Virus record (IMG/VR): IMGVR_UViG_3300021137_000001
Location: 62,001 to 126,000 of that record
Length of the DNA: 64,000 bases
Reading direction: 5' to 3' (one strand)
Shown: piece by piece, positions 1 through 64,000 of the stretch
Layout: each line of letters starts with the position of its first letter
How positions within the stretch are numbered: position 1 is the first letter of the stretch
Translations under genes and position numbers: made by a program
The notes under the pieces: model-generated
Seen by the model: the letters and a program-made list of their open reading frames with translations, nothing else
Told to the model about the DNA's origin: nothing
Database searches by the model: none

Positions 1-2
1 AC

Positions 3-1904
3 GCAATCACATTATCGTCGGGCAGTGTTACTTCGACACATACCGGTACTGAGAATCTTGGTAATTTTATATTCTTTAAAGATACTGTTAGAGTTGATAA
101 TGGAATGACAGTAATTACCAACCGTGGAACATTAAATATCGGTACTAATATGGAAATGCCCGGCGTTCCACAACATTTTCATATTGCCTTTGATGGTAGT
201 AATGGCACAGCCCCAACCAGTGACTTATTCTTAGGAGATGATTGGAATTATACAAAAATACCAGCAGGACGTAATGGAGTTATTATTGGTGCTGGTAACT
301 TAGGTGGCAACGCACAACAATGGAACTTTGGTATCGATGGCAATTTAACATTGCCTAACTCTGCTACCATTTCTGACCTTAAGGGTGGAGCAACAGCATT
401 TAGTTCTATAGGCGGCGTACAAATTAACACAGCAGCAGGTACTTGGCAATTTGGTGGTGATGGCAGTTTAACATTACCGGGTGGTGGTACAATCACTTCT
501 GCTCTTGGCTCGCCACAACAAGGACTTTGGTTAGGATGGAATGGACATAAATTATTACTGAACGATGACGGTCAATTTTGGACGGGCGGGGTTCAGCTAG
601 GCGGTAGTGGACACCCAGGTTATGTTGGGTCATATGGCAACATAACGCTAGATACCAATATTGGTGCTACTCCCGGCGATTCAAAATGGGTCTTTGGAAC
701 AGATGGTTTGCTAACATTCCCAGATGGACAACTAATTGGATCTCTAGAAGGCTCTGCTGGTATCTTTGGTCCAAACGGAACAGATTTTTTAATCAATACT
801 CGCTTTGATAACACAGGTTCTTATCAGGCGTGGACATTTGGCACCAATGGTATATTAACATTACCATTTGGTAGCACTATCAATGATACACCGTTAGCCC
901 CAGGTGCAGGCGGTAATGGCCAGGCTGTTGAGATCAAACCAGGCCGCGTCAGCCATAATAATCAACTATTAAGAATATATCCCACAGCTCCTAATCCAGA
1001 CGGCAATCACCTACACTTAACTTCAGGCGATCTCACAGACACTGATTTGTTCCTAGGCGATGACAATCAGTTTGTACAAATTGCTGTTGACGGTAAAGTT
1101 TGTATTGGTACTTATGGTACTGAAGGACATTTCTGGCAGTTTGGCACAGATGGTACAACTTCATTTCCTAACAATGCTATTACCACATCTAATACACCAT
1201 TAACAATACAAACTAAATTACCTGCTACATATGGTCCGTTTTACACAGCGTATTTTGAAAGTGGCAATGGCAGTGTAAACGGTGTTCATCCGGGAACTTA
1301 TGCTGGATATTTTAGTATTACTACTGTCAATATTAACAACGATGGAACATATTCAGTTAGTGGTTACCCAGCATCTATACAGAACGGAACTAATCCAACT
1401 TATACAATATCGGGTGTAGACTTAGGCGGTACTTCCCCTGCCAACGACTGCCTATTAACTGTTACCACAGTCGATGACATTATTACAAATGTAGTAGTAT
1501 CCGGTACTGCGCTTTTACCTAAATGGACCTTTGGCACAGATGGTTCGTTGACATTACCTGGTGCAATTATTACAACTGCAAACACTTCATCATATACCAG
1601 TACAACGGTTACTGTTGATATTACTGCATTAGTTAATAAATTAGTACCACAAGCAACAACAGGTGCCCCACATTATTATATTCCTCCAGGAACTGATGGA
1701 CAAATTATGTATCTTGTTCCGGCAAATATACATAATGACGGCAGTGAATCAACAACGATAAGTTTTGATAATGCTCGTTGGTCAAGTGGCGCAGGTCCAA
1801 TTTATATTAGTGAAGGCGCAAGGCCAAGTTGGCTTCCATTTGCAGCCGGTTCTGCTGTTGTAACAATCATATTCGCTAATGGTGCATGGAATCTTCCATA
1901 CTAG
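3..1904 (+). CDS. Tail fibre / receptor-binding-like protein with W-x-F-G-x-D-G-x-L-T-L-P repeats (5' truncated by window edge)
   Basis: Frame open from nt 3 into ORF 105..1904; about 7 copies of a WQFGTDGxLTLP-like motif; Gly/Thr/Asn-rich. Confidence 0.65.
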   Translation, partial: AITLSSGSVTSTHTGTENLGNFIFFKDTVRVDNGMTVITNRGTLNIGTNMEMPGVPQHFHIAFDGSNGTAPTSDLFLGDDWNYTKIPAGRNGVIIGAGNLGGNAQQWNFGIDGNLTLPNSATISDLKGGATAFSSIGGVQINTAAGTWQFGGDGSLTLPGGGTITSALGSPQQGLWLGWNGHKLLLNDDGQFWTGGVQLGGSGHPGYVGSYGNITLDTNIGATPGDSKWVFGTDGLLTFPDGQLIGSLEGSAGIFGPNGTDFLINTRFDNTGSYQAWTFGTNGILTLPFGSTINDTPLAPGAGGNGQAVEIKPGRVSHNNQLLRIYPTAPNPDGNHLHLTSGDLTDTDLFLGDDNQFVQIAVDGKVCIGTYGTEGHFWQFGTDGTTSFPNNAITTSNTPLTIQTKLPATYGPFYTAYFESGNGSVNGVHPGTYAGYFSITTVNINNDGTYSVSGYPASIQNGTNPTYTISGVDLGGTSPANDCLLTVTTVDDIITNVVVSGTALLPKWTFGTDGSLTLPGAIITTANTSSYTSTTVTVDITALVNKLVPQATTGAPHYYIPPGTDGQIMYLVPANIHNDGSESTTISFDNARWSSGAGPIYISEGARPSWLPFAAGSAVVTIIFANGAWNLPY

Positions 1905-1907
1905 AAC

Positions 1908-2621
1908 GTGATGCAACTATTTTTATATACCTTAATCGTAACACACATTACAATAGTGTGTGTTACGCTTTATCTACACCGTTGCCAAAGTCATAAAGGT
2001 GTTGAGTTCCATCCGGGGCTCGCACACTTTATGCGTTTTTGGTTGTGGATGACTACTGGTATGACTACTAAACAATGGGTAGCAGTACATCGCAAACATC
2101 ATCAATCGACTGACATTATCGGTGATCCACATAGTCCTCATATCTTTGGTATTATGACTGTTATGTTTACTGGTATGTTACTATATAATAACACTTGTAA
2201 AGATGCAACCTTTGTTATGAAATATGGTAAAGGTACACCCAAGGATTGGATCGAGCGTAAATTATACACAGCATATCCGAGACTTGGTCTATTACTAATG
2301 TTACTAATAGATTTAATATTATTTGGTCCTGTGGGTTTGGCAATATGGATTATACAAATATTATGGATACCTGTTGGTGCAGCTGCATTAATTAATGGAT
2401 TGGGTCATTGGGTCGGGTACCGCAATGGTGAAACTAACGATTACAGTCGTAACATTAGTCCAATTGGAATTATTGTAGCTGGCGAAGAATTACATAACAA
2501 TCATCACTTAAATCCAGCAAGTCCAAAGTTTAGTCGTAAGCCTTGGGAATTTGACATAGGCTGGATGTACATTACAATATTTAGATTTTTAGGTTTAGCA
2601 ACACTTAATCAAATCTCTTGA
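1908..2621 (+). CDS. Membrane fatty-acid (delta-9 type) desaturase
   Basis: Three His boxes HRCQSH, HRKHH, HNNHH; hydrophobic segments; C-terminal WEFDIGW. Confidence 0.9.
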   Translation: MMQLFLYTLIVTHITIVCVTLYLHRCQSHKGVEFHPGLAHFMRFWLWMTTGMTTKQWVAVHRKHHQSTDIIGDPHSPHIFGIMTVMFTGMLLYNNTCKDATFVMKYGKGTPKDWIERKLYTAYPRLGLLLMLLIDLILFGPVGLAIWIIQILWIPVGAAALINGLGHWVGYRNGETNDYSRNISPIGIIVAGEELHNNHHLNPASPKFSRKPWEFDIGWMYITIFRFLGLATLNQIS

Positions 2622-2646
2622 CTTAACCTGACAATTAGCATATAAT
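2618..2646 (+). promoter_or_regulatory. Sigma70-type promoter upstream of the primase locus
   Basis: TTGACT-N17-TATAAT. Confidence 0.75.
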
Positions 2647-2653
2647 ATAGTAT

Positions 2654-2710
2654 ATGCTGAATCTTATCTCCAACTATGTAAAAAATTGTTTCAATTGTAA
2701 GTTGACATAA
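2654..2710 (+). pseudogene. Orphan 5' remnant of primase (MLNLISNYVKNCFNCKLT*)
   Basis: MLNLISNY resembles the primase start MINQISDY at 3377; lies directly after the promoter and before the endonuclease. Confidence 0.55.
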
Positions 2711-2718
2711 ATACTTGT

Positions 2719-3396
2719 ATGGAAAAATACATTTATCTTATCACTTCACCATCATTGAAAGTTTACGTAGGTCAGTCAATGATATCAATCGAGAAAAAAA
2801 TTCATTCTTATCGAAAATCGGAAAGGTATGTTAATAAATTAACAGGCCGTAAGATTATTAACGCCATCAGAAAATATGGATGGGATAATATGAAGTTTGA
2901 GATAATTGAGTTGTCGGCTGAATGGACAAAAGCAACACTAAATGAACGAGAAATTTTTTGGATAGCATATTATGATTCAGTAAATATTGGATATAATATG
3001 ACAATTGGCGGAGACGGAGTTGATTCTAAATTAGCTGTACAGTTAGCAACAACACATCATGCAACGATGAGTGCAGAAAAGAAACAACAACGTAGAGATA
3101 ATTGTAGTAAAGGTCAGCTTATTCGATTCGAAAATACTCCAGAGTCTGTGCAAACTAAACAAAGAAAAAGTAATTCTCATAAAGGGATATACCTAATAGA
3201 GGCACCCGATGGCAGAACTTGGGAAACTAATATAGGATTAAAAGAGTTTGCTGAACAATACGGCACAGAATTGGATATTACTTATTGGCAGTTGTTTGGT
3301 GCTTATAGAAAATGTTATAATAATAGAATAGTAACTCGCAATAGAATAGATAATAATAAATGGAAGGTCACGCGAATTGATAAATCAGATATCTGA
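2719..3396 (+). mobile_element. Free-standing GIY-YIG homing endonuclease
   Basis: YIYLI...VYVGQS, REIFWI, GYNMTIGGDG; ATAAATA just upstream. Confidence 0.85.
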
Positions 3397-4372
3397 TTAC
3401 ACTATTGCTCTTTGGAAATCAAGAAAAACTAAAAGTAGTTCTGCTGGATGGATTTCTGGAAATGCGCCTTGTTGCATACACAATGGCGAAAGCGCAGATA
3501 CACGCGGCCGAGGTGGATTGATATACGCCGACAATAAATTAACTTGGCATTGCTTTAACTGTTCCTACAAAGCATCATACATACCGGGTCGCCCATTAAC
3601 ATTTAAGTTTCGTAAACTACTTGGTTGGCTAGGTGCAAGTGATGGTGAAGTTAAGCGTTTAGTAATCGAAGCAATTCGCATTAAAGACTTAGTTGGCCCA
3701 ACAGAACATAAAGAAGAAGTTAAAGAAGAGATTGTAATTAAGGCACGTACATTGCCCGATAACATACAATCATTCACTGAACTAACTACCTTACACCCAG
3801 CCGCAGAATATTGTTACGATAGAAAAATCGACTTAACAAAGTATAACTTTTATGTAACTGAAAGTAAACAACACTCATTATATAAACGTGTAATCATTCC
3901 GTGCTACTGGAAGAACAATGTAATTGGCTATACAGCACGTGCTTTTACCGATGATGTTAAGCCAAAGTATCATAACAACTACGAATCAAATTTTGTGTTT
4001 AACACAGACCAACAGCAACGTGATTGGAAGTTTGTTATTGTATGCGAAGGCCCATTTGACGCAATGGCAATAGATGGTGTTGCAGTATTAGGTAATGACA
4101 TTAGTGAAATACAAGCGGATATTATAGATAGCTTGGGTCGAGAAGTTATTGTTGTTGCTGATACTGATGTTAGTGGTGCTAAAACAATAGATGCGGCAAT
4201 TAAGTATGGCTGGAGTGTAAGTTTCCCGATCTGGCAAGAAGATGCTGACTGTAAAGATATCAGCGCAGCAGTAGTCAAGTACGGCAAACTGTTTGTGCTT
4301 AAAAGCATTATTGATGCTAAAGAAACGAGCAAATTAAAAATAGAATTACTACGAAAAAGAATGTATAATTAA
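3377..4372 (+). CDS. DNA primase (T4 gp61-like; Zn finger + TOPRIM)
   Basis: CC...HCFNC zinc motif, CEGPFDAM, DTD and KD TOPRIM motifs; upstream of helicase. Confidence 0.9.
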   Translation: MINQISDYTIALWKSRKTKSSSAGWISGNAPCCIHNGESADTRGRGGLIYADNKLTWHCFNCSYKASYIPGRPLTFKFRKLLGWLGASDGEVKRLVIEAIRIKDLVGPTEHKEEVKEEIVIKARTLPDNIQSFTELTTLHPAAEYCYDRKIDLTKYNFYVTESKQHSLYKRVIIPCYWKNNVIGYTARAFTDDVKPKYHNNYESNFVFNTDQQQRDWKFVIVCEGPFDAMAIDGVAVLGNDISEIQADIIDSLGREVIVVADTDVSGAKTIDAAIKYGWSVSFPIWQEDADCKDISAAVVKYGKLFVLKSIIDAKETSKLKIELLRKRMYN

Positions 4373-4376
4373 ACAT

Positions 4377-5144
4377 ATGGATAAGTTTACATTTGTTGGA
4401 TGCTCATTTACTGTCGGTGAAGGATTAGAATTTGAAAAAACTGATCCGACTAACTATACTAATATTGTGGTTAAAAAATATTCAGCCGAGGTACTTAATT
4501 TAGCCAAAAAAGGCAATAGTAACTATAATATTTTTATTACGGCATTGAATGAAATATTATTTAATACTCCTAATAAAATATTTATTCAATGGAGTGCGTT
4601 AAATAGGATGTGGCTATATCCAGGACCTGGCACAGAATTAACTGTATCGCATGCTATTAATAATGATTATACATATAGAGACATCGTTTATGCAAAAAAA
4701 GAGTTACAAAAATTTACAGATACATACCATATATTAAATCACGACTATAATAATTTACTAACATTGATTAATTATAGTAGTATATTAACTGAACTTAGTA
4801 AAAATAAAACACAATTAATTTTCATCAATGGATTGGTACCATGGACTAAAGAAATAACAACCTTAGATACATTACAGAATATGTCGAATAATCTAAGCAA
4901 ATATACAAAAGAAATATTAGAATTTGAGTCAAGATCAGATGATGAATTAATTGAATTCTTTACTACATTAAATACCGCAGTAACGGAGTTAAATAAAACA
5001 CTATGGGTTAATATGTTCGAATCAATGATAACTACACGGATTGATGTAGGAAATGATAATGCTCACCCAGGACCAAAAAGTCATGCGCTATATGCAGAGA
5101 TGATAATTAAATATTTAGAAGAGAACAATGGCAAAAGAATATAG
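4377..5144 (+). CDS. SGNH/GDSL-like hypothetical protein
   Basis: GCSFT near the N-terminus, GNSN, C-terminal DNAHPG (DxxH). Confidence 0.6.
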   Translation: MDKFTFVGCSFTVGEGLEFEKTDPTNYTNIVVKKYSAEVLNLAKKGNSNYNIFITALNEILFNTPNKIFIQWSALNRMWLYPGPGTELTVSHAINNDYTYRDIVYAKKELQKFTDTYHILNHDYNNLLTLINYSSILTELSKNKTQLIFINGLVPWTKEITTLDTLQNMSNNLSKYTKEILEFESRSDDELIEFFTTLNTAVTELNKTLWVNMFESMITTRIDVGNDNAHPGPKSHALYAEMIIKYLEENNGKRI

Positions 5145-6537
5145 TCCAGACCTACAACGTTTATTTTTAGAAATGATGTTACAAGATCCAGTGAGCTATA
5201 CCAGGGTAACAAACATCTACAACCCCGAAAACTTCGATAGAAGTCTACGTGATGCTGCTAAATTTATTAAACAACACAGCGATGACTACAGAACCCTGCC
5301 GACGATTGATCAAGTACAAGCAGTAACTACGGTCACACTCAAACACGTACCTGACTTAACAGCAGATCACTATAGTTGGTTTATGACAGAGTTTGAGGGC
5401 TTTACTAAACGACAAGAAATTGAACGTGCAATTCTTGCGGCTGCCGACTTACTTGAGAAGGGCGACTACGACCCAGTTGAGAAACTAATTAAAGACGCTG
5501 TACAAATCTCGCTGACTAAGGACTTAGGTACAGATTACTTTGCTGATCCGCATGGTCGAATCGACAAATACTTTAACAGTGGCGGGCAAGTAAGTACTGG
5601 GTGGCCGCAAATGGATAAGATACTTTACGGTGGCTTTAGTCGCGGTGAACTTAACATTTTTGCTGGCGGATCTGGTTCGGGTAAATCATTGGTTATGATG
5701 AACATTGCACTTAGTTGGTTGCAAATGGGACTTAGTGGTGTGTATGTAACACTTGAACTTAGTGAAGAACTATGTAGTCTACGTACAGATGCGATGCTTA
5801 CTGGTATGAGTACTAAGGACATTAGAAAAGATATTAGCACAACTGAACTTAAAGTTAAGATGGTGGGTAAGAAAGCAGGGCAATATCGTGTTAAAGGCTT
5901 TCCGGCACAAAGTACAGTAAATGACATACGTAGTTTTTTAAAGGAATATCAAATTCAGACTGGTAATAAAGTTGACTTTGTTATGGTAGATTACTTAGAC
6001 TTAGTAATGCCAGTGTCAATTAAAGTTAACCCAAATGATCAGTTTATTAAAGACAAATACGTAGCAGAAGAATTGCGTAACTTAGCAAAAGAACTTAATG
6101 TATTACTTGTAACAGCAAGTCAACTTAATCGTAGTGCAGTTGAAGAAATTGAGTTTGATCACAGTCACATTGCAGGTGGTATTAGTAAGATTAATACAGC
6201 AGATAACGTGTTTGGTATCTTTACTAGCAGAGCAATGAAAGAACGCGGTCGCTATCAGTTACAATGTATGAAGTCACGTAGCTCAACTGGTGTAGGACAT
6301 AAAGTAGACTTAGAATACAGTATTGAAACAATGCGTATTACAGATAACGGTGAAGAATCATCGGGTGATGGTAATGGCGCAAGCAGAAATGTAAATAATG
6401 TACTAAACAATATTAAGCCAAACTCAACAGTTAATAAAGACACTGGCGAAATTACAGACCATCCAAAAATTAATGCAACAGTGGACAGTAGCAAGCTAAA
6501 AAGTATGCTTGCTGGCTTGAAAAATTCCGCAAATTAA
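5128..6537 (+). CDS. Replicative DNA helicase (DnaB / T4 gp41-like)
   Basis: Walker A GGSGSGKS, LEL, VDYLDL, ASQLNR. Confidence 0.95.
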   Translation: MAKEYSPDLQRLFLEMMLQDPVSYTRVTNIYNPENFDRSLRDAAKFIKQHSDDYRTLPTIDQVQAVTTVTLKHVPDLTADHYSWFMTEFEGFTKRQEIERAILAAADLLEKGDYDPVEKLIKDAVQISLTKDLGTDYFADPHGRIDKYFNSGGQVSTGWPQMDKILYGGFSRGELNIFAGGSGSGKSLVMMNIALSWLQMGLSGVYVTLELSEELCSLRTDAMLTGMSTKDIRKDISTTELKVKMVGKKAGQYRVKGFPAQSTVNDIRSFLKEYQIQTGNKVDFVMVDYLDLVMPVSIKVNPNDQFIKDKYVAEELRNLAKELNVLLVTASQLNRSAVEEIEFDHSHIAGGISKINTADNVFGIFTSRAMKERGRYQLQCMKSRSSTGVGHKVDLEYSIETMRITDNGEESSGDGNGASRNVNNVLNNIKPNSTVNKDTGEITDHPKINATVDSSKLKSMLAGLKNSAN

Positions 6538-7131
6538 CTTATTTTTCTCGATTAAATTGCGAGCACGTCGGGCTGTTATTTCGATTCTAGCTTCGATACT
6601 AATTGGCCGTCGATTCCTTGCAGCAATTGACATATTTTGTTTTGCTTGGTCAGATTTCGGAATACGCAGTTTTTCTTTAGTTGATTCGCTACGTTTATTA
6701 CCTAATTGTCCAGCAGATATTTTTGCTTTAGTTTCCACTGAATGTAATCGTGACTCGTGTGTTCTTTGTTTTGCTTGAATAGATATTTTACGTTTTGTTT
6801 CTTCTGAACGGTTGGCTCCAAGATGCACTCCTTGTAGTTTTTGTTTAGTTGAATCTAACATGGCACGGCCAGATGCTCCGTCACCACCATCAGTCATATT
6901 ACGCAATATACCAGTGCCGATATCTTTTCTTCCATGATATGCGATTAATTTGCGTTCGAGTAACATAGATTCGCTTTCTGTTAGCTTATGTGCTATAATT
7001 TGTATTAATTGTTTATCTTTGGGGAGCTTGATTCTGCCATGGTCTATATAGGCTCGTCGTCCTTTTCCTTTACCAATGTAATACGGAGTTAAATCTTCTC
7101 TGAGGTATTGATAGACGTAATAAATATACAT
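6496..7131 (-). mobile_element. GIY-YIG-family homing endonuclease with NUMOD3-like repeats
   Basis: YYVYQYLR...PYYIGKG, LRNMTDGGDG, HSVETKAKIS. Confidence 0.85.
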
Positions 7132-7132
7132 G

Positions 7133-7186
7133 TTGACATAGTCCTTTATGTTAGGGCAGTTGGATATTGACGTATCGCGAACTGCA
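7133..7186 (+). ncRNA. Two-hairpin structured motif, copy 1 (antisense to the endonuclease leader)
   Basis: TGACATA/TATGTTA hairpin followed by GCAGTTG-GATA..TATC-GCG-AACTGC; homologous to 7500-7552. Confidence 0.55.
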
Positions 7187-7237
7187 TAATTTTATTTATC
7201 AATAAATACACTAACAGTGATACATTAAGGACTAATC

Positions 7238-7495
7238 TTGCAAAAGCGTACTCGTGGCATACTTCAGGAACTCGACGAACTCCTTCAGCATAAGGATAAG
7301 GCAAACCTCATTGAGAGCAGAGCCAATAACATCATTAATGGTGCTATCAACCTTATTAATCACATACGTGAAAACTATGATGCAGAACAAGCTGGTGAAT
7401 TAGAACGACGTCTGCTTAATGCAATTAAAGGACAAGACCCTGCAAAATTTGCACGTGGCATACGGAAACTAAAAGATGATTTGGACGATAAATAA
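7238..7495 (+). CDS. Conserved phage hypothetical protein
   Basis: TTG start with AAGGA SD after ATAAATA promoter. Confidence 0.7.
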   Translation: MQKRTRGILQELDELLQHKDKANLIESRANNIINGAINLINHIRENYDAEQAGELERRLLNAIKGQDPAKFARGIRKLKDDLDDK

Positions 7496-7499
7496 TAGT

Positions 7500-7552
7500 G
7501 TAGTTCGCGGAATTGACGTTCCCAACTACTCTAACGTCTTGGAGGACATCAG
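7500..7552 (-). ncRNA. Two-hairpin structured motif, copy 2 (antisense to the endonuclease leader)
   Basis: Minus strand CTGATGTC/GACGTTAG hairpin plus GTAGTTG-GGAA..TTCC-GCG-AACTAC; compensatory changes versus copy 1. Confidence 0.55.
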
Positions 7553-7553
7553 T

Positions 7554-8108
7554 ATGAATATTTATTACGTCTACGCATATCTTAGAAATAAAGACTCTAT
7601 TACTGCAATCGCAGGTACCCCATATTATATCGGCAAAGGAAAACACAATCGAAAATTAGCCAAACATAGTAATGCTCCTGTACCAACAGATCATTATTAT
7701 ATACACATGATAGCAGAAAGATTACGTGAACAAGAAGCGCACTTATTGGAAATTGAATTAATTACAAAATATGGCAGAAAAGATATAGGGACAGGAATAT
7801 TAAATAATAAAACAGCCGGCGGCGAGGGTTCGTCTGGTCGTATTTTGTCGGCAGATACTATAAGAAAAATGAGTAAACCAAAGTCTGAAGAAACTAAGAA
7901 AAAAATGTCAGCTTCACGTACAGGTAGAATATTTAGTGTTGAAACAAAAGCAAAAATGAAGGCTTCTGCGCTAGCAAGACCACCCAAATCAGAAGAGACT
8001 AGAAGAAAATTGTCAGTAGCAGGCACAGGTAAAACACGCTCAAACGAAACTAAAGAAAAAATGAAATTAGCACAACAGCAGAGATGGAATAATAACGATG
8101 AAGATTAA
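7554..8108 (+). mobile_element. GIY-YIG-family homing endonuclease with NUMOD3-like repeats
   Basis: MNIYYVYAYLR...PYYIGKG, LNNKTAGGEG, KSEETKKKMS repeats; start moved to the ATG after GGAGG. Confidence 0.85.
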
Positions 8109-8508
8109 TGAAATATTAGCTGAATCGGAACTTGATCAATTACTCGATCAACCCGAAGCAGACGAACCGCAGGAACCCGAAGCAGACGAATTCGGCCAGA
8201 AACCTACGCCAAAACTTGATAAAGCCACTAAATTTGCAAATGCTACCGCTGGCGCTATTGGGTCGGTATCTAAAGCAATAGCAAATGCACCTGGTAAAAG
8301 TTATGGTAGTTCATTTATTCAACCCGCTGCACAGTCGAGTAAAGTGCAATCAACACCAGTGACAGCACCAACAATTCAGCCAGGTGTAGTTGCACCAGAA
8401 AATGCAAAGTATCTTAGAACACTTGCAAATAATAAAGTTGCAACTAATCCAACCGGCACACCCGAAATTGATGCTGTACTTAGATCTGCAGGCATGTTAA
8501 AACCATAA
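8098..8508 (+). CDS. Putative virion/internal head protein (MKINEILAES leader)
   Basis: N-terminus identical to 8521; low complexity. Confidence 0.5.
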   Translation: MKINEILAESELDQLLDQPEADEPQEPEADEFGQKPTPKLDKATKFANATAGAIGSVSKAIANAPGKSYGSSFIQPAAQSSKVQSTPVTAPTIQPGVVAPENAKYLRTLANNKVATNPTGTPEIDAVLRSAGMLKP

Positions 8509-8520
8509 TAGAGAACATAT

Positions 8521-9108
8521 ATGAAAATTAATGAAATATTAGCAGAAAGTACTGTAGACGAAGGCTTTGTTGACTTTGCAAAAAAAGTAGGTGGTGCATT
8601 CTCAGCTGCAAAACAAGGATATCAAACATCACAGGTATCGAGACAGCAAGCAGATCAAACTACTAAAGTTGTTACTACTGCATTACAGAAATGGATTGCA
8701 ATTAATCAAAATATATTGGCATCAGGTCAACAATCTACACCAACACAAGCAGTACAATGGTATACTAACTTTTCTGGTAAAGCACCGACTGCACCGCCAG
8801 CAAACACAACAGATACAGTAATGAAACAATGGCTTGCAAAAGAGATTTCTAATTTTATGGCAATCCGTGCATTAGGACCAGCTGCAACTCCACCGGCACC
8901 AACTCGCACAGGGGGTAAGGTAGCAGGCAAAGTAAGTCAATCAGCAAGTGCTGTCAGACAACGTCAAGCACGTGCTAATAAAACAACAGTAACACCACAA
9001 CCGAAGGTAACACCACAGCCAACAATAGGTGGCCTAGGACCAAATGATCCTAGATATGCGGCATTAGCGGCTGCAACTAAAAATGCGTCAGCAACTCCAA
9101 CAGTTTAG
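8521..9108 (+). CDS. Putative virion/internal head protein (MKINEILAES leader)
   Basis: Shared leader; Ala/Thr/Gln/Pro-rich. Confidence 0.5.
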   Translation: MKINEILAESTVDEGFVDFAKKVGGAFSAAKQGYQTSQVSRQQADQTTKVVTTALQKWIAINQNILASGQQSTPTQAVQWYTNFSGKAPTAPPANTTDTVMKQWLAKEISNFMAIRALGPAATPPAPTRTGGKVAGKVSQSASAVRQRQARANKTTVTPQPKVTPQPTIGGLGPNDPRYAALAAATKNASATPTV

Positions 9109-9121
9109 ATATGGATATTAA

Positions 9122-9409
9122 ATGAAGTTATTTGAAATTAAAAAAGAAACACCAAAATGGTTACTTGCAGAATTAGGTATTCCGTTTGGTGATACAGCGC
9201 AACAAGCTGGACAACAAGCTGGACAACCAGCACAGCAAGCTGGCAGTACCGGTGTATTTAATAATCCACAGGCACTTGCAGCATCATTTGAACAATTTAT
9301 GTCTGCTGGTGGATCAGTTCCTTCTGCATTCCGTGGTGTGTTAAAAGATATTTTAAGCACAGCATTAAGTAAAGTAGAAAGCAAACAAGTTAAAGGCCGT
9401 AGAATTTAA
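9122..9409 (+). CDS. Hypothetical protein; first 17 aa paralogous to 10148
   Basis: MKLFEIKKETPKWLLAE vs MQLHEIQNKSPSWMLVE; QQAG tandem repeats. Confidence 0.6.
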   Translation: MKLFEIKKETPKWLLAELGIPFGDTAQQAGQQAGQPAQQAGSTGVFNNPQALAASFEQFMSAGGSVPSAFRGVLKDILSTALSKVESKQVKGRRI

Positions 9410-9468
9410 TCCTCTAAATGTTCTATCTATTGTGCTAATTAGATAAATAACTGTATAGGAGATTTTAT

Positions 9469-10173
9469 ATGTACGGTTTCATTTATCTAACAACTTGCAC
9501 TATTAACAATAAAAAATATATAGGATTATGTTCGCATGAATCTATACATAAAGAATTATATTTGGGCAGTGGCAAGATATTAAAAAATGCAGTTAAACGT
9601 TACGGTAAATCTAATTTTACTAGAGTGATATTAGAGGAATGTTCGAGCTGGCAAGAATTATCTGATGCCGAAATTAAATGGATTGCTTACTATAATGCAA
9701 CCACAAATACAGAATTTTACAATATTGACTCAGGCGGGTATGGTGGTGATCCTACTACTATTAAAGAAATTTGGAAAAATAGAACACAAGAACAAAAAGA
9801 TATTATCGGTGACAAAATATCCGCCACTAAGAAACGATTAGGATCAAGTAAAGGTAGTAAAAATTCGATGTACGGTAAACATACGGGTAAATTAGTACAG
9901 GCAGTATGGGATTCGCGCACTAACGAATATAAGAAAGAAATTGGTGCAAAAGTATCAGCTACACGAAAAGAAATGGGATCAGCAAAAGGTGCCAATAATC
10001 CAATGTATGGTAGAAGTGCTATAACTGAAAAAAATCTCAAATGGTATACTAATGGGATAGAAAATAAATACATTACAGAAGGTACACAATCAGATGGTTT
10101 TGTTCGCGGTCGAACTAATTTATCGGGCAACATAGGAAAACGAACAAATGCAACTGCACGAAATACAAAATAA
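9469..10173 (+). mobile_element. GIY-YIG (Seg-like) homing endonuclease
   Basis: GFIYLTT...KKYIG, YLGSG, FYNI; NPMYG repeats. Confidence 0.88.
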
Positions 10174-11395
10174 AAGTCCTAGTTGGATGTTAGTCGAATC
10201 AAAGGCATTATCAATGCATATAGAACACTTAGAAGATTTAATCTTTAATAGTGGCTATGTGGGTGCGCAAGCGGCATTAAACTACGTAGAAAGTTTACGT
10301 GCTATGTTAGCAGAAGGCACAGGAACAACTACACAGCTTACAGTTAAGTGGGACGGTGCCCCAGCAATTATCTGCGGGATTGACCCAAGTGATAGTAAAT
10401 TCTTTGTAGGTACTAAATCAGTATTTGCTAAAGGTGAGCCAAAACGTTGTAAAAATGCAGCAGACATTGAAAAATGGTATGCTCCACAACCAGAGCTTGC
10501 AGCAAAATTAACAGCAGCCTTGCATTATCTCCCTAAACTTGGAATTGGAGGAGTTATTCAAGGCGACTTAATGTTTACTCCGGGCGATGTAAGCACAGTA
10601 TCTATTAATGATGAAGATTGTTATGTGTTTACTCCAAACACAATTACGTATGCAGTACCAGTTGATAGCAACTTAGGTAAACGTATTGCAAAAGCTAAAC
10701 TTGGTATTATATTTCACACTAGCTACGAAGGCACTTCATTAGAAACAATGAAAGCAAACTACGGAGTAAACGTGGGTAGCTTGCATCAAACATCAGCAGT
10801 ATGGTTTGATGATGCAACATATAAAGATTACACTGGTATCGCAAGTTTAACACCGAGTGAAGATGCACAAATTAAACAGCAACTATTGTCTACACTAACT
10901 ACAATGGAAAAGATTGGGCAAGCTCGCTTTGACATTATACTAACTAACAAAGAGTTTGCTCGTAACATCAAGCCATTCATCAATCAAATGATTAGACAAG
11001 GCGAGCACGTTGGCGAACCAATGCAGTTCTTACAAAAGTTTATTGATCATACATCTGCTGAACTAATGAAAGATATTGAAACCTTATCGGGTGGTATTAG
11101 TGGACGTGCGGCACAAGGTCGTATTACTAAGATTAAAGAAAAAGAGCAATGGGTTGCTGATAATGCAAACAATTTGTTAGTTATACTTGCAACATACAAA
11201 AAAGTAATCGAACTTAAACACACGTTAATGCGCAAACTACAACAAGTAGAAAGTATCGGTACATTCCAAAAAACAAACGATGGATATAAAGTAACAACTC
11301 CAGAAGGCTTTGTTGCAATTGGGCACGATGGCGGAGCAATTAAGCTAGTTGATAGACTTGAATTTAGTCGTACTAACTTTGCTCGTAGTGCTTAA
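10148..11395 (+). CDS. Ligase-superfamily nucleotidyltransferase-like protein (DUF6267-like)
   Basis: Motif I KWDG, QGDL, motif IV EGFV, motif V K. Confidence 0.55.
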   Translation: MQLHEIQNKSPSWMLVESKALSMHIEHLEDLIFNSGYVGAQAALNYVESLRAMLAEGTGTTTQLTVKWDGAPAIICGIDPSDSKFFVGTKSVFAKGEPKRCKNAADIEKWYAPQPELAAKLTAALHYLPKLGIGGVIQGDLMFTPGDVSTVSINDEDCYVFTPNTITYAVPVDSNLGKRIAKAKLGIIFHTSYEGTSLETMKANYGVNVGSLHQTSAVWFDDATYKDYTGIASLTPSEDAQIKQQLLSTLTTMEKIGQARFDIILTNKEFARNIKPFINQMIRQGEHVGEPMQFLQKFIDHTSAELMKDIETLSGGISGRAAQGRITKIKEKEQWVADNANNLLVILATYKKVIELKHTLMRKLQQVESIGTFQKTNDGYKVTTPEGFVAIGHDGGAIKLVDRLEFSRTNFARSA

Positions 11396-11485
11396 AAACA
11401 GACACATTACAGTATAGAATTTTGCGCAGATGATAAATAAATGTATGCGCTTAAACACGCAAACTTTAAATTTAGGAGAAATATT

Positions 11486-11794
11486 ATGACTACACCAGCT
11501 CGCGTTAACGGTGGTGCTTTACCAGTAGTAACAACAGGTCGTTCATTACAAATGTTCACTGTTAGTTTAACAAGCGTTGAAACAGGCTATTCAGCTGTTG
11601 ACAGTGACTTTGAAAAATTAGTACGTGCTATCGAAACAATCGGTACAGTTGAAATCTTGGGTACACCAGCTGCAGGCGCATTCCGTGTTGCTATCTCTGG
11701 TTCACAAGTTACAGCAACATCAGGTACAGGTTCTTTACAAGGTATCTGTAATACAGCAGTTACAACTACTACAGTTGCTGACTTCGTATTTTAA
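11486..11794 (+). CDS. Small putative structural protein
   Basis: AGGAG SD before ATG 11486, late promoter upstream, strong codon bias, followed by a terminator. Confidence 0.6.
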   Translation: MTTPARVNGGALPVVTTGRSLQMFTVSLTSVETGYSAVDSDFEKLVRAIETIGTVEILGTPAAGAFRVAISGSQVTATSGTGSLQGICNTAVTTTTVADFVF

Positions 11795-11817
11795 TTTAAA
11801 ACATTAAAATGTAAACT

Positions 11818-11847
11818 AAAAAGGCAGTTTTATTACTGCCTTTTTTT
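11818..11847 (+). terminator. Intrinsic terminator
   Basis: AAAAAGGCAGT-loop-ACTGCCTTTTTTT. Confidence 0.85.
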
Positions 11848-11865
11848 ACGACTATAAATATTGCT

Positions 11866-12288
11866 ATGGAAGCATTATATCAGTATCGAGCATACACCCT
11901 AATAGATATAACCGAAACAAAAGTACTAGCACAATCAGTGGAACAACAGAAGCAACGCAATCAACAACGTAATTGGGAAACAATTAACCAGTTATTAAGT
12001 TTGCGAGCACAGTTAATAGAATTTAACTATCTGACTATGGTTTCTGCTGATGTTGCAGAGTATTCGTTTGGTATTAACTATGTAGGTACACATAACATCT
12101 GGGCATTTGACTTTGCAGTTGAACACGAAGATGTTTATGCACTTAATCACGACAAATTTGGAGTACTTAAAGATGATTTCAAAATTGCCCCAATCATACT
12201 TGGGCTAGACGAAACAGCTCACCCACCATTGCCACTGTTTTACGCTAGTGGCGCAGATAAAAATATCTACTTTAAAACACGTACTTAA
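11866..12288 (+). CDS. Conserved phage hypothetical protein
   Basis: ORF directly after TATAAATA. Confidence 0.65.
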   Translation: MEALYQYRAYTLIDITETKVLAQSVEQQKQRNQQRNWETINQLLSLRAQLIEFNYLTMVSADVAEYSFGINYVGTHNIWAFDFAVEHEDVYALNHDKFGVLKDDFKIAPIILGLDETAHPPLPLFYASGADKNIYFKTRT

Positions 12289-12404
12289 CATATTTCGATT
12301 GTAACTAAATATTAGTTAGATGCAACAACAATAATCATGGCACACATTAAGGCATAAACTAGGCTCAACGAATACGCATCGCTAAACTTAATTGGACAGC
12401 GACA

Positions 12405-12668
12405 ATGGCAAAACCTACAGAAATAGAGAAACAAAATCTAGAAGCTCATGTTGAACTGTGTGCCGTAAGGTATGGTAGTTTGGAAAATAAACTGGACAAT
12501 TTAGAACAGAGAATGGATAAACTCGAGTTACATCTTGTTGACATTAAAAATTCACTGGCTGATAGAGTTGCAGGTAGCGATAAGCAAACAATCAGCATAT
12601 TTACAACAATGATGGGTGTTGTACTAGCTGGACTTATTGGTTTTATTACACATGGTATGTTTAAGTAA
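12405..12668 (+). CDS. Coiled-coil protein with C-terminal transmembrane helix
   Basis: Heptad segment LENKLDNLEQRMDKLE; hydrophobic C-terminus. Confidence 0.6.
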   Translation: MAKPTEIEKQNLEAHVELCAVRYGSLENKLDNLEQRMDKLELHLVDIKNSLADRVAGSDKQTISIFTTMMGVVLAGLIGFITHGMFK

Positions 12669-12679
12669 TAAATACTTGT

Positions 12680-12889
12680 ATGAAAATTGTTGAACTCACA
12701 AGCAAGTTATTACTTGCGATAACAAACGAAGAAGCTGAATTACTAGAAAAATTCATCGGCGAAGATACTATTGCTAAACGTGATCTTAATGAACGCGAAC
12801 AATTAATTGCTGGTCAGCTTACTGTCAAAGACGTACTATTACGCACAAATGATTCCGGAAAACTCTATTACAAAAAACGTATTAACTGA
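12680..12889 (+). CDS. Hypothetical protein
   Basis: ORF after ATAAATA; MKIVEL leader. Confidence 0.6.
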   Translation: MKIVELTSKLLLAITNEEAELLEKFIGEDTIAKRDLNEREQLIAGQLTVKDVLLRTNDSGKLYYKKRIN

Positions 12890-13340
12890 AATCGACGTTG
12901 AAAAAATACGACGATTTACAGAAGCTGAACTTGCTAAACATAGTAAAGGTCCGCTTCCATTCTGCTATCAGCTGGGCGCAGACACACTAATCGTTGGTAA
13001 GTATAAAATAGTAAAGATAACAGATAAAAGCTGGCGTATAACTAAAGATAACGAACAAGTGTTTGACTTCTTTAATCGCAAAGATGCTATATTTTATTGC
13101 ATTGCGCTACATAAGAACAAGTATGATTTAGCACAAGAAGTACGCATTAATGATAACTTAATTGGCATACTTGAATTTGATGCTATACTGTACAGATACC
13201 GTTATAAGCAAGCACAAGAGAAGAATGATGATTGGAAAATTGCATTATATTCAAACAAATACACTGAAACAATGCTTAGAATTGAAGAGTCAAAGAAACA
13301 ATTAAAGAAGTCTATCGTTTTGATAAATAATATTAACTAA
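12807..13340 (+). CDS. Hypothetical protein (true start uncertain, probably downstream)
   Basis: ORF track; fills the operon gap. Confidence 0.55.
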   Translation: MLVSLLSKTYYYAQMIPENSITKNVLTEIDVEKIRRFTEAELAKHSKGPLPFCYQLGADTLIVGKYKIVKITDKSWRITKDNEQVFDFFNRKDAIFYCIALHKNKYDLAQEVRINDNLIGILEFDAILYRYRYKQAQEKNDDWKIALYSNKYTETMLRIEESKKQLKKSIVLINNIN

Positions 13341-13362
13341 TTGAATTCAGGAAGAACTAAAC

Positions 13363-14043
13363 ATGAAACTATCAGAAATGTCATCGACATCTGCAAAAAA
13401 AATTAATAAAGTATTGGAAAGTCGCTTCGGTTTTGCAATTGATTATGATTCATTGTCTATTGCTAAAGCACAACGCTTAGGCGAAACAATTTCATTAAAC
13501 TTAAACAAAATCCGTCATAGTGCAGATTTTCACACTGCGGAAACAAATCCACGTTATATGGAATTGTTAACAGTACAAGAAGGCATTAACACTTGGCTTA
13601 CTGAACAACATCAACAATTAAACGAAGGTGAAGTTGGTAATGCAGAAGTATTATTAGCTGCTAAAGACATGGTTGATAGTGTACAAGATACAATTGAAAA
13701 AGTTGGTAAAATGCAAAATGAACAACTTCCACAGTTGTTAGACAGCATCCGTGATCAAATTGGTTCACAACAAGCTGATGCATTTAAAAATGCTGTAGGT
13801 GCAACATTAGATCAACTAATGCAAAACTTACAATCTGCACGTGAAGGTGTTGACACTGGTGTACGTGTACTAAGCGGTGAACAAGTTGACCAGCCAATGG
13901 AATTAGGCGGCGAGCCAGCTATGGGTGCAGAGCTTCCTCCAGCTCCTGAATCAGATTTTGATACAGAAGAACCAGCTGATGGATTTGCAGCAACTGATGC
14001 TGCTGTCGGCGGAACTGAAACATTAGGTAGAGAATTGCGTTAA
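13363..14043 (+). CDS. Putative prohead core/scaffold-like protein
   Basis: Helical, acidic C-terminus, MKLSEM leader, LNE/LTE motifs, late promoter. Confidence 0.45.
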   Translation: MKLSEMSSTSAKKINKVLESRFGFAIDYDSLSIAKAQRLGETISLNLNKIRHSADFHTAETNPRYMELLTVQEGINTWLTEQHQQLNEGEVGNAEVLLAAKDMVDSVQDTIEKVGKMQNEQLPQLLDSIRDQIGSQQADAFKNAVGATLDQLMQNLQSAREGVDTGVRVLSGEQVDQPMELGGEPAMGAELPPAPESDFDTEEPADGFAATDAAVGGTETLGRELR

Positions 14044-14429
14044 TGCGTTTACGCGAATTTGCAAGTGATGCCGCAACTCCAGAGTCTAACTTAGTTACTG
14101 CTCTGGAATTATTGCGTCACCGTTCACAGGACAAATCAACTCCAGCAACAATTAGTACAAAAAGTCTTATTAATCTAGTATTAAACACAGACAAATCATT
14201 TAGCTATGATGCACTAGTTGATGCTAACGAAAACAATCCAGCAGTAAAAAATCTTATTAAAAGTTTTAATCGAGACCAAGTCATCCTTGCTCCATTAAAT
14301 GATGGCGAAGATTCAACAACTACTAACGTAGGCGATCAACAAGGGCAAGGCCAATTCCAAGCACCAGTCGACGATGTTAGTTCAATGGCAGCACGTGCCG
14401 CTAAATCACGTGGCGCCCCAATAGCATAA
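14043..14429 (+). CDS. Putative virion protein
   Basis: MRLREF leader; coupled to the upstream gene. Confidence 0.5.
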   Translation: MRLREFASDAATPESNLVTALELLRHRSQDKSTPATISTKSLINLVLNTDKSFSYDALVDANENNPAVKNLIKSFNRDQVILAPLNDGEDSTTTNVGDQQGQGQFQAPVDDVSSMAARAAKSRGAPIA

Positions 14430-14529
14430 TAATCAACGCATTGACATCACCACATAAATAGTGTAGTATATTAGTATACTATTGGAGATTAAACTCGCAG
14501 GCTTGTGCGCCAAGACACTAAATACATGT

Positions 14530-15117
14530 ATGAAAAACAAATACGGTATTATTAAAGCATGCTTATATTGTAAGAATGAGTTTGAAACTAAACCTCGTTT
14601 TTTAGAATATTGTTCTCAATCCTGTAAGAATCCTAATAACAGAGCAGGACATACGCCATGGAACAAAGGTGCTAAATTTACAGCGGAACAAAAAGCTAAA
14701 CAAAATACAAGTGGGCTTAAAAAAGGGTGGGGTTGGAATAAAGGTATTCCAAACGAAGCACAAAAACAAAAATGGACAGGCGAAGGTAACCCAAATTGGG
14801 ATGGTAAAGTTAATAATCAACGTCCTAAAAATTATGTAGATGATGAGTTTACTGCATATAAAAGAGAATGTAAGAAAGCAACATATCGTTCTTGGTATGC
14901 CATGAAGAAGGAAGGATTAGTGCCTGTATTAGGCAAAAGAAAAACAGATTGGCAAATGGATCATATTATTCCATTCAAACAAGGATTTGAATTAGGAATA
15001 GATCCTGCGATAATTGGTAGTAGAAAGAATTTAAGATTTATATTAGGTGAAGAAAATAGAAGTAAGTGGGATAAGTTTCAATCGGAAGATATAGTTAAAT
15101 CTATAATAGGAGAATAA
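14530..15117 (+). mobile_element. HNH homing endonuclease with Zn finger
   Basis: CLYC..YCSQSC, PWNKG repeats, MDHIIP...NLRFI...EN. Confidence 0.8.
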
Positions 15118-15118
15118 C

Positions 15119-15235
15119 ATGGCATATTCAGCAGCCGTTTTGGACCATTATGAAAATCCAAGAAATGTGGGATCTTTAGACAAGGAGAATGCGCAAGTTG
15201 GGACCGGAATCGTCGGTGCCCCAGCTTGCGGATGA
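15119..15235 (+). CDS. iscU: IscU N-terminal fragment (MAYSAAVLDHYENPRNVG...GAPACG*), missed by the ORF track
   Basis: AGGAG SD; canonical IscU start; in-frame TGA at 15233 right after Cys-Gly. Confidence 0.85.
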   Translation: MAYSAAVLDHYENPRNVGSLDKENAQVGTGIVGAPACG

Positions 15236-15510
15236 CAGGTGACGTCATGAAGTTACAAATTCAAGTCGAAGACGGTATTATAATTGATGCAAAGTTTAAA
15301 ACTTACGGATGCGGAAGTGCGATTGCTAGTTCGAGCCTCGTCACTGAACTGCTTAAGGGCATGTCGCTTGACCAAGCTCAAGAGATTAAGAATAGCGAGA
15401 TTGCTGAAGAACTTGCGTTACCGCCGGTAAAGATACACTGCAGCGTCCTGGCCGAGGACAGCATCCGTGCTGCAATAGCAGATTACAAAAAGAAAAATAA
15501 TCTAACATAG
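15232..15510 (+). CDS. iscU: IscU C-terminal fragment (MTGDVMKLQI...LPPVKIHC)
   Basis: GDVMKL, FKTYGCGSAIASSS, LPPVKIHCS; its ATG overlaps the upstream TGA (ATGA). Confidence 0.85.
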   Translation: MTGDVMKLQIQVEDGIIIDAKFKTYGCGSAIASSSLVTELLKGMSLDQAQEIKNSEIAEELALPPVKIHCSVLAEDSIRAAIADYKKKNNLT

Positions 15511-15536
15511 AGCAAATAACTTTGATAAATAAAGTT

Positions 15537-16295
15537 ATGAATAACCTTTGCCTATGCGGATGCGGTGTAAAATTAAGAAAAGATAATAGAACAGGTTATC
15601 AAAAAGGACACAAACCTTGTCCTATTTGCGGCACACTAGTAAAAGGATCGGGATTAGAATGTTGCTCCAAAGCATGTTCTGCCAAATTACATTGGCAACG
15701 ACATCCTGAAATGAAAGAAACCCGAAGTTGGAATGCCGCAAGAAACGCTGTTCGTGAATTGCACAGAGATAGTTGGCTTAAGAATTTATCTAATGCTTGT
15801 ATAGGAAGAAGTCCTTGGAACAAAGGCACAAAAAGTATGCAAGTGCCTTGGAACAAAGATCTACCCGCAGCACAACAACCTAGATTTAATGTTAAAAGTC
15901 CCGACGGGTGGTATGAAAAATATAAGAAGACTAATCTAAAAAAATACGGAGTAGAAAATCCAGGTATATTAGCCAAATCGTCACCGAGAAGCAAAAAAGA
16001 AAAGTTGTTAGAACAGTATTTGATTGATTATAAAATTAATCAGAGAATAGGGAATAACAAGCCAGACTATGTTAATGAAGATACTAAACATATAATTGAA
16101 GTTTATGGAGATTATTGGCATTGTAACCCGACCACATTTACAGCAGATTTCTACCATTCACAACTTAAAATGACCGCTAAAGAAAAATGGCAAAAAGATT
16201 TAGTTAGAAAGACAGAATTAGAATCCTTGGGATATACAGTTACTATTGTATGGGAAGGTGAATTAAAAGAGTTTATTAAAGGATTACAAAAATGA
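15537..16295 (+). mobile_element. Vsr/DUF559-like PD-(D/E)XK endonuclease with Zn fingers
   Basis: CLCGC, PWNK repeats, PDY...IIEVYGDYWH, GYTVTIVWE. Confidence 0.8.
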
Positions 16296-16615
16296 TTAGT
16301 TTAACTGAATTAGCCGCAGAGAAGATTAAGAAAAGCATTGATGCACGTGCTACAACAACGCTGGGTATTAAAGTTGGAGTTAAGACTGCTGGATGTAGTG
16401 GTATGAGTTATGTGCTTGAGTTTGTTGAACAACTAACAGCAGACGATATTGAATACAAATGTCACGGAGTTAGCATATTTACAACACCAAAAGACTTAGT
16501 CTACGTAGATGGTTTGCGTATGGACTGGCAACGTCAAGGACTTAACGAAGGCTTTGAGTTTATTAATCCAAATGAAGCAGGTAAATGTGGTTGCGGTGAG
16601 AGTTTTACAGTATGA
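16292..16615 (+). CDS. iscA: Iron-sulfur cluster assembly protein IscA
   Basis: GCSGMSY, FINPN, CGCGESF. Confidence 0.95.
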   Translation: MISLTELAAEKIKKSIDARATTTLGIKVGVKTAGCSGMSYVLEFVEQLTADDIEYKCHGVSIFTTPKDLVYVDGLRMDWQRQGLNEGFEFINPNEAGKCGCGESFTV

Positions 16616-16968
16616 AATTTCCAATAATCGAAATAGTAGATAGATACACTATTGCAATAGTTAAACACAAACAAACAAACGGCGCAAACCAAGAAGAACT
16701 TGATTTTTACATAGAACAAATGCAAGAAGTTAATTTAGATTTACAACATCAATTAATACTCGAATTAATTGCCCATCATGAATATGTTTGGTCATTGGAA
16801 GATGATTTTAAGAAAAATAGAGTCGATGGGTTACCCTTAGAGGAAATCGGCCGCATTGCAATAACAGTACGAGATCAGGGGTATAAACGTACTCATCTTA
16901 AGAATACACTTGCTAAACTATTAAATGATTCTGTTATCGAAATTAAACAAGATCATAGCAGTGAATAG
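16612..16968 (+). CDS. Hypothetical protein
   Basis: ATGA-coupled ORF. Confidence 0.65.
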   Translation: MKFPIIEIVDRYTIAIVKHKQTNGANQEELDFYIEQMQEVNLDLQHQLILELIAHHEYVWSLEDDFKKNRVDGLPLEEIGRIAITVRDQGYKRTHLKNTLAKLLNDSVIEIKQDHSSE

Positions 16969-17004
16969 CTTGACCTTTGCTATCTTATAGTATATACTAA
17001 TAGT

Positions 17005-17688
17005 ATGCTTATACAAAAATATGATTACACCCCCATTTCACGTCAATCCGTAGATGGAAAACGTCTTTACAGTTTGCCAGATGGCAGTAAAGTTCCTTCA
17101 GTAACAACAATTCTCGACAAGACAAAGTCCGCAGAAAGTAAAGCGGCACTTGATAATTGGCGAAAAGCTGTTGGTGAGAAAAAAGCCCAAGAGATTACTA
17201 CAGAAGCCGCCAACCGCGGAACACGTATGCACAAATGGTTGGAAGACTATGTGCGCAACAATCGTGACATGGGCGAGCCCGGCACTAACCCCTACAGTAT
17301 GCAAAGTCATAAGATGGCGCAGATAATTGTAGAACAGGGTTTAGCAAATGTAGATGAAATATGGGGCATCGAAGTGCCATTATACGTAGAAGGTCTGTAT
17401 GCTGGTACAACTGACGCTTGTGGCGTACACAAGGGCAAACCAGCCATTTTAGACTACAAACAGACCAATAAACCAAAGAAAACGGAGTGGGTTCAGGACT
17501 ATTTCCTCCAGTTATGTGCTTATGGACTAGCACACAACGAAACACACGGAACCGACATTAAACAAGGTGTTATTCTGATGTGCAGTCAGGACTTCCAATA
17601 TCAAACGTGGACAGTCGAAGGCGAAGAATGGGATATGTGGACAGAAAAATGGCTTCAGAGAGTGGAACAGTATTATAATCTTAGCTAA
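17005..17688 (+). CDS. PD-(D/E)XK exonuclease (Cas4/RecB-like)
   Basis: PSVTTIL, RGTRMH, AGTTD, ILDYKQ, QLCAY. Confidence 0.85.
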   Translation: MLIQKYDYTPISRQSVDGKRLYSLPDGSKVPSVTTILDKTKSAESKAALDNWRKAVGEKKAQEITTEAANRGTRMHKWLEDYVRNNRDMGEPGTNPYSMQSHKMAQIIVEQGLANVDEIWGIEVPLYVEGLYAGTTDACGVHKGKPAILDYKQTNKPKKTEWVQDYFLQLCAYGLAHNETHGTDIKQGVILMCSQDFQYQTWTVEGEEWDMWTEKWLQRVEQYYNLS

Positions 17689-17714
17689 ATATAAAATATA
17701 GACAGGATAATAAT

Positions 17715-18308
17715 ATGGCAGTTGTACAAATCTCCAAAATACAGTTACGTAGAGGACTGCAAGAAAACTTACCGCAATTAGCATCAGCTGAGATGGGCTG
17801 GTCGGTTGATCAATGCAGACTATTCATCGGTAATGGTACATTAGCAGAAGGTGCACCGTCAACTGGTGTAACCGAAGTACTTACTGCACAAAGCATATAT
17901 AATGAATTAGCTGCCATCACAATTTTACAAGGTAATGTTGCTAACCTCGAAGCAAACGTTACTACGTTACAATCTAACGTATCTAGCCTACAAGCAAACG
18001 CTGCAGTTCACTCATTAACATTCCTTGACAACCAACCAACTGCAACAAATACTGCAATAACACTTAACTCACTGACTTCAAATACATACGATTATACAAT
18101 CGTGCGCGGTACAACTTCTAGAGTTGGCACACTTAAAGTTACTGAACTATTAGGCACAGCGGTATTTGAAGATGACTACGTCGAAACAGCAAGTACTGGT
18201 GTGGTGCTGGGCTTTATAAGCAATGTTAATGCTGCAATAATGACATATACAACAACTAGTACTACTTTACCGGCAACATTCACTTATTACATAAAACCAT
18301 TTATTTAA
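17715..18308 (+). CDS. Putative virion/tail structural protein
   Basis: QLRRG..LPQLASAEMGW..LFIG N-terminal module typical of fibre-like proteins; short coiled coil. Confidence 0.55.
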   Translation: MAVVQISKIQLRRGLQENLPQLASAEMGWSVDQCRLFIGNGTLAEGAPSTGVTEVLTAQSIYNELAAITILQGNVANLEANVTTLQSNVSSLQANAAVHSLTFLDNQPTATNTAITLNSLTSNTYDYTIVRGTTSRVGTLKVTELLGTAVFEDDYVETASTGVVLGFISNVNAAIMTYTTTSTTLPATFTYYIKPFI

Positions 18309-18458
18309 TGAATACGAGCTTGCAAAAGTTCGCAATATCGTGTACACTATGTACTTGAGTGGGATATAAATTTCTACTAGCAGTCAAATAAAAAGTAAAT
18401 ACACAACAACAATCAACAATACAAATTTAGAGCAGTACTAAATTAAGAGGCAATCAAA

Positions 18459-20777
18459 TTGAGTATCATTCAAGTAATAAAACGTAGCGGTAGTCGTGCC
18501 CCACTTGCAGTAGAGAAATGGCAGGCACAGATTGCAAAGGTATGTGCTGGCATTGCAGATGTAAGTCAGTCAATGATTGAAATTAAAGCGCAACCACACT
18601 TTTATGATGGCATTAGCACACGAGAGATTGATGAAATCACTTTACGTGCTATCGTTGACTTAATTGACATCGAACATAATCCAGACATCGGACATACAAA
18701 CTATCAATACGTAGCAGGTAAACAGCGTTTATCGATGTTACGTAAAGACGTCTATGGTGATTACGAAGTTCCTCGCTTATATGAAATTGTTAAAACAAAC
18801 GTAGCAACGGGCTTGTATACAGCAGAGCTACTAGAGTGGTATACTGAAGCAGAATGGGATAAGATGGATGCGTTCATTGACCATACTAAAGACGAAGCAT
18901 ATAGTTACGCGGCGATTGCACAACTAATTGAAAAATATCTTGTACGTAATCGTGCAACACATCAAATTTACGAAACTCCGCAAGTGCGTTATATGGTAGC
19001 GGCCGCAACAGTATTTCACAAAGAAGAGCCAGCAACTGCTCGCTTGAAGTTTATTAAAGAGTATTACATTTGTGCAAGTGACAGCCTTTTCACCCTTGCA
19101 ACACCTGTCCTCGCCGGCCTAGGTACACCAACTAAACAGTTTAGTTCGTGTGTACTAATTAAAGCAGACGATGACTTAGATAGTATTTTTGCTTCTGGTG
19201 AGATGATGGCAAAGTACGCAAGTAAACGTGCTGGTATTGGTCTTGAGATTGGTCGTTTGCGTCCACAGGGCAGTCCGATACGCGGTGGTGAAATTATGCA
19301 CACAGGTATGATTCCATTCTTAAAGAAATGGTTTGGTGATTTGCGTAGTTGTTCACAAGGTGGCATACGTAACGCAAGTGCAACAGTATTCTACCCAATT
19401 TGGCATCACCAGTTTGATGATTTAATTGTACTTAAAAACAATCAAGGCACAGAAGAAACCCGTGTACGTCATATGGACTATGGTGTTGTATTGTCTGCAT
19501 TCTTTTGGAGACGTTTTAAAAATAAAGAAAACATTACATTCTTTGACCCAAATGAAGTACCTGAACTATACGAAGCATTTTACAGCAATACAGAATTATT
19601 TGAAGAACTTTATGTTAAGTATGAAAAACGTAAAGATTTGCGTACTAAAACAATGTCAGCTGAAGAAGTATTTAAAGGTGGCATACTAAAAGAACGTACG
19701 GACACAGGTCGTATCTATCTTGTGTTTATTGATAACGTTATGAAACAAGGACCATTTGATCCAGAATATCATACAATTTATCAGAGTAACTTATGTTGCG
19801 AGATTTTATTACCTACATTACCATTTAAACGCTTGGATGATGCTAGCGGTCGTATTGCACTATGTACACTTGGTAGTATTAATTGGGGATCGTTCCGCAA
19901 CCCAGAAGACATGCGTCGTGCTTGCCGTATCTTACAACGTAGCTTATGCAACATTTTGGATTATCAGGACTTCTTAAGCATACAAAGCAAACTAAGCAAT
20001 GATGAATTACAACCACTTGGCATCGGCATTACTAACTTAGCCTACTGGCATGCTAAACGTTCATTTAAATATGGCGAGAAAGATGCATTAGCAGAAGTTA
20101 AGAGTTGGATGGAACATCAGGCATTTTACTTAACAGAAGCAACAGTTGAACTGGCTAAAGAACGCGGCCCATGTTTAGATTCAGCAAAAACACGTTACGG
20201 TCAAGGACAGTTTCCTTGGGAGAATCGTGCAGATGGTGTTAATGAACTTGCTGACTTTACTCCAGAGCTTGATTGGGAAACGCTACGAGTTAACATGAAA
20301 CAATATGGTGTACGCAATTCAACACTAATGGCAATTGCGCCAGTTGAATCTAGTTCAGTAGTTATTAACAGCACTAACGGTATTGAAATGCCAATGAGTT
20401 TGATTAGTGTTAAAGAAAGTAAAGCTGGGTCATTTACGCAAGTTGTTCCGGAATATCATAAATTGAAAAATAAATATCAATTAATGTGGGAACAGAAAGA
20501 TTGCGATGCGTACTTAAAAACTGCAGCAGTACTTGCGGCTTATGTGGATCAGAGCATAAGTACTAATACATTCTATTCGCCGGCACACTTTCCAGACAGA
20601 AAAGTGCCATCGACATTAATTGCTAAGAATCTAATGCAGGCACATATTTGGGGTCTAAAGACCTTCTATTATAGCCTCGTGAATAAACAAGGTAGTAAGA
20701 TGACAGCAGAAGTGGCCCCGGAAATGGCACCAATAGATTATGATGACGAGGATGATTGTGCCGGATGTAAGCTCTAG
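18459..20777 (+). CDS. nrdA: Class Ia ribonucleotide reductase alpha subunit
   Basis: ATP cone (VIKRSG), SSC, SNLCCEI, LKTFYY, C-terminal CAGC. Confidence 0.97.
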   Translation: MSIIQVIKRSGSRAPLAVEKWQAQIAKVCAGIADVSQSMIEIKAQPHFYDGISTREIDEITLRAIVDLIDIEHNPDIGHTNYQYVAGKQRLSMLRKDVYGDYEVPRLYEIVKTNVATGLYTAELLEWYTEAEWDKMDAFIDHTKDEAYSYAAIAQLIEKYLVRNRATHQIYETPQVRYMVAAATVFHKEEPATARLKFIKEYYICASDSLFTLATPVLAGLGTPTKQFSSCVLIKADDDLDSIFASGEMMAKYASKRAGIGLEIGRLRPQGSPIRGGEIMHTGMIPFLKKWFGDLRSCSQGGIRNASATVFYPIWHHQFDDLIVLKNNQGTEETRVRHMDYGVVLSAFFWRRFKNKENITFFDPNEVPELYEAFYSNTELFEELYVKYEKRKDLRTKTMSAEEVFKGGILKERTDTGRIYLVFIDNVMKQGPFDPEYHTIYQSNLCCEILLPTLPFKRLDDASGRIALCTLGSINWGSFRNPEDMRRACRILQRSLCNILDYQDFLSIQSKLSNDELQPLGIGITNLAYWHAKRSFKYGEKDALAEVKSWMEHQAFYLTEATVELAKERGPCLDSAKTRYGQGQFPWENRADGVNELADFTPELDWETLRVNMKQYGVRNSTLMAIAPVESSSVVINSTNGIEMPMSLISVKESKAGSFTQVVPEYHKLKNKYQLMWEQKDCDAYLKTAAVLAAYVDQSISTNTFYSPAHFPDRKVPSTLIAKNLMQAHIWGLKTFYYSLVNKQGSKMTAEVAPEMAPIDYDDEDDCAGCKL

Positions 20778-20778
20778 T

Positions 20779-21387
20779 ATGAATAATATTCCTGCATATG
20801 TGTACTATATCAAACATATCCCGACAGGTAAATTCTATTATGGATCGAGATATAAACACATAATGAAAAATATTATTCCTGAGAAAGATTTATGGGTTAC
20901 TTATTTTAGTTCATCAAATGAAGTTGCTAAATTAATTAAAGATACGAGTAAAGAATCATTTGAATTTACAATAATTTATACTAATGAAGATACAGATAAA
21001 TGTTTTGAATATGAGCAATCTTTAATTAAGGAGTATATCAGTGATCCGCTATGTATTAATAAACGATATTTTGATTCTGTAAAAGGAGCAAAGGTATTTT
21101 CTATATTTGGTAAAACTTTATCTTCAAAAGGAAAACCAAAAAGTGAAGAAACAAAACAAAATATGTGTAAACCAAAAAGTGAAATGCACAAACAAAATAT
21201 CAGTAAGGCACAAAAGTTAAATGGCGGAAATGGCCCATCAAAACATAAAGAAGAATCGAAAATTAAAAACGGTAATACACACCGATTATTAAAACGAGAA
21301 AAAGTCACTTGCCCGCATTGTTGTAAAACAGGCGGAGCAATAGCAATGCCGCGTTGGCATTTTAATAACTGTAAGGAAAAACAATGA
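20779..21387 (+). mobile_element. GIY-YIG-like homing endonuclease between nrdA and nrdB
   Basis: AYVYYI...FYYGSR, YFSSS, KSEETK, CPHC...WHFNNC tail. Confidence 0.8.
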
Positions 21388-22484
21388 GTAAAGCACAGTA
21401 TGATTTAAGTAAGCCCACTAATTATTTAACACGATCGATGTTTCTAGACCCAGCTGGACCAGTAACGGTACAGAGATTTGAGGAAGTTAAATATCAGAAA
21501 ATTGCTAATTATGAGCAACAACAACGAGGATTTTTTTGGATACCTGAAGAGATTAGTCTGAGTAAAGATAGTAATGATTTTAAAGATGCCAGTGATGCTG
21601 TTAAACATATATTCACAAGTAACTTATTACGTCAAACAGCATTAGATAGCTTACAAGGCCGCGCACCAAATCAGGTGTTCGGCCCAGTTGTAAGTCTACC
21701 AGAGCTAGAGGCGTTAGTTTCGATCTGGTCGATGTTCGAAACTAACATTCATAGTAAGAGTTACAGTCACATCATTCGTAACATTTATAACGTGCCAAAA
21801 GATGTGTTTAATACAATTCATGACACAGCAGAGATTGTAGGAATGGCAAGTACAATCGGCGACTACTATGATAAGTTACACGTAATTAACTGTCAAGCTG
21901 AACTTGGCATCAAAGTTAGTGAAACAGATCACATTAAAGCAATTTGGTTAGCACTACACGCAAGTTATGGATTAGAGGCATTTCGCTTTATGGTTAGCTT
22001 TGCTACATCACTTGCTATGGTTGAGAACAAAATCTTTATGGGCAATGGCAACATTATTCAATTGATTTTACAAGATGAGTTATTACACAAAGAATGGACA
22101 GCTTTCTTAATCAATCAAGTAGTTAAAGAAGACCCACGCTTTGCCGCAATTAAAGCAGAGTGCGAAGCTGAAGTATATCAGATGTACTTAGACGTTATAC
22201 GCGAAGAGAAAGAGTGGGCTGATTATTTGTTCAAAATGGGTCCGGTTATTGGTCTAAACGCCAATATATTGAAGGATTTTGTTGATTATACAGCCGTAGA
22301 TGCACTAAAACAAATTGGTATACGTTACACTAGCCCTGCACCTAAATCAACACCGATTCCGTGGTTTAATAAACATACAGATACAAGTAAGAAACAAACA
22401 GCATTACAAGAGTCGGAAAGCACCAACTATGTATTAGGTATTATGTCTGATGAAATGAACTACAACGAATTACCAACATTATAA
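21384..22484 (+). CDS. nrdB: Ribonucleotide reductase beta subunit
   Basis: FWIPEE, ETNIHSKSY, EAFRF, DELLH di-iron ligands. Confidence 0.97.
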   Translation: MSKAQYDLSKPTNYLTRSMFLDPAGPVTVQRFEEVKYQKIANYEQQQRGFFWIPEEISLSKDSNDFKDASDAVKHIFTSNLLRQTALDSLQGRAPNQVFGPVVSLPELEALVSIWSMFETNIHSKSYSHIIRNIYNVPKDVFNTIHDTAEIVGMASTIGDYYDKLHVINCQAELGIKVSETDHIKAIWLALHASYGLEAFRFMVSFATSLAMVENKIFMGNGNIIQLILQDELLHKEWTAFLINQVVKEDPRFAAIKAECEAEVYQMYLDVIREEKEWADYLFKMGPVIGLNANILKDFVDYTAVDALKQIGIRYTSPAPKSTPIPWFNKHTDTSKKQTALQESESTNYVLGIMSDEMNYNELPTL

Positions 22485-22498
22485 TAAAAGGGGAAACG

Positions 22499-22762
22499 AT
22501 GTTAACTGTGTATTCAAAAGATTCATGCCCGTTCTGTGAGCAAGCAAAGAATCTACTAACAATAAAAAAAATAGCATTTGAAGTAATTAAGATTGATGAA
22601 AATGTAGAAGCACGTGAATTTATTATGAGTGAAGGGCATCGCACAGTACCGCAGATTTATCGAGATGGTAAACTGTTTGTGGCAGGTGGCTTTCAAGGCT
22701 TAAAAAAATTAACTAATGAACAATTAACAGAAATGACTGGAGAAACAATTGCTAGTAACTAA
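22499..22762 (+). CDS. Glutaredoxin
   Basis: CPFC, TVPQI, GGF. Confidence 0.92.
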   Translation: MLTVYSKDSCPFCEQAKNLLTIKKIAFEVIKIDENVEAREFIMSEGHRTVPQIYRDGKLFVAGGFQGLKKLTNEQLTEMTGETIASN

Positions 22763-23042
22763 CCGATACGACAAGGATACATTGGTATCATTTAAGCTAG
22801 TAAACGGCGATGAAGTTATTGCTAAAATTGTAGACGAAACTGCCGCTGAATTTGTAGTATCTAAACCAATGATTGTAGTACCAAGTCAACAAGGTATTGG
22901 CTTGATGCAAAGTCTATTTACATCTGAGTTAAATAAGAGTATACACCTGGATAAGCGTCATGTAATGTTGCATGCGCAAACAAGTAGCGAGTTAGTAAAT
23001 CATTATCTTGAAACTACCTCGGGGTTTACTATAGCAAGATAA
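22749..23042 (+). CDS. Small Sm-like-fold phage protein
   Basis: [12 protein letters not shown] motif; 3' end overlaps the antisense endonuclease. Confidence 0.5.
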
Positions 23043-23659
23043 TTTTTACAATTATCGCCGTGCCAACGAGAAAAACCCGGTTTACTAACAATTTTCTCAC
23101 AATGTTGACATAATACCTTAATATTATTTGGATTATTTTTACGGAAGGCATGACTATTATTCTTTTCCATAGTGGCCTTCCTTTTAGCTTTAACTAATTC
23201 CGAGTTTGGAGTAGTACCATTTTGGTCCATAGTTTCTTTTCGTTTTTGTTGTACTTCTGGTGAACCCATTGTGGTTCCATTTGCAATCATAGTCGTACGA
23301 CGTTTTTCCTCTATATATCTGCTGCCGGGCATGGTGCCGTTAGTTCGTTTAGTTTGTAATTGCAGTTGTATGGATGCGTAACTTCGTTTAGTACCAGATG
23401 GTCCTTCTCCACCATCTGTTCTATTGAGTAATATGCCTGTGTTAATATCTTTCCGTCCCCACCACCGGATTAATCGTCTTTCTAACGCAAACGCACCAAC
23501 TTCGGTTAAATTTGATTCTAATATTATAATTTTGGATTTATCTTTGGGTACCGAAAGACCTTTATGTTTTGCCCAAGCACGATTTTCCTTGCCTTTGCCG
23601 ATATAATACGGAGTTAAGTCAGAATTTCTTATGTATGCATAAATGTAATAAATATTCAT
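23003..23659 (-). mobile_element. GIY-YIG-family homing endonuclease
   Basis: YYIYAYIR...[27 protein letters not shown]. Confidence 0.85.
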
Positions 23660-23758
23660 AGTATGTTATCTTTGTATAAGTATTTACCTAATATCAAAAC
23701 ATACAGACAATAACAGGCATGATATTAGATTTATTAAAATTATTCTTTAGGATTTAGA

Positions 23759-25228
23759 ATGGCAGAACATGATATATCGCTGGTAACAGCCAAGTCAAGC
23801 AATACAGTAATTGAGAGTATGAAGGTTGCATTGGCCACGGCTTCTGCAGCAATTACTCCTGCCACATTAACTGCAATGGTTGGTATTAAAGAAGGTTCTG
23901 CTTTGGCACTTCCAAAAAGTGTAACTGATGCCATGACAATTCTAAACACACACAAAGGATATGCGAATGCAAATGTTGCCGGATGGATTGCTGGTATATC
24001 GGGCCCTACAGGCACGGCTAATGCTGCATTGGCAAATCTAACAACATTACAAGGTCAGATGGGATTTACCGGAAGTCCTGGCTCCGATAATCATGCGGCA
24101 TTTGGCGCTATCTTAAATCAAGCACAAGGTCATATCGGTGATTCGATTGAAATAAACAATGCAACTACATTTATGTCAAGCACATCATTTGAAGAAATGG
24201 GTGCTGGCATTACTAATATGAGTTCAATGGCAACACAAGGATTAGATGGTGCACTGGGCAGTTTAACAAATGCAGCAAGCGCATTTGAAGCCGCTGGTCC
24301 GGTATTTGATCTCAATAAGATATCAAGTCTTGGTTCTACTACTGGATTTGTTGATAAATTAAACAGCGTAAAATTAGGAAATGCAAGTGGTGTTAATGCC
24401 GCAATTGCAGCCGCTGGGCTCGATATGACTAATCCAGAACATGCGCCTGCAATTAGTAAAATTGTCGGGTCAATTAAAGATCCTGCAATTATAGCAACTA
24501 TTCAAGATCAATTAAAAATTAGCCCAGGCGGAGCAATTGGCAATCTAAATGACTTTACTAACCTTAGTAAGTTGGCACCAGCTGGTTCGGCTTTAGCAGC
24601 ATTACCAACAACAGGTATGCCGGATTTATCTGCAATGGCAAGCAAGTTTGGTGATATGGGTGCAAAATTTGCAAACCCAGCTGCTGCGGCAGGATTATTA
24701 AACGGAATACAAATACCAAGCGTACCAAACTTAAATTCATTTGCTCCTACATTGTCGGGATTAACATCTAGTTTATCTTCTAGTATAGCAAACATGACTG
24801 GCAAAGCATCTGGATTGTCTGCACTTAATGGTGCAAATGGTTTACCGAATATAACCGACTTCACACATGCAGTTAGCGGCGGCCCAGAATTATCTGCATT
24901 GGCTAATGTAGGCAATATTGGAATTACAGCAGATCATATTACTGCGCTTACTGATTCGATTACTAAGTCACAAGGGTTAATGGCAACAGCAGGAATTGAT
25001 ATCACGTCTCCGTTGCCATTGCCGAGTTTAGGAAGTGCAATGAGTTTTGCGACAAGTTTACATAAGTTTGGAGCAGATACATCTGGGTCAGGTATTTCTG
25101 ATGTACTTGGTGGAATGGCTAATCCTGGATCTGCATTTGGTGATTCAATCAAAGCAAGTTTGGCAGAAGGAAAAAATAAGGCACTAATGGCGGCACACGG
25201 CATTTCTCCACTAAAATTCGGTAGTTAG
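23759..25228 (+). CDS. Ala/Gly/Ser-rich putative tail/baseplate protein
   Basis: Composition only; 489 aa. Confidence 0.45.
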   Translation: MAEHDISLVTAKSSNTVIESMKVALATASAAITPATLTAMVGIKEGSALALPKSVTDAMTILNTHKGYANANVAGWIAGISGPTGTANAALANLTTLQGQMGFTGSPGSDNHAAFGAILNQAQGHIGDSIEINNATTFMSSTSFEEMGAGITNMSSMATQGLDGALGSLTNAASAFEAAGPVFDLNKISSLGSTTGFVDKLNSVKLGNASGVNAAIAAAGLDMTNPEHAPAISKIVGSIKDPAIIATIQDQLKISPGGAIGNLNDFTNLSKLAPAGSALAALPTTGMPDLSAMASKFGDMGAKFANPAAAAGLLNGIQIPSVPNLNSFAPTLSGLTSSLSSSIANMTGKASGLSALNGANGLPNITDFTHAVSGGPELSALANVGNIGITADHITALTDSITKSQGLMATAGIDITSPLPLPSLGSAMSFATSLHKFGADTSGSGISDVLGGMANPGSAFGDSIKASLAEGKNKALMAAHGISPLKFGS

Positions 25229-25230
25229 CA

Positions 25231-25887
25231 ATGATACTCGATCCCATTGCTGAATATATAATTATTTCAAAATGGGTAACGGCATTGATTGGCAAAAAAA
25301 TTACTCCTCACAATTTCGTTAAACGATTAGGTAAACATCTTAATAAACGACACAGCGTTAAAGTTAAATGCTTTAAAGATAACGATAGTAAACTTAACAA
25401 GGGCGACTTTACTTTCGGCGGCGAATACGACCCAAATTTAGACGAAGACGAAAGAAAACAATTCAAAGTTTATTTCTTAATTAATCATCCTAAAAAATCT
25501 ACCTGGTATGTTACTGAAGAAATGGTAAACAATATCATACTTGACTTAGTTGAAACACTAGTACACGAATACAGACATCAACATCAATACAGAAGCCGAC
25601 AGTTTATGTTAAACAGAGGTTATGTTAGTAAGCATAGAGATGTCGAAACGAAAAACAATCAAGAATATTTAGGTATGCCCGATGAAATAGATGCGTATGC
25701 GGCAAACATTGCGGCACGACTCTATATAAATAAAAGTGTTGTCCACCCAGATAACAGTGCAGACCTTGCATCATATTACACAGCATTTGGAGCGAATCAC
25801 CCAGTAACACGACTACTATTAAAGAAGATTGTACTACATATAAATTATCTAGAGAACAATAATAATGACAATGCAAATAGAAAGTAG
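25231..25887 (+). CDS. Putative zincin metallopeptidase
   Basis: HEYRH (HExxH) with downstream EIDAYA. Confidence 0.55.
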   Translation: MILDPIAEYIIISKWVTALIGKKITPHNFVKRLGKHLNKRHSVKVKCFKDNDSKLNKGDFTFGGEYDPNLDEDERKQFKVYFLINHPKKSTWYVTEEMVNNIILDLVETLVHEYRHQHQYRSRQFMLNRGYVSKHRDVETKNNQEYLGMPDEIDAYAANIAARLYINKSVVHPDNSADLASYYTAFGANHPVTRLLLKKIVLHINYLENNNNDNANRK

Positions 25888-26056
25888 TGCAGAAAATATT
25901 AAGTGTGATGATTATGTATTTGCTATTGACGCAAATGGAGTAGCACGATTTGTTATGCTACCCGAAGAGTGCAACGAAGTACACCCTAAGATTAAACAGA
26001 TATTTGACTTACTTGGCATAGATACTGCAATGCTTGTGAGTCATCGCTTGCAATAA
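25865..26056 (+). CDS. Hypothetical protein
   Basis: Short coupled ORF. Confidence 0.5.
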   Translation: MTMQIESSAENIKCDDYVFAIDANGVARFVMLPEECNEVHPKIKQIFDLLGIDTAMLVSHRLQ

Positions 26057-26332
26057 TTAAATTATCGCTTGTTCTCTAAAATCTGATTGAATATAATCGC
26101 TGTACTTTAGCAGAAACATTGTGTACAACATATCATCCCAAAAGTCCAAGCGCATAGTGTATTGCTTTGTCCATTCGGTTTCTTTCTCATCTTTATGTTG
26201 CCGTAGAGTAAAACCCAATTGTTCTCTTAATCGCCAGCTAATCATAACAGTAGTCCGACCATAGTCTTCGATGATTTGAGATTTTAGTTTGTCCCACTGC
26301 CGATTTGATAATGTAATTGTCTTTGCCATCAT
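26057..26332 (-). CDS. Small FLL(K/R)W-family protein
   Basis: LYTMFLLKYS motif; ATGA overlap. Confidence 0.65.
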   Translation of the reverse strand: MMAKTITLSNRQWDKLKSQIIEDYGRTTVMISWRLREQLGFTLRQHKDEKETEWTKQYTMRLDFWDDMLYTMFLLKYSDYIQSDFREQAII

Positions 26333-26568
26333 GCCCACCTCATTAAAAACATAGTATACGCTTGTTCATCTGGAAATACAATGTACTCCCATCGACCCCA
26401 TCCGGGATTACGTATTACATCACTTACTTTATAATCTTTCTGCCAGAATTCAATCATTTCAGTGAAATGGTAAGCATGACCAATCTCACCACTGTGACTG
26501 GCCACTAATGCCTTGTGCGCATGATCAAACGCTTTTCCCATGTCTTTGATACTAGCAATATAGGTCAT
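26329..26568 (-). CDS. Small FLL(K/R)W-family protein
   Basis: Ends FPDEQAYTMFLMRWA. Confidence 0.65.
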   Translation of the reverse strand: MTYIASIKDMGKAFDHAHKALVASHSGEIGHAYHFTEMIEFWQKDYKVSDVIRNPGWGRWEYIVFPDEQAYTMFLMRWA

Positions 26569-26801
26569 TCGATATACCATTCGATAAGTTTTAATACTTC
26601 TGTGCGATTTGTGCTGTTCCATAGTCGCATTGCATTGCTGTAACTAATATCACCACCTGACTCCATTATGTCAATAATATGCAGAAATGTATTACTAAAT
26701 GCTTGTCCAATTCGATAGTGCGGATTAGCAATAACTTGAAATAAGTATTGCTTCTCAAACTCCTCAAATTCTTCCATTGTTATGCTACTTTGTGAAGACA
26801 T
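26565..26801 (-). CDS. Hypothetical protein
   Basis: YRIGQAF motif; coupled ORF. Confidence 0.55.
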   Translation of the reverse strand: MSSQSSITMEEFEEFEKQYLFQVIANPHYRIGQAFSNTFLHIIDIMESGGDISYSNAMRLWNSTNRTEVLKLIEWYIE

Positions 26802-27903
26802 AAACACCCTCCCACTTCTCACGCCCTGCAACTTTTTCATTACCAACGCCGGGTCTAGTGTTTAGCATCATCTTAATTGTACCTTGATGTTTAAAGCCTA
26901 AGCTCTCAGCAGTAGCAATCCATCGTTCGCATACAGCATACTCTTTATTACCATATGATTTATAGTCTGCAATGTTAGTTGCAAACACACCATCACTGTT
27001 TAAACCTTTGTGTATGTTTCGCATAGTGGGCGCAACATAACCCTCGAACCATTCATCTAACGTAGTGTACCTAACCATACATTGTGTTGGCTCGTCGCTG
27101 TACTTCTCTAAGTTAAAGTATGGCGGACTACTAAATGCTAAGTCAACATCTGTTGGTTCGTATTCTTCACTTACTGATTGTGTAATCAGACCCTTGTTAC
27201 CCACAGCCTGTTCTATTAGCTCACTTAGGTATGTTAGATGCTGAACTGTTTCTGTGTTAGGGTCGATACATTGGTAGTTGTAACGCATATTGCTAGTCGT
27301 TATACCTAACATGCGTCCACCATAGCCCGCACTGTAGTCATAGACATTGCCCCATAGCACAGGACATAAGTGTTCTACTATAGCACGTGCATTAAGCGAC
27401 TTAAAGTTCTGTACATTCTCACCTGTTACTAACTCTAATGCTCTGCGTAATGCAGTTGGGCTGACTAAATTGTTACCTTCCCTGTATTCAAAGCATAAAT
27501 TGATTGCACGTTTTAATTTAGCATCACTTAGGAAGCGATCTTTTAAACTGTTACTGCCACGTCCTTTTGGTTCAGCAGTCATCATGTTTGGGAACAAAAA
27601 TCTATTAATACCTTGTCCTTGATTGTTACCTAAGTTGATAACATTATTCTTAACACTATTGGTTACAGTCTCAGACAAATCTTTAATAGCAGAGATCAAC
27701 CCAGCTTCTGTGTAATAAACAATCGGAGTAATGTTTATACTGCGATAGATGTCAAACACTTGCTGTATTGTGTCAACTGGATCTTTAACCCATTGTTCTT
27801 TAGTAAACGTGTCTAGTTTATCCTGTACTGATTCGTAGCAGGTAAACTGCGGTTGAGTTGCGTACTGCGCCACACCCCATATATTATGTAAATCTGTTAT
27901 CAT
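26785..27903 (-). CDS. SAM-dependent DNA amino-methyltransferase
   Basis: DYSAGYGGR (motif I) and FSSPPY (motif IV). Confidence 0.8.
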   Translation of the reverse strand: MITDLHNIWGVAQYATQPQFTCYESVQDKLDTFTKEQWVKDPVDTIQQVFDIYRSINITPIVYYTEAGLISAIKDLSETVTNSVKNNVINLGNNQGQGINRFLFPNMMTAEPKGRGSNSLKDRFLSDAKLKRAINLCFEYREGNNLVSPTALRRALELVTGENVQNFKSLNARAIVEHLCPVLWGNVYDYSAGYGGRMLGITTSNMRYNYQCIDPNTETVQHLTYLSELIEQAVGNKGLITQSVSEEYEPTDVDLAFSSPPYFNLEKYSDEPTQCMVRYTTLDEWFEGYVAPTMRNIHKGLNSDGVFATNIADYKSYGNKEYAVCERWIATAESLGFKHQGTIKMMLNTRPGVGNEKVAGREKWEGVYVFTK

Positions 27904-28157
27904 TCGCTAAACCTTAATAAAAATAGCATACGGTCTTTTTCTTCTTTAAAATAATACTTGCGGTCACTTGCTATCCATTTAGCATCGTCATACCACCAAC
28001 CGCCCGGTCCGAATGTTTGTGTAAGCCACGCATGATAATGATCAAACGTTGCCTTTGCTTCATAATGCGGCATAGTTGGTATAGTAACATAATCAGCAGG
28101 TTTTGCCCAATGATATTCCATTGTTTTATCATCATACCAAGTTGTTCCAGTTTCCAT
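27900..28157 (-). CDS. Small FLL(K/R)W-family protein
   Basis: Ends FKEEKDRMLFLLRFSE. Confidence 0.65.
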   Translation of the reverse strand: METGTTWYDDKTMEYHWAKPADYVTIPTMPHYEAKATFDHYHAWLTQTFGPGGWWYDDAKWIASDRKYYFKEEKDRMLFLLRFSE

Positions 28158-28405
28158 TATGCCCACCTCAATAATATCATCAGATACTTCTGTTCATCTA
28201 TTACTGTATGCCTATTATAAAATCCATTAACATCTAAGTGTATAGCCATCCCGTATGTATTGCGCATATAAAGTATAAAGTCCTTTGATAGTGCAAATCC
28301 ATTGGGTAGATTATTTTCCCTATTATAAATTCCTTTTATCCTGATAAGCCTAACCGCCATTTCACGGGTGAACCCACTTTTGCTTAATTTAGCCGTAGTT
28401 GCCAC
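28157..28405 (-). CDS. Small FLL(K/R)W-family protein
   Basis: Ends DEQKYLMILLRWA. Confidence 0.65.
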   Translation of the reverse strand: MATTAKLSKSGFTREMAVRLIRIKGIYNRENNLPNGFALSKDFILYMRNTYGMAIHLDVNGFYNRHTVIDEQKYLMILLRWA

Positions 28406-28608
28406 TATGCCCACTTCAATAAAAACATAGTAGCATCTTCTTCTGTGTCAAACGTAACAACGTAATCAACTAAGCCCATGTTATCTCCCACTTGTCCACG
28501 ATATACTTTATAAAACTGTTCGGAAGTAATGTTGTTGAGATAATTTCTATATTCTAACACACTTGCGGCTTTATGCACTGCACGATATGGGACAGTTATA
28601 GTAATCAT
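28405..28608 (-). CDS. Small FLL(K/R)W-family protein
   Basis: Ends FDTEEDATMFLLKWA. Confidence 0.65.
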   Translation of the reverse strand: MITITVPYRAVHKAASVLEYRNYLNNITSEQFYKVYRGQVGDNMGLVDYVVTFDTEEDATMFLLKWA

Positions 28609-28847
28609 TTCACCCACCGTAAAGTAAACATTAAAGCATGCTGTGGGTCGCGAAAGTTAGCTAAGGTGCAATCCCATCCCCAATTAAAATACCACTCACG
28701 CAAGTCACTTGGCAACTTAAATGTTTCGACACACCACTTGTATTCTGGCAGTTTCGTTAAGTCGCCGTCGACTAGATAGTTGTTACTGTTAATTAGTTTA
28801 ACACGTGTGTACTGTGGTATTCCTAATATATCTGGAGTCATAACCAT
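28605..28847 (-). CDS. Small FLL(K/R)W-family protein
   Basis: Ends FRDPQHALMFTLRWVK. Confidence 0.65.
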   Translation of the reverse strand: MVMTPDILGIPQYTRVKLINSNNYLVDGDLTKLPEYKWCVETFKLPSDLREWYFNWGWDCTLANFRDPQHALMFTLRWVK

Positions 28848-29087
28848 TTAACTGTGCTTGAGCAAGAAATAGGTCATGTATTCACGTGCTTCTTGCTCAC
28901 GTCTACCATCCCAATGCCACATATCATATGACATACGCTTGACACCTTTGCGCCCATCTAATTCTTCATTACAAGCGTCCAGTGCCGCGTCCCAACCGAT
29001 AAATTCTCGATACGTTGCATGCGCAACACCCAAGTCGTGTATGCGCATAACCCAGTGATTGTTTTCTTGCTCTAAAGTAATATTCAT
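28848..29087 (-). CDS. Small FLL(K/R)W-family protein
   Basis: Ends EAREYMTYFLLKHS; first gene after the promoter. Confidence 0.65.
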   Translation of the reverse strand: MNITLEQENNHWVMRIHDLGVAHATYREFIGWDAALDACNEELDGRKGVKRMSYDMWHWDGRREQEAREYMTYFLLKHS

Positions 29088-29093
29088 ACATAC

Positions 29094-29164
29094 ATTATAC
29101 ATTCTATAGAGCTAAAAGTCAAGTGGAAATACAGGTTGACTTTTCGGTTAAATGACTGTATAAT
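29094..29164. promoter_or_regulatory. Back-to-back divergent sigma70 (early) promoters
   Basis: Minus strand TTGACT-N17-TATAAT (29122-29094) and plus strand TTGACT-N17-TATAAT (29136-29164). Confidence 0.85.
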
Positions 29165-29195
29165 GTTTACATACACTAAAGCAACGGAGAATAAA

Positions 29196-29381
29196 ATGAA
29201 CAAACAACAACTAATTGAAAAACAAGTTACTGAAATGGTATGTAAGGCATTATTTGATTTGGAAAGTAAATTGGTTACTAAGTTTGACATTGAAAGTTTA
29301 GACGCTTACATTGATGGCGAAAAGTACAACAAGGTAATTGATAAAATGATTAAAATGTATATAACAGCGGCGGTGCAATAA
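29196..29381 (+). CDS. Small early hypothetical protein
   Basis: GGAG SD before ATG 29196. Confidence 0.65.
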   Translation: MNKQQLIEKQVTEMVCKALFDLESKLVTKFDIESLDAYIDGEKYNKVIDKMIKMYITAAVQ

Positions 29382-29596
29382 TGAACATTGAAGAAATGAT
29401 TATTGCAAATAATATTAATCAAGCAATGGATAACGACATTGAGGAAATGATTGATGAGCTGGCAACAATAACAAGCATTGGTGTTTGTAATACAATTGAT
29501 TGGTTGCAAGGTTTTAATTTTACTGATAACGAATTAGAAATGCTTGCTCACGCAGTTATGGTTATGCAACGTGAACGAGATATAGCTAACAAATAG
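29381..29596 (+). CDS. Small acidic early hypothetical protein
   Basis: TAATG-coupled ORF. Confidence 0.6.
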   Translation: MNIEEMIIANNINQAMDNDIEEMIDELATITSIGVCNTIDWLQGFNFTDNELEMLAHAVMVMQRERDIANK

Positions 29597-29659
29597 GTTG
29601 ACAAATGCAGTTTAAGACTGTATAATGTTACACATACACTAACAACAAGGAAGAATAAA

Positions 29660-29833
29660 ATGGCAGGCAAAGCAACTTCAGTTTACTTAACAGTTAGCTA
29701 TACAGGAACACATAAAACTGCCCTGCACAAAATGTTTTTCAATGCAACTGAAATGAATAAATTCACTGCAACAGATGAATTTAAAGAGAAGTATATGACA
29801 CCTGAATTTTATTTAACTAAAGAAGTTTACTAG
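29660..29833 (+). CDS. 57-aa early protein (MAGKATSVYL...TKEVY), not in the ORF track
   Basis: Own TTGACA-N17-TATAAT promoter and AAGGA SD. Confidence 0.7.
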   Translation: MAGKATSVYLTVSYTGTHKTALHKMFFNATEMNKFTATDEFKEKYMTPEFYLTKEVY

Positions 29834-29844
29834 GAGATAGCGTA

Positions 29845-30045
29845 ATGGTATCACAAAAATTTAAGTTATGGTATTTAGATGAAGACAAGAAAAAGCAATA
29901 TCTTGTACCAACTGCAATTAAATATGTACCCGGTGAAGATGTAACTAAGGCGTGTGTATTCGAAGGTGAAGTAGAAAAGATTCGGTGGTTGCTAGAAAAG
30001 AATCACAGTTATGTTAATCTTAGCGTAGATTTGATTGGAGCATAA
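29845..30045 (+). CDS. Hypothetical protein
   Basis: AGGAG SD. Confidence 0.6.
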   Translation: MVSQKFKLWYLDEDKKKQYLVPTAIKYVPGEDVTKACVFEGEVEKIRWLLEKNHSYVNLSVDLIGA

Positions 30046-30046
30046 A

Positions 30047-30256
30047 ATGGTTAATACACTTTATTCGCAACAACAGGCATTTGCTAAACGTAAGTTTGAC
30101 CCAACCAAGAAAGCAGACTTAGCAGTTTACAAAACGTTTATTACAACTGGCTCTTGGGGAGAAACACCCTGTCCATTTGAAGCAGAATGGCCATACTTAA
30201 CAATCCCTGGTATGTTGGCACATAAGATTTCAGAGTATGCAGTGCGTAATATTTAA
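30047..30256 (+). CDS. Hypothetical protein
   Basis: GGAG SD; followed by hairpin at 30278-30304. Confidence 0.6.
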   Translation: MVNTLYSQQQAFAKRKFDPTKKADLAVYKTFITTGSWGETPCPFEAEWPYLTIPGMLAHKISEYAVRNI

Positions 30257-30333
30257 TTAGATTTCTTTCACACTAACAAAAGGCTCTACGGGGCCTTTCA
30301 TTTTGACTATAAATATTGTATTAGGAAACAACA

Positions 30334-30609
30334 ATGGCATCATACTCACTAACTGCTACAAACATAAGTCAACAAAGCCCTGTACTTAAAAAGGGAGTGG
30401 TGATATTATATTCAGCAGTATCGGTTTACTTTATAGTTGGTGAAAATCCAGTAGTTGACCCAACCAAGTGCGCATTGTTACGTGCAGGTGAGAGTAGAGA
30501 AATGCGCTTTCCTGTTAAGTGTAGTAAGATTGCAGTGCAAGCAGTTGGCGCACACGGAGCAGTTACTATAACTGAACAAAGTGGCGGAGTAAAAGCTAGC
30601 TGTATATAG
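30334..30609 (+). CDS. Late hypothetical protein
   Basis: TATAAATA promoter, AGGA SD. Confidence 0.6.
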   Translation: MASYSLTATNISQQSPVLKKGVVILYSAVSVYFIVGENPVVDPTKCALLRAGESREMRFPVKCSKIAVQAVGAHGAVTITEQSGGVKASCI

Positions 30610-30642
30610 TATTATACGCTAAATATTACAAAGAGAACAATT

Positions 30643-31095
30643 ATGTCAGCAAACGGAATTTCAACATTAGCATCAAAACAGCTTAAACAAGAAGGCAAAC
30701 TTGCTATTGCAGAAGCTAAACGTCAAGCCACAACTGTAACTACAAGTGGAACAGGCAAAATTATTGCAGTTACTACATCGCCTGTAGTTAATGCAAATGT
30801 TTCTTTTGCTACTGCATTCTTAACTCAAGCAACTGTTGGTGCATTACTACAAACAACTGGTGCTGTTACTATTGGAACGATATCATCAATTCAATCCGAC
30901 ACACAGCTAACATTAACGGCAAATGCCGCAAGTAATCAAAGCACAATTGCATATAACTTCAATGCAGTTAACAATGGATACAGAACATTAAACACAGCAA
31001 ACATTGATATACTACCAACCAAATATTTTGGTAATGCTATAGTGGATAATATAATCGATGGTAATGTACTAATAACTGGGCGTCCGTGGCAATAA
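30643..31095 (+). CDS. Putative virion protein
   Basis: Thr/Ala-rich; TAAATA upstream; ends GRPW. Confidence 0.5.
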   Translation: MSANGISTLASKQLKQEGKLAIAEAKRQATTVTTSGTGKIIAVTTSPVVNANVSFATAFLTQATVGALLQTTGAVTIGTISSIQSDTQLTLTANAASNQSTIAYNFNAVNNGYRTLNTANIDILPTKYFGNAIVDNIIDGNVLITGRPWQ

Positions 31096-31160
31096 TTGCC
31101 AAAACAGTTGACGGCGGTTGCATTTGCTGTTACGCTGTATATTAACATAGAAACTAACTT

Positions 31161-31475
31161 ATGATATTTGGATTATTAATTCTCGCTGTTGCATTGTTTA
31201 TATCAGCGGTAGCAGCCTTTTACTCGATTGCAGGGCTTTCTGCAATATTTGCCGCGGCAGTAACGCCTATTATCATTATGGGCTTGGCATTAGAGATTGG
31301 TAAAATTGCTGCAACTGTTTGGTTGCACAAATATTGGCATCGTGTTGCTGTACAATTCAAACTATACCTTGTACCTGCTATATTAGTCTTAATGCTAATA
31401 ACATCAATGGGTATATTTGGATTCTTATCAAAAGCACACATGGACCAATCTGTGCCGGCCGGTACTTGGGCATAG
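31161..31475 (+). pseudogene. Truncated 5' paralog of the membrane protein at 36238
   Basis: Aligns with the first ~100 aa of 36238 (KIAATVWLHKYWHR, SMGIFG), then stops. Confidence 0.75.
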
Positions 31476-31562
31476 CAAGTTTACCTAACCAAAACTGTTG
31501 ACAAGTATAAACTACCAGCGTATAATTAATTTATCGCTGGTATTTTTATGAGATAAATAAAA

Positions 31563-31702
31563 ATGCAACGCCACTTATGATAGTGACGTCGGATTTAAAT
31601 TGACGCTTGGAATATTGATTCCTTTACTAATGTTAAAATATTAGAACGCCGACCGTAGGTATCTCCTAAAGAGTACTAGCAGAAAGAATGCTAGTATTTT
31701 CT
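31563..31702. ncRNA. Candidate multi-stem structured RNA with terminator-like hairpin
   Basis: GTCGG/CCGAC closing stem, GGAAT/ATTCC, CTAATGTT/AATATTAG, CGCCAC/GTGACG; then AGTACTAGCA/TGCTAGTATT. Confidence 0.45.
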
Positions 31703-31828
31703 TATCCAAAGTATTAGCATTCCTTTATTAATTCATTTATAATATACAGGACTATCAATTATAATAATTTTATTATTTGAGATTAACCACGAAATGAATA
31801 CAATTATTAATTTAAAGGAGAAGTAAAT

Positions 31829-33010
31829 ATGAAGAGAAATATTTTAAAAGCATTAGTGGCCGCAACTTTAGTATTATCGACTATGAATGCAATGGCAGAT
31901 AGTAATGCTGATTTAATTAATGCATTAGTAAATAAAGGAGTTTTGACTCCAGAAGAAGCAACACCCCTAACTAAAGAGCACATGAAGGAAACAAGCGATC
32001 TTAAAAAATCAATTACTGGTAGTATCGATGATCTTCCGATTAAATTCTATGGTACTATCAGAACATTTTTAGATCATGATTCTGCCAATGTGCCAACACA
32101 TCAACCAGATGCTAAAGTAAGCAATTGGATTAGTAAATTTGGTATTAGCTTCAAAGAGCCGATTACTGCAATTGGTGAAGGCTGGGTAGTTAACGGACAA
32201 TATGAAACTAGCTTCCAAAGTGATAATCCTAAATCAGCGGGAACATATATTGGTGATGTACAAAGTACCATTGGTATTGCTTCTAATTCCGTAGATAGTG
32301 CTGCTGAATATAAACTTGACATTGGCCGTAAACCAAATCTTGTTTGGTTGAATATTAGAGAGTTTGGTATTTTCAATGATGATCCTGCATCACCAATGGG
32401 AGAAATCCATGCTCGCCAAGGTATTTACATGAGTAACGGTATATATGCTCAATATAAACCTCAGTTTGTTCAAGGACTAACATTAAGCACAGATTATAGT
32501 CTAAGCGAAAAAGTCGGTACAAGTAATAAATATGCCGCGTCGGCAAGATATGAATGGGACAGATATATTATTTCTGGAATAAGATTTGATGATCATGCTG
32601 GTAACGAATCTAATTTAATTACTGGTGCAGTTAAAATACCCGAACTTAACTCTCGTGTTACTGCTATTTTCAGTGATGACAAACAATCTGGCGCTCCATT
32701 TGCAACAACCGGTTTAGTTACTAAAGGCTATAGTGCGCAATGGGCGTGGAATGCTATGACTAACGATACAGTATTAGTTGGGTATGGTCATAGAGATGAC
32801 GGTGTGAATGCATATACATTAGGCAACGATTACAAATTGAGTAAACGTGCAACAATACAACTACACTATCAACACGTAGAGTCTGATCGCCCAATAGTAT
32901 TCACTACAATGAATGATATTGGTCCATTGTTTGGTACTAACGGCGGCGCCGCAGCAGCAACGGGCACACGTAGAGATCAACTTGCTCTTGGATTAAAATT
33001 CGTATTTTAA
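31829..33010 (+). CDS. Gram-negative outer-membrane porin
   Basis: Signal peptide, LVNKGVLT N-terminal segment, amphipathic beta strands, C-terminal LGLKFVF. Confidence 0.8.
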   Translation: MKRNILKALVAATLVLSTMNAMADSNADLINALVNKGVLTPEEATPLTKEHMKETSDLKKSITGSIDDLPIKFYGTIRTFLDHDSANVPTHQPDAKVSNWISKFGISFKEPITAIGEGWVVNGQYETSFQSDNPKSAGTYIGDVQSTIGIASNSVDSAAEYKLDIGRKPNLVWLNIREFGIFNDDPASPMGEIHARQGIYMSNGIYAQYKPQFVQGLTLSTDYSLSEKVGTSNKYAASARYEWDRYIISGIRFDDHAGNESNLITGAVKIPELNSRVTAIFSDDKQSGAPFATTGLVTKGYSAQWAWNAMTNDTVLVGYGHRDDGVNAYTLGNDYKLSKRATIQLHYQHVESDRPIVFTTMNDIGPLFGTNGGAAAATGTRRDQLALGLKFVF

Positions 33011-33011
33011 T

Positions 33012-33737
33012 ATGTCTAGGCCACTAATATTTGTAGGTAGTCGGAATGATTTCCCTAATTTAGCATTAATAGCTGAACTTAGGGGAATTGAAGTCCTTGG
33101 AATATTAGATCATCACTATTATGGGAACACTGACACAATGTCGAACATTCCTGTAATAGGAGATGAACGCTGGCTATTGGATGTTAGTAATACACAAGCC
33201 CAAAAATGGTTGAAAACTTGCGATTTCTTTCCAGCTAATTGGTACGATGGTTCACAACCATTTAACAAGATTGATATGCTGAAACTAAGACTCGATAGAA
33301 TTAGTATACTCGAACAGTCGGGTGCAAATATTATCAATCTTATTCATCCTAATGCTAGTGTAGATGGTCTAAACAGCAAATACGCTATTAATTTTAAACT
33401 TGGCCGAGGAATTTTAATCGATGATATGTGTTGGATATCCATCAACAATACACAAATTGGTGATTACAGTCAAATTGCTATTGGGGTTGGTATCGGCCAT
33501 AATGCTATCATCGGTAAAAATGTAGCAGTGGCGCCGTGGGTCACCTTGCCGAGATGCAATATAGGCGATAATACAGTAATTGGAATGCATGCCAAAATTG
33601 ATGTCATTGCCGCTTATCGCCCTGGGACACTAACAATCGGTAGTGGTTCTACTGTATGGGCAAATGCATTAATTAGTAAAGATGTTCCAGACAATTCGAT
33701 ATATACTGACAAAGGCCGTATCTTTAAGAAAAGGTAA
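33012..33737 (+). CDS. NeuD/PglD-like hexapeptide-repeat acyltransferase
   Basis: NLIHP, IGHNAIIG, IGDNTVIG left-handed beta-helix repeats. Confidence 0.8.
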   Translation: MSRPLIFVGSRNDFPNLALIAELRGIEVLGILDHHYYGNTDTMSNIPVIGDERWLLDVSNTQAQKWLKTCDFFPANWYDGSQPFNKIDMLKLRLDRISILEQSGANIINLIHPNASVDGLNSKYAINFKLGRGILIDDMCWISINNTQIGDYSQIAIGVGIGHNAIIGKNVAVAPWVTLPRCNIGDNTVIGMHAKIDVIAAYRPGTLTIGSGSTVWANALISKDVPDNSIYTDKGRIFKKR

Positions 33738-33742
33738 TAATA

Positions 33743-35191
33743 ATGAATAATTTTTCTAAATTTCTTTCAAATAACTTTTTGGGTTATGAAAACAAAACAG
33801 CAATAGTAACAGATTCTGAAACCATCTCGTATATTGAGTTAAATCAACATAGCAGACAATTTGCTTCTACACTTAACGATTTAAATGTAGTTGCAGGCGA
33901 CCGAGTTATTATTATGCTCGAAGATTGCATCGAGTGGGTAGTTGCTTGGTTGGCAATCAATCAATTAGGTGCTGTACCAGTACATATAAGTAATAGATTA
34001 TCGACAGAACAACTACCCAATATATTAAAATCTAGTCAGGCAAAAGTAGTTATCTGTGATATTAATATAAAAACATTATCTGAGGTATTTGCAAATCAAC
34101 TCTGTTTAGGTAAAAGCGATATAATGAAAGACAATCAAACGCATAATGAATATTATGATTTTGCCGATGATGAAATTTGTTTCTGGGTACTAACGTCTGG
34201 CACAGGTGGTGCACAAAAAGTCATTGCACATAGACACGCCTCTATAAAACTTACTATAGATAAGATATCAAAGGCATATAAAATAGATAGCACCAGCATA
34301 TTATATTCAATACCTAAATTAAGTTTTATGTTTGGATTCTTTGATATGATGGCCGCACTAGCACAAAATGCCATTGAACATATATCTAATCAAATACCAA
34401 ATCCGGTAGCCATCCGCACAAGAGTGCGTGAATGCACAGCTACTCATTTATTCAGTGTACCTAGTATTTTAGCTATGATAGCAAGATCAACAAATGACCC
34501 ATCTGATGATTTGGCCTCTATTAAGATGTTATTGTGTGGTGGCGAATCGTTGCCGATTGCTGTCGCTACTGATTTTAAATCAAAATTCGGAGTTGATATA
34601 TTAGATGGACACGGCATGTCGGAGGTGCAACATATGGTTATATCGCAAACTCCTGATGATATAATGATGGGTACTATCGGTCGCCCTCTCGAAGGAGTTA
34701 AAATAGAAATCCGCAGACCTGAAGGTACACTATGCGACGTAGGCGAAGTGGGTGAATTATATATTAATGACCCAAGTATTGCATTATGTTATATCAATGA
34801 CTGGGGATTAACTAAAGATACTTTTGTTGGGCGTTGGCTAAAAACTAATGATCTTGCTTATATCAGATCAGATGGTTATTATGTTTTTAGCGCACGTTCC
34901 GGGGACATAGTAAAAATTAACGGTGAAAAAGTATCTTTAGTCGAAGTTGAGAATGTATTGCTAAAACATACTCAAGTCGAAGATTGTGTTATGCTTAAAT
35001 CATCTGATAAAGAAGGATTTACAAAATTAACAGCTCAAATTGTTCCAAAAAAAGATACTGATATATCTGCCGGAGCAATAAGAAAATATCTTAGAGAGAA
35101 TTTAGAATCATATAAAATTCCTAAGTATATTGAGTTTGTTTCTTCTATTAATAAAACAGTTACCGCTAAGAAGATACGGGTAAAAGTATAA
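33743..35191 (+). CDS. AMP-dependent acyl/aryl-CoA ligase
   Basis: TSGTGGAQK P-loop, GHGMSE, TND, KI A10 motif. Confidence 0.88.
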   Translation: MNNFSKFLSNNFLGYENKTAIVTDSETISYIELNQHSRQFASTLNDLNVVAGDRVIIMLEDCIEWVVAWLAINQLGAVPVHISNRLSTEQLPNILKSSQAKVVICDINIKTLSEVFANQLCLGKSDIMKDNQTHNEYYDFADDEICFWVLTSGTGGAQKVIAHRHASIKLTIDKISKAYKIDSTSILYSIPKLSFMFGFFDMMAALAQNAIEHISNQIPNPVAIRTRVRECTATHLFSVPSILAMIARSTNDPSDDLASIKMLLCGGESLPIAVATDFKSKFGVDILDGHGMSEVQHMVISQTPDDIMMGTIGRPLEGVKIEIRRPEGTLCDVGEVGELYINDPSIALCYINDWGLTKDTFVGRWLKTNDLAYIRSDGYYVFSARSGDIVKINGEKVSLVEVENVLLKHTQVEDCVMLKSSDKEGFTKLTAQIVPKKDTDISAGAIRKYLRENLESYKIPKYIEFVSSINKTVTAKKIRVKV

Positions 35192-35613
35192 TGAATATTA
35201 ATTGGAGCACAGATCATACCAAAGACAAATTGCCTTTTTCTTATGAAATAGTAGAAGTTATTGATAGCAAAAAGGTTAATATTAAAATTCATTTAACCGA
35301 CAAATGTATTAATCATTTTGGTATTCTACACGGTGGTATGCATGCGTTGATTATAGATGAAATTGGTATGACTACATTCCAAAAGATATTATATCCAAAT
35401 GACAATTATCTAACATCTAAACTGACAGTTGACTATATTAAACCGTCGAGAAATTTAGAATTATTGGGTGAGGTCGAACTGACAGAACTGACAGATACAG
35501 TGGGCAAAATAACAGTAACTCTAACAAGTACAAATGGAACCATTAGGAGTAAGGGTACTTTGGAATTTCAAGTTAGACAAAAATTTAAAATGGTTGACAA
35601 CGATAAACTATAG
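35191..35613 (+). CDS. PaaI-family hotdog thioesterase
   Basis: NHFGILHGG...IID motif. Confidence 0.88.
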   Translation: MNINWSTDHTKDKLPFSYEIVEVIDSKKVNIKIHLTDKCINHFGILHGGMHALIIDEIGMTTFQKILYPNDNYLTSKLTVDYIKPSRNLELLGEVELTELTDTVGKITVTLTSTNGTIRSKGTLEFQVRQKFKMVDNDKL

Positions 35614-35649
35614 TGTTATGCTTGTAGTTAACTCGATAAATACTTAACT

Positions 35650-36241
35650 ATGAAGAAAGCATGGCTATACATAACAACTAATCTGATCAACGGTAAAAAA
35701 TATATCGGACAGACTACAAGCACACGATCTAACTATGTTGGATCGGGCAATGCTATTATGGCCGCTATTAAAAAATATGGCAGAGAAAACTTTGTTCGTA
35801 CAAACATATTTGAGGGTGAATGGGAATTAGTGGATTTGCTTGAATATGAGTTCATTGAAAAATACGATGCGGTTAATTCGTTATTGTATTACAATCAAAA
35901 ACCTGGTGGACACACAGGCACACAGCGACATATCTAGAAAGATAATGAGTGAGAAAGCGACTGGTAGAAAAGCATCGGAAGAGTCAAAGCAACAACGCTC
36001 AACAAGAATGAAAGGTACAGGTAATCATTTTTTCAATAAAGCACATACAGAAGATAGTATTAACAAGATTAAAGAAAAACGAGCACAACAAGTAATCACC
36101 GAAGAATCTAATAAAAAACGATCAGAAAAAATTAAAAGTTTACCTAAATTTCAATGTACTAATTGTGGCGGATGGTATTTCAACAGAAATCTTATTCAAT
36201 ATCATAATGAAAAATGTAAAAAAGCAAGGATAATTCAATGA
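35650..36241 (+). pseudogene. Frameshifted GIY-YIG homing endonuclease
   Basis: Catalytic domain 35650-35937 (KKYIGQ, YVGSG) and NUMOD3/Zn tail in a different frame; shift near 35915-35925. Confidence 0.75.
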
Positions 36242-37842
36242 TATTTGCTATAATAATTTTATTAACCGCACTTCTGTTATCAAGTGTGGCTGCAGTTTAT
36301 TCTGTTACAGGATTAATTGCTATATTCCCGGGATCAGTATGGGCCATTATTATTATGGGTGGCACACTCGAAGTTTCAAAAATTGCCGCAACTGTTTGGT
36401 TGCACAAATATTGGCATAGAGCCACGATACAGTTCAAACTTTATCTAGTACCAGCTATTGTAGTATTAATGATTATAACTTCGATGGGTATTTTTGGATA
36501 TTTGTCGGCTTCTCATGTATCACAATCGGCATCAGTTACTGATATCACAGCACAAGTACAAATATTTGACGAAAAAATAACAACTGAACGTGCTAACATC
36601 GATGCAAACAAAAAAGCATTAACTCAAATGGATGCGCAAGTAGATCAATTACTTGGTCGTACAACTGATGACAAAGGTGCAACTAAAGCCGCACAATTAC
36701 GTAAGAGTCAATCAAAAGAACGCAAGGCATTACAAGATGATATTGCTAGATCACAAAAGAACATTGTAGCTATACAAGCAGAACGTACTCCGATTGCATC
36801 ACAAGCACGTAAGGCAACTGCCGATGTTGGACCAGTTTTATACATAGCGGCACTTATCTACGGCGACAATCCAGATGCTAACTTACTTGAACGTGCTGTA
36901 CGTTGGGTAATTATATTGCTAGTGTTTGTATTTGACCCACTTGCTATTGTATTAATACTTGCCGCAGACCAAACGTTTATATGGATAAAAGAAGATAAGC
37001 AAAAGAAGAAAGATGACGAGCCTGCATACGAAGCAGATGATAGTCCGTTAACTGATGAACAGATAGAAACTATTAAAGAAGCATCTGGAGTCGAACAAGA
37101 CCAAACTATGGGCCAAACATTGTTTGATACAGAAGAAGAGTTTTTCGCTCGCGGCAGAGAAATAGCAAAAGAATTAGACACACAATCATATATGGATAAG
37201 CCGTGGACGTGGATGAAAAATTCAGAAGGTCCAATTGGATTAGTTCCACAACAAGAAGAAATAACTACTGCCGACATCTCACCAGACGAACTATATGATT
37301 ATATAGACGAAGGACGTAAAGAAGATCCAGAAACAGATAGTGCTAAACAAGACTTAGATAATGCTATTGGTTTAATTGCAGAAATGCAGACTAAATTAGA
37401 TACATTGCAAGCAGAACATGATGCAAAACACGCAGAGCTCGAGCAGATTAAATCTGTTGATCCAGTTATGCTTAAAGATCATTTAGGCAATCCAATAACA
37501 TTATACTATCCACCAGCCCAACAGGTTACTGCACCAGATTTATCTATTAATGCTGAATTAACTGGTAATAGTGTTAATGCAGGGTTTGGTATAGCGTTTC
37601 CAAAAACTCCAGTTAAAGGTGATTTATACTTAAGAGTTGATTACTTACCGAGCAAACTATACAAGTGGAATGACATTAAATGGATTGATGTAGATAAAGC
37701 TACCGATATATATTCGTATGATAAAGAATACATTAAACACCTAGTAACTAAATTAGCATCGGGCGAATATGATCCCGAAGAGCTTACACTATCGGAACAA
37801 GAACAAATTCAAAAGTATGTAGATGACAGCAAACAAACTTAA
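36238..37842 (+). CDS. Multi-pass membrane protein with coiled coils
   Basis: Three N-terminal TM helices, coiled coil, VFDPLA TM segment, acidic tail. Confidence 0.75.
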   Translation: MIFAIIILLTALLLSSVAAVYSVTGLIAIFPGSVWAIIIMGGTLEVSKIAATVWLHKYWHRATIQFKLYLVPAIVVLMIITSMGIFGYLSASHVSQSASVTDITAQVQIFDEKITTERANIDANKKALTQMDAQVDQLLGRTTDDKGATKAAQLRKSQSKERKALQDDIARSQKNIVAIQAERTPIASQARKATADVGPVLYIAALIYGDNPDANLLERAVRWVIILLVFVFDPLAIVLILAADQTFIWIKEDKQKKKDDEPAYEADDSPLTDEQIETIKEASGVEQDQTMGQTLFDTEEEFFARGREIAKELDTQSYMDKPWTWMKNSEGPIGLVPQQEEITTADISPDELYDYIDEGRKEDPETDSAKQDLDNAIGLIAEMQTKLDTLQAEHDAKHAELEQIKSVDPVMLKDHLGNPITLYYPPAQQVTAPDLSINAELTGNSVNAGFGIAFPKTPVKGDLYLRVDYLPSKLYKWNDIKWIDVDKATDIYSYDKEYIKHLVTKLASGEYDPEELTLSEQEQIQKYVDDSKQT

Positions 37843-37895
37843 TTTAACCACTCGTAATAACACTTATAAATACTCAACAAGGAAGATTGTAATCA

Positions 37896-38132
37896 ATGGC
37901 AAATCATGAATCAATGGTAAAAGGCACTACAGTTTACGTTAAGAACGATAACGTAGAACAAGCAATGCGTAAGTTTAAAAAGAACATACAGGACAGTGGT
38001 CTAATCTTAGATCTACGTGCTCGTGAATCTTACGAAAAGCCAACACTTAAACGCAAACGTAAAGCGGCAGCGGCAAAACAACGTTGGAAAAAGAAATTAT
38101 CTAGCCAAATGCTTCCAGCAAAACTTTATTAA
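37896..38132 (+). CDS. rpsU: Ribosomal protein bS21
   Basis: AMRKFKK...RESYEKPTLKRKRKAAAAKQR. Confidence 0.9.
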   Translation: MANHESMVKGTTVYVKNDNVEQAMRKFKKNIQDSGLILDLRARESYEKPTLKRKRKAAAAKQRWKKKLSSQMLPAKLY

Positions 38133-38195
38133 GAATTAGTTGTCAAAATACTTGACAAATAATGTAATACCCTGTAGTATATAATAAATAGTAAC

Positions 38196-38253
38196 GTAGA
38201 TGCCTGATTAGGGTCTACGGCTATTACTTGCTTTTTAAAAGGAGAAATATATG
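38196..38253 (+). promoter_or_regulatory. ROSE-like RNA thermometer candidate in the dnaK 5' UTR
   Basis: GTAGA..TCTAC hairpin, then CTTGCT pairing with the SD AGGAG around a bulged G. Confidence 0.55.
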
Positions 38254-40167
38254 AGCAAAAATATCGTTCTAGGAATCGACCTCGGAACTACAAATAGTTG
38301 CGTCGCAATTTATGAAAATAACAAACCCCGTATAATTGAAAATAATGAAGGCGCACGTACTACACCATCAATCGTTGCTTATGGCGATGAGATTATTGTT
38401 GGCGCAAGTGCTAAACGTCAGTCAGTTACCAATCCAAAGAACACAATTTACGCAAGCAAACGACTTATTGGTCGCAAGTTTGACGAAGAAGCAGTACAAA
38501 AAGACATTGGCTTAATGCCATACAGTATCGTTAAGAACGTTAACGGTGATGCATGGGTAGAAGTTAACGGAGAGAAATTAGCACCTCCACAAATCTCAGC
38601 AGAAGTATTGCGCAAAATGAAATCAACCGCAGAAGACTATTTGGGTTATGCAGTAACGCAAGCAGTTATTACAGTACCAGCTTACTTCAATGATGCACAA
38701 CGTCAAGCAACTAAAGATGCAGGTCGTATTGCAGGCTTAGAAGTATTGCGTATTATTAACGAACCAACTGCAGCGGCATTAGCATTTGGTTGTGATAAAG
38801 GTGATAAAAAAGATCGCAAGATTGCTGTATATGACTTAGGTGGTGGTACATTTGACATTAGTATTATTGAAATTAGTGATGTAGATGGAGAGAAACAGTT
38901 TGAAGTACTTTCAACTAATGGCGATACATTCTTAGGTGGTGAAGACTTTGACCAACGTGTAATGGAATACTTAATCAGCGAGTTTAAGAAAGACTCTGGT
39001 ATTGATATTACTAAAGATATACTTGCACTACAACGCTTAAAAGAAGCCGCAGAGAAAGCAAAGATTGAGTTATCAAGCTCAACGCAAACAGAAGTAAATC
39101 TTCCATACATTACTGCTGACGCAACTGGTCCTAAGCATTTAGTTGTAAAACTTACCCGTGCTAAGTTCGAGAGTTTAGTTGAAGAACTAATTAAACGTTC
39201 AATTGATCCATGTAAGATTGCAGTTAAAGATTCTGGCATTAAAGTTAGCGACATTGATGATGTTATTCTTGTTGGCGGGCAAACACGTATGCCTAAAGTA
39301 CAAGAAGCTGTTGAAGCATTCTTTGGCAAAGCACCACGCAAAGACGTTAACCCAGATGAAGCAGTTGCAGTGGGTGCGGCAATTCAGGGTGCAGTGCTAG
39401 GTGGTGACAAAACAGACGTATTATTGCTTGATGTAACACCATTATCACTGGGAATTGAAACAATGGGTGGTATTATGACTAAGTTAATTAAGAAAAATAC
39501 AACTATCCCAACTAAAGCAAGCCAAACATTCTCTACAGCAGAGGATAATCAACCAGCTGTTACTGTTATGGTAGCACAAGGTGAGCGTGAATTTGTTAAA
39601 GACAACAAAGTACTTGGGCAGTTTAATTTAGAAGGTATCGCTCCAGCAATGCGCGGTGCTCCACAAATTGAAATTACACTAGACATTGATGCTAATGGTA
39701 TCTTAAAAGTAAGTGCTAAAGATAAAGCAACTGGCAAAGAAAACAAGATTACTATTAAAGCAAACAGTGGACTTACTGAAGCTGAAATTGAAGCAATGGT
39801 ACATGATGCAGAAGTTAATGCAGAAGCAGATACTAAGGCACGTGTAGTAGTCGAAGCAAAGAACGCGGCAGAAGCGCAAATCAATACAGTTAACAAAAAT
39901 CTTAAAGAACACGGCGATAAAATTACTGCTGAACAAAAGATTGAAATCGAAACTGCTATTACTGCGGCAGAAGCAACGTACACATCAGATGATGCAGAAG
40001 CAATTACTGCGGCAGTTGGTAAGGTATTTGAAGTTGCTAAACCATTGTTTGAAATTACTCAAGCACAAGAGTCGGCAACAGTTGAGCCAGGTGCGCAAAC
40101 AGAAACAGCGGCACAAGAAGGTGTTGTTGATGCAGAGTTTACGGAAGTTGATAAGGAGGCGAAATAA
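38251..40167 (+). CDS. dnaK: Hsp70 chaperone DnaK
   Basis: [32 protein letters not shown]. Confidence 0.98.
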
Positions 40168-40598
40168 TGCCAACAGTAGTGACCCCACCTGACATACGTA
40201 GATTTGCAGTAGGCTTTGAGAGTATTTTTATTAACTTAAATCGTACTGCTGGTACATTAAATGCAACTAACTATCCACCATACAATATTGTACGTTATAG
40301 TGAAACTGCATATACTGTTGAAATTGCAGTGGCTGGCTTTGCAGAAGATGAGCTCGATGTTGAAGTAATTAATCATGAGCTTGTTGTACACGGTGCAAGC
40401 AAGATAGTTGATGATCCAAATGTTGAATATATACATCGTGGCATTGCAACACGTAACTTTGTTCGTAGTTTTGCACTAGCAGAGAACGTTGAAGTAAAAG
40501 GTGCAGTTGTAAAGAATGGAATACTAACAGTAATGTTAGAGCATATCATTCCCGAAACTGCCAAGCCAAGAAAGGTTGCAATTTCCTTTCAACCGTAG
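40167..40598 (+). CDS. Small heat-shock protein (IbpA-like)
   Basis: YPPYNI, AVAGF, HRGIA, NGILTV. Confidence 0.93.
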   Translation: MPTVVTPPDIRRFAVGFESIFINLNRTAGTLNATNYPPYNIVRYSETAYTVEIAVAGFAEDELDVEVINHELVVHGASKIVDDPNVEYIHRGIATRNFVRSFALAENVEVKGAVVKNGILTVMLEHIIPETAKPRKVAISFQP

Positions 40599-40659
40599 TA
40601 TAATAGTATTAAGGGTAGCAGAAATGCTACCCTCCCATAACATAATAAAGAGAAAACAC

Positions 40660-40968
40660 ATGGCAAAAGCAATTGCAAAAGTTAAAACAACTCCAAACTT
40701 GGCTATTAAAGAGCCGAGTATGTACAAAGTCATTTACATTAATGATGATGTTACAACAATGGAATTTGTAATCGAAAGTTTGCTTGTGGTATTTGATATG
40801 GCGCATGATACAGCCACTGATATTACTATTACAATTCATAATGAAGGTAGTGCTGTTGTTGCGCTGTTACCGTATGAGATGGCAGAACAGAAAGGCGTCG
40901 AAGCAACACAACTTGCACGTGCATCTGGCTTCCCACTTGTAGTGAAATTAGAGGCTGACACAAAATGA
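40660..40968 (+). CDS. clpS: ClpS adaptor
   Basis: YKVIYINDDVTTMEFV, IHNEG, AEQK. Confidence 0.92.
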   Translation: MAKAIAKVKTTPNLAIKEPSMYKVIYINDDVTTMEFVIESLLVVFDMAHDTATDITITIHNEGSAVVALLPYEMAEQKGVEATQLARASGFPLVVKLEADTK

Positions 40969-41031
40969 TTAAGTCAGTTTAATAGGTTAAATTGACAGTA
41001 TGTGATAAATATCTATACAAGGGATATTTAT

Positions 41032-41721
41032 ATGTATACAGGATATATTTACATTACTACTAATTTAATTAACAGCCGAGCATATATTGGTAAAAAAAAT
41101 AAATCGACTTTAGATTATTCTTATTATGGATCTGGTACTGTTTTAAAGACAGCAATTAAAAAATATGGTAAAGAAAATTTTAATATCAAAGTATTATATT
41201 GGGCGCAATCAGTAGAAGAACTTGATCTTAAAGAAATCGAATTAATAGAATTATATAGTAAAACTGTTAATTTGTATAATATTGCTAAAGGTGGCACAGG
41301 TGGCGATACGCTAACTAATCACCCAGATCTAAAACAGATACGAGATAAGCAAATTATCGGACTAACGAATTGGCATCATAATATGTCCGAGGATGAAAGA
41401 TCCGAGCACGGAAAAAAAATAAGCAATGCAAAAAAGAATAAATCTAATGGGCACACTGGATTAACTCATAATGCTGCCACAAAAGAAAAAATGTCGCAAG
41501 CATCAAAAGATTATACTAAAACACCAGAATGGAAACTTGCTCATGCTGTTGCCGCTGCAAAACGAAAAAATGTTCCGTTGACAGCAAAATATAAATCTGT
41601 TATAATAGATAATATAGAATACGAATCAGTTGGGCATGCAATGATCGCATTAAATATAAAACATCGAGCAACATTTTATAAATTGATTAAACAACAAAAA
41701 CTACAGGTTGTATACAAATGA
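41032..41721 (+). mobile_element. GIY-YIG (Seg-like) homing endonuclease
   Basis: GYIYITTN...YIG, YYGSG, YNIAKGGTGG. Confidence 0.88.
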
Positions 41722-42176
41722 TTTTTAATAAAATTAAAGAATTAAAAGGGCTAGGACTTAAAATTGGCATAACCTTCTCGTCTTTCGATTTATTGCATGC
41801 GGGTCATATTGCTATGTTAAGCGAAGCAAAGAATCATTGCGATTACTTAATTGCCGGCTTACAAAATAATGCATCGTGGGATAGACCAGAGAAGAACGCA
41901 CCAATACAAAGTATTGTTGAACGACAAATACAACTTGCCGCAACACGTTATGTTGACGAAGTTGTAGTTTACAATACAGAAAGCGACCTCGAAGACATCT
42001 TACTAGCATTACCAATTGATGTACGTGTATTAGGTATTGAATACAGAGATAAAGAATTTACTGGACGCGATATTTGTATTGCTCGCGACATTGAATTAGT
42101 GTATAATAAACGTGATCACTCATTTAGTTCGAGCAGTTTACGTAAACGTATTGCAGAAGCGGAGAGTAAAAAATGA
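41718..42176 (+). CDS. Cytidylyltransferase (TagD-like)
   Basis: FDLLHAGH (HxGH), SSSSLR. Confidence 0.88.
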   Translation: MIFNKIKELKGLGLKIGITFSSFDLLHAGHIAMLSEAKNHCDYLIAGLQNNASWDRPEKNAPIQSIVERQIQLAATRYVDEVVVYNTESDLEDILLALPIDVRVLGIEYRDKEFTGRDICIARDIELVYNKRDHSFSSSSLRKRIAEAESKK

Positions 42177-42328
42177 TTTATTTTATAATGTGGGCTATAT
42201 TTGTTGCATTGTTTATATTGTTTATGATGGGCGCATCAAAGATTAATGGCGGCTGTTCAGGTTGCACTTGTGGCAAAGTACAAAAAGAACAATGTGAAGA
42301 AAAGAGTGAAGAAAAGAGTAAAGAATGA
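42173..42328 (+). CDS. Small Cys-rich membrane peptide, not in the ORF track
   Basis: TM helix then GGCSGCTCG; ATGA-coupled at both ends. Confidence 0.55.
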   Translation: MIYFIMWAIFVALFILFMMGASKINGGCSGCTCGKVQKEQCEEKSEEKSKE

Positions 42329-42516
42329 AGATAAGTGGAAATCTAATTGAAATAATTTCAGTTATATTACTAGTAGCGGCACTACTGTTTATGTATATCG
42401 ATCGTGATGAAACGAACACGGGGGTTGTGTATGACTGTAGACTTGCTGAGATTAGTGTAGATTATCCGCTAGCAGTTAAAGAACAATGTAGAAAACTATT
42501 GGAAGGTAAGAAATAA
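42325..42516 (+). CDS. Small membrane-anchored protein
   Basis: N-terminal TM helix, two Cys. Confidence 0.55.
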   Translation: MKISGNLIEIISVILLVAALLFMYIDRDETNTGVVYDCRLAEISVDYPLAVKEQCRKLLEGKK

Positions 42517-43055
42517 TGTCAGAAATTATGATGGATATCGAAACACTTAGCACACGTCCGGACGCTGTTATTTTAACAGTAGGCGCATGTAAGTTTGACC
42601 CGTACACACAAACAGAAACAACTGGTGACTTCTATCTTAGAATTAACGTAGATGAACAAGCACAACTTGGCAGACATATTGACGAAAACACAGTTGCATG
42701 GTGGGGTCAACAAGCCGCTGATGTACGTGATGAAGCACTAAGTGATAGTAACAGAGTAAGTCTCGAAGAGTTTACAGCACAGCTAAACAAGTTTATGGTA
42801 GGTGCAGGTAATATTTGGTGTCAAGGCCCGGTGTTTGATATTGTAATTCTTGAGAATTTATATCGTCAACTCGGCAAACCAGCACCGTGGTCATATTGGC
42901 AAGTACGTGATAGCAGAACACTATTTGGTACACACGGCGACCCACGCGAAAAAGGCAAAGCAGGTCTGCACAATGCGTTAGAAGATTGTAAATCACAGGC
43001 AGGTGCAGTACAGACAGTATACAAGAACTTAAATGTACAAAAACAATCACGATGA
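42516..43055 (+). CDS. DEDDh 3'-5' exonuclease (DexA-like)
   Basis: DIET, FD, RDSRT, HNALED. Confidence 0.88.
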   Translation: MSEIMMDIETLSTRPDAVILTVGACKFDPYTQTETTGDFYLRINVDEQAQLGRHIDENTVAWWGQQAADVRDEALSDSNRVSLEEFTAQLNKFMVGAGNIWCQGPVFDIVILENLYRQLGKPAPWSYWQVRDSRTLFGTHGDPREKGKAGLHNALEDCKSQAGAVQTVYKNLNVQKQSR

Positions 43056-43321
43056 ATGAATTAAATCGCGAAGCACTAGTTATATTACAAGAAGAATGTG
43101 CTGAAGTTATTCAAGCGACAAGTAAATGCTTTCGCTTTGGTTTAGACAATGCGCATAAGTCAGGTGCAACACAGCGAGCTAACTTAGAAATGGAAATTGG
43201 CGATATGTTGGCACTTGTTGATATTTTAGTTAATCAAGGTGTAGTTAATACTGCTAATATAAACACAGCTAAAGCAAACAAGATTGAAAAATTAAAGATA
43301 TGGTCATATTTATACGACTAA
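43052..43321 (+). CDS. MazG-like NTP pyrophosphohydrolase
   Basis: EECAEV...EIGD. Confidence 0.8.
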   Translation: MNELNREALVILQEECAEVIQATSKCFRFGLDNAHKSGATQRANLEMEIGDMLALVDILVNQGVVNTANINTAKANKIEKLKIWSYLYD

Positions 43322-43330
43322 AGGACAGTT

Positions 43331-43654
43331 ATGGAAATTATATTCGGACGTGAGAACGCAACTAAATTACGTGAGAAGTACACAGTATTAGATTTAGAAA
43401 CAGTTGAGAAAGATGGCGCAAGTATAGAAGTTTTTTGTTTGATTCCAGCTGATAAAATTAGTTTAGGCGACTTGCCTACGTTAGAACAATATACTAATCT
43501 ACATGCGGAATTTCTTGAAGGATATAAGAATAAGCATTATGATTACTGTCGCCAATGTATTACTTACTTAATGGGTAAGTTTTCTGGTGAAGTCGATACA
43601 TTTTATGAAGAAATACTACGCAGAATAAATGATATAGATCCACAAGAAGTTTAA
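43331..43654 (+). CDS. Hypothetical protein resembling the C-terminal tail of CHASE2-type cyclases
   Basis: Resemblance by eye only. Confidence 0.4.
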   Translation: MEIIFGRENATKLREKYTVLDLETVEKDGASIEVFCLIPADKISLGDLPTLEQYTNLHAEFLEGYKNKHYDYCRQCITYLMGKFSGEVDTFYEEILRRINDIDPQEV

Positions 43655-43722
43655 TTCAGAGCAAACTACTCAGTTAATTTTCACAGGCAACTTAGTAAAT
43701 AATATTACTAGGAGCCTAGCCA

Positions 43723-44181
43723 GTGAAAAAAACAATAATAATATTCACACTGCTTGTGGCAATACCCGCACAAGCCGCACCACTACCCGACTTTCAGTTC
43801 AAAAGTCCAAGTTTCAACGGCAACGGGTATGGCACCTACGTTCTAACTATACAGAACGAAGAATATACACGTGCGCAGGCAATACAACAGGCATTAGAAG
43901 CGGCTAAACAAGCGGCAGCCACTGCGGCCAGCAATACTCCACTTAATCAATTCTTAACTAACTTAGAATCACGTGTTCTGGCACAGGTAAGTCAAAACCT
44001 AGCTACAGCTATGTTTGCGGGTGGATCTAGTACCAGCGGCACCTTTAACTTCCAAGGCAATACTATATTCTGGCAAAACAATGGCAGTAATATTAGCCTA
44101 CAGGTCACAGACAACTTAGGTAATGTTACTACTATTAATGTTCCATTGGGTTCATTTAATCTAACGGGATCGACACCATAA
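43723..44181 (+). CDS. csgF: Curli assembly protein CsgF-like
   Basis: Signal peptide, FKSPSFNG, F..NLESR; adjacent to csgG. Confidence 0.8.
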   Translation: MKKTIIIFTLLVAIPAQAAPLPDFQFKSPSFNGNGYGTYVLTIQNEEYTRAQAIQQALEAAKQAAATAASNTPLNQFLTNLESRVLAQVSQNLATAMFAGGSSTSGTFNFQGNTIFWQNNGSNISLQVTDNLGNVTTINVPLGSFNLTGSTP

Positions 44182-44996
44182 TGAAACAACTATTGGTATT
44201 ATTATCATTATTGGCATTAACTGGCTGTGCCACTGTTCAGAAAGCTGGGTATGAGCACGAACCTGAATTGGCAAAAAACAAGATGGTAAAAGAGTTTGAT
44301 GCTATTCCAGCACCAGCAGGTCCAAAGATCACTGTAGCAGTCTACAGTTTCCAAGACAAAACAGGGCAACGTAAAAACTCACCTAACATAGCCAGCTTTA
44401 GCACTGCGGTTACACAAGGCGCCGAGCCGTTCTTAATCTCAGCACTACAAGAAGTAGGACATGGACAGTGGTTTGATGTTGTAGAACGTGTAAACGTAGA
44501 CAACTTGATTAAAGAACGCACTATTATTAAACAGATGCGTGACGCTTATGAAGGCACAGCGGCCAAACCATTGGTACCATTACAGTTTGCTGGTATCATT
44601 ATGGAAGGCGGTATTGTAGGCTACGATAGCAGCACAGAATCAGGCGGAATTGCTTATAAATGGTTGGGTATTGGACCACAAACACAGTATAGTAAGGACA
44701 TTGTAACAGTTAGTCTACGAGCAGTGAGTGTTAGCACAGGTAAGGTATTAACCACAGTAACAGTTACTAAGACAGTATATAGCACAGCAGACAGCGTGGC
44801 GGTACTTAAGTTCTTTAGAGGAGGCACATCAGCGTTTGAATTTGAAAGCGGCCTAACTATAAATGAACCCGGTACATTGGCAGTTAAAGCCACTGTTGAA
44901 GCGGCTGTGGTAGAGTTGATCCGTCAAGGTCAACAAAAAGGAATTTGGGACTACAAAGTCTCAGATAATAAGAGTCCGGAACAAACGGACCATTAA
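44181..44996 (+). CDS. csgG: Curli secretion channel lipoprotein CsgG
   Basis: Lipobox LTGC, AVYSFQDKTGQRK, STAVTQG, WFDVVER. Confidence 0.92.
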   Translation: MKQLLVLLSLLALTGCATVQKAGYEHEPELAKNKMVKEFDAIPAPAGPKITVAVYSFQDKTGQRKNSPNIASFSTAVTQGAEPFLISALQEVGHGQWFDVVERVNVDNLIKERTIIKQMRDAYEGTAAKPLVPLQFAGIIMEGGIVGYDSSTESGGIAYKWLGIGPQTQYSKDIVTVSLRAVSVSTGKVLTTVTVTKTVYSTADSVAVLKFFRGGTSAFEFESGLTINEPGTLAVKATVEAAVVELIRQGQQKGIWDYKVSDNKSPEQTDH

Positions 44997-45023
44997 GACC
45001 GTAAAGGTCAAGGAGTAAGACAA

Positions 45024-45863
45024 ATGAAAAAGTTAATAGGACTTTGGAGTTTAGCGTTAATGATGGTAGCTAACGTGGCCATTGCGGCGGACAATAGTAT
45101 CTATATTGACCAAAGCGGCAACACATCTAGTATTTCAGTTACACAAGATGGCGCAGGCAACGTAGTGCGTGGTATACAGGGCACAGGTAGTGATAATACT
45201 ACTCCAGCAACAATTTATGGTAACAGCAACACCGTTACAGTTCAACAGATTGGTACTGGTGATACATTGAGCTTTGGTATACAAACAACTGTAGGCACTG
45301 GCGTTGGTACACTAACTAATGGTGATACTTATCTATACACTGTAAATGGTAATAATGCCACAGCGGTTATTGATAGTAATAACAAAGGTACTGGAACAAG
45401 TGTCAGCAACTACTTAAGCGTAACACAAACTGGCAACAGTGCTAACTTAAATGCTAACATTTTAGGCAGTAATAACAGTATCACAGCCTCTACCGCAGGT
45501 GGTGATAGTAATAGTCTTGTAACAACTGTTAATGGTAACAGCAACTCACAAAATATTACTGTGTCGGGTGGTGGTAGCAATAGCATTACAGTTAACCAAG
45601 GCGTAGGTGGAAGTGCTTTATCAGGTGGTGCTACAGCAACAACTAACAACAACGGTGTAGTTACTCTATCAGTAACTGGCGCAAGCAACACAGTTGGTAT
45701 TAGTCAAACCAGTGCTGGCTTTGCGGACACTACTGTGGTCAGTCTAACTGGTAGCAGCAACGTAGCAAGTATCACACAAAATGCTGTCGCAGGTAACACA
45801 ACTGTAAACTTAACCAGTGTGGGATCAAGTAACCATTTTACAATTAACTCTAACGCACATTAA
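45024..45863 (+). CDS. Curlin-repeat secreted protein
   Basis: Signal peptide; IxQxGxxN repeats; Asn/Gly/Ser/Thr-rich. Confidence 0.8.
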   Translation: MKKLIGLWSLALMMVANVAIAADNSIYIDQSGNTSSISVTQDGAGNVVRGIQGTGSDNTTPATIYGNSNTVTVQQIGTGDTLSFGIQTTVGTGVGTLTNGDTYLYTVNGNNATAVIDSNNKGTGTSVSNYLSVTQTGNSANLNANILGSNNSITASTAGGDSNSLVTTVNGNSNSQNITVSGGGSNSITVNQGVGGSALSGGATATTNNNGVVTLSVTGASNTVGISQTSAGFADTTVVSLTGSSNVASITQNAVAGNTTVNLTSVGSSNHFTINSNAH

Positions 45864-45871
45864 GAGAGCTT

Positions 45872-47002
45872 GTGAAGATATGTCAATTAATACTAACCAT
45901 ACTGTTAGGGATTATGTCCTTGAACAGTATGGCTTCAATCGGTACGGTAACTGAACAAACTGCCGTTCCCGGCAACATCACACGATCAACTAAGACAGTA
46001 CCTGCGTCCAAGGGCACAGGGGTTGAAATGAACGACGCGGTTAATACCACTAAAGGTAAGGTGGGTATTACATTCCAAGATGACACACGTGTCGAGGTCA
46101 ATGAAAATAGCAAATTAGTCATCGATGACTTTGTCTACGACCCTAAACAAGGCACAGGCAAGTTGGCCATGAAGTTTGCTTCAGGCACAGTTCGTTACGC
46201 ATCGGGTGCTATAGCACACAGTAACCCTAATGCCGTGGCCTTAAACACCCCTAGCGCGACCATAGCAGTGCGCGGCACTGACTTTAGTGCTACAGTCGAC
46301 GAAGCTGGCGCAAGTACCATTATCCTACTGCCAAGTTGCCCTAAGAATTGGGTAGATATAGATCGCGACTGTAAAACAGGCGCAATTGAAGTCATGAATG
46401 AAGCAGGCAGTGTCCTACTTAATAAACCATTCCAGGGCACTAAAGTAGAATCGCGCAACATACCTCCAATGAAACCTGCTATATTAAACCTAAGTCTAGA
46501 TACTATTAATAATCTATTGATTGTTGATGTGCCTAGACAAATTGACCGAAGCAAAATAGAACAACAGCAGGCGCAGGCCAAAGAAGCAGGCAACATGCTG
46601 GATCAAAACTTCTTAAAACAAAACTTTTTAGAAAATGAATTTGACAAAGAAGGCCCAGTCTGGGATAACCCATTGGCACAACCACTACTACAACAATATT
46701 TCCTAGAGAATATTTTTAACATTCTAGCAGATCAATTACAACAAGAAACAGCGGCACTGTTACAGAATGTTCTAGCACCGCAGAATCAATTATTACCTGA
46801 CTATAAAAAATCCACAGGTGTAACAGTTCAACAAGATCCTACCATGGTTGAGCTATGTCGTCCAGATGGCGGCAGTAACATAGAATGTGTTAAGACACCG
46901 CATGATCAAAACTCAACGGTGTATATGACACAGGACAGTGTTACTATTAAGAATCGTATTAACACAGGTGGTAATACTATTATTACCCTAAAACAAAACT
47001 AA
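45872..47002 (+). CDS. FecR-domain secreted protein
   Basis: ITFQDDTRVEVNENS, TPSATIAVRGTDF. Confidence 0.85.
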   Translation: MKICQLILTILLGIMSLNSMASIGTVTEQTAVPGNITRSTKTVPASKGTGVEMNDAVNTTKGKVGITFQDDTRVEVNENSKLVIDDFVYDPKQGTGKLAMKFASGTVRYASGAIAHSNPNAVALNTPSATIAVRGTDFSATVDEAGASTIILLPSCPKNWVDIDRDCKTGAIEVMNEAGSVLLNKPFQGTKVESRNIPPMKPAILNLSLDTINNLLIVDVPRQIDRSKIEQQQAQAKEAGNMLDQNFLKQNFLENEFDKEGPVWDNPLAQPLLQQYFLENIFNILADQLQQETAALLQNVLAPQNQLLPDYKKSTGVTVQQDPTMVELCRPDGGSNIECVKTPHDQNSTVYMTQDSVTIKNRINTGGNTIITLKQN

Positions 47003-48438
47003 TGCGTAAATTTCTATTACTACTATTATTAGTCTGTAACGCGGCCTGGGCTGATATAACTCAGGAACACTTTAGTTTCGCACAGGTATTTGACGTTCAA
47101 TGGTATATCAGTGGCAGTACCTTAAATGCCAGTGGATTTAATTACTTGTATGCCAGCGTGGATGCCAGTGGTAATCAAAATGCTGCACGCTTAACATCTG
47201 GACAAACATCTGCCTATGCTGGGGCTGGTGACTACTTGGCCTTTTTTCACAGCTCAAACTATCCTGGAACCTACGGACTTGGTGTTTACAGTAGCAGTGG
47301 CACATTGGTGCGAGTGTTAGACTACACTGGTTCATTTGTGGCTCTAGCCAATGGTGCTATATTTTATAATGGTAATAATTCGTGGGGCACCTTGTTTACC
47401 ACAGCACAGGGCTATAACTATGGGCAAGGTGGATCCTGGACTATTACACAAAGTTATCCTAGCACATCCTATATGACCAGCTATACTCCGCCTAATACTA
47501 CTCCCTTGGCGGCAGGACAATCAGCACCTCCCGCTGTTACTGTAACCAGCAGAGTAAACTCAACAATTACCACAACAGCCACGAGTGGAGCAACTGTCTA
47601 CACATATAGTCAACCTATAACCACTACCTACTACAGTGACGGCTCACAGACAGTGGCCAACAACGGATCAGCAACATTAATCAGCACCACTGTCACTGGC
47701 ACCAGTGGCGGCATTACCACAGGGCAACAGGCTGACGTAACTGTATTCAACAATAACGTAATTAACGGCTCTAGCGTCTACATTCAACAAAGTGGCAACA
47801 ATGATAATATCAATATACAGCAGATTGGTACGCACAATCAAATTGGTGGTATTGGCTCACAGTTTGCTCAGATACAAAACGGCAATAATAACATTATTAT
47901 TAAGCAGGGTAATGGCAATGCTGGACAAAATGAAATCGACTTGAGTGTAGCGGGCGGTAGCAATACATTGACCATCACACAGGCCAATGACACTGCGGGT
48001 ATAAGTGCTGGCAGTAACTATCAACTGATAAATGTAAATGGAGTAGGCAATAACATAACCACCACACAGACCAACGATGGTGGGTTAGTTGGACACTTTG
48101 CTGAAATAAATGTCACTGGCAGCAGTGATACTGTTGGTCTAACACAGGCCAACAATGGACAAAAACAAGCATTTGTCACAGTAGTTGGCAATAACAACTC
48201 AGTTACAGCAAGTCAATCTGGTCTAGGACAGCACTATCTAAGCATTGGTGAGTCAGGCAATGGTAATAGTGCTACTGTTACACAAACAGGATCAACAGCC
48301 AATTCAGCAACTATAACGCTGATCAACGCTGGTTCACCAGCAAGTGTAAACTTAACACAGACTGGCGGACAAAGTTATAGTATAACCCAATCATGCGTGA
48401 CCAACTGCGGAACAGTAACAGTCAGACAGGGTAATTAA
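47002..48438 (+). CDS. Secreted protein with C-terminal curlin repeats
   Basis: Signal peptide; YIQQSGNND, QIGTHNQ, QTG repeats. Confidence 0.78.
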   Translation: MRKFLLLLLLVCNAAWADITQEHFSFAQVFDVQWYISGSTLNASGFNYLYASVDASGNQNAARLTSGQTSAYAGAGDYLAFFHSSNYPGTYGLGVYSSSGTLVRVLDYTGSFVALANGAIFYNGNNSWGTLFTTAQGYNYGQGGSWTITQSYPSTSYMTSYTPPNTTPLAAGQSAPPAVTVTSRVNSTITTTATSGATVYTYSQPITTTYYSDGSQTVANNGSATLISTTVTGTSGGITTGQQADVTVFNNNVINGSSVYIQQSGNNDNINIQQIGTHNQIGGIGSQFAQIQNGNNNIIIKQGNGNAGQNEIDLSVAGGSNTLTITQANDTAGISAGSNYQLINVNGVGNNITTTQTNDGGLVGHFAEINVTGSSDTVGLTQANNGQKQAFVTVVGNNNSVTASQSGLGQHYLSIGESGNGNSATVTQTGSTANSATITLINAGSPASVNLTQTGGQSYSITQSCVTNCGTVTVRQGN

Positions 48439-48510
48439 TCATATTGTAATCTAAATTGTAATCTGTTATTGATCAATATGTTATAAATATCTTACAAGGA
48501 GGACAACGTG

Positions 48511-48669
48511 ATGAAACAACGTAAATTAATTACCAAGTTATATCAGGCTTGTCTCGACCACGATACACAAACAATTAACGAACTACGTAAAAAAGAGTTT
48601 AAGAAAATTGTGAAACATAAGGCCGAAGGTAAGCCATTTGATAGCAAGTGGTCTGTAGTTAAGTTTTAA
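48511..48669 (+). CDS. 52-aa basic late protein, not in the ORF track
   Basis: TATAAATA promoter, AGGAGG SD, terminator downstream. Confidence 0.7.
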
Positions 48670-48679
48670 CTACGTCAAT

Positions 48680-48705
48680 AAAAAGCCCCAATTAAGGGGC
48701 TTTTT
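48680..48705. terminator. Bidirectional intrinsic terminator
   Basis: AAAAAGCCCC-AATTAA-GGGGCTTTTT. Confidence 0.85.
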
Positions 48706-48725
48706 GTTATGCGTATGTATCTGTT

Positions 48726-49166
48726 GTGATTGGCAATGTAGTTACAAGTGATAGCAATGCAGTTACTATAACACAACAAGGTACTGGTATTAAAACTGCT
48801 GGTGTTGAGATACAATCAGGCATCAACAATGGAGTAACTATCAATCAGGATGGTAGTGGTAATCACGTTTCTAATATACAGAACTTAAATGGTAGTGCTA
48901 ATAATATTACTGTTGGGCAAACAGGAGATGGTAATCATACATTTAATTTACTAGGCGGCATTGGTACTACTAACAGTGGTAACACAGTAACAGCAATACA
49001 AAGTGGCGGAACTGGTGCAGATAAAAACTTTACACTTAACATGAACGGAACGGGTGGTGCTAATGTAAATATTCAGCAGACTAATCCTACTCAAGCAAAC
49101 ACAGGTAATATGTCTATTACTTGTAACACTGGTAGTTGCGGTACATATAATTATACCAGACAATAA
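48726..49166 (+). pseudogene. Orphan C-terminal curlin fragment
   Basis: Curlin repeats and an ending (ITCNTGSCGTYNYTRQ) like 47002; no signal peptide or SD; frame closed upstream within the terminator. Confidence 0.6.
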
Positions 49167-49406
49167 ATACATTTATGTACACATGGCGCGAATATTTTAT
49201 TTTTACTGAAATTGTATTATTTTTCTTTCTGGTATTTGCCACGCCGTGGATAGAAAGGATAATACTGTGAGTTGGTATAAACATACTCCACATCCAAAGA
49301 ACCCTCCAGAACCACCCAGTCCATCCACCCCAAGCGTTAATTAACTTTCTGTAATATTACTGTAACATGAATATGCTTAAATAATAGTATAGCCGGGGGA
49401 TTAGTA

Positions 49407-50207
49407 GTGAATACAACAGTCACAAAATATAAAACGATCTGCATATCCGATTGTCATCTTGGCACTAAAGATGCGCAAGCAGACATACTCAACAACTTTC
49501 TTAAACATCATACTTGCGAAGACTTATTTTTAGTGGGTGATATTATTGATGGCTGGAAGATACAGCAAAACAAATGGCGTTGGAAACAAAGTCACACTAA
49601 CGTAATACGTAGACTACTTGGCTTTGCTAAACATGGAGTACGAGTTACATTTGTTACGGGCAATCACGATGAGTTTATTCGCCCATTTGTTGCGCATGGA
49701 TTAACATTTGACGGCATTTATGTATGCAATCAAGCAGAATACAGAAGTATAGATGGCAAATTGTTTTTAATAACACACGGTGATATGTTTGATGGTATTA
49801 CACGACTTGCTCCGTGGTTAAACTTCCTCGGCGACAAGGCATACGATGCTGTACTGTGGATTAATACACGCTTTAATTACCTCAGACATAGAATGGGATT
49901 TGGTTACTGGAGTCTTAGTAAGTACCTTAAACATAAAGTGAAGAAAGCGATTGATTTCGTGTTCAAATTTGAAGAAACCATTACCGATTACTGTGCAAAA
50001 CGTGGATTTGATGGCGTTATTTGCGGACATATACATACACCAGAGATTAAAACAATGCCGAATGGTATTATATACATGAATGACGGCGACTGGGTAGAAA
50101 CATGCAGTGCGCTAGTTGAACACTATGATGGACGATGGGAAATAATTTATTGGACAAAGGCAAGCGACAATGTGGATACTACTCCTGTTAGCCGTAAACG
50201 TAAGTGA
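49407..50207 (+). CDS. LpxH-like metallophosphoesterase
   Basis: SDCHLG, GDIID, GNHD, HGD, GHIH. Confidence 0.88.
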   Translation: MNTTVTKYKTICISDCHLGTKDAQADILNNFLKHHTCEDLFLVGDIIDGWKIQQNKWRWKQSHTNVIRRLLGFAKHGVRVTFVTGNHDEFIRPFVAHGLTFDGIYVCNQAEYRSIDGKLFLITHGDMFDGITRLAPWLNFLGDKAYDAVLWINTRFNYLRHRMGFGYWSLSKYLKHKVKKAIDFVFKFEETITDYCAKRGFDGVICGHIHTPEIKTMPNGIIYMNDGDWVETCSALVEHYDGRWEIIYWTKASDNVDTTPVSRKRK

Positions 50208-50343
50208 CCCAACAGATATACCGGGTCGAGCAACAATACAATTTCGTTCACAGCAAGAATGTGAACAAGCAAGAGCAACAGTAACAAGCTGGTTAAAATT
50301 TGAGTCTTTTAAGGTAACAACACAATGTCAAAAATCCTCATAG
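50170..50343 (+). CDS. Small secreted peptide (MWILLLLAV...QECEQA), not in the ORF track
   Basis: Hydrophobic N-terminus, two Cys; fills the operon gap. Confidence 0.55.
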   Translation: MWILLLLAVNVSDPTDIPGRATIQFRSQQECEQARATVTSWLKFESFKVTTQCQKSS

Positions 50344-51323
50344 TAACAGATAACTTACGGAGTCAGATTAATGGAGTCAACACAACCTACAAAAATATCG
50401 AACCGTATGCTTATCGTGATGGGTATAGTGTTGTTTATATTGATCCCGGGCAGTTCTCTTATATTGATAGCCCTGGTTATCCTGAAGTCAAACTTTCCTG
50501 GGCTTGGTCAATTGGCGAAAAGATTGAGAAGATACAGCCGGATTATATTCATATACAAACGGAAGGCCCACTTGGACTAGCGGCACGTTTATATTGTAAT
50601 CGACACAATTTAAAATACAATACAAGTTATCATACCAAGTTCCCAGAGTTCTTAAAGAAAATATATCACATACCAGAGTTTTTAACTTACGCATACGTGC
50701 GTTGGTTTCATAAAGATTCTTATAAAATACTAACAACAACACAAACAATGGTTAACGAACTTAAAGCACATGAATTCGTTGCTCCAATTACTTCGTGGAC
50801 ACGTGGAGTTGATAGAGATAACTTAAAGCCATCTATTGTACATGAAGAATATACAATTAAACCAACAGTACTTTACGCAGGACGAGTAAGCAAAGAGAAA
50901 GGACTTGAAGATTTATGCAAGTTACAAGCACACTATAATATTGAGATTGTAGGTGATGGTCCATTTAGAGAATATTTGTATCACACATACAAAGACGTTA
51001 AGTTTTTAGGGTATCAGTCTGGTGAAGAACTAGCCAACAGTTATACACGTGCCGATGTGTTTGCCTTTCCAAGTAGAACAGATACGTTTGGCATTGTTAT
51101 TATTGAAGCGTTAAGTTGCGGTACTCCGGTTGCGGGTTATCCGGTACCAGGACCAATCGATATACTTGAGCAAGGTGTCAATGGTTATATGAATAATGAT
51201 TTAATGGTGGCGATAGAATTATGCTTGCCACTAGATAGAGCAATAGTACAAAAATCAAGTTTAACTTGGACTTGGTTAAACTGTTGGAATGTGTTTAGAA
51301 ACAACTTGATTAAAACTAAATAG
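50325..51323 (+). CDS. GT4 glycosyltransferase
   Basis: YHTKFPE, GRVSKEK, DTFGIVIIEALSCGTPV. Confidence 0.92.
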   Translation: MSKILIVTDNLRSQINGVNTTYKNIEPYAYRDGYSVVYIDPGQFSYIDSPGYPEVKLSWAWSIGEKIEKIQPDYIHIQTEGPLGLAARLYCNRHNLKYNTSYHTKFPEFLKKIYHIPEFLTYAYVRWFHKDSYKILTTTQTMVNELKAHEFVAPITSWTRGVDRDNLKPSIVHEEYTIKPTVLYAGRVSKEKGLEDLCKLQAHYNIEIVGDGPFREYLYHTYKDVKFLGYQSGEELANSYTRADVFAFPSRTDTFGIVIIEALSCGTPVAGYPVPGPIDILEQGVNGYMNNDLMVAIELCLPLDRAIVQKSSLTWTWLNCWNVFRNNLIKTK

Positions 51324-51356
51324 TAGTATATAATGATATTATAGAAAAGGGTGTGT

Positions 51357-51380
51357 ATGAAGATTGGAATTATCGGATAA
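51357..51380 (+). pseudogene. Orphan start of the nucleotide-sugar dehydrogenase (MKIGIIG*)
   Basis: Rossmann-type start; GGAATTATCGG duplicated at 52155-52165. Confidence 0.75.
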
Positions 51381-51387
51381 ATACTTT

Positions 51388-52143
51388 ATGCATAATTCTT
51401 CTCAACCTTATACCTATCTTATTGGATGGAGCAAATATAAAAAATATTATTACGGAGTTAGGTACGCTAAAAATTGTTTACCAACTGATTTATGGATTAA
51501 ATATTTCACCTCATCATTGATTGTTGCATCGACCCGAGTAGAACTCGGCGAGCCGGATATTATACAAGTTCGAAAAATATTTGTAACTAAAGAACAAGCA
51601 AGAAACTGGGAAACAAAGGTATTGAAACGAATGAAGGTAGTTGTTAGCGAAATGTTTCTTAATAAGAATGATAGACCTGCGCCACCAATAAGTAATCGAC
51701 CTATGTCAGAATATAATAAGAAAAAATTATTAGAAGCTAAATTAGGCAAACCTAGATCTGAAGTAACTAAACAAAAAATTAAAGAAGCAAGAGTTAACCA
51801 AGATATGAATTGCCGACTGGGGCATATTGTATCAGTAGAAACAAGACAAAAAATTCGTGATGCAAATTTAGGTAAAACAATGTCAGCTGACACAAAAGAC
51901 AAAATTTCAGCAGGCAACAAAGGAAAACATTTTGATAAACGATCAGTAGAAACAAGACAAAAAATTCGTGATGCAAATTTAGGTAAAACAATGTCAGCTG
52001 ACACAAAAGACAAAATTTCAGCAGGCAACAAAGGGAAACCAAAACCAATCACACAATGCCCGCATTGTTTAAAATTTGGTGGAGTTTCACAAATGCAACA
52101 GTGGCATTTTAATAAATGTAAACTTTTTAAGAAGGAAGTATAA
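51388..52143 (+). mobile_element. GIY-YIG-like homing endonuclease with NUMOD3 repeats
   Basis: PYTYLIGW...YYYGVR, YFTSS, CPHC..WHFNKC. Confidence 0.82.
51831..52034 (+). repeat. Exact 93-bp direct repeat (period 111 nt) inside the endonuclease
   Basis: 51831-51923 equals 51942-52034. Confidence 0.9.
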
Positions 52144-52934
52144 TGGCAATTATCGGAATTATCGGGTTTGGGTATGTCGGTGGCGCAGTAGCAAGTAGCT
52201 ATGCTGAAGAGAAATTATTAATCAACGACCCTATTGTTCATCCAGCATCGTCAGTTAGTTACGCAACAATGATGAAAAAATGTCGTGCAATATTTGTATG
52301 TGTGCCAACTCCGGAATCAGAGGATGGCACTTGTAATATAAGCATTATGACATCAGTATTAAATGGATTAAAAGGTTACGATGGTTTAGTAATCTGCAAA
52401 TGTACTGCTCCTCCCGATATATATAAACAATTAGAACACGACTTAGATCTTAAACTTGTACATGTTCCAGAGTTTTTAACGCAAGCACGTGCAAATGATG
52501 ATTATATCAACCCACATAAAATAGTAGTTGGCTGTAAGAAAAAATTACGCGAAGAAGTTGCTGATGTGATAATGGCAAGTGCTGTTAACTTTGACAGAGA
52601 TAATATCGAATACTGTGATATTGCTACTGCAAGTTTCTTTAAGTACTTCGCTAACAATATGCTGGCTATCAAAGTTGTATTGAACAACGAGTTTTCTGTA
52701 TTAGCAGGTGCGATGGGTGTTAAGTGGGAAGATATTGCTAGCATAGCATCAACCGATTCGAGACTCGGTGACACACATTGGTCAGTACCGGGCCCAGACG
52801 GACAAGTTGGCTTTGGTGGTGCTTGCTTTCCAAAAGATACAGAAGCATTTGCAAAACTTGCGAAGCCACATAATGTAAAATTATCTGTGCTTAATGCCGC
52901 AATACTGGCTAATAAACTAATGCGTGACGAATAA
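52143..52934 (+). CDS. UDP-glucose/GDP-mannose dehydrogenase-like protein
   Basis: GFGYVG, CVPTP, PEFL, GFGGACFPKD. Confidence 0.9.
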   Translation: MAIIGIIGFGYVGGAVASSYAEEKLLINDPIVHPASSVSYATMMKKCRAIFVCVPTPESEDGTCNISIMTSVLNGLKGYDGLVICKCTAPPDIYKQLEHDLDLKLVHVPEFLTQARANDDYINPHKIVVGCKKKLREEVADVIMASAVNFDRDNIEYCDIATASFFKYFANNMLAIKVVLNNEFSVLAGAMGVKWEDIASIASTDSRLGDTHWSVPGPDGQVGFGGACFPKDTEAFAKLAKPHNVKLSVLNAAILANKLMRDE

Positions 52935-52962
52935 TAAATATAAGATAATTAAGAGAAACTCG

Positions 52963-54018
52963 ATGAACAAGATATTATTCGTACTCAAACGTAAAGACAA
53001 CTTTAACGCAGTTGTTGACTCGCACGTCGGGGTGTCGACTGGACTTTATAACTCTGCAAGTTTTATGAACAACATGCTTAACGATAGCGGAGTTGAAAGC
53101 AAGATGGTTGTTGTTCCAGATAACAACGCCATCGATAGAGAAGTAACAGCATATCGCCCAACACATGTAATCATCGAAGCACTTTGGGTAGTGCCAGAAA
53201 AGTTTATTATTCTAAGCAAACTCCACCCGACAGTAACATGGATTATTAGACTACATAGTGAAATGCCATTCTTAGCAGGTGAAGGTATGGCAATGGATTG
53301 GATTGGCGAATACGCAAGTTTTAAAAATATTGTTATTGCCGCCAACGCACCACGTATGTTAAGTGAAGTACGTTTCTTCTTGCAATGTAAGAATGGTTGG
53401 ACAGACGAGAAAACAAACAGCAAAGTAATTTATTTTCCTAATTATTATCCAACAGAGTTTGTACAAAAACCTTATATGGCCGCCGACAAAGAATTTATTG
53501 ACATTGGCTGCTTTGGTGCAGTCCGTCCGTTAAAGAATCATATGCTACAAGCATTTGCTTCACTTAAATTTGCAAATAAGATAGGTAAGAAATTACGCTT
53601 TCATATTAACTCTGGCAGATTAGAAATGAAAGGCGAACCAGTGTTAAACAACTTACGTGGACTGTTTCAACACTTAGCAGAAAAAGGTCATGTAGTTATC
53701 AGTCATGGTTGGACACATAGAGATGACTTCTTATTGCTATGTGCGCAGATGGATATTGGTATGCAAGTTAGTTTCTCTGAAACATTTAACATAGTTGGAG
53801 CTGACTTTATTAGTCAAGGTGTTCCGCTATTGGGAAGTAGTGAGATTCCGTGGTCGAGTAATACATTTAATAGTGACCCAACAAGTAGTGATGATATATT
53901 TCAGAAGTTAATGCTAACACATAACAATCCTGAGAAGAATATTATGCAACATCAGGGATTATTAACTAAGTATGTAAGTGAAACACAAGGTATATGGCAA
54001 GACTATTTTAAAGGGTAA
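52963..54018 (+). CDS. Glycosyltransferase-like protein (GT-B)
   Basis: GAVRPLKN, SETFNIVGAD. Confidence 0.65.
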   Translation: MNKILFVLKRKDNFNAVVDSHVGVSTGLYNSASFMNNMLNDSGVESKMVVVPDNNAIDREVTAYRPTHVIIEALWVVPEKFIILSKLHPTVTWIIRLHSEMPFLAGEGMAMDWIGEYASFKNIVIAANAPRMLSEVRFFLQCKNGWTDEKTNSKVIYFPNYYPTEFVQKPYMAADKEFIDIGCFGAVRPLKNHMLQAFASLKFANKIGKKLRFHINSGRLEMKGEPVLNNLRGLFQHLAEKGHVVISHGWTHRDDFLLLCAQMDIGMQVSFSETFNIVGADFISQGVPLLGSSEIPWSSNTFNSDPTSSDDIFQKLMLTHNNPEKNIMQHQGLLTKYVSETQGIWQDYFKG

Positions 54019-54022
54019 CAAA

Positions 54023-54241
54023 ATGAGCGTACATCACAAGAAACATCATGTAAAGATACACAAATGGATACACGGGATATTAGAAGTAGTACATCACAAT
54101 TTTGAATCATTGGAAGAAGCATTAGGATTTGCTGATGAACATTCTGCTAACAAAGAACATTCCGGACATCAAGTTAAAGTGTACAACGAAGATAACGAAT
54201 TAGTACATACTACTAACTGCTATCACGATACTTACGCATAA
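54023..54241 (+). CDS. His-rich small protein
   Basis: 72 aa, His-rich. Confidence 0.55.
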   Translation: MSVHHKKHHVKIHKWIHGILEVVHHNFESLEEALGFADEHSANKEHSGHQVKVYNEDNELVHTTNCYHDTYA

Positions 54242-54356
54242 ATTAGATGTCTTTAATGGTTTTACGTATGTTAAATGGTGGTTTTCGGTGCTACTATAGT
54301 TATAAGTACTAGTAACAACACAACGTTGTTTTAGACTTTTATCTAGGAGAATTATT

Positions 54357-54428
54357 ATGTGGACTACACCAGCAGTTACTGAAATGAGATTTGGTATGGA
54401 AATTTGTATGTATGTGATGAACAAATAA
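54357..54428 (+). CDS. pqqA: PQQ precursor peptide PqqA (MWTTPAVTEMRFGMEICMYVMNK), not in the ORF track
   Basis: W-x-x-P...R-F-G-x-E-x-x-x-Y pattern; AGGAG SD; own terminator. Confidence 0.88.
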   Translation: MWTTPAVTEMRFGMEICMYVMNK

Positions 54429-54446
54429 TTATTGTTCTAAGTATAG

Positions 54447-54470
54447 AAAAGACACTCCGGTGTCTTTTTT
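54447..54470 (+). terminator. Intrinsic terminator after pqqA
   Basis: AAAAGACAC-TCCG-GTGTCTTTTTT. Confidence 0.85.
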
Positions 54471-54546
54471 AATGGCTAAATAATCATTGACAGTAGAACA
54501 ATTTAGTGTTATAATAGTACTTTAAATAATAACTTAGGTACATATT

Positions 54547-54810
54547 ATGTCAAAAATAGCTTCAGTTGAGCAATACAATATCGATAACTGCGACGCAGTA
54601 TTTGATGGTAATCGATTCCAATTAATTTTAGCCGCAGGCGTTCGAGCGCATGAGATTGCAACAGCTCGTGTGACTGCATCACGTAATGCTGGCGCGACCG
54701 GAGTTCAAGTAAGGCATGATAATCTTGCTGTAGTTGCGGCACTACTTGAAGTTGACACTGGCAAGTTTGGTAAAGAGTATTTAAACAAAGTAGGCAAGAC
54801 AGGTAAGTAA
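54547..54810 (+). CDS. rpoZ: RNA polymerase omega subunit-like protein
   Basis: NRFQLILAAGVRAHEI...VVAALLEVDTG. Confidence 0.7.
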   Translation: MSKIASVEQYNIDNCDAVFDGNRFQLILAAGVRAHEIATARVTASRNAGATGVQVRHDNLAVVAALLEVDTGKFGKEYLNKVGKTGK

Positions 54811-54860
54811 CAATTTTATCCGGTTAAGGCATAAATACTCTACTAGGGGTGCTTTAACCA

Positions 54861-55280
54861 ATGACTAAAAAAGATAAGATTTATAAATGTTTAAATTGTG
54901 ATGCTATAATTCCGTTTAAAGGATATACATATACACACAAATACTGTAATAATAAATGTCAAAGTGAGTTAAGAGCAAAAGATGCGCTCGATAAACACAA
55001 AGTGGCATTTTTTGAAGGAAGTTGTAAAAGTAGGCCGAGAATTAGGCAGATACTTGCAGAAATTCGCGGATATAAATGTGAATGCTGTGGATTGTCGGAG
55101 TGGCAAGGTAATTCGATTGTGTTGCAAGTGGATCATATTAATGGTGATCCATATAATGACAATCCGGATAACTTGAGACTTATTTGTCCTAATTGTCATA
55201 GCCAAACCGATACATTTGCTGGAGCCAATAGAGGTAACGGTAGATGGAGTAAAGAAGGACTTGCAAGGTATTACAAGTAA
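54861..55280 (+). mobile_element. HNH endonuclease upstream of tRNAs
   Basis: CECC, LQVDHING, NLRLICPNCH. Confidence 0.88.
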
Positions 55281-55293
55281 TTTAATTTTAATT

Positions 55294-55369
55294 GGGTCGA
55301 TAACTCACTCGGCGAGAGTACTGTGCTCATAACGCAGAAGGCAGGGATCATAACCCTGGCGACCCACCA
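55294..55369 (+). tRNA. tRNA-Met/Ile2 (CAT) with atypical T-loop
   Basis: Cloverleaf, loop CTCATAA, CCA; T-loop ATCATAA. Confidence 0.75.
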
Positions 55370-55374
55370 ACAAA

Positions 55375-55452
55375 GCGTCCGTAGCTCATCTGGACTAGAG
55401 CATGGGATTTCTACTCCCAGGGTAGCTGGTTCGAATCCAGCCGGGCGCACCA
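55375..55452 (+). tRNA. tRNA-Arg (TCT)
   Basis: TGGGA-TTTCTAC-TCCCA, GGTTCGAATCC, CCA. Confidence 0.92.
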
Positions 55453-55473
55453 CTTTTTATATAAGGAAACACA

Positions 55474-55665
55474 ATGAGAACAAAGTCAGAATTTGATATT
55501 GCAATGGAAGAATTTTTAGCCAACGGTGGCGAAGTAAAACAAATAGCACGTGGCGTACAAAGTGAAACAGCAACAACAAACTTCTGGGGCGCACCAAAGA
55601 AAAAAGCCGCAGTAGAAGCAGTAAATGAGTTAGGCGCAACAGGTATTGACGTAATAGAAGAATAA
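55474..55665 (+). CDS. Small hypothetical protein
   Basis: AAGGA SD; EEFLANGGEVKQI motif. Confidence 0.65.
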   Translation: MRTKSEFDIAMEEFLANGGEVKQIARGVQSETATTNFWGAPKKKAAVEAVNELGATGIDVIEE

Positions 55666-55722
55666 TAATATCAGTTCAAAAATAAAATATAAATATATTA
55701 GTAATAATGGAGGTAACTCGAC

Positions 55723-56370
55723 TTGCACAATCCTGTAGAAAAACCAACTTGGTTATATAAACCTATCGATGATATCCCTGAATTGAATAAAATTCAAAAG
55801 GAATGTTTTCGAATCTATTCGGCTGTAAAGAAAGATATATGCAAAGATGTTGGCTGGGCCATTGCTGGAATAGAATTAGATATAATGAAAAAACTTGCAC
55901 CAAATTATATTAATTTTTTAAAAAAATTAGGGTTATACGAGATTTATGCCGGTACAGCATTTTCTGCTAGTATAGGGATACAAAAATATCCTTGTCCTGT
56001 ACACGTTGATTGTAAAGACTGGCGCCAATTACCATTTTCACTTAATATACCAGTTGTTGGATGTGAGGATAGTTATACTGTTTTTTATGATGTTGATGAA
56101 TCATCCGATCCTGCAAACGCATTACCAGATACATGGGATAATAATTATATGAAAATGAATAAAATTGAAGGAGTGGTCGGATATTCCGAAAAAACAGCAA
56201 AAGAAATTGGCAGAATGCCTGCTACCCAACCTGCATTTGTAAACATTGGTATTCCTCACCGCCCTGTGACAAATCATACTAATCTAAGATTAGTTATGTT
56301 ATCGAGATTTACACCTGACATATTTGATTATGTAAATAATGACATATTTAAAACTAAATTATCAGAATAA
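55723..56370 (+). CDS. Putative 2OG-Fe(II)/cupin-like protein
   Basis: HVD...SLNIP...H pattern. Confidence 0.5.
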   Translation: MHNPVEKPTWLYKPIDDIPELNKIQKECFRIYSAVKKDICKDVGWAIAGIELDIMKKLAPNYINFLKKLGLYEIYAGTAFSASIGIQKYPCPVHVDCKDWRQLPFSLNIPVVGCEDSYTVFYDVDESSDPANALPDTWDNNYMKMNKIEGVVGYSEKTAKEIGRMPATQPAFVNIGIPHRPVTNHTNLRLVMLSRFTPDIFDYVNNDIFKTKLSE

Positions 56371-56411
56371 TACCAGTTCAAAAATAAATGATAAATAATT
56401 AGATAAAGTGC

Positions 56412-56440
56412 TTGACAAGAGTATAAATAGAATATATAAT
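56412..56440 (+). promoter_or_regulatory. Promoter of the tRNA array (sigma70 with nested late box)
   Basis: TTGACA-N17-TATAAT with TATAAATA inside the spacer. Confidence 0.85.
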
Positions 56441-56474
56441 AGTTGTATAAGTTAATAAGGAAGTGAGAAAACAA

Positions 56475-56600
56475 ATGTTCAAATCGTTACATCAGTTTAA
56501 GATATCAACACTCGTGCAGTTATGCGGCGTGTCTTCTTATTGGTCAGCGATTGAGATGAATACGAGTGATCGCGCACCGAATAGAAAGGGTTTAAGTTAA
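56475..56600 (+). CDS. Putative attenuator leader peptide (41 aa, all 20 amino acids)
   Basis: MFKSLHQFKISTLVQLCGVSSYWSAIEMNTSDRAPNRKGLS*; last codons form the antiterminator 5' arm. Confidence 0.65.
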   Translation: MFKSLHQFKISTLVQLCGVSSYWSAIEMNTSDRAPNRKGLS

Positions 56601-56661
56601 CGTTTATTATTATATATGAATTTTTACTTAAACCTTAGAATTAAAAACTCTAAGGTTTTTT
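56587..56661 (+). terminator. Antiterminator/terminator switch ahead of the tRNA array
   Basis: 56587-56597 pairs with 56626-56636; alternative terminator CCTTAGA/TCTAAGG plus T6. Confidence 0.75.
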
Positions 56662-56775
56662 GCTTTTAGCAGTAAGTGTTTTGGAAACGAGGTCCATAAC
56701 TAAACACTATAAAGATTGTAAGTTGAACGGGCGGAACTAGGGATGAAGCACCTTGTGTGGTGTGAAAAATCTAGC

Positions 56776-56856
56776 ATAATAAAGTACATTAATCGGCAAC
56801 TAGGTCCCACGCAATGTGGATTATGTCAGAGGCGAGTAATTAGTGTGCTTTATTAT
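56776..56856 (+). ncRNA. Long-stem small RNA unit 1
   Basis: 18-bp closing stem with two G-U pairs. Confidence 0.5.
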
Positions 56857-56900
56857 ACGCATTCACATGAGTGCGGTACACAATTTGTAGTGCATTTTGT

Positions 56901-56975
56901 CAGGGTATAGCTCAGCCTGGCCAGAGTCCTCGGTTTGGAACCGAGTTGTCGTAAGTTCGAATCTTACTACCCTGA
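56901..56975 (+). tRNA. tRNA-Pro (TGG), no encoded CCA
   Basis: CTCGG-TTTGGAA-CCGAG; acceptor stem extended by a flanking inverted repeat. Confidence 0.88.
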
Positions 56976-57080
56976 CAAAATGCATTACTTAAAAAGAGGT
57001 TAACACATACGGTAATTGGTAGTATAATAGCTACTTGAAGTTAAGTAATACGCTCTTTAACAGTTTGGAAGTTTTACAAT

Positions 57081-57153
57081 ATCGCATTCATCTAGTGGCC
57101 TAAGATACTGCCCTTTCACGGCAGGTACACGGATTCGAATTCCGTATGCGATA
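57081..57153 (+). tRNA. tRNA-Glu (TTC), no encoded CCA
   Basis: CTGCC-CTTTCAC-GGCAG; ATCGCAT/ATGCGAT acceptor. Confidence 0.88.
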
Positions 57154-57182
57154 CACATAGTAAATTTTGTATAAATACAAGT

Positions 57183-57794
57183 ATGACATATTACTACTTG
57201 TATCAAATCACTAATTTAGTGAATGCAAAAATTTACGTTGGAGTACATAAAACGAAATCATTAGATGACGGATATATGGGCTCTGGAAAAATTATTCAAT
57301 GTGCAATTAAAAAACACGGAATTGATAATTTTAAAAAAGACATACTTGAGACTTTTGACACATCAGAAGCTATGTATGCACGTGAGAAAGAAATAGTAAC
57401 AGATCAGTTTCTGTTACGCGAAGATACCTATAACTTACGTAGAGGCGGAACTGGCGGATTTGATTATATAAACAAGCAACCATGGGTGCATACTACAAAC
57501 AGGATAATAGGAGATATAAAGAAAAGTAAAACATTAAAAGGTAGACGCCCTTCTGAAAATACGTTAATAGCAGTAAGGTTAATGCATCAAGACGGAAGAG
57601 TAAAGTATGATACGTTTACTGGTAAACAGCATACCATCGAAACTAAACAAAAAATGTCAATTGCGAAAAAAGGAAAAGGATGCAATCAGCATAACAGTCA
57701 ATTCGGTACTATATGGATAACGGATGGTATAAGTAACAAAAAAATAAAGAAAGATGTTACTATTCCAGAAGGATGGAATAGAGGTAGAAGTTAA
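57183..57794 (+). mobile_element. GIY-YIG (SegB-like) homing endonuclease in the tRNA array
   Basis: YLYQITN...IYVGVH, YMGSG, YNLRRGG. Confidence 0.88.
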
Positions 57795-57798
57795 GACC

Positions 57799-57904
57799 AT
57801 ATTAAAACATATTTGACCAAGTCGGTGTTCCTTGATGCTAGGATTAGAGCGGACAGCAGTCCGCGAGATGTAGTTGCGATATTACAGCAAGTGTGTTTTA
57901 ATAT
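57799..57904 (+). ncRNA. Long-stem small RNA unit 2
   Basis: 17-bp closing stem with G-U pairs; internal GCGGAC/GTCCGC hairpin. Confidence 0.5.
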
Positions 57905-57915
57905 AGTAAGTCTAT

Positions 57916-57989
57916 TGGCTCATGGTGTAGTGGTAGCACAACAGGTTTTGATCCTGTTAGTTGTAGTTCGATTCTACATGGGCCTGCCA
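57916..57989 (+). tRNA. tRNA-Gln (TTG)
   Basis: ACAGG-TTTTGAT-CCTGT, CCA. Confidence 0.9.
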
Positions 57990-58058
57990 AGTTTTAATGG
58001 AGTGGAAATACCATACTATCAGTCCGTTATGTATAAATACATATATAGGAGAACTGAT

Positions 58059-58457
58059 ATGTTTAAGAACAGTAAGAAACAAGGTGACGCTGGATTAGGG
58101 CAAGCAATAGCATATTTTACAATGAAAGGATATGATGTTGCGTTGCCACTAACAGATAGCGCAGACTGGGATATGATTGTTGAGATAGATGGTGAACTTA
58201 AAAGAGTCCAAGTTAAAACATCTAAACAACTATCTAAAACGGGTATAATGATGTTTAATGCTAATGTAAATGGCGGCAACATGTCATTTAATAAAAAACC
58301 TAAACTTATACCAGAACAACAATGGGATTTATTGTTCTTACATCACTTAGTGACAAATAAGCAAGCATTGATTCCTAAAGAAGCACTAACTACAAAAGGT
58401 CAAGTGAACTTAGGTAGTAGTCAATGTAAGTATAAAGATTTTATGATTAATGGATGA
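58059..58457 (+). mobile_element. PD-(D/E)XK endonuclease (I-Ssp6803I-like family)
   Basis: KQGD..., WDMIVE..RVQVKT; AGGAG SD; stop overlaps tRNA-Tyr. Confidence 0.75.
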
Positions 58458-58537
58458 GCGGCGCAGTTGGAGAGGCGCGGGAGACTGTAAATCTCTTTTC
58501 CCTGAATGAGTAGGTTCGAATCTTACCTCATCCACCA
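58452..58537 (+). tRNA. tRNA-Tyr (GTA)
   Basis: GGAGA-CTGTAAA-TCTCT, long variable arm, CCA. Confidence 0.9.
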
Positions 58538-58542
58538 ATTTA

Positions 58543-58619
58543 GTTGTGTCGTCGGTTCGAAGCCAACCTGTAATCAAGCGAAATAGCAGTTACAGTAGTT
58601 TACTTGGTAAAACAACAAC
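58543..58619 (+). ncRNA. Circularly permuted, anticodon-less tRNA-like element
   Basis: T-arm and 3' acceptor strand precede the 5' acceptor strand and D-arm; ends pair GTTGT/ACAAC. Confidence 0.65.
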
Positions 58620-58651
58620 AATTTTTGTAGTAAATTTAATAGGAGCAACAC

Positions 58652-58672
58652 ATGAAGCGAGTTAAACTTTAG
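58652..58672 (+). CDS. Mini-ORF MKRVKL* upstream of tRNA-Lys
   Basis: AGGAG SD 6 nt before ATG; AAG and AAA codons. Confidence 0.65.
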   Translation: MKRVKL

Positions 58673-58743
58673 TGTCGTCTTTAATCCCATTGTACTGTAT
58701 TAAAGGTAACGGCACGTTAAATCTTTAATACAGTACAATGGGA
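58672..58743 (+). promoter_or_regulatory. Two-state RNA switch overlapping the tRNA-Lys 5' end
   Basis: Perfect 21-bp inverted repeat 58685-58705/58723-58743 versus alternative 58672-58685/58699-58715. Confidence 0.7.
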
Positions 58744-58815
58744 GTATGGTGAAATTGGTTATCACATGGGACTTTTAATCCTTCGTTCAGAGTTCAAGTC
58801 TCTGTGCTCCTACCA
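58740..58815 (+). tRNA. tRNA-Lys (TTT)
   Basis: Loop CTTTTAA; weak anticodon stem TGGGA/TCCTT; CCA. Confidence 0.85.
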
Positions 58816-58922
58816 TAAGAAAGTACATTGCTAACGCCTCTGAGAAGGGTTCCGGTAGTCCTGTATCAATTAATAGCTAAGTCAGCAGATGGGTTCGCTG
58901 AATGTAGTGTACTTCCTTATGG
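58813..58922 (+). ncRNA. Long-stem small RNA unit 3
   Basis: About 18-bp closing stem beginning at the tRNA-Lys CCA. Confidence 0.5.
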
Positions 58923-58929
58923 TTTCAAT

Positions 58930-59004
58930 GTTGTTTATAGTGTAGCGATAACACCCCATCCTGTGAAGATGGTATCACGAGTTTGAACCTCGTTAGACAA
59001 CCCA
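58930..59004 (+). tRNA. tRNA-His (GTG)
   Basis: G-1:C73, CCATC-CTGTGAA-GATGG, CCA. Confidence 0.88.
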
Positions 59005-59062
59005 ACTTTTAATATGGCTTCCGTCCGTAGAATACTGCTTGCAGTCGGCCCGGAAGTTCTTT

Positions 59063-59137
59063 GGCCGATTCGTATAATGATCATTACACGGGATTGTCTA
59101 TCCTGCTATGAGAGTTTGATTCTCTCATCGGTCGCCA
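59063..59137 (+). tRNA. tRNA-Asp (GTC)
   Basis: CGGGA-TTGTCTA-TCCTG, G73, CCA. Confidence 0.88.
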
Positions 59138-59200
59138 AGTTTTAAAATAATAGTTGACAGTGTGTATTAGAACTGTTACACTATGTAGATAGTAACAAAT

Positions 59201-59329
59201 AAGTATTTGGAAGAAAGTCGCAACTTAATGTATTCGTGGGAAGGAGAGTGCGACATCCCGTCCGAAAGAGTAGGTGATGCTACGGTGTAACTCCGTCATT
59301 TGAATTACTGTATGATTCTGCACATACTT
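59201..59329 (+). ncRNA. Candidate structured RNA after an internal promoter
   Basis: AAGTAT/ATACTT closure, GTCGCA/TGCGAC, possible GGGA/TCCC pseudoknot, ACGG/CCGT hairpin. Confidence 0.4.
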
Positions 59330-59360
59330 AACAGGCATGTATTTGCCGCAGAACTTATAT

Positions 59361-59435
59361 CGCGGAGTGGGGAAGTGGCAACCCGGAAGGCTCATAACCT
59401 TTAGATCGGCAGTTCGAATCTGTCCTCCGCAACCA
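59361..59435 (+). tRNA. Initiator tRNA-fMet (CAT)
   Basis: C1xA72 mismatch, CTCATAA loop, CCA. Confidence 0.88.
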
Positions 59436-59440
59436 GTAAT

Positions 59441-59515
59441 GCCGCCTTAGCTCATTTGGTAGAGCAACGCACTTGTAATGCGTAGGCGCCCAGTTCGAAC
59501 CCGGGAGGCGGACCA
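59441..59515 (+). tRNA. tRNA-Thr (TGT), acceptor 3' strand one nt short
   Basis: ACGCA-CTTGTAA-TGCGT; ends AGGCGGACCA. Confidence 0.8.
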
Positions 59516-59523
59516 ATTTTAAT

Positions 59524-59597
59524 GCGGCTATGATGTAATGGTAACCTAAAACTTTGCCAAAGTTTAATCGCGAGTTCGATTCTCGCTAGCCGCTCCA
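59524..59597 (+). tRNA. tRNA-Gly (GCC)
   Basis: AAACT-TTGCCAA-AGTTT, U73, CCA. Confidence 0.9.
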
Positions 59598-59661
59598 AAT
59601 TTTGCTTGACAAAATGTCAAAACGAATGTATAATACACTTAATTAAAAAAAGGAGGCTGAC

Positions 59662-60054
59662 ATGTACTACGATGAAGTAAAGTTTGAAGAATTAAAAGGT
59701 AAGGTATTAGTTAGTGCAACAGTCTCTGACTATAAAGATGAAATGAAGTTTGTAACAACAGACGGCGAAATATATACTTTGTATCACGCACAAGATTGTT
59801 GTGAATCAGTGGAAATTGAATCTATCGTTGGTGACTTAGCTGATTTAGTTGGCGAAGAAATCTTAATGGCAGAAGAAGCACAAAACTTATTTGACTTGAT
59901 TAAATCTGCAGGAGTCGAAGAAGAAGATGAATACGGTTCACACACTTGGACATTTTACAAACTAGCAACTCGCAAAGGGTACGTTGACATCAGATGGTAT
60001 GGTTCGAGCAACGGGTACTATTCAGAGGAAGTTTCTTTTAAAAGAGAGAAATAA
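59662..60054 (+). CDS. Conserved phage hypothetical protein
   Basis: HAQDCCESV, WTFYKL, SNGYYSE; sigma70 promoter and AGGAGG SD. Confidence 0.75.
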   Translation: MYYDEVKFEELKGKVLVSATVSDYKDEMKFVTTDGEIYTLYHAQDCCESVEIESIVGDLADLVGEEILMAEEAQNLFDLIKSAGVEEEDEYGSHTWTFYKLATRKGYVDIRWYGSSNGYYSEEVSFKREK

Positions 60055-60055
60055 T

Positions 60056-60217
60056 ATGACTTCTAAAAAACCACAGTGGGTTAAAGATAAAGAAGCACTG
60101 CAAACTGCGCCCCCAGAGACAATTATTATAATTGGCAAAATGGGCGCAGATGGTGTTATTAACGGTCGGCTACCGAGCGGTGAAATCTATCATCGCAATA
60201 AAAGGCAACATAGATAA
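60056..60217 (+). CDS. Hypothetical protein
   Basis: Short ORF in operon. Confidence 0.5.
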   Translation: MTSKKPQWVKDKEALQTAPPETIIIIGKMGADGVINGRLPSGEIYHRNKRQHR

Positions 60218-60588
60218 TGGACTTTACAATTGACCCAGAGTACTTAACAAGTGTAACTATTCGCGATGAGTGGAACACGTATACACGTAATGGTCGTGTA
60301 CCTACAGCAGAAGAACTTATTTTAATTATTCAAGGCAAGGGTGAGTGCTCGACTACTAGTTCAGCCGACCACCCAGAGTTTGCTAAGTTACGTGAGGAAC
60401 TAGGTTTGCTACGTTATATTCATATACAGCGTAGTTGGTGGAATGGCGATAGTGTATTAAAACCATTCACACTTAACGGAAGAAAGTTTAAGGTAGGAGC
60501 ACAGTTTAGCAGTGGTAGTGCAATGGGTACACACCTTATTGTACGTGCTAAACACCCAGAATATTATAAGGATGAATATGATGATTAA
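60217..60588 (+). CDS. Hypothetical protein
   Basis: Coupled ORF. Confidence 0.65.
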   Translation: MDFTIDPEYLTSVTIRDEWNTYTRNGRVPTAEELILIIQGKGECSTTSSADHPEFAKLREELGLLRYIHIQRSWWNGDSVLKPFTLNGRKFKVGAQFSSGSAMGTHLIVRAKHPEYYKDEYDD

Positions 60589-61066
60589 ACCATGGATTGA
60601 AAACGTTAGTATGAAAGACGTACAAGTAGGCGAGCACTTTGATGCTGGCACTAACTCTATGCTTATTCAAATCGTTGACCCTATTACTCTTTTTCCAACA
60701 CCAAAGTTTGCATTTAAAGAAGTGCATCAGTTTAAGTTTTTAGATGCAGAAGATACTGACGTTGCAGAGTACGGCGAAGAGCCATTGATTAGCGATCAGC
60801 AAGCAGAAGCAATTTTACAGTTGCTACAACGTGCGCTAGCCGACAATATGAACATTGTTGTACATTGTCACGCTGGTTTATGTCGTAGTGGTGCAGTAGT
60901 AGAAATTGGTGTTATGATGGGCTTTAGAGATACTGAAAAGTTTCGCAGTCCTAACCTACGTGTTAAACACAAACTAATGAAATTGCTTGGGCTAACACAT
61001 AACCCAGATGAGCAACACAACTGGCGTGATGATTATAGACATCACTTAACTAAAAGCAATATGTAA
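60578..61066 (+). CDS. Protein-tyrosine/dual-specificity phosphatase-like protein
   Basis: VHCHAGLCRS (CX5R). Confidence 0.85.
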   Translation: MMIKPWIENVSMKDVQVGEHFDAGTNSMLIQIVDPITLFPTPKFAFKEVHQFKFLDAEDTDVAEYGEEPLISDQQAEAILQLLQRALADNMNIVVHCHAGLCRSGAVVEIGVMMGFRDTEKFRSPNLRVKHKLMKLLGLTHNPDEQHNWRDDYRHHLTKSNM

Positions 61067-61077
61067 AGGAGTAGTAC

Positions 61078-61272
61078 ATGATTAAGTTATCCCCAACGGG
61101 TAAGATATCCAAAAATGCTAACAAAGAACTTTGTCTTAACACCGAGTTCAAAGTTAGCATTGATGTACGTAATGTAACGTACGATAACATTGATGAAAAG
61201 ATTGCTGAGCTTATTGCAGAGGCACACAAAGTCAAACAAGTACTCGAACAAAACATAGTAACATCAAATTAA
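61078..61272 (+). CDS. Hypothetical protein
   Basis: AAGGAG SD. Confidence 0.6.
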   Translation: MIKLSPTGKISKNANKELCLNTEFKVSIDVRNVTYDNIDEKIAELIAEAHKVKQVLEQNIVTSN

Positions 61273-61280
61273 AAGAATAC

Positions 61281-61356
61281 GCAACCTTAGCTCATCTGGT
61301 AGAGCACCTGCTTGAAGCGCAGGGTGTGTTTGGTTCAAGTCCAAGAGGTTGCACCA
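61281..61356 (+). tRNA. tRNA-Phe (GAA)
   Basis: CCTGC-TTGAAGC-GCAGG, CCA. Confidence 0.9.
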
Positions 61357-61383
61357 AACAGTAAATACATAAAAGGGCAGTAT

Positions 61384-61878
61384 ATGAAAAAACTGAATTT
61401 CGATGAAGTAAGTGAATTTATCAATGCACAAAGTGATGAAACTAAAATCTACATTGGCGGTGATAGCACACGCTTTCGTAAGAATGGTGTATGGCATGCA
61501 GAATACACTATGGCAATTGTAGTACACATTGATGGCAAACATGGTTGTAAAATCTTTGGCGAAAGCTCAACTGAAATTGATTACGACCAAAAACGTAATC
61601 GCCCAAGTATGCGTCTAATGAATGAAGTGTACAAAATTAGTGAACTATACTTAAAACTACACGAAGTATTAGAAGGGCGTGATGTTGCTGTACACTTAGA
61701 TATTAACCCAAACGAAGCACACGGTTCAAGCTGTGTTGTGTCACAAGCAATAGGCTACATTCGTGGTACTTGCAACGTTATCCCAATGGTTAAACCTCAT
61801 GCGTGGGCTGCATCGTATTGTGCGGACCGCTTGAAGGAAGTTATGGCAATGCAGGAAAATCAACGCAAAATAGCCTAA
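61384..61878 (+). CDS. RNase H-like YkuK/DUF458 protein
   Basis: IYIGGDS, RLMNEV, VHLDIN, KP..AAS..AD. Confidence 0.78.
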   Translation: MKKLNFDEVSEFINAQSDETKIYIGGDSTRFRKNGVWHAEYTMAIVVHIDGKHGCKIFGESSTEIDYDQKRNRPSMRLMNEVYKISELYLKLHEVLEGRDVAVHLDINPNEAHGSSCVVSQAIGYIRGTCNVIPMVKPHAWAASYCADRLKEVMAMQENQRKIA

Positions 61879-61993
61879 AGTGCTGTGTTATTTGTTGATA
61901 AAGTTCTTGACTTTGCACCACTGATTATGCTATAATACATTTTTATATAGTTGTTATTAAACATTTTATTTCTCTTAAAGGATACTTTTATTT

Positions 61994-62896
61994 ATGCTTA
62001 GACTCTGTATTGCATCAGATATACATTTGGAGTTTGGTAGCATTGAATTAACCAATACCTCTAATGCTGACGTGCTAATCTTAGCTGGCGATATATGTGT
62101 TGCTCGTGACATTGAATTAGCTGGCAAGAATATGTACAGCAATCGTAAACGTGCTGATCGTTATATTGAATTCTTTCAGCAGGTAAGTCGTGCGTTCCCT
62201 AAAGTTATTTACGTAGTGGGCAATCACGAGCACTATGATGGTGATGTTAAGTACACAAACGGCATTCTTAAACGTGCATTAGCAGAGTTTGAAAACATTC
62301 ATATACTTGAAAAAGAAACATTGGAACTTGGTGACGTTACATTTATCGGTGCTACTATGTGGACTGATATGAATGGGGGCGATCCACTTACACTAGCGGG
62401 CATTAAAAATGCAATGAATGACTTTAGGTGCATTGATAACAGCAACAACATGGTTCAACGTAAAGTCCCATTATACGATGAAGGTGGTGAATTTAATAGT
62501 GTACGTAATGTTATTGGGTTTAAGTTTAAAGAAGAAGCAAGCAAGTTTACACCAACTGATGCTATGGATGATCACAAGCAGGCAATAGATTATATCAATC
62601 ATGTTGTTACTAATGATACAACTAAGAAATATGTAGTTGTGGGACATCACGCACCAAGTATGCAAAGCTGTGCTGATAGATTTCGTGGCGACAGGATTAT
62701 GAACGGCGGGTTCTATACAGAGCTCGGTGACTTTATGGCATACCGCCCTCAGATTGCCTGCTGGATTCACGGTCACACTCACGATCCATACGATTATGTC
62801 ATTGGGGAAACACGTGTTGTATGTAATCCACGTGGTTATATTGGATACGAAGCACAAGCAGTTGATTTTGAGTTAAAATACATAGATGTTGCATAA
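61994..62896 (+). CDS. Calcineurin-like metallophosphoesterase
   Basis: SDIHLE, AGD, GNHE, HHAP, HGHTH, NPRGY. Confidence 0.9.
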   Translation: MLRLCIASDIHLEFGSIELTNTSNADVLILAGDICVARDIELAGKNMYSNRKRADRYIEFFQQVSRAFPKVIYVVGNHEHYDGDVKYTNGILKRALAEFENIHILEKETLELGDVTFIGATMWTDMNGGDPLTLAGIKNAMNDFRCIDNSNNMVQRKVPLYDEGGEFNSVRNVIGFKFKEEASKFTPTDAMDDHKQAIDYINHVVTNDTTKKYVVVGHHAPSMQSCADRFRGDRIMNGGFYTELGDFMAYRPQIACWIHGHTHDPYDYVIGETRVVCNPRGYIGYEAQAVDFELKYIDVA

Positions 62897-63030
62897 AAAC
62901 AACACTTTTATTATTTTTATATCAAAAAACAACAAAAAGATTGACAGGGTTGATAAATACATATACACTATACACTATACAAATACTATAACTTATAGTG
63001 TATCAATTATTAATTAAGGAACTAAATCAA

Positions 63031-63624
63031 ATGAGTAAAATTTTATTAGCATTAGTATTAGCAGCATCAGTATTAACAGCATCAGTGGCACAAGCTGATG
63101 AATCAACATCGGTATCAGGTACATTTGATGTTAAAGACAAACAACATTCACCATTAAATCATGAAGTATTTGGCTTAAACGTCGGACACAACTTCGGTAA
63201 CACATGGTCAGTTGAAGGTCGTATGGAAGATGAACGTGTTGTAGGTAACGGCGGGTCACACGAAGGCCTTGTTCAACTTAAAGTAAACAAAGACATTGGT
63301 ACTTGGTATGGTTTCACTCCATATGCAGGTGTTGCAATTGGTGAGAAATCTAAATCAACAACTAACTTTGCTTACTATGTAGCAGAAGTTGGCGCAAAAT
63401 ATGTAGTAACTCCAAGTTTAACATTAAATGTACAAGAACGTTTACGTACACCATTTAATGAAAACTTTGATAGTCATACTGGTTATAACTACAAAACATG
63501 GGAAACACAAATTGGTGCAAAATACGCAATTAACAAAAACAACATTGTTGGGGTTAAGTATGCAGTTGAGCGCGGTGATTCAACATACAATACAACTGGT
63601 GGGAGCTATACATACAAGTTCTAA
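63031..63624 (+). CDS. Outer-membrane beta-barrel protein
   Basis: Signal peptide, amphipathic strands, C-terminal YTYKF. Confidence 0.78.
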   Translation: MSKILLALVLAASVLTASVAQADESTSVSGTFDVKDKQHSPLNHEVFGLNVGHNFGNTWSVEGRMEDERVVGNGGSHEGLVQLKVNKDIGTWYGFTPYAGVAIGEKSKSTTNFAYYVAEVGAKYVVTPSLTLNVQERLRTPFNENFDSHTGYNYKTWETQIGAKYAINKNNIVGVKYAVERGDSTYNTTGGSYTYKF

Positions 63625-63635
63625 TTTGAACTAAT

Positions 63636-63660
63636 AAAAAGGCACTTTGGTGCCTTTTTT
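63636..63660 (+). terminator. Intrinsic terminator
   Basis: AAAAAGGCAC-TTTG-GTGCCTTTTTT. Confidence 0.85.
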
Positions 63661-63696
63661 GTTGACTTTATTTTCTGTGTGCTATATACTAGTACT

Positions 63697-64000
63697 ATGA
63701 TTAAAAAATTTGTACTCTCACCGTGGACAGCGTTACTCACGTTAGTCCTTATTATCGCTGTTAAAAATGCAGACTTTACATTTGTCGAAAGCGTAAAACT
63801 ACGTTACTTTGATACATTAATTACACACGAACCCGTACAAAACTCTGGTGTACATACAGTAAACATTGATGAAGCAACACTAAACAAATATGGGCAATGG
63901 CCATTTAGTCGAGACATATATGCAAAACTAATTGAAGATACATTTGCACATGGTGCAGGATTGGTTGTGTTTAATGTTATGATGCCAGAGAAAGATCGCT
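63697..64000 (+). CDS. CHASE2-domain protein, probably an adenylate/guanylate cyclase (3' truncated)
   Basis: N-terminal TM, VNIDEATLNKYGQWPFSR, VFNVMMPEKDR. Confidence 0.8.
   Translation, partial: MIKKFVLSPWTALLTLVLIIAVKNADFTFVESVKLRYFDTLITHEPVQNSGVHTVNIDEATLNKYGQWPFSRDIYAKLIEDTFAHGAGLVVFNVMMPEKDR

What the first reader, a model, noticed from the sequence alone, without database searches (positions are those of the whole stretch)
15119..15510. iscU split at its first Fe-S ligand by an 8-nt insert that creates an ATGA stop/start
Seen: ...GCT TGC GGA TGA CA GGT GAC GTC ATG... Removing 8 nt restores the conserved GAPACGDVM. The insert makes a TGA overlapped by an in-frame ATG for the rest of the protein, and also flanks the stop with Gly codons GGA and GGT. 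Both halves are otherwise intact and the gene lies between two endonucleases. Known: Aeh1 nrdA works as two polypeptides split by mobE, and T4 gene 60 is read by GGA-to-GGA bypass. Inference: a minimal insert that destroys the neighbouring HNH target site while function is kept by fragment complementation or a short ribosomal hop.
Basis: partly seen in the sequence, partly recalled or inferred. Interest (0 to 1): 0.72.

Follow-up and report, generated by a model that had tools for sequence, protein, structure and literature searches.

The report
Mobile HNH cassette with mini-bypass in iscU
A jumbo freshwater phage carries an Fe-S scaffold gene (iscU) interrupted at its first cysteine ligand by an 8-base, stop-containing gap; the gap belongs to a widespread mobile endonuclease cassette and is probably skipped by the ribosome hopping from one glycine codon to the next, a miniature of the T4 gene 60 bypass.

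Summary
iscU is broken at 15230-15240 (GGA TGA CA GGT), and removing 8 nt restores GAPACGDVM. It is not an assembly error or a unique lesion: three independent freshwater runs reproduce it, and about 67 viral and about 60 metagenome contigs carry an insert at exactly this codon.

Twenty insert forms of 4-10 nt share one architecture: a Gly codon, a slow A-site codon (TGA, TAG or TAA, once rare AGG), 0-4 nt, a Gly codon, then Asp-Val. The forms give all three frame relations.

The insert is tied to the upstream HNH-like ORF (31/40 insert-bearing versus 3/150 intact; p = 3e-24). HNH, iscU codons 1-38 and the insert move as one block, and identity breaks just after the insert.

Both halves keep all Fe-S ligands and look constrained. 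One lineage lost both candidate restart ATGs yet keeps Gly-stop-Gly.

Best reading: a homing-endonuclease cassette whose self-immunity insert is neutralised by a short Gly-to-Gly stop-hop. A two-piece IscU made by re-initiation is the main rival. Cleavage and translation remain untested. I rate it a new variant of the mobA/gene 60 kind, of high interest.

The parts
14530..15117 (+). HNH-like free-standing homing endonuclease ORF (195 aa): N-terminal CxxC...CxxxC zinc module, PWNKG (NUMOD3-like) repeats, C-terminal DH...N...N motif
   Evidence: Alignment A1 of 14 homologues has invariant C11 C14 C28 C32 D144 H145 N167 N176. Pfam HNH is sub-threshold in 6/14 members. The best fold matches are weak but are HNH nucleases: 4h9d at Z 4.1, T5 SciA and GVE2 HNH. 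A homologue sits between gp18 and gp19 in T4-like phages.
15119..15232 (+). iscU codons 1-38 (M...GAPACG), the part of iscU that travels with the HNH cassette; its last codon GGA (15230-15232) is the proposed take-off codon
   Evidence: NifU_N profile positions 1-35. Between loci this part is nearly identical together with the HNH while the 3' part of iscU is only 70-85% identical. pN/pS is 0.25 among insert-bearing genes.
15233..15237 (+). Non-coding gap TGACA: stop codon TGA in the weak TGA-C context plus 2 nt. With one Gly codon it makes up the 8-nt insert.
   Evidence: Across 20 forms the stop is TGA 12, TAG 6, TAA 1 and AGG 1. The +4 base is C in 11/17 forms, against 17% at the genome's own gene ends.
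15232..15234 (+). ATG overlapping the TGA (ATGA), in frame with the 3' part; a possible re-initiation start in this form only
   Evidence: it is in frame only in the ATGAC-NN 8-nt forms. It is out of frame or absent in the 4-, 6-, 7-, 9- and 10-nt forms.
15238..15240 (+). GGT, the proposed landing codon (Gly38)
   Evidence: A Gly codon follows the gap in all 20 insert forms and is always followed by GAY GTN.
15241..15510 (+). iscU codons 39-128 (DVMKLQ...), with ligands D39, C63, H105 and C106; stop TAG at 15508-15510
   Evidence: NifU_N profile positions 34-125, E=2.5e-35. All ligand residues are kept in 40/40 unique insert-bearing genes, apart from one sequence gapped at IHCS.
15537..16295 (+). 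Second free-standing endonuclease, Vsr/PD-(D/E)XK-like, with zinc module and PWNKG repeats; independent of the insert
   Evidence: Weak matches to Pfam Vsr/DUF559 and PDB 1vsr (E about 0.02) and to PHROG endonuclease / homing endonuclease families. It is present downstream of intact iscU in L076 and L081 and of insert-bearing L103.
16292..16615 (+). iscA/HesB-type Fe-S carrier gene, the usual downstream partner of phage iscU
   Evidence: PF01521, E=9e-17. It is found downstream of iscU in most related loci.

Best explanation
The HNH-like ORF (14530-15117), the first 38 codons of iscU and the short insert form one mobile homing-endonuclease cassette. The cassette spreads among freshwater phages by replacing the 5' end of resident iscU genes. 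The insert lies in the most conserved codons of iscU (ACG|DVM, between ligands Cys37 and Asp39). It is inferred to break the endonuclease's own target and so protect the carrier genome. An amino-acid insertion in that loop would probably be harmful, so the extra bases are kept untranslated. The peptidyl-tRNA-Gly on the take-off codon (GGA here) meets a slow A-site codon: a stop in a weak context, or rare AGG in one form. It un-pairs, the mRNA slips 4-13 nt (8 nt here), and the tRNA re-pairs with the next Gly codon (GGT here). Decoding resumes at Asp39 and yields normal full-length IscU. Shown here: recurrence of the insert, its linkage to the HNH, the cassette boundaries, and the constraint on both halves and on the Gly/stop/Gly architecture. 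Inferred: target-site immunity and the hop itself.
For: (1) The insert is real and recurrent. It is reproduced in three independent runs. It occurs in 5 of the 80 nearest viral iscU loci, 67 viral contigs and about 60 metagenome contigs. It occurs in none of the 185,579 prokaryote species genomes held.
(2) One architecture covers 20 forms of 4, 6, 7, 8, 9 and 10 nt: GGN + (TGA/TAG/TAA/AGG) + 0-4 nt + GGN + GAY GTN. The frame offset is +1, +2 or 0, and a codon-to-codon hop is the only single mechanism that fits all three.
(3) A scan that did not require Gly-Asp-Val found no iscU with an insert that had lost them. Variation in those 9 nt is confined to third codon positions.
(4) The stops are atypical for this genome's gene ends: TAA is 1/19 forms versus 63% of gene ends, +4 T is 1/17 versus 46%, and +4 C is 11/17 versus 17%. 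These are weak termination contexts, as at recoding sites. One form uses rare AGG, as some gene-60 homologues do.
(5) In the cassette tree, forms interconvert inside well-supported clades: 7 and 8 nt in the WIN/L061 clade, 9 and 7 nt in the L148/L085 clade. The 6-nt L246 is nested in an 8-nt clade. It has lost the ATGA start and has Met41 replaced by Leu, so its first in-frame start lies 36 codons downstream, beyond Cys63. Its gene and its HNH are nevertheless intact.
(6) Linkage to the HNH: 31/40 versus 3/150, p=3e-24.
(7) Mosaic structure: 15 of 18 insert-bearing pairs with at least 97% identical 5' parts have 3' parts at most 85% identical, against 0 of 13 intact pairs. [quoted passage not shown]
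(8) Function is retained: pN/pS is 0.25 (5' part) and 0.18 (3' part), all ligands are kept, and an in-frame intein persists in some insert-bearing genes.
Against: No protein or ribosome data exist, so the hop is inferred. Synthetic stop-hops are, from my memory of the original work, inefficient (about 1%; not checked in any paper read here), and no stimulatory RNA structure is conserved here. Take-off and landing codons match in wobble class in only 14/20 forms against 11.6 expected; in the window GGA to GGT needs a U:U wobble in the P site. GGAG/GGUGA formed by the Gly-Asp codons sits 4-5 nt before the Met41 ATG, an ideal re-initiation site. Conservation of Gly-Asp-Val and of the 3' part may be partly 'refreshed' by recombination with intact alleles during homing. 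The insert forms are phylogenetically related, so the context statistics overstate independence. L246 is a single contig. HNH identity rests on motifs and weak matches, and cleavage and immunity are untested. L006 carries the HNH with an intact iscU.
Confidence: 0.55

Rival explanations
1. Two-piece IscU. Translation stops after Gly38 and restarts close by, at the overlapping ATG (ATGA) in the window's form or at the conserved Met41 ATG in the others. The 38-aa fragment carrying Cys37 and the 87-92-aa fragment then assemble non-covalently, as split NrdA does in Aeh1. The cassette and immunity logic is the same as in the best explanation; only the way function is rescued differs.
For: The ATG at 15232 is in frame and overlaps the TGA. 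In every form except L246 the Met41 ATG lies 6 nt after the landing codon, preceded by GGAG, AGGUGA or GGUGAU at SD-like spacing. Termination followed by re-initiation is efficient and needs no special signals. The break lies in a loop between two strands, a typical permissive split site (general knowledge). Split genes made by Mob endonucleases are known.
Against: No single start codon serves all forms. The ATGA start is out of frame or absent in the 4-, 6-, 7-, 9- and 10-nt forms. A start at Met41 would drop Asp39 from both pieces, yet Gly-Asp-Val codons are retained in every insert-bearing gene, with only synonymous variation. L246 lacks both ATGs. In the AGG form the 0 frame runs 11 codons past Met41. 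The stops are in weak, not strong, termination contexts. The stop is always immediately after the Gly codon, which this model does not need.
Confidence: 0.28
2. Form-specific conventional recoding, giving IscU with 1-3 extra residues in the Cys37-Asp39 loop: +1 frameshift in the 4- and 7-nt forms, -1 or +2 shift in the 8-nt forms, and stop-codon readthrough or a suppressor tRNA in the 6- and 9-nt forms.
For: GGT AGG C resembles hungry-codon +1 sites, and TGA-C is the prfB shift context (general knowledge). Jumbo phages often carry tRNAs; this one has 13.
Against: It needs three or four unrelated mechanisms for sister lineages that interconvert by 1-2-nt indels. There are no slippery sequences: GGA to GAU, or GGA to CGG, gives no re-pairing. 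No suppressor tRNA was found. It does not explain why a Gly codon always follows the gap.
Confidence: 0.07
3. iscU is simply inactivated. The insert is a tolerated knock-out left by the selfish cassette, and the halves look intact only because insertions are recent or are constantly re-seeded by homing.
For: iscU is an accessory gene for a phage. The 3' part comes from the recipient allele, so its apparent purifying selection may pre-date insertion.
Against: The cassette lineages are deeply diverged (HNH about 58-84% identical; branch lengths 0.1-0.5). Even so, the 5' part that travels with the insert has pN/pS 0.25. No second lesion occurs in 40 unique genes. The insert persists after HNH loss in 9 unique genes. 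The exact Gly/stop/Gly design is kept through indels and substitutions.
Confidence: 0.08
4. Sequencing or assembly artefact.
For: None beyond the prior that 8-nt indels can be errors.
Against: Identical sequence in independent runs from different years and samples, and diverged copies in more than 120 contigs.
Confidence: 0.01

Closest known systems
Phage T4 mobA / gene 60 mobile element (HNH homing endonuclease plus 50-nt translational bypass cassette; Bonocora et al. 2011 as cited in, and Manning & Atkins, bioRxiv 10.1101/2022.08.31.505936)
   Same: An HNH ORF lies immediately upstream of the interrupted gene. The element carries its own copy of the gene segment up to the gap (homR there, iscU codons 1-38 here) and ends at or just after the landing codon. 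The gap sits in invariant codons at a metal-ligand site. The take-off codon is Gly, followed by a stop or, in some members, hungry AGG, with a Gly landing codon. The endonuclease is often degraded or lost while the gap stays, and Vsr-type endonucleases occur nearby.
   Different: The target gene differs (iscU, not topoisomerase II). The gap is 4-10 nt instead of 50 nt. There is no conserved take-off stem-loop and no evidence for a nascent-peptide signal. The gene is not additionally split into two ORFs with CTE/NTE tails. The wobble match of take-off and landing codons is not enforced. No detectable similarity to T4 gp60.1. The bypass is unproven here.
Synthetic 'stop-hops' in E. coli (Weiss et al. 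1987, as described in Atkins et al. 2016, PMC5009743)
   Same: Matched codons flank a stop codon, so that 9 nt specify one amino acid. The forms GGT TAG GGC (L289, L290) and GGT TGA GGA (L246) have exactly this layout. In both cases the event relies on a slow A-site codon.
   Different: Those were laboratory constructs, which from my memory work at low efficiency. The 2016 review states that no natural in-frame stop hop is known. Here the layout is natural, conserved, and extended to out-of-frame gaps.
Split nrdA of phage Aeh1 (mobE insertion) and other Mob-split genes
   Same: A homing endonuclease interrupts an essential-type enzyme gene, and function is kept in spite of the interruption.
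   Different: There the endonuclease gene itself lies inside the host gene, and the two polypeptides carry added tails. Here the endonuclease is outside the gene, only 4-10 nt interrupt it, and no tails are added.
Yeast mitochondrial byp elements (Magnusiomyces capitatus; cited in PMC5009743)
   Same: [quoted passage not shown]
   Different: Those are 27-55-nt mobile GC-clusters in mitochondria, with no linked endonuclease, and depend on mitochondrial decoding peculiarities.

Membership tests
IscU / NifU_N Fe-S scaffold (PF01592) | Profile match over the whole domain | tested here: met
   The N piece covers profile positions 1-35 and the C piece 34-125, both above the gathering score; the own-genome search agrees.
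IscU / NifU_N Fe-S scaffold (PF01592) | Ligand residues Cys37, Asp39, Cys63, His105, Cys106 | tested here: met
   All are present in the window and in 40/40 unique insert-bearing genes, apart from one sequence gapped at IHCS.
Homing-endonuclease + translational-bypass cassette (mobA/gene 60 type) | Endonuclease ORF adjacent to the interrupted gene and statistically linked to the gap | tested here: met
   HNH-like ORF upstream in 31/40 insert-bearing versus 3/150 intact genes, p=3e-24.
Homing-endonuclease + translational-bypass cassette (mobA/gene 60 type) | Element carries a replacement copy of the gene segment and ends at or just after the landing codon | tested here: met
   Sliding identity is about 99-100% through HNH, codons 1-38 and the insert, then drops to 70-85%. 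Of 18 insert-bearing pairs with near-identical 5' parts, 15 have a discordant 3' part, against 0 of 13 intact pairs.
Homing-endonuclease + translational-bypass cassette (mobA/gene 60 type) | Take-off and landing codons for the same amino acid, with a stop or hungry codon after take-off | tested here: met
   All 20 forms have GGN ... GGN with TGA, TAG, TAA or AGG directly after the first. The same-tRNA wobble match is only 14/20.
Homing-endonuclease + translational-bypass cassette (mobA/gene 60 type) | About 50-nt gap with take-off stem-loop, internal mini-SD and nascent-peptide stimulator | tested here: not met
   The gap is 4-10 nt. MFE z-scores are about 0 and there is no shared hairpin. The nascent-peptide signal was not tested.
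Homing-endonuclease + translational-bypass cassette (mobA/gene 60 type) | Endonuclease homologous to MobA | tested here: inconclusive
   hhalign of A1 against T4 gp60.1 (a MobA remnant) gives probability 0.2%, but T4 mobA is defective and fragmentary. Intact MobA was not compared.
Homing-endonuclease + translational-bypass cassette (mobA/gene 60 type) | Endonuclease cuts the gap-less allele; the gap protects | not testable with these tools
   Needs a cleavage assay.
Homing-endonuclease + translational-bypass cassette (mobA/gene 60 type) | One polypeptide made across the gap | not testable with these tools
   Needs western blot, mass spectrometry or a reporter.
HNH (His-Me finger) endonuclease, PF01844 | Catalytic DH...N...N motif on a beta-beta-alpha fold | tested here: inconclusive
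   D144 H145 N167 N176 are invariant in 14 homologues. Pfam HNH E=0.009-0.02, below the cut-off. Model pLDDT is 69. The top VIA hit is the HNH nicking endonuclease 4h9d at Z 4.1, with T5 SciA and GVE2 HNH in the top 16. Foldseek found nothing significant.
Translationally coupled split gene (ATGA stop/start overlap) | In-frame start codon overlapping the stop, conserved among relatives | tested here: not met
   Present in the window and other ATGAC-NN forms only. It is out of frame in ATGAC-GGA forms, absent in TAA/TAG/AGG forms, and lost in L246.
prfB-type programmed +1 frameshift | Slippery P-site codon that re-pairs at +1, with an SD 3 nt upstream | tested here: not met
   GGA to GAU or GGU to GUU gives no re-pairing, there is no SD upstream of take-off, and the frame offset varies between forms.

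The most novel reading that the evidence does not exclude
These phages carry the first natural family of minimal programmed translational hops ('stop-hops'). In 4-10-nt gaps, peptidyl-tRNA-Gly jumps from one Gly codon over a stop or hungry codon to the next Gly codon, in any frame and without the elaborate gene-60 signals. The device would have evolved independently of gene 60 as the immunity module of a different HNH homing cassette. That would make 'untranslated spacer plus hop' a general solution that selfish endonucleases use to invade invariant codons.
Probability: 0.5. Interest if true: 0.92.

Novelty: new variant of a known kind. Interest (0 to 1): 0.84.

Why it matters
Programmed bypassing in bacteria and phages has essentially one proven example, T4 gene 60 and its homologues, all in one topoisomerase gene. 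A major review notes that shorter natural counterparts were 'long presumed' to exist and that no natural in-frame stop hop is known (PMC5009743).

This locus offers a second, independent system with a natural allelic series: 20 gap forms, three frame relations, three stop codons and a hungry codon, with or without candidate restart codons. That series amounts to a ready-made mutagenesis panel for asking what the minimum requirements for ribosome hopping are.

It also shows a homing-endonuclease cassette of the mobA type in a different gene family. It makes iscU, a phage auxiliary Fe-S gene, a hot spot for three kinds of mobile element: the HNH cassette, an intein at Cys63 and a Vsr-like endonuclease.

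For annotation, such genes are currently called as two fragments or as pseudogenes.

Tried and rejected
- **Megablast against cultured phages.** No match for the locus. Only distant intact iscU genes were found in cultured phages.
- **Second viral scan, anchored on KFKTYGCG.** It was still useful for extra intact controls and for L246.
- **RNA structure.** There is no conserved or unusually stable hairpin around the gap. The AUGAC/GUCAU stem exists only in some forms, so a gene-60-like take-off stem-loop is rejected as a general feature.
- **Matched take-off and landing wobble.** Not significant: 14/20 forms against 11.6 expected.
- **Special phage tRNA.** ARAGORN finds 13 ordinary tRNAs, including tRNA-Gly(GCC). 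There is no suppressor and no expanded anticodon loop, so a dedicated tRNA is rejected as the explanation.
- **HNH identification by sequence against PDB.** No hit. Foldseek was not significant, with top rows being Cas9 chains at E>4. Only VIA gave weak HNH hits.
- **Homology to T4 MobA.** Not detected with the defective T4 copy.
- **Bacterial genomes.** No insert-bearing iscU; all 21 pattern hits were chance matches.
- **Literature.** No paper in the held library links iscU with bypassing or hopping in phages.
- **Complex prediction of the two fragments.** Not run. A good score would not discriminate, because co-variation comes from intact IscU.

Full report
**1. The observation**

The window is bases 62001-126000 of a 329,321-bp virus record with direct terminal repeats, a jumbo phage from a freshwater metagenome. 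At 15119 an ORF starts MAYSAAVLDHYENPRNVG... and ends ...GAPACG at GGA (15230-15232), followed by TGA (15233-15235). The rest of IscU (GDVMKLQ... to the stop at 15508-15510) continues from GGT (15238-15240) in the -1 frame. An in-frame ATG at 15232 overlaps the TGA. Pfam NifU_N matches profile positions 1-35 in the first piece and 34-125 in the second.

**2. Not an artefact and not unique**

Logan contigs of three independent freshwater runs (2012 and 2016) cover the junction with no differences. A contig from an RNA library of a related phage spans 15143-15311 without a gap, though DNA carry-over in that library cannot be excluded.

- Among the 80 viral-contig iscU loci most similar to the window's 3' piece, 75 are intact. 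Five carry an insert at exactly the same codon: three of 8 nt and two of 7 nt.
- A pattern scan that allowed any 4-30 nt between GCTTGCGG and GAYGTNATG found 67 viral contigs.
- The same pattern found about 60 iscU contigs in JGI metagenomes. It found none among the 185,579 prokaryote species genomes held, where all 21 hits were chance.
- No such gene was found in cultured phages.

**3. Anatomy of the insert family**

Twenty distinct forms were seen. By length they are:

| Insert length | Forms (take-off codon, A-site codon, spacer, landing codon) |
|---|---|
| 4 nt | GGT A GGC (0-frame A-site codon AGG) |
| 6 nt | GGT TGA GGA; GGT TAG GGC |
| 7 nt | GGA TGA C GGA; GGC TGA C GGC; GGC TGA G GGC; GGT TAA C GGA; GGT TAG A GGA; GGT TGA A GGC; GGT TAG T GGT; GGT TGA G GGC |
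| 8 nt | GGA TGA CA GGT (the window); GGA TGA CA GGC; GGA TGA CC GGA; GGA TGA CT GGA; GGC TGA CG GGC |
| 9 nt | GGG TAG CTT GGT; GGT TAG AAA GGC; GGT TAG CCT GGC |
| 10 nt | GGC TGA CCCA GGT |

The shared design is a Gly codon, then directly a stop codon (or rare AGG), then 0-4 nt, then a Gly codon, then Asp-Val.

The frame offset between the halves is +1, +2 or 0, depending on the form. No in-frame insert made only of sense codons was found, although the scans would have caught one. In ATGAC-GGA the ATG is out of frame, and the TAA, TAG and AGG forms have none.

**4. The insert belongs to a mobile HNH cassette**

The upstream ORF (14530-15117) has a four-Cys module, PWNKG repeats, and an invariant DH...N...N motif in 14 homologues. 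Pfam HNH is just below threshold. The AlphaFold model (pLDDT 69) finds the HNH nicking enzyme 4h9d as its best but weak match (Z 4.1), with two other phage HNH nucleases in the top 16. Distant homologues are free-standing ORFs between gp18 and gp19 of T4-like Acinetobacter and Klebsiella phages. I call it a probable HNH homing endonuclease.

The link between this ORF and the insert rests on three results:

- **Association.** Among 200 unique iscU genes, 31 of 40 insert-bearing ones have this ORF or a 3' remnant of it directly upstream. Only 3 of 150 intact ones do (Fisher p = 3e-24).
- **Block-wise identity.** Pairwise profiles show that HNH, iscU codons 1-38 and the insert are 99-100% identical between contigs whose iscU 3' parts are only 70-85% identical. 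The break falls 0-60 nt after the insert.
- **Discordant halves.** 15 of 18 insert-bearing pairs with at least 97% identical 5' parts have 3' parts at most 85% identical, against 0 of 13 such pairs among intact genes. For the 5' part the nearest neighbour of an insert-bearing gene is always another insert-bearing gene. For the 3' part it is often an intact gene.

This is the structure described for the MobA element: the endonuclease, an element-borne homologous replacement segment, and a gap, with the element ending at the landing codon. As there, the endonuclease is often degraded or lost while the gap stays.

The downstream ORF (15537-16295) is a Vsr-like endonuclease on weak evidence. It also occurs next to intact iscU genes (L076, L081), so it is a separate element.

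**5. Constraint**

- All 40 unique insert-bearing genes keep C37, G38, D39, V40 and C63. H105 and C106 are kept in 39, the remaining sequence being gapped at that motif. None has a second lesion.
- pN/pS is 0.25 for the 5' part and 0.18 for the 3' part, like the intact genes at 0.21 and 0.22. The 5' value is the more telling one, because that segment travels with the insert. The 3' part may reflect selection before invasion.
- The cassette tree (700 nt, 25 sequences) is deep, with branches of 0.1-0.5 substitutions per site, and well supported.
- The same 7-nt form GGT TAA C GGA occurs in four separated clades of that tree.
- Forms also change inside clades. L061 (7 nt) is sister to the window's clade (8 nt). 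L148 (9 nt) is sister to 7-nt TAA forms. L246 (6 nt) is nested among 8-nt ATGACT forms.

The gap therefore evolves by substitutions and 1-2-nt indels, but always within the Gly/stop/Gly design.

**6. How function is most likely kept**

A hop of peptidyl-tRNA-Gly from the first to the second Gly codon restores ACGDVM in all 20 forms, whatever the frame. The support is as follows:

- It is the only single mechanism that covers all the forms.
- The stop lies immediately after take-off in every form.
- The stops are atypical for gene ends. Against this genome's own gene ends (TAA 63%; +4 base T 46%, C 17%), the forms use TAA once in 19 and have +4 T once and C eleven times in 17. The forms are related, so these p-values are upper bounds on significance.
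- The AGG variant mirrors the hungry-codon variants of gene-60 homologues.
- A scan that did not demand Gly-Asp-Val found no insert-bearing iscU lacking them. Variation in those codons is synonymous only.
- L246 has lost the ATGA start and has Leu (CTT) for Met41. Its first in-frame start codon lies 36 codons downstream, beyond Cys63, yet the gene and its HNH are intact.
- In the AGG form, 0-frame ribosomes run 11 codons past Met41.

The evidence against the hop is this:

- There are no translation data.
- Laboratory stop-hops are, from my memory of the original work, inefficient.
- No conserved RNA structure was found.
- The wobble match of take-off and landing codons is not enforced (14/20 against 11.6 expected).
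- The Gly-Asp codons themselves form an SD-like GGAG or GGUGA 4-5 nt before the Met41 ATG, so re-initiation there is mechanistically easy.
- Recombination with intact alleles could keep refreshing the sequence after the gap.

I put the hop at about 0.55 and the two-piece protein at about 0.28. The rest is shared between form-specific frameshift or readthrough and a tolerated knock-out.

**7. Comparison with what is known**

The closest system is T4 mobA/gene 60 and its homologues (bioRxiv 10.1101/2022.08.31.505936).

- The same: cassette logic, Gly take-off and landing codons, a stop or AGG after take-off, and decay of the endonuclease.
- Different: the host gene, the gap length (4-10 nt against 50 nt), the lack of a stem-loop, the absence of added tails, and no detected homology to the T4 MobA remnant.

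The 6-nt forms have the layout of the synthetic 'stop-hops' of Weiss et al. 1987, as described in PMC5009743. That review states that shorter natural counterparts of gene 60 were long presumed and that no natural in-frame stop hop is known. Searches of the held literature found nothing on iscU and bypassing.

**8. Verdict**

- The ATGA coupling is incidental.
- The feature is a new variant of a known kind. If the hop is shown, it is the first natural family of minimal stop-hops.
- Cleavage, immunity and the protein product remain to be tested at the bench.

Noticed in passing
L124:about 2200-3560 (- strand) and L139:6594-7900; also metagenome loci L325, L336, L353: Some insert-bearing iscU genes (8-nt ATGACT form) also carry an in-frame intein of about 340 aa between Gly62 and Cys63, the second Fe-S ligand (KFKTYG|CLTSNAPVN...VGSHN|CGSAIASS). 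Its middle resembles the Vsr/PD-(D/E)XK-like endonuclease rather than a LAGLIDADG domain. iscU is therefore hit by mobile elements at two ligand cysteines.
   Followed up: partly
window 15537-16295: A free-standing Vsr-like endonuclease with zinc module and PWNKG repeats lies between iscU and iscA. Homologues (67-82% identical) sit at the same place next to intact iscU in L076 and L081 and next to insert-bearing L103, so it is a separate mobile element.
   Followed up: partly
L006:2298-3270: A member of the same HNH clade, nested among insert-bearing cassettes in the tree, sits upstream of an intact iscU. The codons just 5' of the site are heavily substituted (GLTGSPACGD instead of G-x-VGAPACGD). 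This could be immunity by substitution or secondary loss of the insert.
   Followed up: partly
window 55294-61356 (genome 117294-123356): A cluster of 13 tRNA genes, including tRNA-Gly(GCC) at window 59524-59597. There is no suppressor tRNA. The window's take-off codon is GGA, which that tRNA does not read.
   Followed up: partly
L286:2743-3369 (Acinetobacter phage Acj61) and L287:2689-3309 (Klebsiella phage phi1_146043): Distant homologues of the HNH-like ORF are free-standing genes between the tail sheath (gp18) and tail tube (gp19) genes of T4-like phages. They are mostly annotated as hypothetical.
   Followed up: partly
viral loci L085, L102, L108, L113, L114, L119, L125, L129 and others: The commonest insert form, GGT TAA C GGA, creates the palindrome GTTAAC. 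It is conserved unchanged across cassette clades whose HNH proteins are only about 60% identical. Why this exact sequence is kept is unexplained.
   Followed up: no
window 17005-17688: A PD-(D/E)XK nuclease-family ORF (PF12705, E=1e-5) lies downstream of iscA in the window, and similar ORFs (same conserved N-terminal motif) lie downstream of iscA in L035, L061, L064 and L007.
   Followed up: no
L093, L105, L110, L120, L122, L130, L134, L142: Insert-bearing loci that retain only the last 29-35 codons of the HNH ORF upstream of iscU. These are deletion remnants that show stepwise loss of the endonuclease with the insert retained.
   Followed up: partly

What the first reader, a model, noticed from the sequence alone, without database searches (positions are those of the whole stretch)
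31161..36560. 4.7-kb cargo cassette inside a membrane-protein gene with about 100 codons duplicated and recoded
Seen: 31161-31475 and 36238 onward are diverged copies of the same ~100-aa N-terminus. Between them lie a structured RNA, porin, acyltransferase, acyl-CoA ligase, PaaI thioesterase and a frameshifted GIY-YIG gene coupled to the replacement start. Inference: endonuclease-driven delivery of metabolic cargo, with the endonuclease now decaying.
Basis: partly seen in the sequence, partly recalled or inferred. Interest (0 to 1): 0.6.

Follow-up and report, generated by a model that had tools for sequence, protein, structure and literature searches.

The report
Endonuclease-linked insert splits phage membrane gene
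In a 329-kb freshwater jumbo phage, a 5.1-kb block (a new riboswitch-like RNA, four metabolic genes, a freshly broken homing-endonuclease gene and a foreign copy of the first ~100 codons) sits inside a conserved membrane-protein gene, leaving a rare, datable footprint of how homing endonucleases and gene cassettes reshuffle phage genomes.

Summary
ORF 31161-31475 (104 aa) and the start of 36238-37842 (534 aa) share 66/97 residues. Neither copy was recoded in place. They are two natural alleles of the first ~100 codons of a conserved jumbo-phage membrane gene. The short copy (A) is 98/99 identical to the N-termini of intact 481-567-aa genes elsewhere. The long gene's N-terminus (B) is 95-98% identical to intact genes that carry a homing-endonuclease gene (HEG) fused to their start by the same ATGA overlap. 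Lake metagenomes hold the uninterrupted A gene, so the insert is 5,087-5,096 bp (about 31463-36549). The window's HEG is 97-100% identical in DNA to an intact 197-aa orthologue, apart from a 2-nt deletion. The cargo is not the endonuclease's own. It is the tail of a six-gene operon (TctA to thioesterase) that lies upstream of this gene in many relatives without that HEG, and here it is bracketed by two copies of an 18-nt promoter motif. Best model: an endonuclease break at the A/B boundary, repaired homologously on the right and illegitimately on the left. The "structured RNA" is an undescribed riboswitch-like family with strong covariation. Verdict: a new variant of known HEG and cassette mosaicism.

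The parts
30643..31095 (+). Upstream neighbour gene (150 aa, no known domain). It marks the native position of the membrane gene's start.
   Evidence: Homologues precede the membrane gene in relatives (L005, L014, L017, L094). In the ERZ1426723 contig, 91-aa and 150-aa genes lie upstream of the HEG and the 534-aa gene.
31161..31475 (+). Remnant of the A-type allele of the membrane gene: codons 1-101 (31161-31463), then 3 unrelated codons and a stop. It encodes three predicted membrane helices.
   Evidence: 98/99 identical to the N-termini of intact 481-567-aa proteins P0272-P0280, and departs from them after G101. About 90% DNA identity to L091 up to ~31455, then it collapses. Groups with L091 and L097 in the N-terminal tree.
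31463..31496 (+). Left (illegitimate) junction. A scrambled patch lies between the end of A-type homology and the start of homology to the operon's upstream region.
   Evidence: Alignments with L091 and L088. Joints 31462->36550 and 31453->36550 appear in contigs of the uninterrupted gene.
31497..31541 (+). Left copy of the 18-nt promoter motif GTTGACAAGTATAAACTA. It carries a perfect TTGACA-17-TATAAT, and the -10 box lies inside an inverted repeat (CCAGCG at 31515-31520, CGCTGG at 31535-31540).
   Evidence: 12/12 promoter match. The motif occurs only twice in 64 kb, against 0.15 expected. L088 keeps the stem through a double change (CCAGCA/TGCTGG).
31561..31701 (+). Riboswitch-like structured leader RNA (four hairpins P1-P4 plus a conserved CGUCG/YGACG helix). 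An ATAAATA box lies just upstream at 31553-31559.
   Evidence: Covariance model R1 gives 116.7 bits, E 3e-24, and this is the only copy in the genome. The family has covariation. Not in Rfam 15.
31686..31722 (+). Terminator-like hairpin (15-bp stem, T-rich tail) that overlaps the 3' end of the RNA motif. Possible expression platform.
   Evidence: Conserved in L084, L088, L089 and L178.
31749..31799 (+). Deletion scar. Degenerate first codons of TctA are fused to the last 5 codons of the 285-aa gene, so about 2.1 kb of the ancestral operon is missing.
   Evidence: blastn to L088:12-302 and L088:2451-6265. Endpoint alignment. No TctA anywhere in the genome.
31829..33010 (+). Porin (Porin_4) with a signal peptide.
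   Evidence: Pfam E 2.8e-07, above the cut-off. 50-92% identical homologues sit in the same operon elsewhere.
33012..33737 (+). Left-handed beta-helix (hexapeptide) acyltransferase.
   Evidence: Pfam Hexapep E 5e-12.
33743..35191 (+). Adenylate-forming acyl/aryl-CoA ligase. Sources name its relatives benzoate-CoA ligase.
   Evidence: Pfam AMP-binding E 3e-59 plus AMP-binding_C. Homologues.
35191..35613 (+). Hot-dog fold (4HBT / PaaI-type) thioesterase. Its last codons are formed by the right promoter copy.
   Evidence: Pfam 4HBT E 5.9e-06. Sequence.
35593..35622 (+). Right copy of the 18-nt promoter motif (GTTGACAACGATAAACTA; TTGACA-17-TATGCT). This is the membrane gene's own promoter.
   Evidence: The same motif precedes the gene in L091 and the HEG-gene pair in L200.
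35650..36241 (+). Free-standing GIY-YIG/NUMOD3 homing-endonuclease gene, frameshifted by a 2-nt (CA) deletion at about 35918. Its stop overlaps the membrane gene's ATG.
   Evidence: PHROG 314 E 9e-23 and NUMOD3 E 7e-07. 97-100% DNA identity to the intact 197-aa gene L200:9411-10004, which has GGCACACACAG where the window has GGCACACAG. 'CA put in behind 35918' in other runs.
36238..36549 (+). B-type allele of codons 1-104, the replacement N-terminus that travels with the HEG.
   Evidence: 95-98% identical to P0152-P0162. Only 66% identical to A-type genes. Groups with L010 in the N-terminal tree, SH-aLRT 96.
36550..37842 (+). Rest of the membrane gene (DUF4407-like: coiled-coil region, two more membrane helices, C-terminal domain). 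This part is not differentiated between A and B carriers.
   Evidence: Residues 105-260 group with L091 and L097, SH-aLRT 99. Identity to L091 rises at ~36540-36553. Membrane segments. PF14362 is on record for homologues.

Best explanation
The locus is a young recombinant at a hot spot: the 5' end of a conserved jumbo-phage membrane-protein gene. Three mobile things meet there.

1. An A/B dimorphism of codons 1 to about 100. The B form is linked to a free-standing homing-endonuclease gene (HEG) inserted between the gene's promoter and its start codon. The HEG is translationally coupled to the gene by an ATGA overlap.

2. A promoter-bracketed metabolic cassette. It consists of a riboswitch-like leader, TctA, a 285-aa gene, a porin, an acyltransferase, a CoA ligase and a thioesterase. 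In many relatives it sits between that promoter and the gene.

3. In the window phage, an A-type gene interrupted right after codon 101 by 5.09 kb. The insert runs: promoter copy, leader, the last four cassette genes, second promoter copy, HEG, B-type codons 1-104. The B codons restore a full-length gene.

Shown:
- The two allele classes and their linkage to the HEG.
- The existence of the uninterrupted 'empty-site' A gene.
- The insert's limits.
- The independence of cassette and HEG.
- The recency of the event. The A remnant is 98/99 identical to intact genes, and the HEG differs from an intact orthologue by a 2-nt deletion.

Inferred mechanism: an A-type phage that lacked the cassette was co-infecting a cell with a phage carrying cassette + HEG + B. 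The endonuclease cut the A allele at or next to the A/B boundary. The right end had good homology and primed copying of the donor leftwards through the B codons, the HEG and the cassette. The left end had no homologous partner, because the recipient has different upstream genes. It was therefore joined illegitimately just upstream of the cassette's promoter. That left the A-type 101 codons as a stump. The HEG then lost its frame.
For: Allele classes and discordant ancestry:
- The short copy is 96% identical to L091's N-terminus and 98/99 identical to P0272-P0280.
- The long gene's first 100 residues are 95-98% identical to P0152-P0162 (B) but 66% identical to L091.
- Residues 105-260 of the long gene group with L091 and L097 (SH-aLRT 99). 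Its N-terminus groups with L010 (SH-aLRT 96).
- B carriers P0152, P0160 and P0170 are 88-96% identical to A carrier L091 after residue 105, but 66-67% before it.

HEG linkage:
- L200 and L201 have promoter, intact 197-aa HEG, then a B-type gene with the same 4-nt overlap. Their DNA is 97-100% identical to window 35636-36234.
- L203 and the ERZ1426723 contig hold a different 231-aa gene, 28% identical in alignment to the window's HEG and with no domain hit on record, in the same place before a B-type gene.
- L010 has an HNH gene there. L010 is 100% identical in DNA to L012 from about codon 92 onward, but only 55-70% identical before it.

Coincident breakpoints:
- A homology ends at 31462/31463.
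- The A/B dimorphism ends at codon about 100 (P0158 reads ...SQSAS|AGDVAAQV against A-type ...DQTVP|AGDVAAQV).
- Empty-site contigs join 31462 to 36550 with 10 letters between.

Cassette independence:
- Cassette present without this HEG.
- The 18-nt promoter motif occurs only at 31497 and 35593.
- TctA and the 285-aa gene are deleted here.

Recipient synteny: 150-aa-gene homologues precede the membrane gene in L005, L014, L017, L094 and the ERZ1426723 contig; L013 has another small gene there.

Precedent: HEGs sit at boundaries of genetic exchange and next to cargo (PMC10448857). SegB-dependent segmental amplification with microhomology at the repeat junction (PMC13096335).
Against: - No contig other than the window's own lineage shows the proposed donor arrangement (cassette, then this HEG, then a B-type gene). 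L204 has cassette plus B without the HEG. L200 has HEG plus B without the cassette.
- The cleavage site of this endonuclease is unknown. The coincidence of breakpoints could instead reflect a domain boundary where recombinants are viable.
- The right crossover cannot be placed, because A and B carriers are alike after codon 105.
- The 12-34 nt at the left junction are scrambled, so no clean microhomology can be read.
- The present HEG copy is frameshifted. It cannot be the enzyme that acted unless the frameshift came later.
Confidence: 0.6

Rival explanations
1. Two or more separate events with no causal role for the endonuclease. The cassette entered (or was inherited) by recombination between promoter repeats. 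The HEG and the B codons arrived later by ordinary homing, using the promoter and codons after 100 as homology arms. The A stump comes from an unrelated illegitimate recombination or replication template switch with an A-type phage.
For: The cassette is bracketed by two copies of the gene's promoter motif, as in the PeSL cassettes of T4-type phages (PMC2839356, PMC4122927). Cassette and HEG occur independently in relatives. The short promoter/5'UTR homology to L200 starts at about 35590, so ordinary homing into a cassette-bearing genome is feasible.
Against: It needs an extra, unexplained illegitimate event whose endpoint happens to fall within 1-2 codons of the A/B boundary. It must also place an A-type start exactly at the native distance from the 150-aa upstream gene. 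One aberrant repair explains both.
Confidence: 0.25
2. In-place tandem duplication of the gene's 5' end. The duplication was followed by divergence ('recoding') of one copy and later insertion of genes between the copies.
For: The two copies lie in the same orientation, 5 kb apart, and are 68% identical in protein.
Against: Each copy has near-identical counterparts as the N-terminus of intact single-copy genes in other phages: A at 98/99, B at 95-98%. The divergence therefore predates the event. The trees place the copies in different clades.
Confidence: 0.02
3. The 104-aa ORF is a functional stand-alone small membrane protein. On this view it has been kept by selection (for example as a dominant modulator of the full-length protein) rather than being a dead remnant.
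For: The ORF is open. It keeps three membrane helices, its native upstream region and 98/99 identity to functional N-termini. The exact product is seen on 7 contigs.
Against: No stand-alone homologue was found outside this phage's own lineage, although the length-limited protein search was never run with the 104-aa query. High identity is equally expected for a very young remnant. The ORF ends in 3 junction-derived codons.
Confidence: 0.1
4. Chimeric metagenome assembly that joins two phage strains.
For: A-type and B-type strains coexist in the same lakes.
Against: The same structure is assembled independently in several samples and years (L001/L083, L002, G000). A 515-nt contig from another run spans the left junction and an 885-nt contig spans the HEG-gene junction, both without differences.
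Confidence: 0.02

Closest known systems
Free-standing homing endonucleases of T4-type phages (Seg and Mob proteins; 'intronless homing' with co-conversion of flanking markers; PMC2988022, PMC2330249, PMC2790892)
   Same: - A GIY-YIG/NUMOD3 gene sits between genes.
- It shows presence/absence polymorphism among close relatives.
- A diverged stretch of the neighbouring gene is always inherited with the HEG.
- Identity changes sharply at a fixed boundary (L010/L012; window against L091).
   Different: - Here the HEG is placed between a gene's promoter and its start codon, and is translationally coupled to it.
- In this genome the event was not a clean conversion. It left the resident 101 codons as a stump and brought in 4 kb of unrelated genes.
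- Cleavage activity and site are untested.
HEG-islands / nuclease genes at boundaries of genetic exchange (Barth, Dunham & Seed 2023, PMC10448857)
   Same: HEGs mark the edges of exchanged segments. Neighbouring 'cargo' genes move with them. In some relatives the membrane gene is flanked by HEGs on both sides (ERZ1426723 contig).
   Different: The cargo described there is essential core genes, exchanged by homology. Here the passenger is an accessory metabolic operon with its own promoter repeats, and the left junction is non-homologous.
PeSL promoter/stem-loop cassettes that mediate modular shuffling in T4-type phages (PMC2839356, PMC4122927)
   Same: The accessory gene block is bracketed by direct repeats of a promoter motif. 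The left copy holds a stem-loop kept by a compensatory change. The block is present or absent at the same site in relatives.
   Different: The motif sequence differs from published PeSLs. Only two copies occur in 64 kb. A mini-circle or repeat-mediated excision was not tested.
SegB-driven segmental amplification in phage T6 (PMC13096335)
   Same: An HEG-dependent rearrangement (tandem repeats of tRNA-Tyr plus segB) with microhomology at the repeat junction.
   Different: That case is a tandem amplification of the HEG's own neighbourhood under selection by a defence system. This case is a single heterologous insertion with a partial, allelic duplication.
Riboswitches and other cis-regulatory leader RNAs (for the RNA at 31561-31701)
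   Same: - A conserved multi-hairpin 5' leader with covariation.
- A coherent set of downstream genes: TctA, TctC, DctP, CoA ligase, acyltransferase and dioxygenases.
- A terminator-like or Shine-Dalgarno-proximal 3' end.
- A tandem arrangement in some loci.
   Different: There is no match to any Rfam 15 family. The ligand is unknown. So far it is seen only in viral or metagenomic contigs. A protein-binding leader is not excluded.

Membership tests
GIY-YIG homing endonuclease (free-standing, Seg-like) | GIY-YIG catalytic domain | tested here: met
   PHROG 314 'homing endonuclease' E 8.9e-23 over residues 1-91. The Pfam GIY-YIG (19.2 bits) and SegE_GIY-YIG (21.9 bits) hits are below their cut-offs of 22.6 and 25. 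42% identical to the intact 239-aa GIY-YIG gene at 41002-41721.
GIY-YIG homing endonuclease (free-standing, Seg-like) | C-terminal DNA-binding module (NUMOD3 or zinc-finger-like) | tested here: met
   NUMOD3 at 29.5 bits, above the 20.4 cut-off. A C-x2-C ... H-x3-C tail is kept in L200.
GIY-YIG homing endonuclease (free-standing, Seg-like) | One intact reading frame | tested here: not met
   A 2-nt deletion relative to L200 at about 35918 splits the gene into two frames. The frameshift is confirmed in another run (X5), and the unbroken form is seen in X14 and X15.
GIY-YIG homing endonuclease (free-standing, Seg-like) | Presence/absence polymorphism at one site among close relatives, with a linked diverged flank | tested here: met
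   L091 (no HEG, A allele) against L200 (HEG, B allele): residues 1-100 are 66% identical and the rest 89-94%.
GIY-YIG homing endonuclease (free-standing, Seg-like) | Site-specific cleavage of the HEG-less allele and immunity of the HEG-linked allele | not testable with these tools
   Needs the purified enzyme (L200 type) and A/B substrates.
PeSL-type promoter-bracketed mobile cassette | Direct repeats of a promoter (plus stem-loop) motif on both sides of a variable gene block | tested here: met
   GTTGACAANNATAAACTA occurs only at 31497 and 35593. The stem-loop at the left copy is kept by a compensatory change in L088.
PeSL-type promoter-bracketed mobile cassette | The block is present or absent at the same site in relatives | tested here: met
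   Cassette present: L085-87, the ERZ1426842 contig, L097, L120, L204. Cassette absent: L091, L200, L013.
PeSL-type promoter-bracketed mobile cassette | Sequence membership in the published PeSL motif; excision as mini-circles | not tested
   The published consensus was not compared. Circles cannot be seen in contigs.
Riboswitch (new class candidate) | Conserved secondary structure supported by covariation | tested here: met
   23 sequences: 85.5% of cells paired against 29-53% in slid controls, and 112 double-change cells against 10-33. P1-P4 fold in nearly every member despite different stem sequences.
Riboswitch (new class candidate) | Position in the 5' leader of functionally related genes | tested here: met
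   An ORF starts 97-400 nt downstream in all loci. Products are TctA, TctC, DctP, hexapeptide transferase, AMP-binding ligase, TauD and a hydroxylase.
Riboswitch (new class candidate) | Expression platform | tested here: inconclusive
   A terminator-like hairpin at 31686-31722 overlaps the motif's 3' end and is conserved in L084, L088, L089 and L178. Other members have a Shine-Dalgarno sequence close by. No alternative-pairing analysis was done.
Riboswitch (new class candidate) | Direct ligand binding without protein | not testable with these tools
   Needs in-line probing or ITC with candidate carboxylates and aromatic acids.
DUF4407-like phage membrane protein | Match to PF14362 and conserved membrane topology | tested here: inconclusive
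   PF14362 is on record for several homologues and is a weak hit for the L085 gene. The window protein itself gives only a sub-threshold DUF6650 hit. Membrane segments lie at 1-44, 62-92 and 214-250. Homologues exist in Pelagibacter phage Mosig, XacN1 and others.

The most novel reading that the evidence does not exclude
Two linked readings remain open.

(a) The leader at 31561-31701 is the founding member of a new riboswitch class. With it, freshwater jumbo phages would sense a carboxylate or aromatic-acid metabolite and switch on phage-encoded uptake (porin, TTT and TRAP components) and CoA-activation genes.

(b) The locus is a natural record of an endonuclease break repaired from one side only. 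That route would let a homing endonuclease drag several kilobases of non-homologous accessory genes into a genome that lacks any homology upstream of the target.
Probability: 0.35. Interest if true: 0.8.

Novelty: new variant of a known kind. Interest (0 to 1): 0.55.

Why it matters
Homing endonucleases are known to mark the edges of exchanged DNA in phages. Natural examples where donor-type, empty-site and product alleles can all be read are rare. Here all three exist in public data, and the product is young enough that the junctions are still legible. That makes one mechanism directly testable: a break repaired by homology on one side and by end joining on the other, which can carry accessory metabolic genes into an unrelated neighbourhood.

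The cassette itself suggests that freshwater jumbo phages equip their hosts with an outer-membrane channel, carboxylate transporters and a CoA-activation/acyl-transfer pathway. The undescribed structured RNA that heads it in more than 25 contigs is a credible new riboswitch candidate. If it is one, it would be one of the few found through phage genomes.

Tried and rejected
- Near-identical DNA in the INPHARED phage collection: nothing relevant.
- Pattern search for the ligase in IMG/VR: it found only the same phage. The protein word search was needed to find the cassette elsewhere.
- Remnant of the 285-aa gene in 31400-31900 by tblastn: only noise. The DNA comparison showed instead that the leader was kept and TctA plus the 285-aa gene were deleted.
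- First segment analysis with IMG/VR relatives only. It wrongly suggested that the whole long gene might be foreign. Closer metagenome relatives corrected this.
- Local phmmer survey for HEGs upstream of the gene in about 150 loci. It found only L010 (HNH) and the L060/L064 group (GIY-YIG-like), so most relatives have no detectable HEG there. The survey is insensitive, and L147 was excluded for length.
- The 111-aa ORF in the ERZ1426723 contig was considered as a possible second A stump. No DNA is held for it. Similar 107-113-aa genes are ordinary neighbours in L010, L011, L013 and L014, so it is probably not a stump. This stays untested.
- Rfam with permissive thresholds on the window leader and on three other members: no family.
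- Literature search for a described TctC-associated riboswitch: uninformative, because the term matches DNA strings.
- RNAalifold alone missed P3 and P4 because of alignment gaps. They were checked hairpin by hairpin and with a hand-written structure.
- Composition profile: no GC step at the insert's edges, so it does not help to date or source the insert.

Full report
CONTEXT. The window is bases 62001-126000 of a 329,321-bp IMG/VR virus record with direct terminal repeats (contig Ga0214165_1000003). It is a jumbo phage. Genes are dense on one strand and there are 13 tRNA genes. Ribosomal protein S21 and an Hsp70 lie next to the finding. More than 20 freshwater and lake metagenome runs hold the stretch.

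ORF 31161-31475 (104 aa) aligns with the first 97 residues of ORF 36238-37842 (534 aa) at 66/97 identities, E 8e-41. The DNA is about 70-78% identical, with a nearly invariant 45-nt core. These are the only two copies in the genome.

- a Porin_4 porin;
- a hexapeptide acyltransferase;
- an AMP-binding CoA ligase;
- a 4HBT thioesterase;
- a GIY-YIG endonuclease gene split into two frames.

The second endonuclease frame ends in an ATGA overlap with the start of the 534-aa gene.

The structure was assembled independently several times. L001/L083 spans both junctions, and L002 is a further copy. The exact 104-aa product is on 7 contigs. Contigs from another run cross 31100-31512 and 35764-36600 without a single difference.

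2. WHAT THE TWO COPIES ARE.
The 534-aa protein belongs to a family found as one full-length gene in more than 280 related contigs (124 in IMG/VR, 160 in JGI metagenomes). More distant relatives occur in isolated large phages such as Pelagibacter phage Mosig and Xanthomonas phage XacN1. It is usually followed by S21 and Hsp70. In no related locus is the N-terminal homologue a stand-alone gene.

The short copy ('A'):
- It is 96-97% identical to the N-terminus of L091 and L092.
- It is 98/99 identical to intact 481-567-aa proteins P0272-P0280, with which it shares a 90%-identity cluster.
- Those proteins read ...MDQTVPAGDVAAQV. The short ORF reads ...MDQSVPAG, then three unrelated codons and a stop. 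Homology therefore ends after codon 101, at 31463.

The long gene's N-terminus ('B'):
- It is only 65-68% identical to the A-type proteins.
- It is 95-98% identical to another set of intact proteins, P0152-P0162.

After residue 105 the distinction disappears. B carriers P0152, P0160 and P0170 are 88-96% identical to A carrier L091.

The trees say the same. Residues 105-260 of the long gene group with L091 and L097 (SH-aLRT 99). Its first 99 residues group with L010 (SH-aLRT 96). The short copy sits next to L091.

So nothing was recoded in place. Two old alleles of the first ~100 codons circulate in this phage group, and the window holds one of each.

3. THE B ALLELE TRAVELS WITH A HOMING ENDONUCLEASE GENE (HEG).
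- In L200 and L201 the order is tail-fibre-like gene, promoter, intact 197-aa NUMOD3 endonuclease gene, B-type membrane gene. The 4-nt overlap is the same as in the window.
- DNA identity between L200 and window 35636-36234 is 97-100%. The one frame-changing difference is that L200 has GGCACACACAG where the window has GGCACACAG.
- That 2-nt deletion causes the frameshift. It is confirmed in run X5, and the unbroken form is present in runs X14 and X15.
- L203 and the ERZ1426723 contig carry a different 231-aa gene, 28% identical in alignment to the window's HEG and with no domain hit on record, in the same position before a B-type gene.
- L010 carries an HNH gene there. L010 is 100% identical in DNA to the HEG-less L012 from about codon 92 onward, but only 55-70% identical before it.

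The same boundary, next to different endonuclease genes, in independent lineages is the signature of homing with a co-inherited diverged flank. This is established for T4 Seg and Mob genes (PMC2988022, PMC2330249, PMC2790892).

4. THE CARGO IS AN INDEPENDENT CASSETTE.
The protein word search found the ligase and porin at 50-92% identity on other contigs. Their contexts show a six-gene block: TctA, a ~285-aa gene, porin, hexapeptide transferase, ligase, thioesterase.

Cassette without this HEG:
- In the ERZ1426842 contig and L085-L087 the block lies immediately upstream of the intact membrane gene, with no endonuclease gene between.
- L097, L120 and L204 show shorter versions at the same place.

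DNA comparison with L088:
- Window 31486-31777 matches the leader upstream of TctA.
- Window 31796-35621 matches the last 14 nt of the 285-aa gene through the thioesterase.
- TctA and the 285-aa gene were therefore deleted here (scar at about 31779-31799). No TctA exists anywhere in the genome.

Promoter bracket:
- The 18-nt motif GTTGACAANNATAAACTA occurs exactly twice in the 64-kb window, at 31497 and 35593, against 0.15 expected. The two copies bracket the cargo.
- Both copies are the -35 half of strong promoter-like sites.
- The same motif precedes the membrane gene in L091 and the HEG-gene pair in L200.

The cassette therefore sits between two copies of the membrane gene's own promoter. 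This layout is like the PeSL cassettes of T4-type phages (PMC2839356, PMC4122927).

5. THE INSERT AND THE EMPTY SITE.
Contigs from a 2020 lake series carry the uninterrupted A-type gene. Laid on the window they give joints 31462->36550 (10 letters between) and 31453->36550. The window's structure therefore equals an A-type gene plus 5,087-5,096 bp.

The left edge is non-homologous. A scrambled patch at 31463-31496 lies between the end of A homology and the start of homology to the operon's upstream region. The right edge is a homologous transition at about 36540-36553.

The end of the A stump (codon 101) and the end of the A/B dimorphism (codon ~100) coincide within one or two codons.

6. MECHANISM (INFERRED).
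The recipient had the 150-aa gene directly before an A-type membrane gene. Homologues of that 150-aa gene precede the membrane gene in L005, L014, L017, L094 and the ERZ1426723 contig. The donor carried cassette, promoter, HEG and B-type gene. The proposed steps are:
- The endonuclease broke the A allele at the A/B boundary. This gave a right end with immediate homology to the donor.
- The left end had only about 70% identity to the B codons and no homology further upstream.
- Copying from the right end ran through the B codons, the HEG, the cassette and its promoter.
- The product was then sealed to the unresected left end without homology.

This single event explains four facts: the position of the stump at the native distance from the 150-aa gene; the coincidence of breakpoints; the presence of both modules in one insert; and the restored reading frame.

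The event is young. The stump is 98/99 identical to working genes, and the HEG is one 2-nt deletion away from an intact orthologue.

The gaps are:
- The donor arrangement was not found outside this lineage.
- The cleavage site is unknown.
- A multi-step history cannot be excluded. In that history, the cassette arrives by promoter-repeat recombination, the HEG by ordinary homing through the ~60-nt promoter/5'UTR homology seen from about 35590, and the stump by an unrelated illegitimate event.

I put the one-event model at about 0.6 and the multi-step model at about 0.25. In-place duplication with recoding is refuted. Assembly chimera is refuted.

7. THE STRUCTURED RNA.
The leader at 31561-31701 is conserved in L084, L085, L088 and L089. 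A pattern built from two invariant blocks found it in 26 more viral contigs.

Architecture:
- TTGCAACGCC-[P1]-GACGTCGGA-N-TTGACGCYT-[P2]-TTTACT-[P3]-AGAACGCC-N-ACCGT-[P4]-AGC.
- An ATAAATA box lies about 6 nt upstream.

Evidence for structure:
- All four hairpins keep pairing while their sequences change.
- On 23 sequences, 85.5% of cells pair, against 29-53% when partners are slid. There are 112 double-change cells against 10-33.
- No Rfam 15 family matches.

Distribution (covariance model R1):
- One copy in the whole 329-kb genome.
- One more copy ahead of the transferase-ligase pair in L120.
- Tandem copies in L085-L087.

Downstream genes. The first ORF downstream starts 97-400 nt from the motif. 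Its products are:
- TctA (seven loci, by its conserved 423/437-aa length; Pfam-confirmed in L084, L085, L089, L173);
- TctC (three loci);
- DctP (two loci);
- the hexapeptide transferase (four loci);
- an AMP-binding enzyme;
- a TauD dioxygenase;
- an Asp/Asn-hydroxylase-like protein;
- several unknowns.

In the window a 15-bp terminator-like hairpin (31686-31722) overlaps the motif's 3' end.

Conserved structure, a single copy per genome, a coherent transporter and enzyme regulon, tandem forms and a plausible expression platform together make this a good riboswitch candidate. Ligand sensing is untested, and a protein-bound leader remains possible.

8. COMPARISON AND VERDICT.
The endonuclease part is a member of a known kind (free-standing GIY-YIG/NUMOD3 HEGs). 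Its unusual placement is between a promoter and a start codon. In this genome it fails the intact-frame criterion.

The cassette behaves like a PeSL-type module. The combination is a new variant, close to but distinct from HEG-islands (PMC10448857) and SegB-driven amplification (PMC13096335). It comprises an allelic partial duplication of the target, a non-homologous left junction and 4 kb of accessory genes riding along.

Interest is 0.55, carried partly by the RNA family.

Noticed in passing
window 31561-31701 (+); L170-L198, L084-L089, L120:147-281: Undescribed four-hairpin leader RNA family with strong covariation. It is single-copy in this genome and always lies upstream of carboxylate-uptake genes (TctA, TctC, DctP) or acyl-activation and oxygenase genes. 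It has no Rfam match. A riboswitch candidate.
   Followed up: yes
L085:1364-1501 and 1504-1628 (also L086, L087): Two copies of the RNA motif in tandem ahead of TctA. Some known riboswitch classes show the same arrangement.
   Followed up: partly
window 41002-41721 (+): A second, intact 239-aa GIY-YIG endonuclease gene lies downstream of the Hsp70/Hsp20 pair. It is 42% identical to the broken one, so this phage carries several HEGs.
   Followed up: partly
L010:9707-9916 (-) and L010 vs L012, 10001-10600: An HNH endonuclease gene lies directly before the membrane gene in L010. L010 and L012 are 100% identical in DNA from about codon 92 for ~330 nt, but 55-70% identical before it. This is a second, independent N-terminal swap.
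   Followed up: yes
ERZ1426842, ERZ1426723 and L204:4403-5083 (-): Another NUMOD3 endonuclease gene (226 aa, opposite strand) lies between the membrane gene and S21 in several relatives. In ERZ1426723 a 231-aa gene in the HEG position also precedes the membrane gene, so it may be flanked on both sides.
   Followed up: no
window 31959-32040 (porin): In two 2020 lake runs a close relative of the porin has this 80-nt patch replaced by 83 unrelated letters, while the flanks stay about 95% identical. This is a hypervariable segment, possibly a surface loop.
   Followed up: no
L172:2511-2902 (-): A permuted, betaproteobacterial-type tmRNA gene lies on a viral contig that also carries the RNA motif. 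Together with the Porin_4 and TTT-transporter genes, this hints at betaproteobacterial hosts.
   Followed up: no
window 37896-38132, 38251-40167, 40167-40598; L085, L200, L202 downstream: A conserved block of S21, Hsp70, Hsp20, ClpS, a cytidylyltransferase, CsgF/CsgG-like and FecR-like genes follows the membrane gene. A radical-SAM gene on the opposite strand is inserted between S21 and Hsp70 in L091, L200 and L202, but not in the window.
   Followed up: no
window 55294-61356: A cluster of 13 tRNA genes, including two Met (CAT) genes, interspersed with small ORFs.
   Followed up: no
L089:8424-8505: In this relative a tRNA gene, not the membrane gene, follows the thioesterase. The cassette therefore also occurs in another neighbourhood.
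   Followed up: no

What the first reader, a model, noticed from the sequence alone, without database searches (positions are those of the whole stretch)
51357..52170. Endonuclease inserted in the first codons of a gene and supplying a new start
Seen: orphan MKIGIIG* (51357-80) before the endonuclease and MAIIGIIGFG after it, with GGAATTATCGG on both sides; the orphan's stop is part of the element's ATAAATA promoter. The same pattern appears at primase (MLNLISNY vs MINQISDY), the cytidylyltransferase (AAATGATT at about 40963 and 41716), 7476/8097 (GATGA) and possibly 9122/10148. Inference: intron-less elements that invade coding sequence and repair it with a recoded, translationally coupled N-terminus, which puts the host gene under the element's promoter.
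Basis: partly seen in the sequence, partly recalled or inferred. Interest (0 to 1): 0.66.

Follow-up and report, generated by a model that had tools for sequence, protein, structure and literature searches.

The report
Endonuclease genes that replace gene starts
In this 329-kb freshwater jumbo phage, mobile endonuclease genes sit inside the first codons of other genes, leaving the old start as a dead stub and bringing a new start and N-terminus; this is a little-described way for selfish DNA to invade coding sequence without an intron.

Summary
At 51357-51380 a 7-codon stub (MKIGIIG, stop) is followed by an ATAAATA motif and a 251-aa SegE-like GIY-YIG/NUMOD3 endonuclease gene (51388-52143). 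After it, on a TAATG overlap, comes a UDP-glucose-dehydrogenase-like gene starting MAIIGIIGFG. An element-free relative with the same gene order (L003) starts MKIGIIGFGYVGG, so the stub is the ancestral start. Contigs from two independent metagenome runs join 51376 directly to 52216 with 50 different letters between. That is a natural element-free allele with about 99% identical flanks, and it shows a roughly 73-nt donor tract in the window's gene. The same anatomy was confirmed with element-free relatives at all eight sites tested: five in the window (primase, 8098 gene, DUF6267, cytidylyltransferase, UGDH) and three elsewhere in the genome. Relatives show stages of an element life cycle: empty site, element with stub, element without stub, and element lost with the recoded start kept. 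No intron was detectable. The ancestral promoter is still upstream with no terminator, so "host gene placed under the element's promoter" is only partly right. The closest precedent found is the mirror image: fungal mitochondrial endonuclease ORFs that replace gene C-termini.

The parts
51306..51334 (+). Ancestral sigma70-like promoter of the UGDH-like gene (TTGATT-17-TATAAT), now in front of the orphan
   Evidence: best match in the region, 10 of 12. A similar TATAAT-like box sits upstream of the intact gene in element-free L003.
51357..51380 (+). Orphan start: 7 ancestral codons (MKIGIIG) plus a stop, keeping the ancestral ribosome-binding site
   Evidence: L003 starts MKIGIIGFGYVGG. Natural element-free contigs match the window up to 51376.
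51377..51383 (+). ATAAATA, a T4-late-promoter-like motif and the left end of the insert; it supplies the orphan's TAA
   Evidence: The motif lies within -110..+60 of 28 of 32 endonuclease gene starts against 35 of 219 control ORFs.
51388..52143 (+). Free-standing homing endonuclease gene (251 aa): SegE-like GIY-YIG N-domain plus NUMOD3 repeats
   Evidence: NUMOD3 E=7e-11. PHROG 314 'homing endonuclease' E=1e-17. Atlas feature score 0.96 and structure TM 0.89 to SegE_GIY-YIG/NUMOD3 clusters. Absent from L003 and from contigs in runs X16 and X20.
51831..52039 (+). 111-nt tandem duplication (98-99% identical) inside the endonuclease gene, doubling one NUMOD3 module
   Evidence: (D1).
52143..52215 (+). 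Replacement start and donor-derived (co-converted) first ~24 codons of the UGDH-like gene
   Evidence: Element-free contigs have 50 different letters in place of 52166-52215 and match again from 52216.
52143..52934 (+). UGDH-like host gene (263 aa) read from the new start; its ATG overlaps the endonuclease stop (TAATG), with GAAGGAAG 5-12 nt upstream
   Evidence: PF03721, PF00984.
2654..2710 (+). Orphan primase start (10 ancestral codons MLNLISNYVK, then 8 foreign codons and a TAA inside ACATAAATA), behind the ancestral TTGACT-17-TATAAT promoter
   Evidence: element-free relatives start MLN(L/I)ISD(Y/F)(V/I)K.
2719..3396 (+). GIY-YIG endonuclease gene at the primase site
   Evidence: PF01541 at 24.2 bits against a 22.6 cutoff. 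64% identical homologs at the same site in L111-114, L140 and L145.
3377..4372 (+). Primase with a TTG replacement start overlapping the endonuclease 3' end by 20 nt; the first ~180 nt are a donor tract
   Evidence: allele-specific N-terminal signature. (37-67% identity to L082 over 180 nt, then 90-97%).
7476..7553 (+). Orphan ATG of the 8098 gene (only ATGA retained), in frame with the endonuclease ORF; contains GATAAATA and a conserved hairpin leader
   Evidence: (relatives read aaagATGAAGATTAATGAA).
7554..8108 (+). NUMOD3 endonuclease gene at the 8098 site (probable true start MNIYYVYAYLR)
8098..8508 (+). Host gene (136 aa, unknown function) restarted inside the endonuclease 3' end
9122..9409 (+). 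95-aa orphan ORF: 17 ancestral DUF6267 codons (9122-9172) fused to unrelated Q/A-rich sequence
9469..10173 (+). SegE-like GIY-YIG endonuclease gene at the DUF6267 site
   Evidence: PF19835 at 27.9 bits against a cutoff of 25. 97% identical in L407; only its last 19 codons remain in L405 and L409.
10148..11395 (+). DUF6267 gene with a recoded start (MQLHEIQNKSPSW), overlapping the endonuclease 3' end by 26 nt
   Evidence: identical in amino acids to L408 from HIEHLEDLIF onward.
40965..40982 (+). Orphan cytidylyltransferase start (ATG ATT plus 3 foreign codons and a stop) on the ancestral ATGA overlap with the upstream gene
41032..41721 (+). SegE-like GIY-YIG endonuclease gene (GATAAATA at 41004-41011) ending in an ATGA overlap
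41718..42176 (+). Cytidylyltransferase-like host gene restarted at the duplicated acaaATGATT
   Evidence: PF01467.

Best explanation
These are free-standing homing endonuclease cassettes, mostly SegE-like GIY-YIG/NUMOD3 with one HNH type, that live inside the first 1-17 codons of phage genes. Each cassette carries a late-type ATAAATA promoter, the endonuclease gene, and a replacement 5' end for the host gene: a ribosome-binding site inside the endonuclease 3' end, a start codon overlapping or abutting its stop, and 1-60 recoded codons from a diverged donor allele. The original promoter, ribosome-binding site and first codons stay upstream as a short dead ORF. Shown: the insertion anatomy, the ancestral status of the orphan, the donor tract, presence/absence polymorphism, and loss stages. 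Inferred: (1) The endonuclease cuts the element-free allele near the point where orphan homology ends, and the split, recoded site makes the carrier immune. (2) Spread is by double-strand-break repair, with the promoter plus orphan as the left homology arm and the gene body as the right arm. (3) The host gene is still transcribed from its old promoter through the element, and is translated by coupling or by the embedded ribosome-binding site. (4) Endonuclease translation is held back on early transcripts by a hairpin that uses orphan sequence, and is released on transcripts starting after ATAAATA.
For: The orphan equals the ancestral start at 8 of 8 sites tested against element-free relatives: UGDH, primase, gp46-like, second dehydrogenase, cytidylyltransferase, DUF6267, and the 8098 gene and gp55-like gene. 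A natural element-free allele with about 99% identical flanks, broken exactly at 51376, occurs in two runs from different studies; small contigs from inside the element are also present in run X16. Sharp donor-tract boundaries: about 180 nt in primase, 45-60 nt in the second dehydrogenase, 15-30 nt in gp46-like and about 73 nt in UGDH. The element-linked primase N-terminus is conserved at protein level, with synonymous changes, across phages whose primases share only 60-65% identity, and it accompanies two different endonuclease families. Life-cycle stages: a longer orphan in L111, orphan and early promoter deleted in L140 and L407, and endonuclease lost but recoded start kept in L405, L406 and L409. 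No intron. The ancestral promoter is retained and there is no terminator. ATAAATA is enriched at endonuclease genes, 28 of 32 against 35 of 219. A hairpin sequesters the AUG only in the long transcript. The endonuclease identity rests.
Against: No cleavage, transcription or translation data exist: no RNA run holds the locus and the host is unknown. The hairpin is only modestly better than shuffles (z = -1.9; 8 of 200 shuffles fold as well). Pfam does not call a GIY-YIG domain in the 51388 protein itself and the profile comparison was uninformative. How the first orphan arose at each site is not shown. Ordinary homing between collinear genomes would not create one, so an initial illegitimate or one-sided repair event has to be assumed. 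Stop/start overlaps are common in phage genomes, so they are weak evidence for coupling.
Confidence: 0.85

Rival explanations
1. The endonuclease gene sits in a self-splicing group I (or II) intron. The orphan is exon 1 and splicing restores the original reading frame.
For: Phage endonuclease genes are often intron-borne, and short N-terminal exons have been missed by annotation before, as with the ICP1 terminase (PMC10448857). The orphan and the host gene are in the same frame at the UGDH site (51357 and 52143 are 786 nt apart).
Against: No intron family matches even at E<=10 across 51000-52600, and only tRNAs reach gathering score in the whole window. Only 7 nt separate the orphan stop from the endonuclease ATG and nothing follows its stop, so there is no room for a ribozyme core outside the ORF. 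The downstream gene has its own start, its own ribosome-binding site and a duplicated N-terminus, which an intron would not need. L405, L406 and L409 keep the recoded start with no orphan at all, and L140 and L407 lack the orphan too. The element-linked N-terminus is conserved as protein.
Confidence: 0.03
2. A transposon-like insertion that made a target-site duplication. The flanking repeats (11 nt at UGDH, about 10 at the cytidylyltransferase, 14 at gp46-like) would be duplications made by a staggered cut.
For: Short direct repeats flank the insert at several sites.
Against: Repeat length varies from 5 to more than 27 nt. At the primase, second dehydrogenase and DUF6267 sites the two copies are diverged homologs, not identical copies. 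The foreign tract extends well beyond the repeat. There are no terminal inverted repeats and no transposase; the only ORF is a homing endonuclease. GIY-YIG enzymes leave 2-nt 3' overhangs (established knowledge; also stated for SegB in the PMC2330249 abstract).
Confidence: 0.04
3. The element is ancestral, and the element-free alleles arose by deletion between the flanking repeats. The orphan would then be a by-product of an old duplication rather than of an invasion.
For: Deletion does happen: L405, L406 and L409 have lost the endonuclease gene, and L140 and L407 have lost the orphan.
Against: Element-free alleles dominate among relatives: 79 of 79 at the second dehydrogenase site (excluding the locus identical to this genome), 79 of 80 loci at the cytidylyltransferase site, and most at the primase, gp46-like and gp55-like sites. 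The natural element-free UGDH allele is not a repeat-to-repeat deletion: it carries 50 different letters where the window has its donor tract. True deletion products keep the recoded start, unlike the common element-free alleles.
Confidence: 0.05
4. The small upstream ORFs are regulatory leader peptides that evolved in place, and their resemblance to the downstream N-termini is coincidental.
For: They keep a promoter and a ribosome-binding site. At three sites (UGDH, primase, second dehydrogenase) they end just before an endonuclease ATG that has no Shine-Dalgarno sequence of its own, so they may well be translated.
Against: They are identical or nearly identical to the true gene starts of relatives, together with the same upstream sequence. 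One has already lost its ATG (gp55-like site), and several relatives have deleted them.
Confidence: 0.02

Closest known systems
Free-standing Seg-type GIY-YIG homing endonucleases of T4-like phages (intronless homing: SegF, SegG, SegE, SegB)
   Same: A free-standing GIY-YIG nuclease with NUMOD3 DNA-binding modules, its own late/middle-type promoter, variable presence among relatives, and co-conversion of flanking host sequence (review PMC2988022; here).
   Different: The T4 seg and mob genes are described as lying between genes. Here the insert lies inside the first codons of the target gene, leaves an orphan start and supplies a replacement N-terminus. I found no description of this in the papers I could search.
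Gene-splitting endonuclease insertions (mobE in Aeh1 nrdA, mobA between T4 genes 60 and 39, seg43 in phage 25 gene 43)
   Same: An endonuclease gene inside a coding sequence without an intron; the downstream piece acquires its own translation start (PMC2988022).
   Different: In those cases both pieces are functional polypeptides that reassemble. Here the upstream piece is a 2-17-codon stub with no evident function, and the downstream gene is complete because the lost codons are duplicated in recoded form.
Fungal mitochondrial mobile endonuclease ORFs (mORFs) that replace gene C-termini (Allomyces macrogynus atp6; Glomus atp6, atp9, cox2, nad3)
   Same: An endonuclease ORF travels with a foreign copy of a gene terminus. 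The native terminus is left beside it as a duplicate that matches close relatives, while the inserted copy is divergent mainly at the DNA level (PMC3630166). The pattern is the same.
   Different: It is the mirror image: 3' end against 5' end. The 5' version must also bring a start codon and a ribosome-binding site, and it leaves the old promoter driving a dead mini-ORF. Other differences: phage rather than mitochondrion, and separate overlapping cistrons rather than in-frame fusions.
Intron-encoded I-TevI-type regulation (late promoter inside a hairpin that hides the start site on early transcripts)
   Same: An ATAAATA motif lies just upstream of the ATG, and a predicted hairpin includes the AUG only in read-through transcripts (paradigm in PMC2988022).
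   Different: There is no intron, the 5' arm of the hairpin is orphan coding sequence, and the statistical support is weak.

Membership tests
GIY-YIG (SegE-like) free-standing homing endonuclease | GIY-YIG catalytic domain | tested here: inconclusive
   For the 51388 protein, Pfam finds only NUMOD3 and hhalign against the genome's clear GIY-YIG genes was uninformative. Its paralog scores below threshold for PF19835 (19.1 bits against 25). The Atlas features (0.96) and predicted structure (TM 0.89 over residues 2-99) point to SegE_GIY-YIG/NUMOD3 clusters. For the 2719, 9469 and 41002 proteins the Pfam cutoffs are met.
GIY-YIG (SegE-like) free-standing homing endonuclease | Modular DNA-binding region (NUMOD3 repeats) | tested here: met
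   PF07460 E=7e-11. Two near-identical modules arise from a 111-nt tandem duplication.
GIY-YIG (SegE-like) free-standing homing endonuclease | Free-standing: not inside an intron or intein | tested here: met
   No intron model matches. It is a separate ORF with its own start and stop.
GIY-YIG (SegE-like) free-standing homing endonuclease | Presence/absence polymorphism at a fixed site, with co-conversion of flanks | tested here: met
   Element-free contigs in runs X16 and X20. Relatives with and without the element. Tract boundaries.
GIY-YIG (SegE-like) free-standing homing endonuclease | Site-specific cleavage of the element-free allele and resistance of the carrier allele | not testable with these tools
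   Needs purified protein and DNA substrates.
Group I intron with endonuclease ORF | Ribozyme core (P3-P9) and splice-site pairing | tested here: not met
   No match at E<=10 in 51000-52600 and none at gathering score in the window. There are 7 nt and 0 nt of non-ORF sequence at the two ends of the insert.
Transposon or insertion sequence with target-site duplication | Terminal inverted repeats, a transposase, and a fixed-length perfect duplication | tested here: not met
   No terminal inverted repeats. The only ORF is an endonuclease. Repeat length and identity vary between sites.
Endonuclease cassette with replacement gene terminus (fungal mORF type) | Two copies of a gene terminus flank the endonuclease ORF; the displaced copy matches close relatives and the in-use copy is divergent | tested here: met
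   Met at 8 of 8 sites, but at the 5' rather than the 3' end. The definition is taken from PMC3630166.

The most novel reading that the evidence does not exclude
Phage homing endonucleases have a general 'start-swapping' strategy with three parts. (1) By nesting in the first codons of a gene, the cassette uses the gene's own promoter and first codons as its left homology arm. It may also use them as a launch pad for its own translation, by termination-reinitiation after the stub, and as one arm of a timing hairpin. (2) The recoded N-terminus it brings is the immunity determinant. (3) That recoded N-terminus outlives the endonuclease, as in L405, L406 and L409. Endonuclease traffic would then be a major and so far unrecognised driver of N-terminal sequence diversity and mosaicism in essential phage genes. 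Paralogous endonucleases sitting in the Rossmann-motif codons of two paralogous dehydrogenase genes would mark motif-guided jumps to new targets.
Probability: 0.35. Interest if true: 0.75.

Novelty: new variant of a known kind. Interest (0 to 1): 0.64.

Why it matters
It shows a third way for a homing endonuclease to live inside a coding sequence. The two known ways are to hide in an intron or intein, or to split the gene into two working pieces. Here the element carries a spare gene start. This has several consequences:
- The orphan/new-start pairs mark probable endonuclease target sites at near base resolution, so cleavage specificity becomes directly testable.
- They explain small spurious ORFs and unusual TTG or overlapping starts in phage annotations.
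- They give a concrete mechanism for sharp, localised N-terminal mosaicism in conserved phage genes, including cases where the endonuclease has since been lost.
- The natural allele pairs (with and without the element, about 99% identical flanks) are ready-made material for studying homing in uncultured phages.

Tried and rejected
- **Nucleotide search of the phage collection** with 50300-53000 found nothing. Protein search gave only distant UGDH hits. The useful relatives came from IMG/VR.
- **BLASTP of the 95-aa ORF (9122) against the window's own DUF6267** showed no homology. This was a false negative: the gene's present N-terminus is the recoded one. Comparison with element-free relatives showed the match.
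- **A genome-wide score** of upstream peptides against downstream N-termini with an empirical null was too insensitive (best p about 0.01), because the peptides are short and other Rossmann starts inflate the null. It still pointed to two further sites, which were then confirmed.
- **Group I intron:** rejected.
- **Transposon with target duplication:** rejected.
- **hhalign of the 51388 N-domain** against the genome's GIY-YIG genes was uninformative with such shallow alignments.
- **Solved structures:** no relative by sequence.
- **RNA evidence:** no RNA run holds the locus, so expression could not be examined.
- **Runs X12 and X13** held only fragments of the element-bearing form.
Full report
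**Setting.** The window is bases 62001-126000 of a 329,321-bp virus record with direct terminal repeats. GC content is 37%. By primase similarity its nearest cultured relatives are jumbo phages such as Agrobacterium phage Atu_ph07 (38% aa), Sinorhizobium phage Phosso and Pseudomonas phage PA5oct. Runs that hold it are freshwater, lake and freshwater-sediment metagenomes. An iterated phmmer search of the genome's ORFs found about 33 endonuclease-like ORFs of GIY-YIG and HNH types, most with NUMOD3 modules; 11 lie in the window.

**The observation.**
- A 7-codon ORF (MKIGIIG, stop) lies at 51357-51380.
- Its TAA lies within ATAAATA (51377-51383).
- A 251-aa ORF runs from ATG 51388 to its stop at 52141-52143.
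- A 263-aa ORF starts at 52143 (MAIIGIIGFGYVGG) on a TAATG overlap, with GAAGGAAG just upstream.
- GGAATTATCGG flanks the insert at 51366-51376 and 52155-52165.

The downstream protein has the NAD-binding and central domains of the UDP-glucose/GDP-mannose dehydrogenase family, and the upstream gene is a family 4 glycosyltransferase. The inserted ORF has NUMOD3 repeats and matches PHROG 314 'homing endonuclease' over its whole length. Its first 100 residues resemble SegE-like GIY-YIG clusters by language-model features and by predicted structure (TM 0.89). Pfam itself does not call the catalytic domain, and a shallow profile comparison was uninformative.

**The decisive test at this site.** Among 80 related loci from IMG/VR, L003 has the same glycosyltransferase-to-dehydrogenase order at about 80% amino-acid identity, with only about 45 nt between the genes and no endonuclease. 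Its gene begins MKIGIIGFGYVGGAVASSYA, behind a similar TATAAT-like box. None of about 20 relatives inspected begins MAIIG, so the orphan is the ancestral start.

Independent support comes from public reads. In runs X16 and X20, from two different studies, a contig joins 51376 directly to 52216 with 50 other letters in between. In X20 the flanks differ from the window at 1 of 314 and 2 of 263 positions. This natural element-free allele breaks exactly where the orphan's ancestral sequence ends. It is not a repeat-to-repeat deletion, because the 50 letters replace window 52166-52215. The window's first ~24 codons (52143-52215) are therefore a foreign, co-converted tract. Run X16 also holds small contigs from inside the endonuclease gene, so both forms appear to occur in one sample. 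Contig depths cannot be used to rank them.

**The pattern is systematic.** I applied the same test wherever the pattern was claimed or found, and it held at all eight sites.

| Site | Orphan | Present start | Element-free relatives |
|---|---|---|---|
| Primase | MLNLISNYVK + 8 foreign codons, 2654-2710, behind TTGACT-17-TATAAT | MINQISDY from TTG 3377, overlapping the endonuclease 3' end | Same promoter, start MLN(L/I)ISD(Y/F)(V/I)K |
| 8098 gene | ATG 7476; only ATGA retained, in frame with the endonuclease ORF | ATG 8098 (aacgATGA-AGATT) | aaagATGAAGATTAATGAA |
| DUF6267 | 95-aa ORF 9122-9409; first 17 codons ancestral | MQLHEIQNKSPSW at 10148 | MKLFEIKKQTPQWLLA |
| Cytidylyltransferase | ATG ATT + 3 foreign codons, 40965-40982, on the ancestral ATGA overlap | acaaATGATT at 41718 | MIFNK on an ATGA overlap with the upstream gene |
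| UGDH | MKIGIIG, 51357-51380 | MAIIGIIGFG at 52143 | MKIGIIGFGYVGG (L003) |
| Second dehydrogenase (genome 133.5 kb) | MSSQLKTVGFIGIGKL | MNNVGFVGLGKL | L260 (93% aa): MSSQLKTVGFVGIGKLGL; 79 of 79 relatives lack the element |
| gp46/SbcC-like (genome 308 kb, HNH-type endonuclease) | (L)FKIKNLTV on the ancestral TAATTG junction with the gp47-like gene | MAFRIKNLTV | Same junction in L169, L170, L193, L194 |
| gp55-like (genome 305 kb) | Decayed; ATG has become ATC | MARRVNYLNN | L492 (99% aa): MARKVNYLNN behind identical upstream sequence |

At the 8098 site the insertion also changes the C-terminus of the upstream gene.

**Recoded N-termini travel with the endonuclease.**
- The window's primase is 90-97% identical in DNA to element-free L082 from about nucleotide 180 onward, but only 37-67% identical before that.
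- Its first ~55 residues share a signature (LWK.GRKTK...SGNAPCC) with every element-bearing relative. Those relatives' primases are only 60-65% identical overall, and some carry a different endonuclease family. Element-free alleles share a different signature (ILPAKRKT...SFNAPCC).
- Differences among the element-linked alleles are often synonymous, so this segment is translated.
- Tract lengths differ by site: about 45-60 nt at the second dehydrogenase, 15-30 nt at gp46-like, about 70 nt at DUF6267 and almost nothing at the 8098 and cytidylyltransferase sites.

**Life cycle.** Relatives show every stage:
- Empty site: most loci.
- Element with orphan: the window, and L111 with a 17-codon primase orphan against 10 codons here.
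- Element with the orphan and early promoter deleted: L140 and L407.
- Endonuclease lost but the recoded start retained: L405 and L409 also keep its last 19 codons as a detectable match, and L406 reads the same upstream of the start.

The last class shows that the new start alone suffices to express the host gene. It also shows that the recoded N-terminus is a lasting scar of endonuclease passage.

**Regulatory anatomy.** ATAAATA resembles the T4 late promoter TATAAATA; that resemblance is from established knowledge. It lies within -110..+60 of 28 of 32 endonuclease starts against 35 of 219 control ORFs, and the genome holds only 125 copies in all.

The best sigma70-like promoter in 50300-54100 is at 51306-51334, just upstream of the orphan, and there is no terminator-like site in the region. 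The host gene should therefore still be reached by its ancestral promoter.

Seven of the eight host genes start on or inside the endonuclease stop. That is compatible with coupling, but such overlaps are common in phages.

At three sites (UGDH, primase, second dehydrogenase) the endonuclease ATG has no Shine-Dalgarno sequence. It lies 7-8 nt after the orphan stop at the UGDH and primase sites and about 30 nt after it at the second dehydrogenase site. Reinitiation after the stub is therefore possible.

A predicted hairpin pairs the orphan's end plus ATAAATA with the first endonuclease codons, and it is absent from a transcript starting after the motif. This matches the T4 paradigm reviewed in PMC2988022, but the z-score is only -1.9.

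**Rivals.** A transposon-type target duplication does not fit the variable, often diverged repeats, the absence of terminal inverted repeats, or the long donor tracts. 'Element ancestral, empty sites derived' does not fit the distribution among relatives or the 50 replaced letters.

**How the first orphan arose.** This is not shown. Ordinary homing between collinear genomes would place the endonuclease gene cleanly upstream of the gene. An orphan requires that, at least once, the left junction formed inside the recipient's coding sequence, for example by the one-sided, microhomology-mediated repair known from T4 (PMC2988022). Once formed, the orphan and its promoter are an ordinary left homology arm.

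One hint of target-guided jumping comes from the two closest endonuclease paralogs (66% identical over their N-terminal ~120 residues; 56% over residues 3-200). They sit at nearly the same place in the Rossmann GxGxxG codons of two paralogous dehydrogenase genes. The second site also carries an extra frame-shifted relic (GFVGIG) between its orphan and the promoter.

**Comparison with known systems.** T4 seg and mob genes are described as intergenic. Three phage cases of gene splitting by endonuclease genes are reviewed, in all of which both halves function (PMC2988022). The nearest conceptual match is in fungal mitochondria. There, mobile endonuclease ORFs insert near the 3' end of atp6, atp9, cox2 or nad3 with a foreign C-terminal segment, and the native C-terminus is left downstream (PMC3630166). 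The present case is the 5' mirror image in a phage. It has the added requirements of a start codon and a ribosome-binding site, and the added consequence of a live promoter driving a dead mini-ORF. The library lacks most subscription journals, so prior description cannot be excluded.

**Verdict.** It is extended to eight sites, to natural allele pairs and to a loss series. The cleavage sites, the translational coupling and the role of the promoter remain inferences.

Noticed in passing
window 7488-7556 (+); looser copy about 7132-7200 (-); also genome 310889(+), 240080(-), 237480(-), 59136(-): A conserved structured leader sits directly downstream of GATAAATA in front of at least five endonuclease genes of different families. 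It has an invariant outer stem (GUAGUU/AACUAC) and an inner stem with compensatory changes between copies (GGAA/UUCC, GGGU/ACCC, GAUA/UAUC, GAUG/CAUC), followed by a Shine-Dalgarno sequence and AUG. No Rfam family matches.
   Followed up: partly
window 51831-52039: A 111-nt tandem duplication (98-99% identical) inside the endonuclease gene doubles one NUMOD3 module. It looks like a recent change to the DNA-binding region.
   Followed up: partly
L161:960-1110 (genome about 133460-133610): Between the orphan of the second dehydrogenase and the endonuclease promoter lies a second, frame-shifted relic of a Rossmann start (GFVGIG). It ends in ATCGG just before TATAAATA, like the UGDH junction, so it may be a remnant of an earlier host site carried along by the cassette.
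   Followed up: partly
window 9173-9409: After 17 ancestral DUF6267 codons the orphan ORF continues for 78 codons of unrelated Q/A-rich sequence (QQAGQQAGQPAQQAG...) of unknown origin that belongs to the insert. It matches no PHROG family.
   Followed up: partly
window 35650-36241: Two overlapping ORFs (95 and 133 aa) together look like one GIY-YIG/NUMOD3 endonuclease gene broken by a frameshift.
   Followed up: no
window 55294-61353: A cluster of 13 tRNA genes has an endonuclease gene (57183-57794) among them, reminiscent of segB in the T4 tRNA region.
   Followed up: no
window 20740-21387: An endonuclease gene lies between a 772-aa ORF and a 366-aa ORF on ATGA overlaps. Its listed start overlaps the upstream ORF's end. 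It was not tested for an orphan or for a changed C-terminus of the upstream gene.
   Followed up: no
L115-L118 (relatives), upstream of the primase: A different 251-aa GIY-YIG endonuclease family occupies the same primase site and is linked to the same variant primase N-terminus. Its C-terminal residues resemble those of the window's enzyme where the two ORFs overlap.
   Followed up: no
window 52143-52934 and 52924-54018: The UGDH-like protein is short (263 aa) and lacks the C-terminal UDP-binding domain. The overlapping 364-aa downstream ORF has no Pfam match.
   Followed up: no
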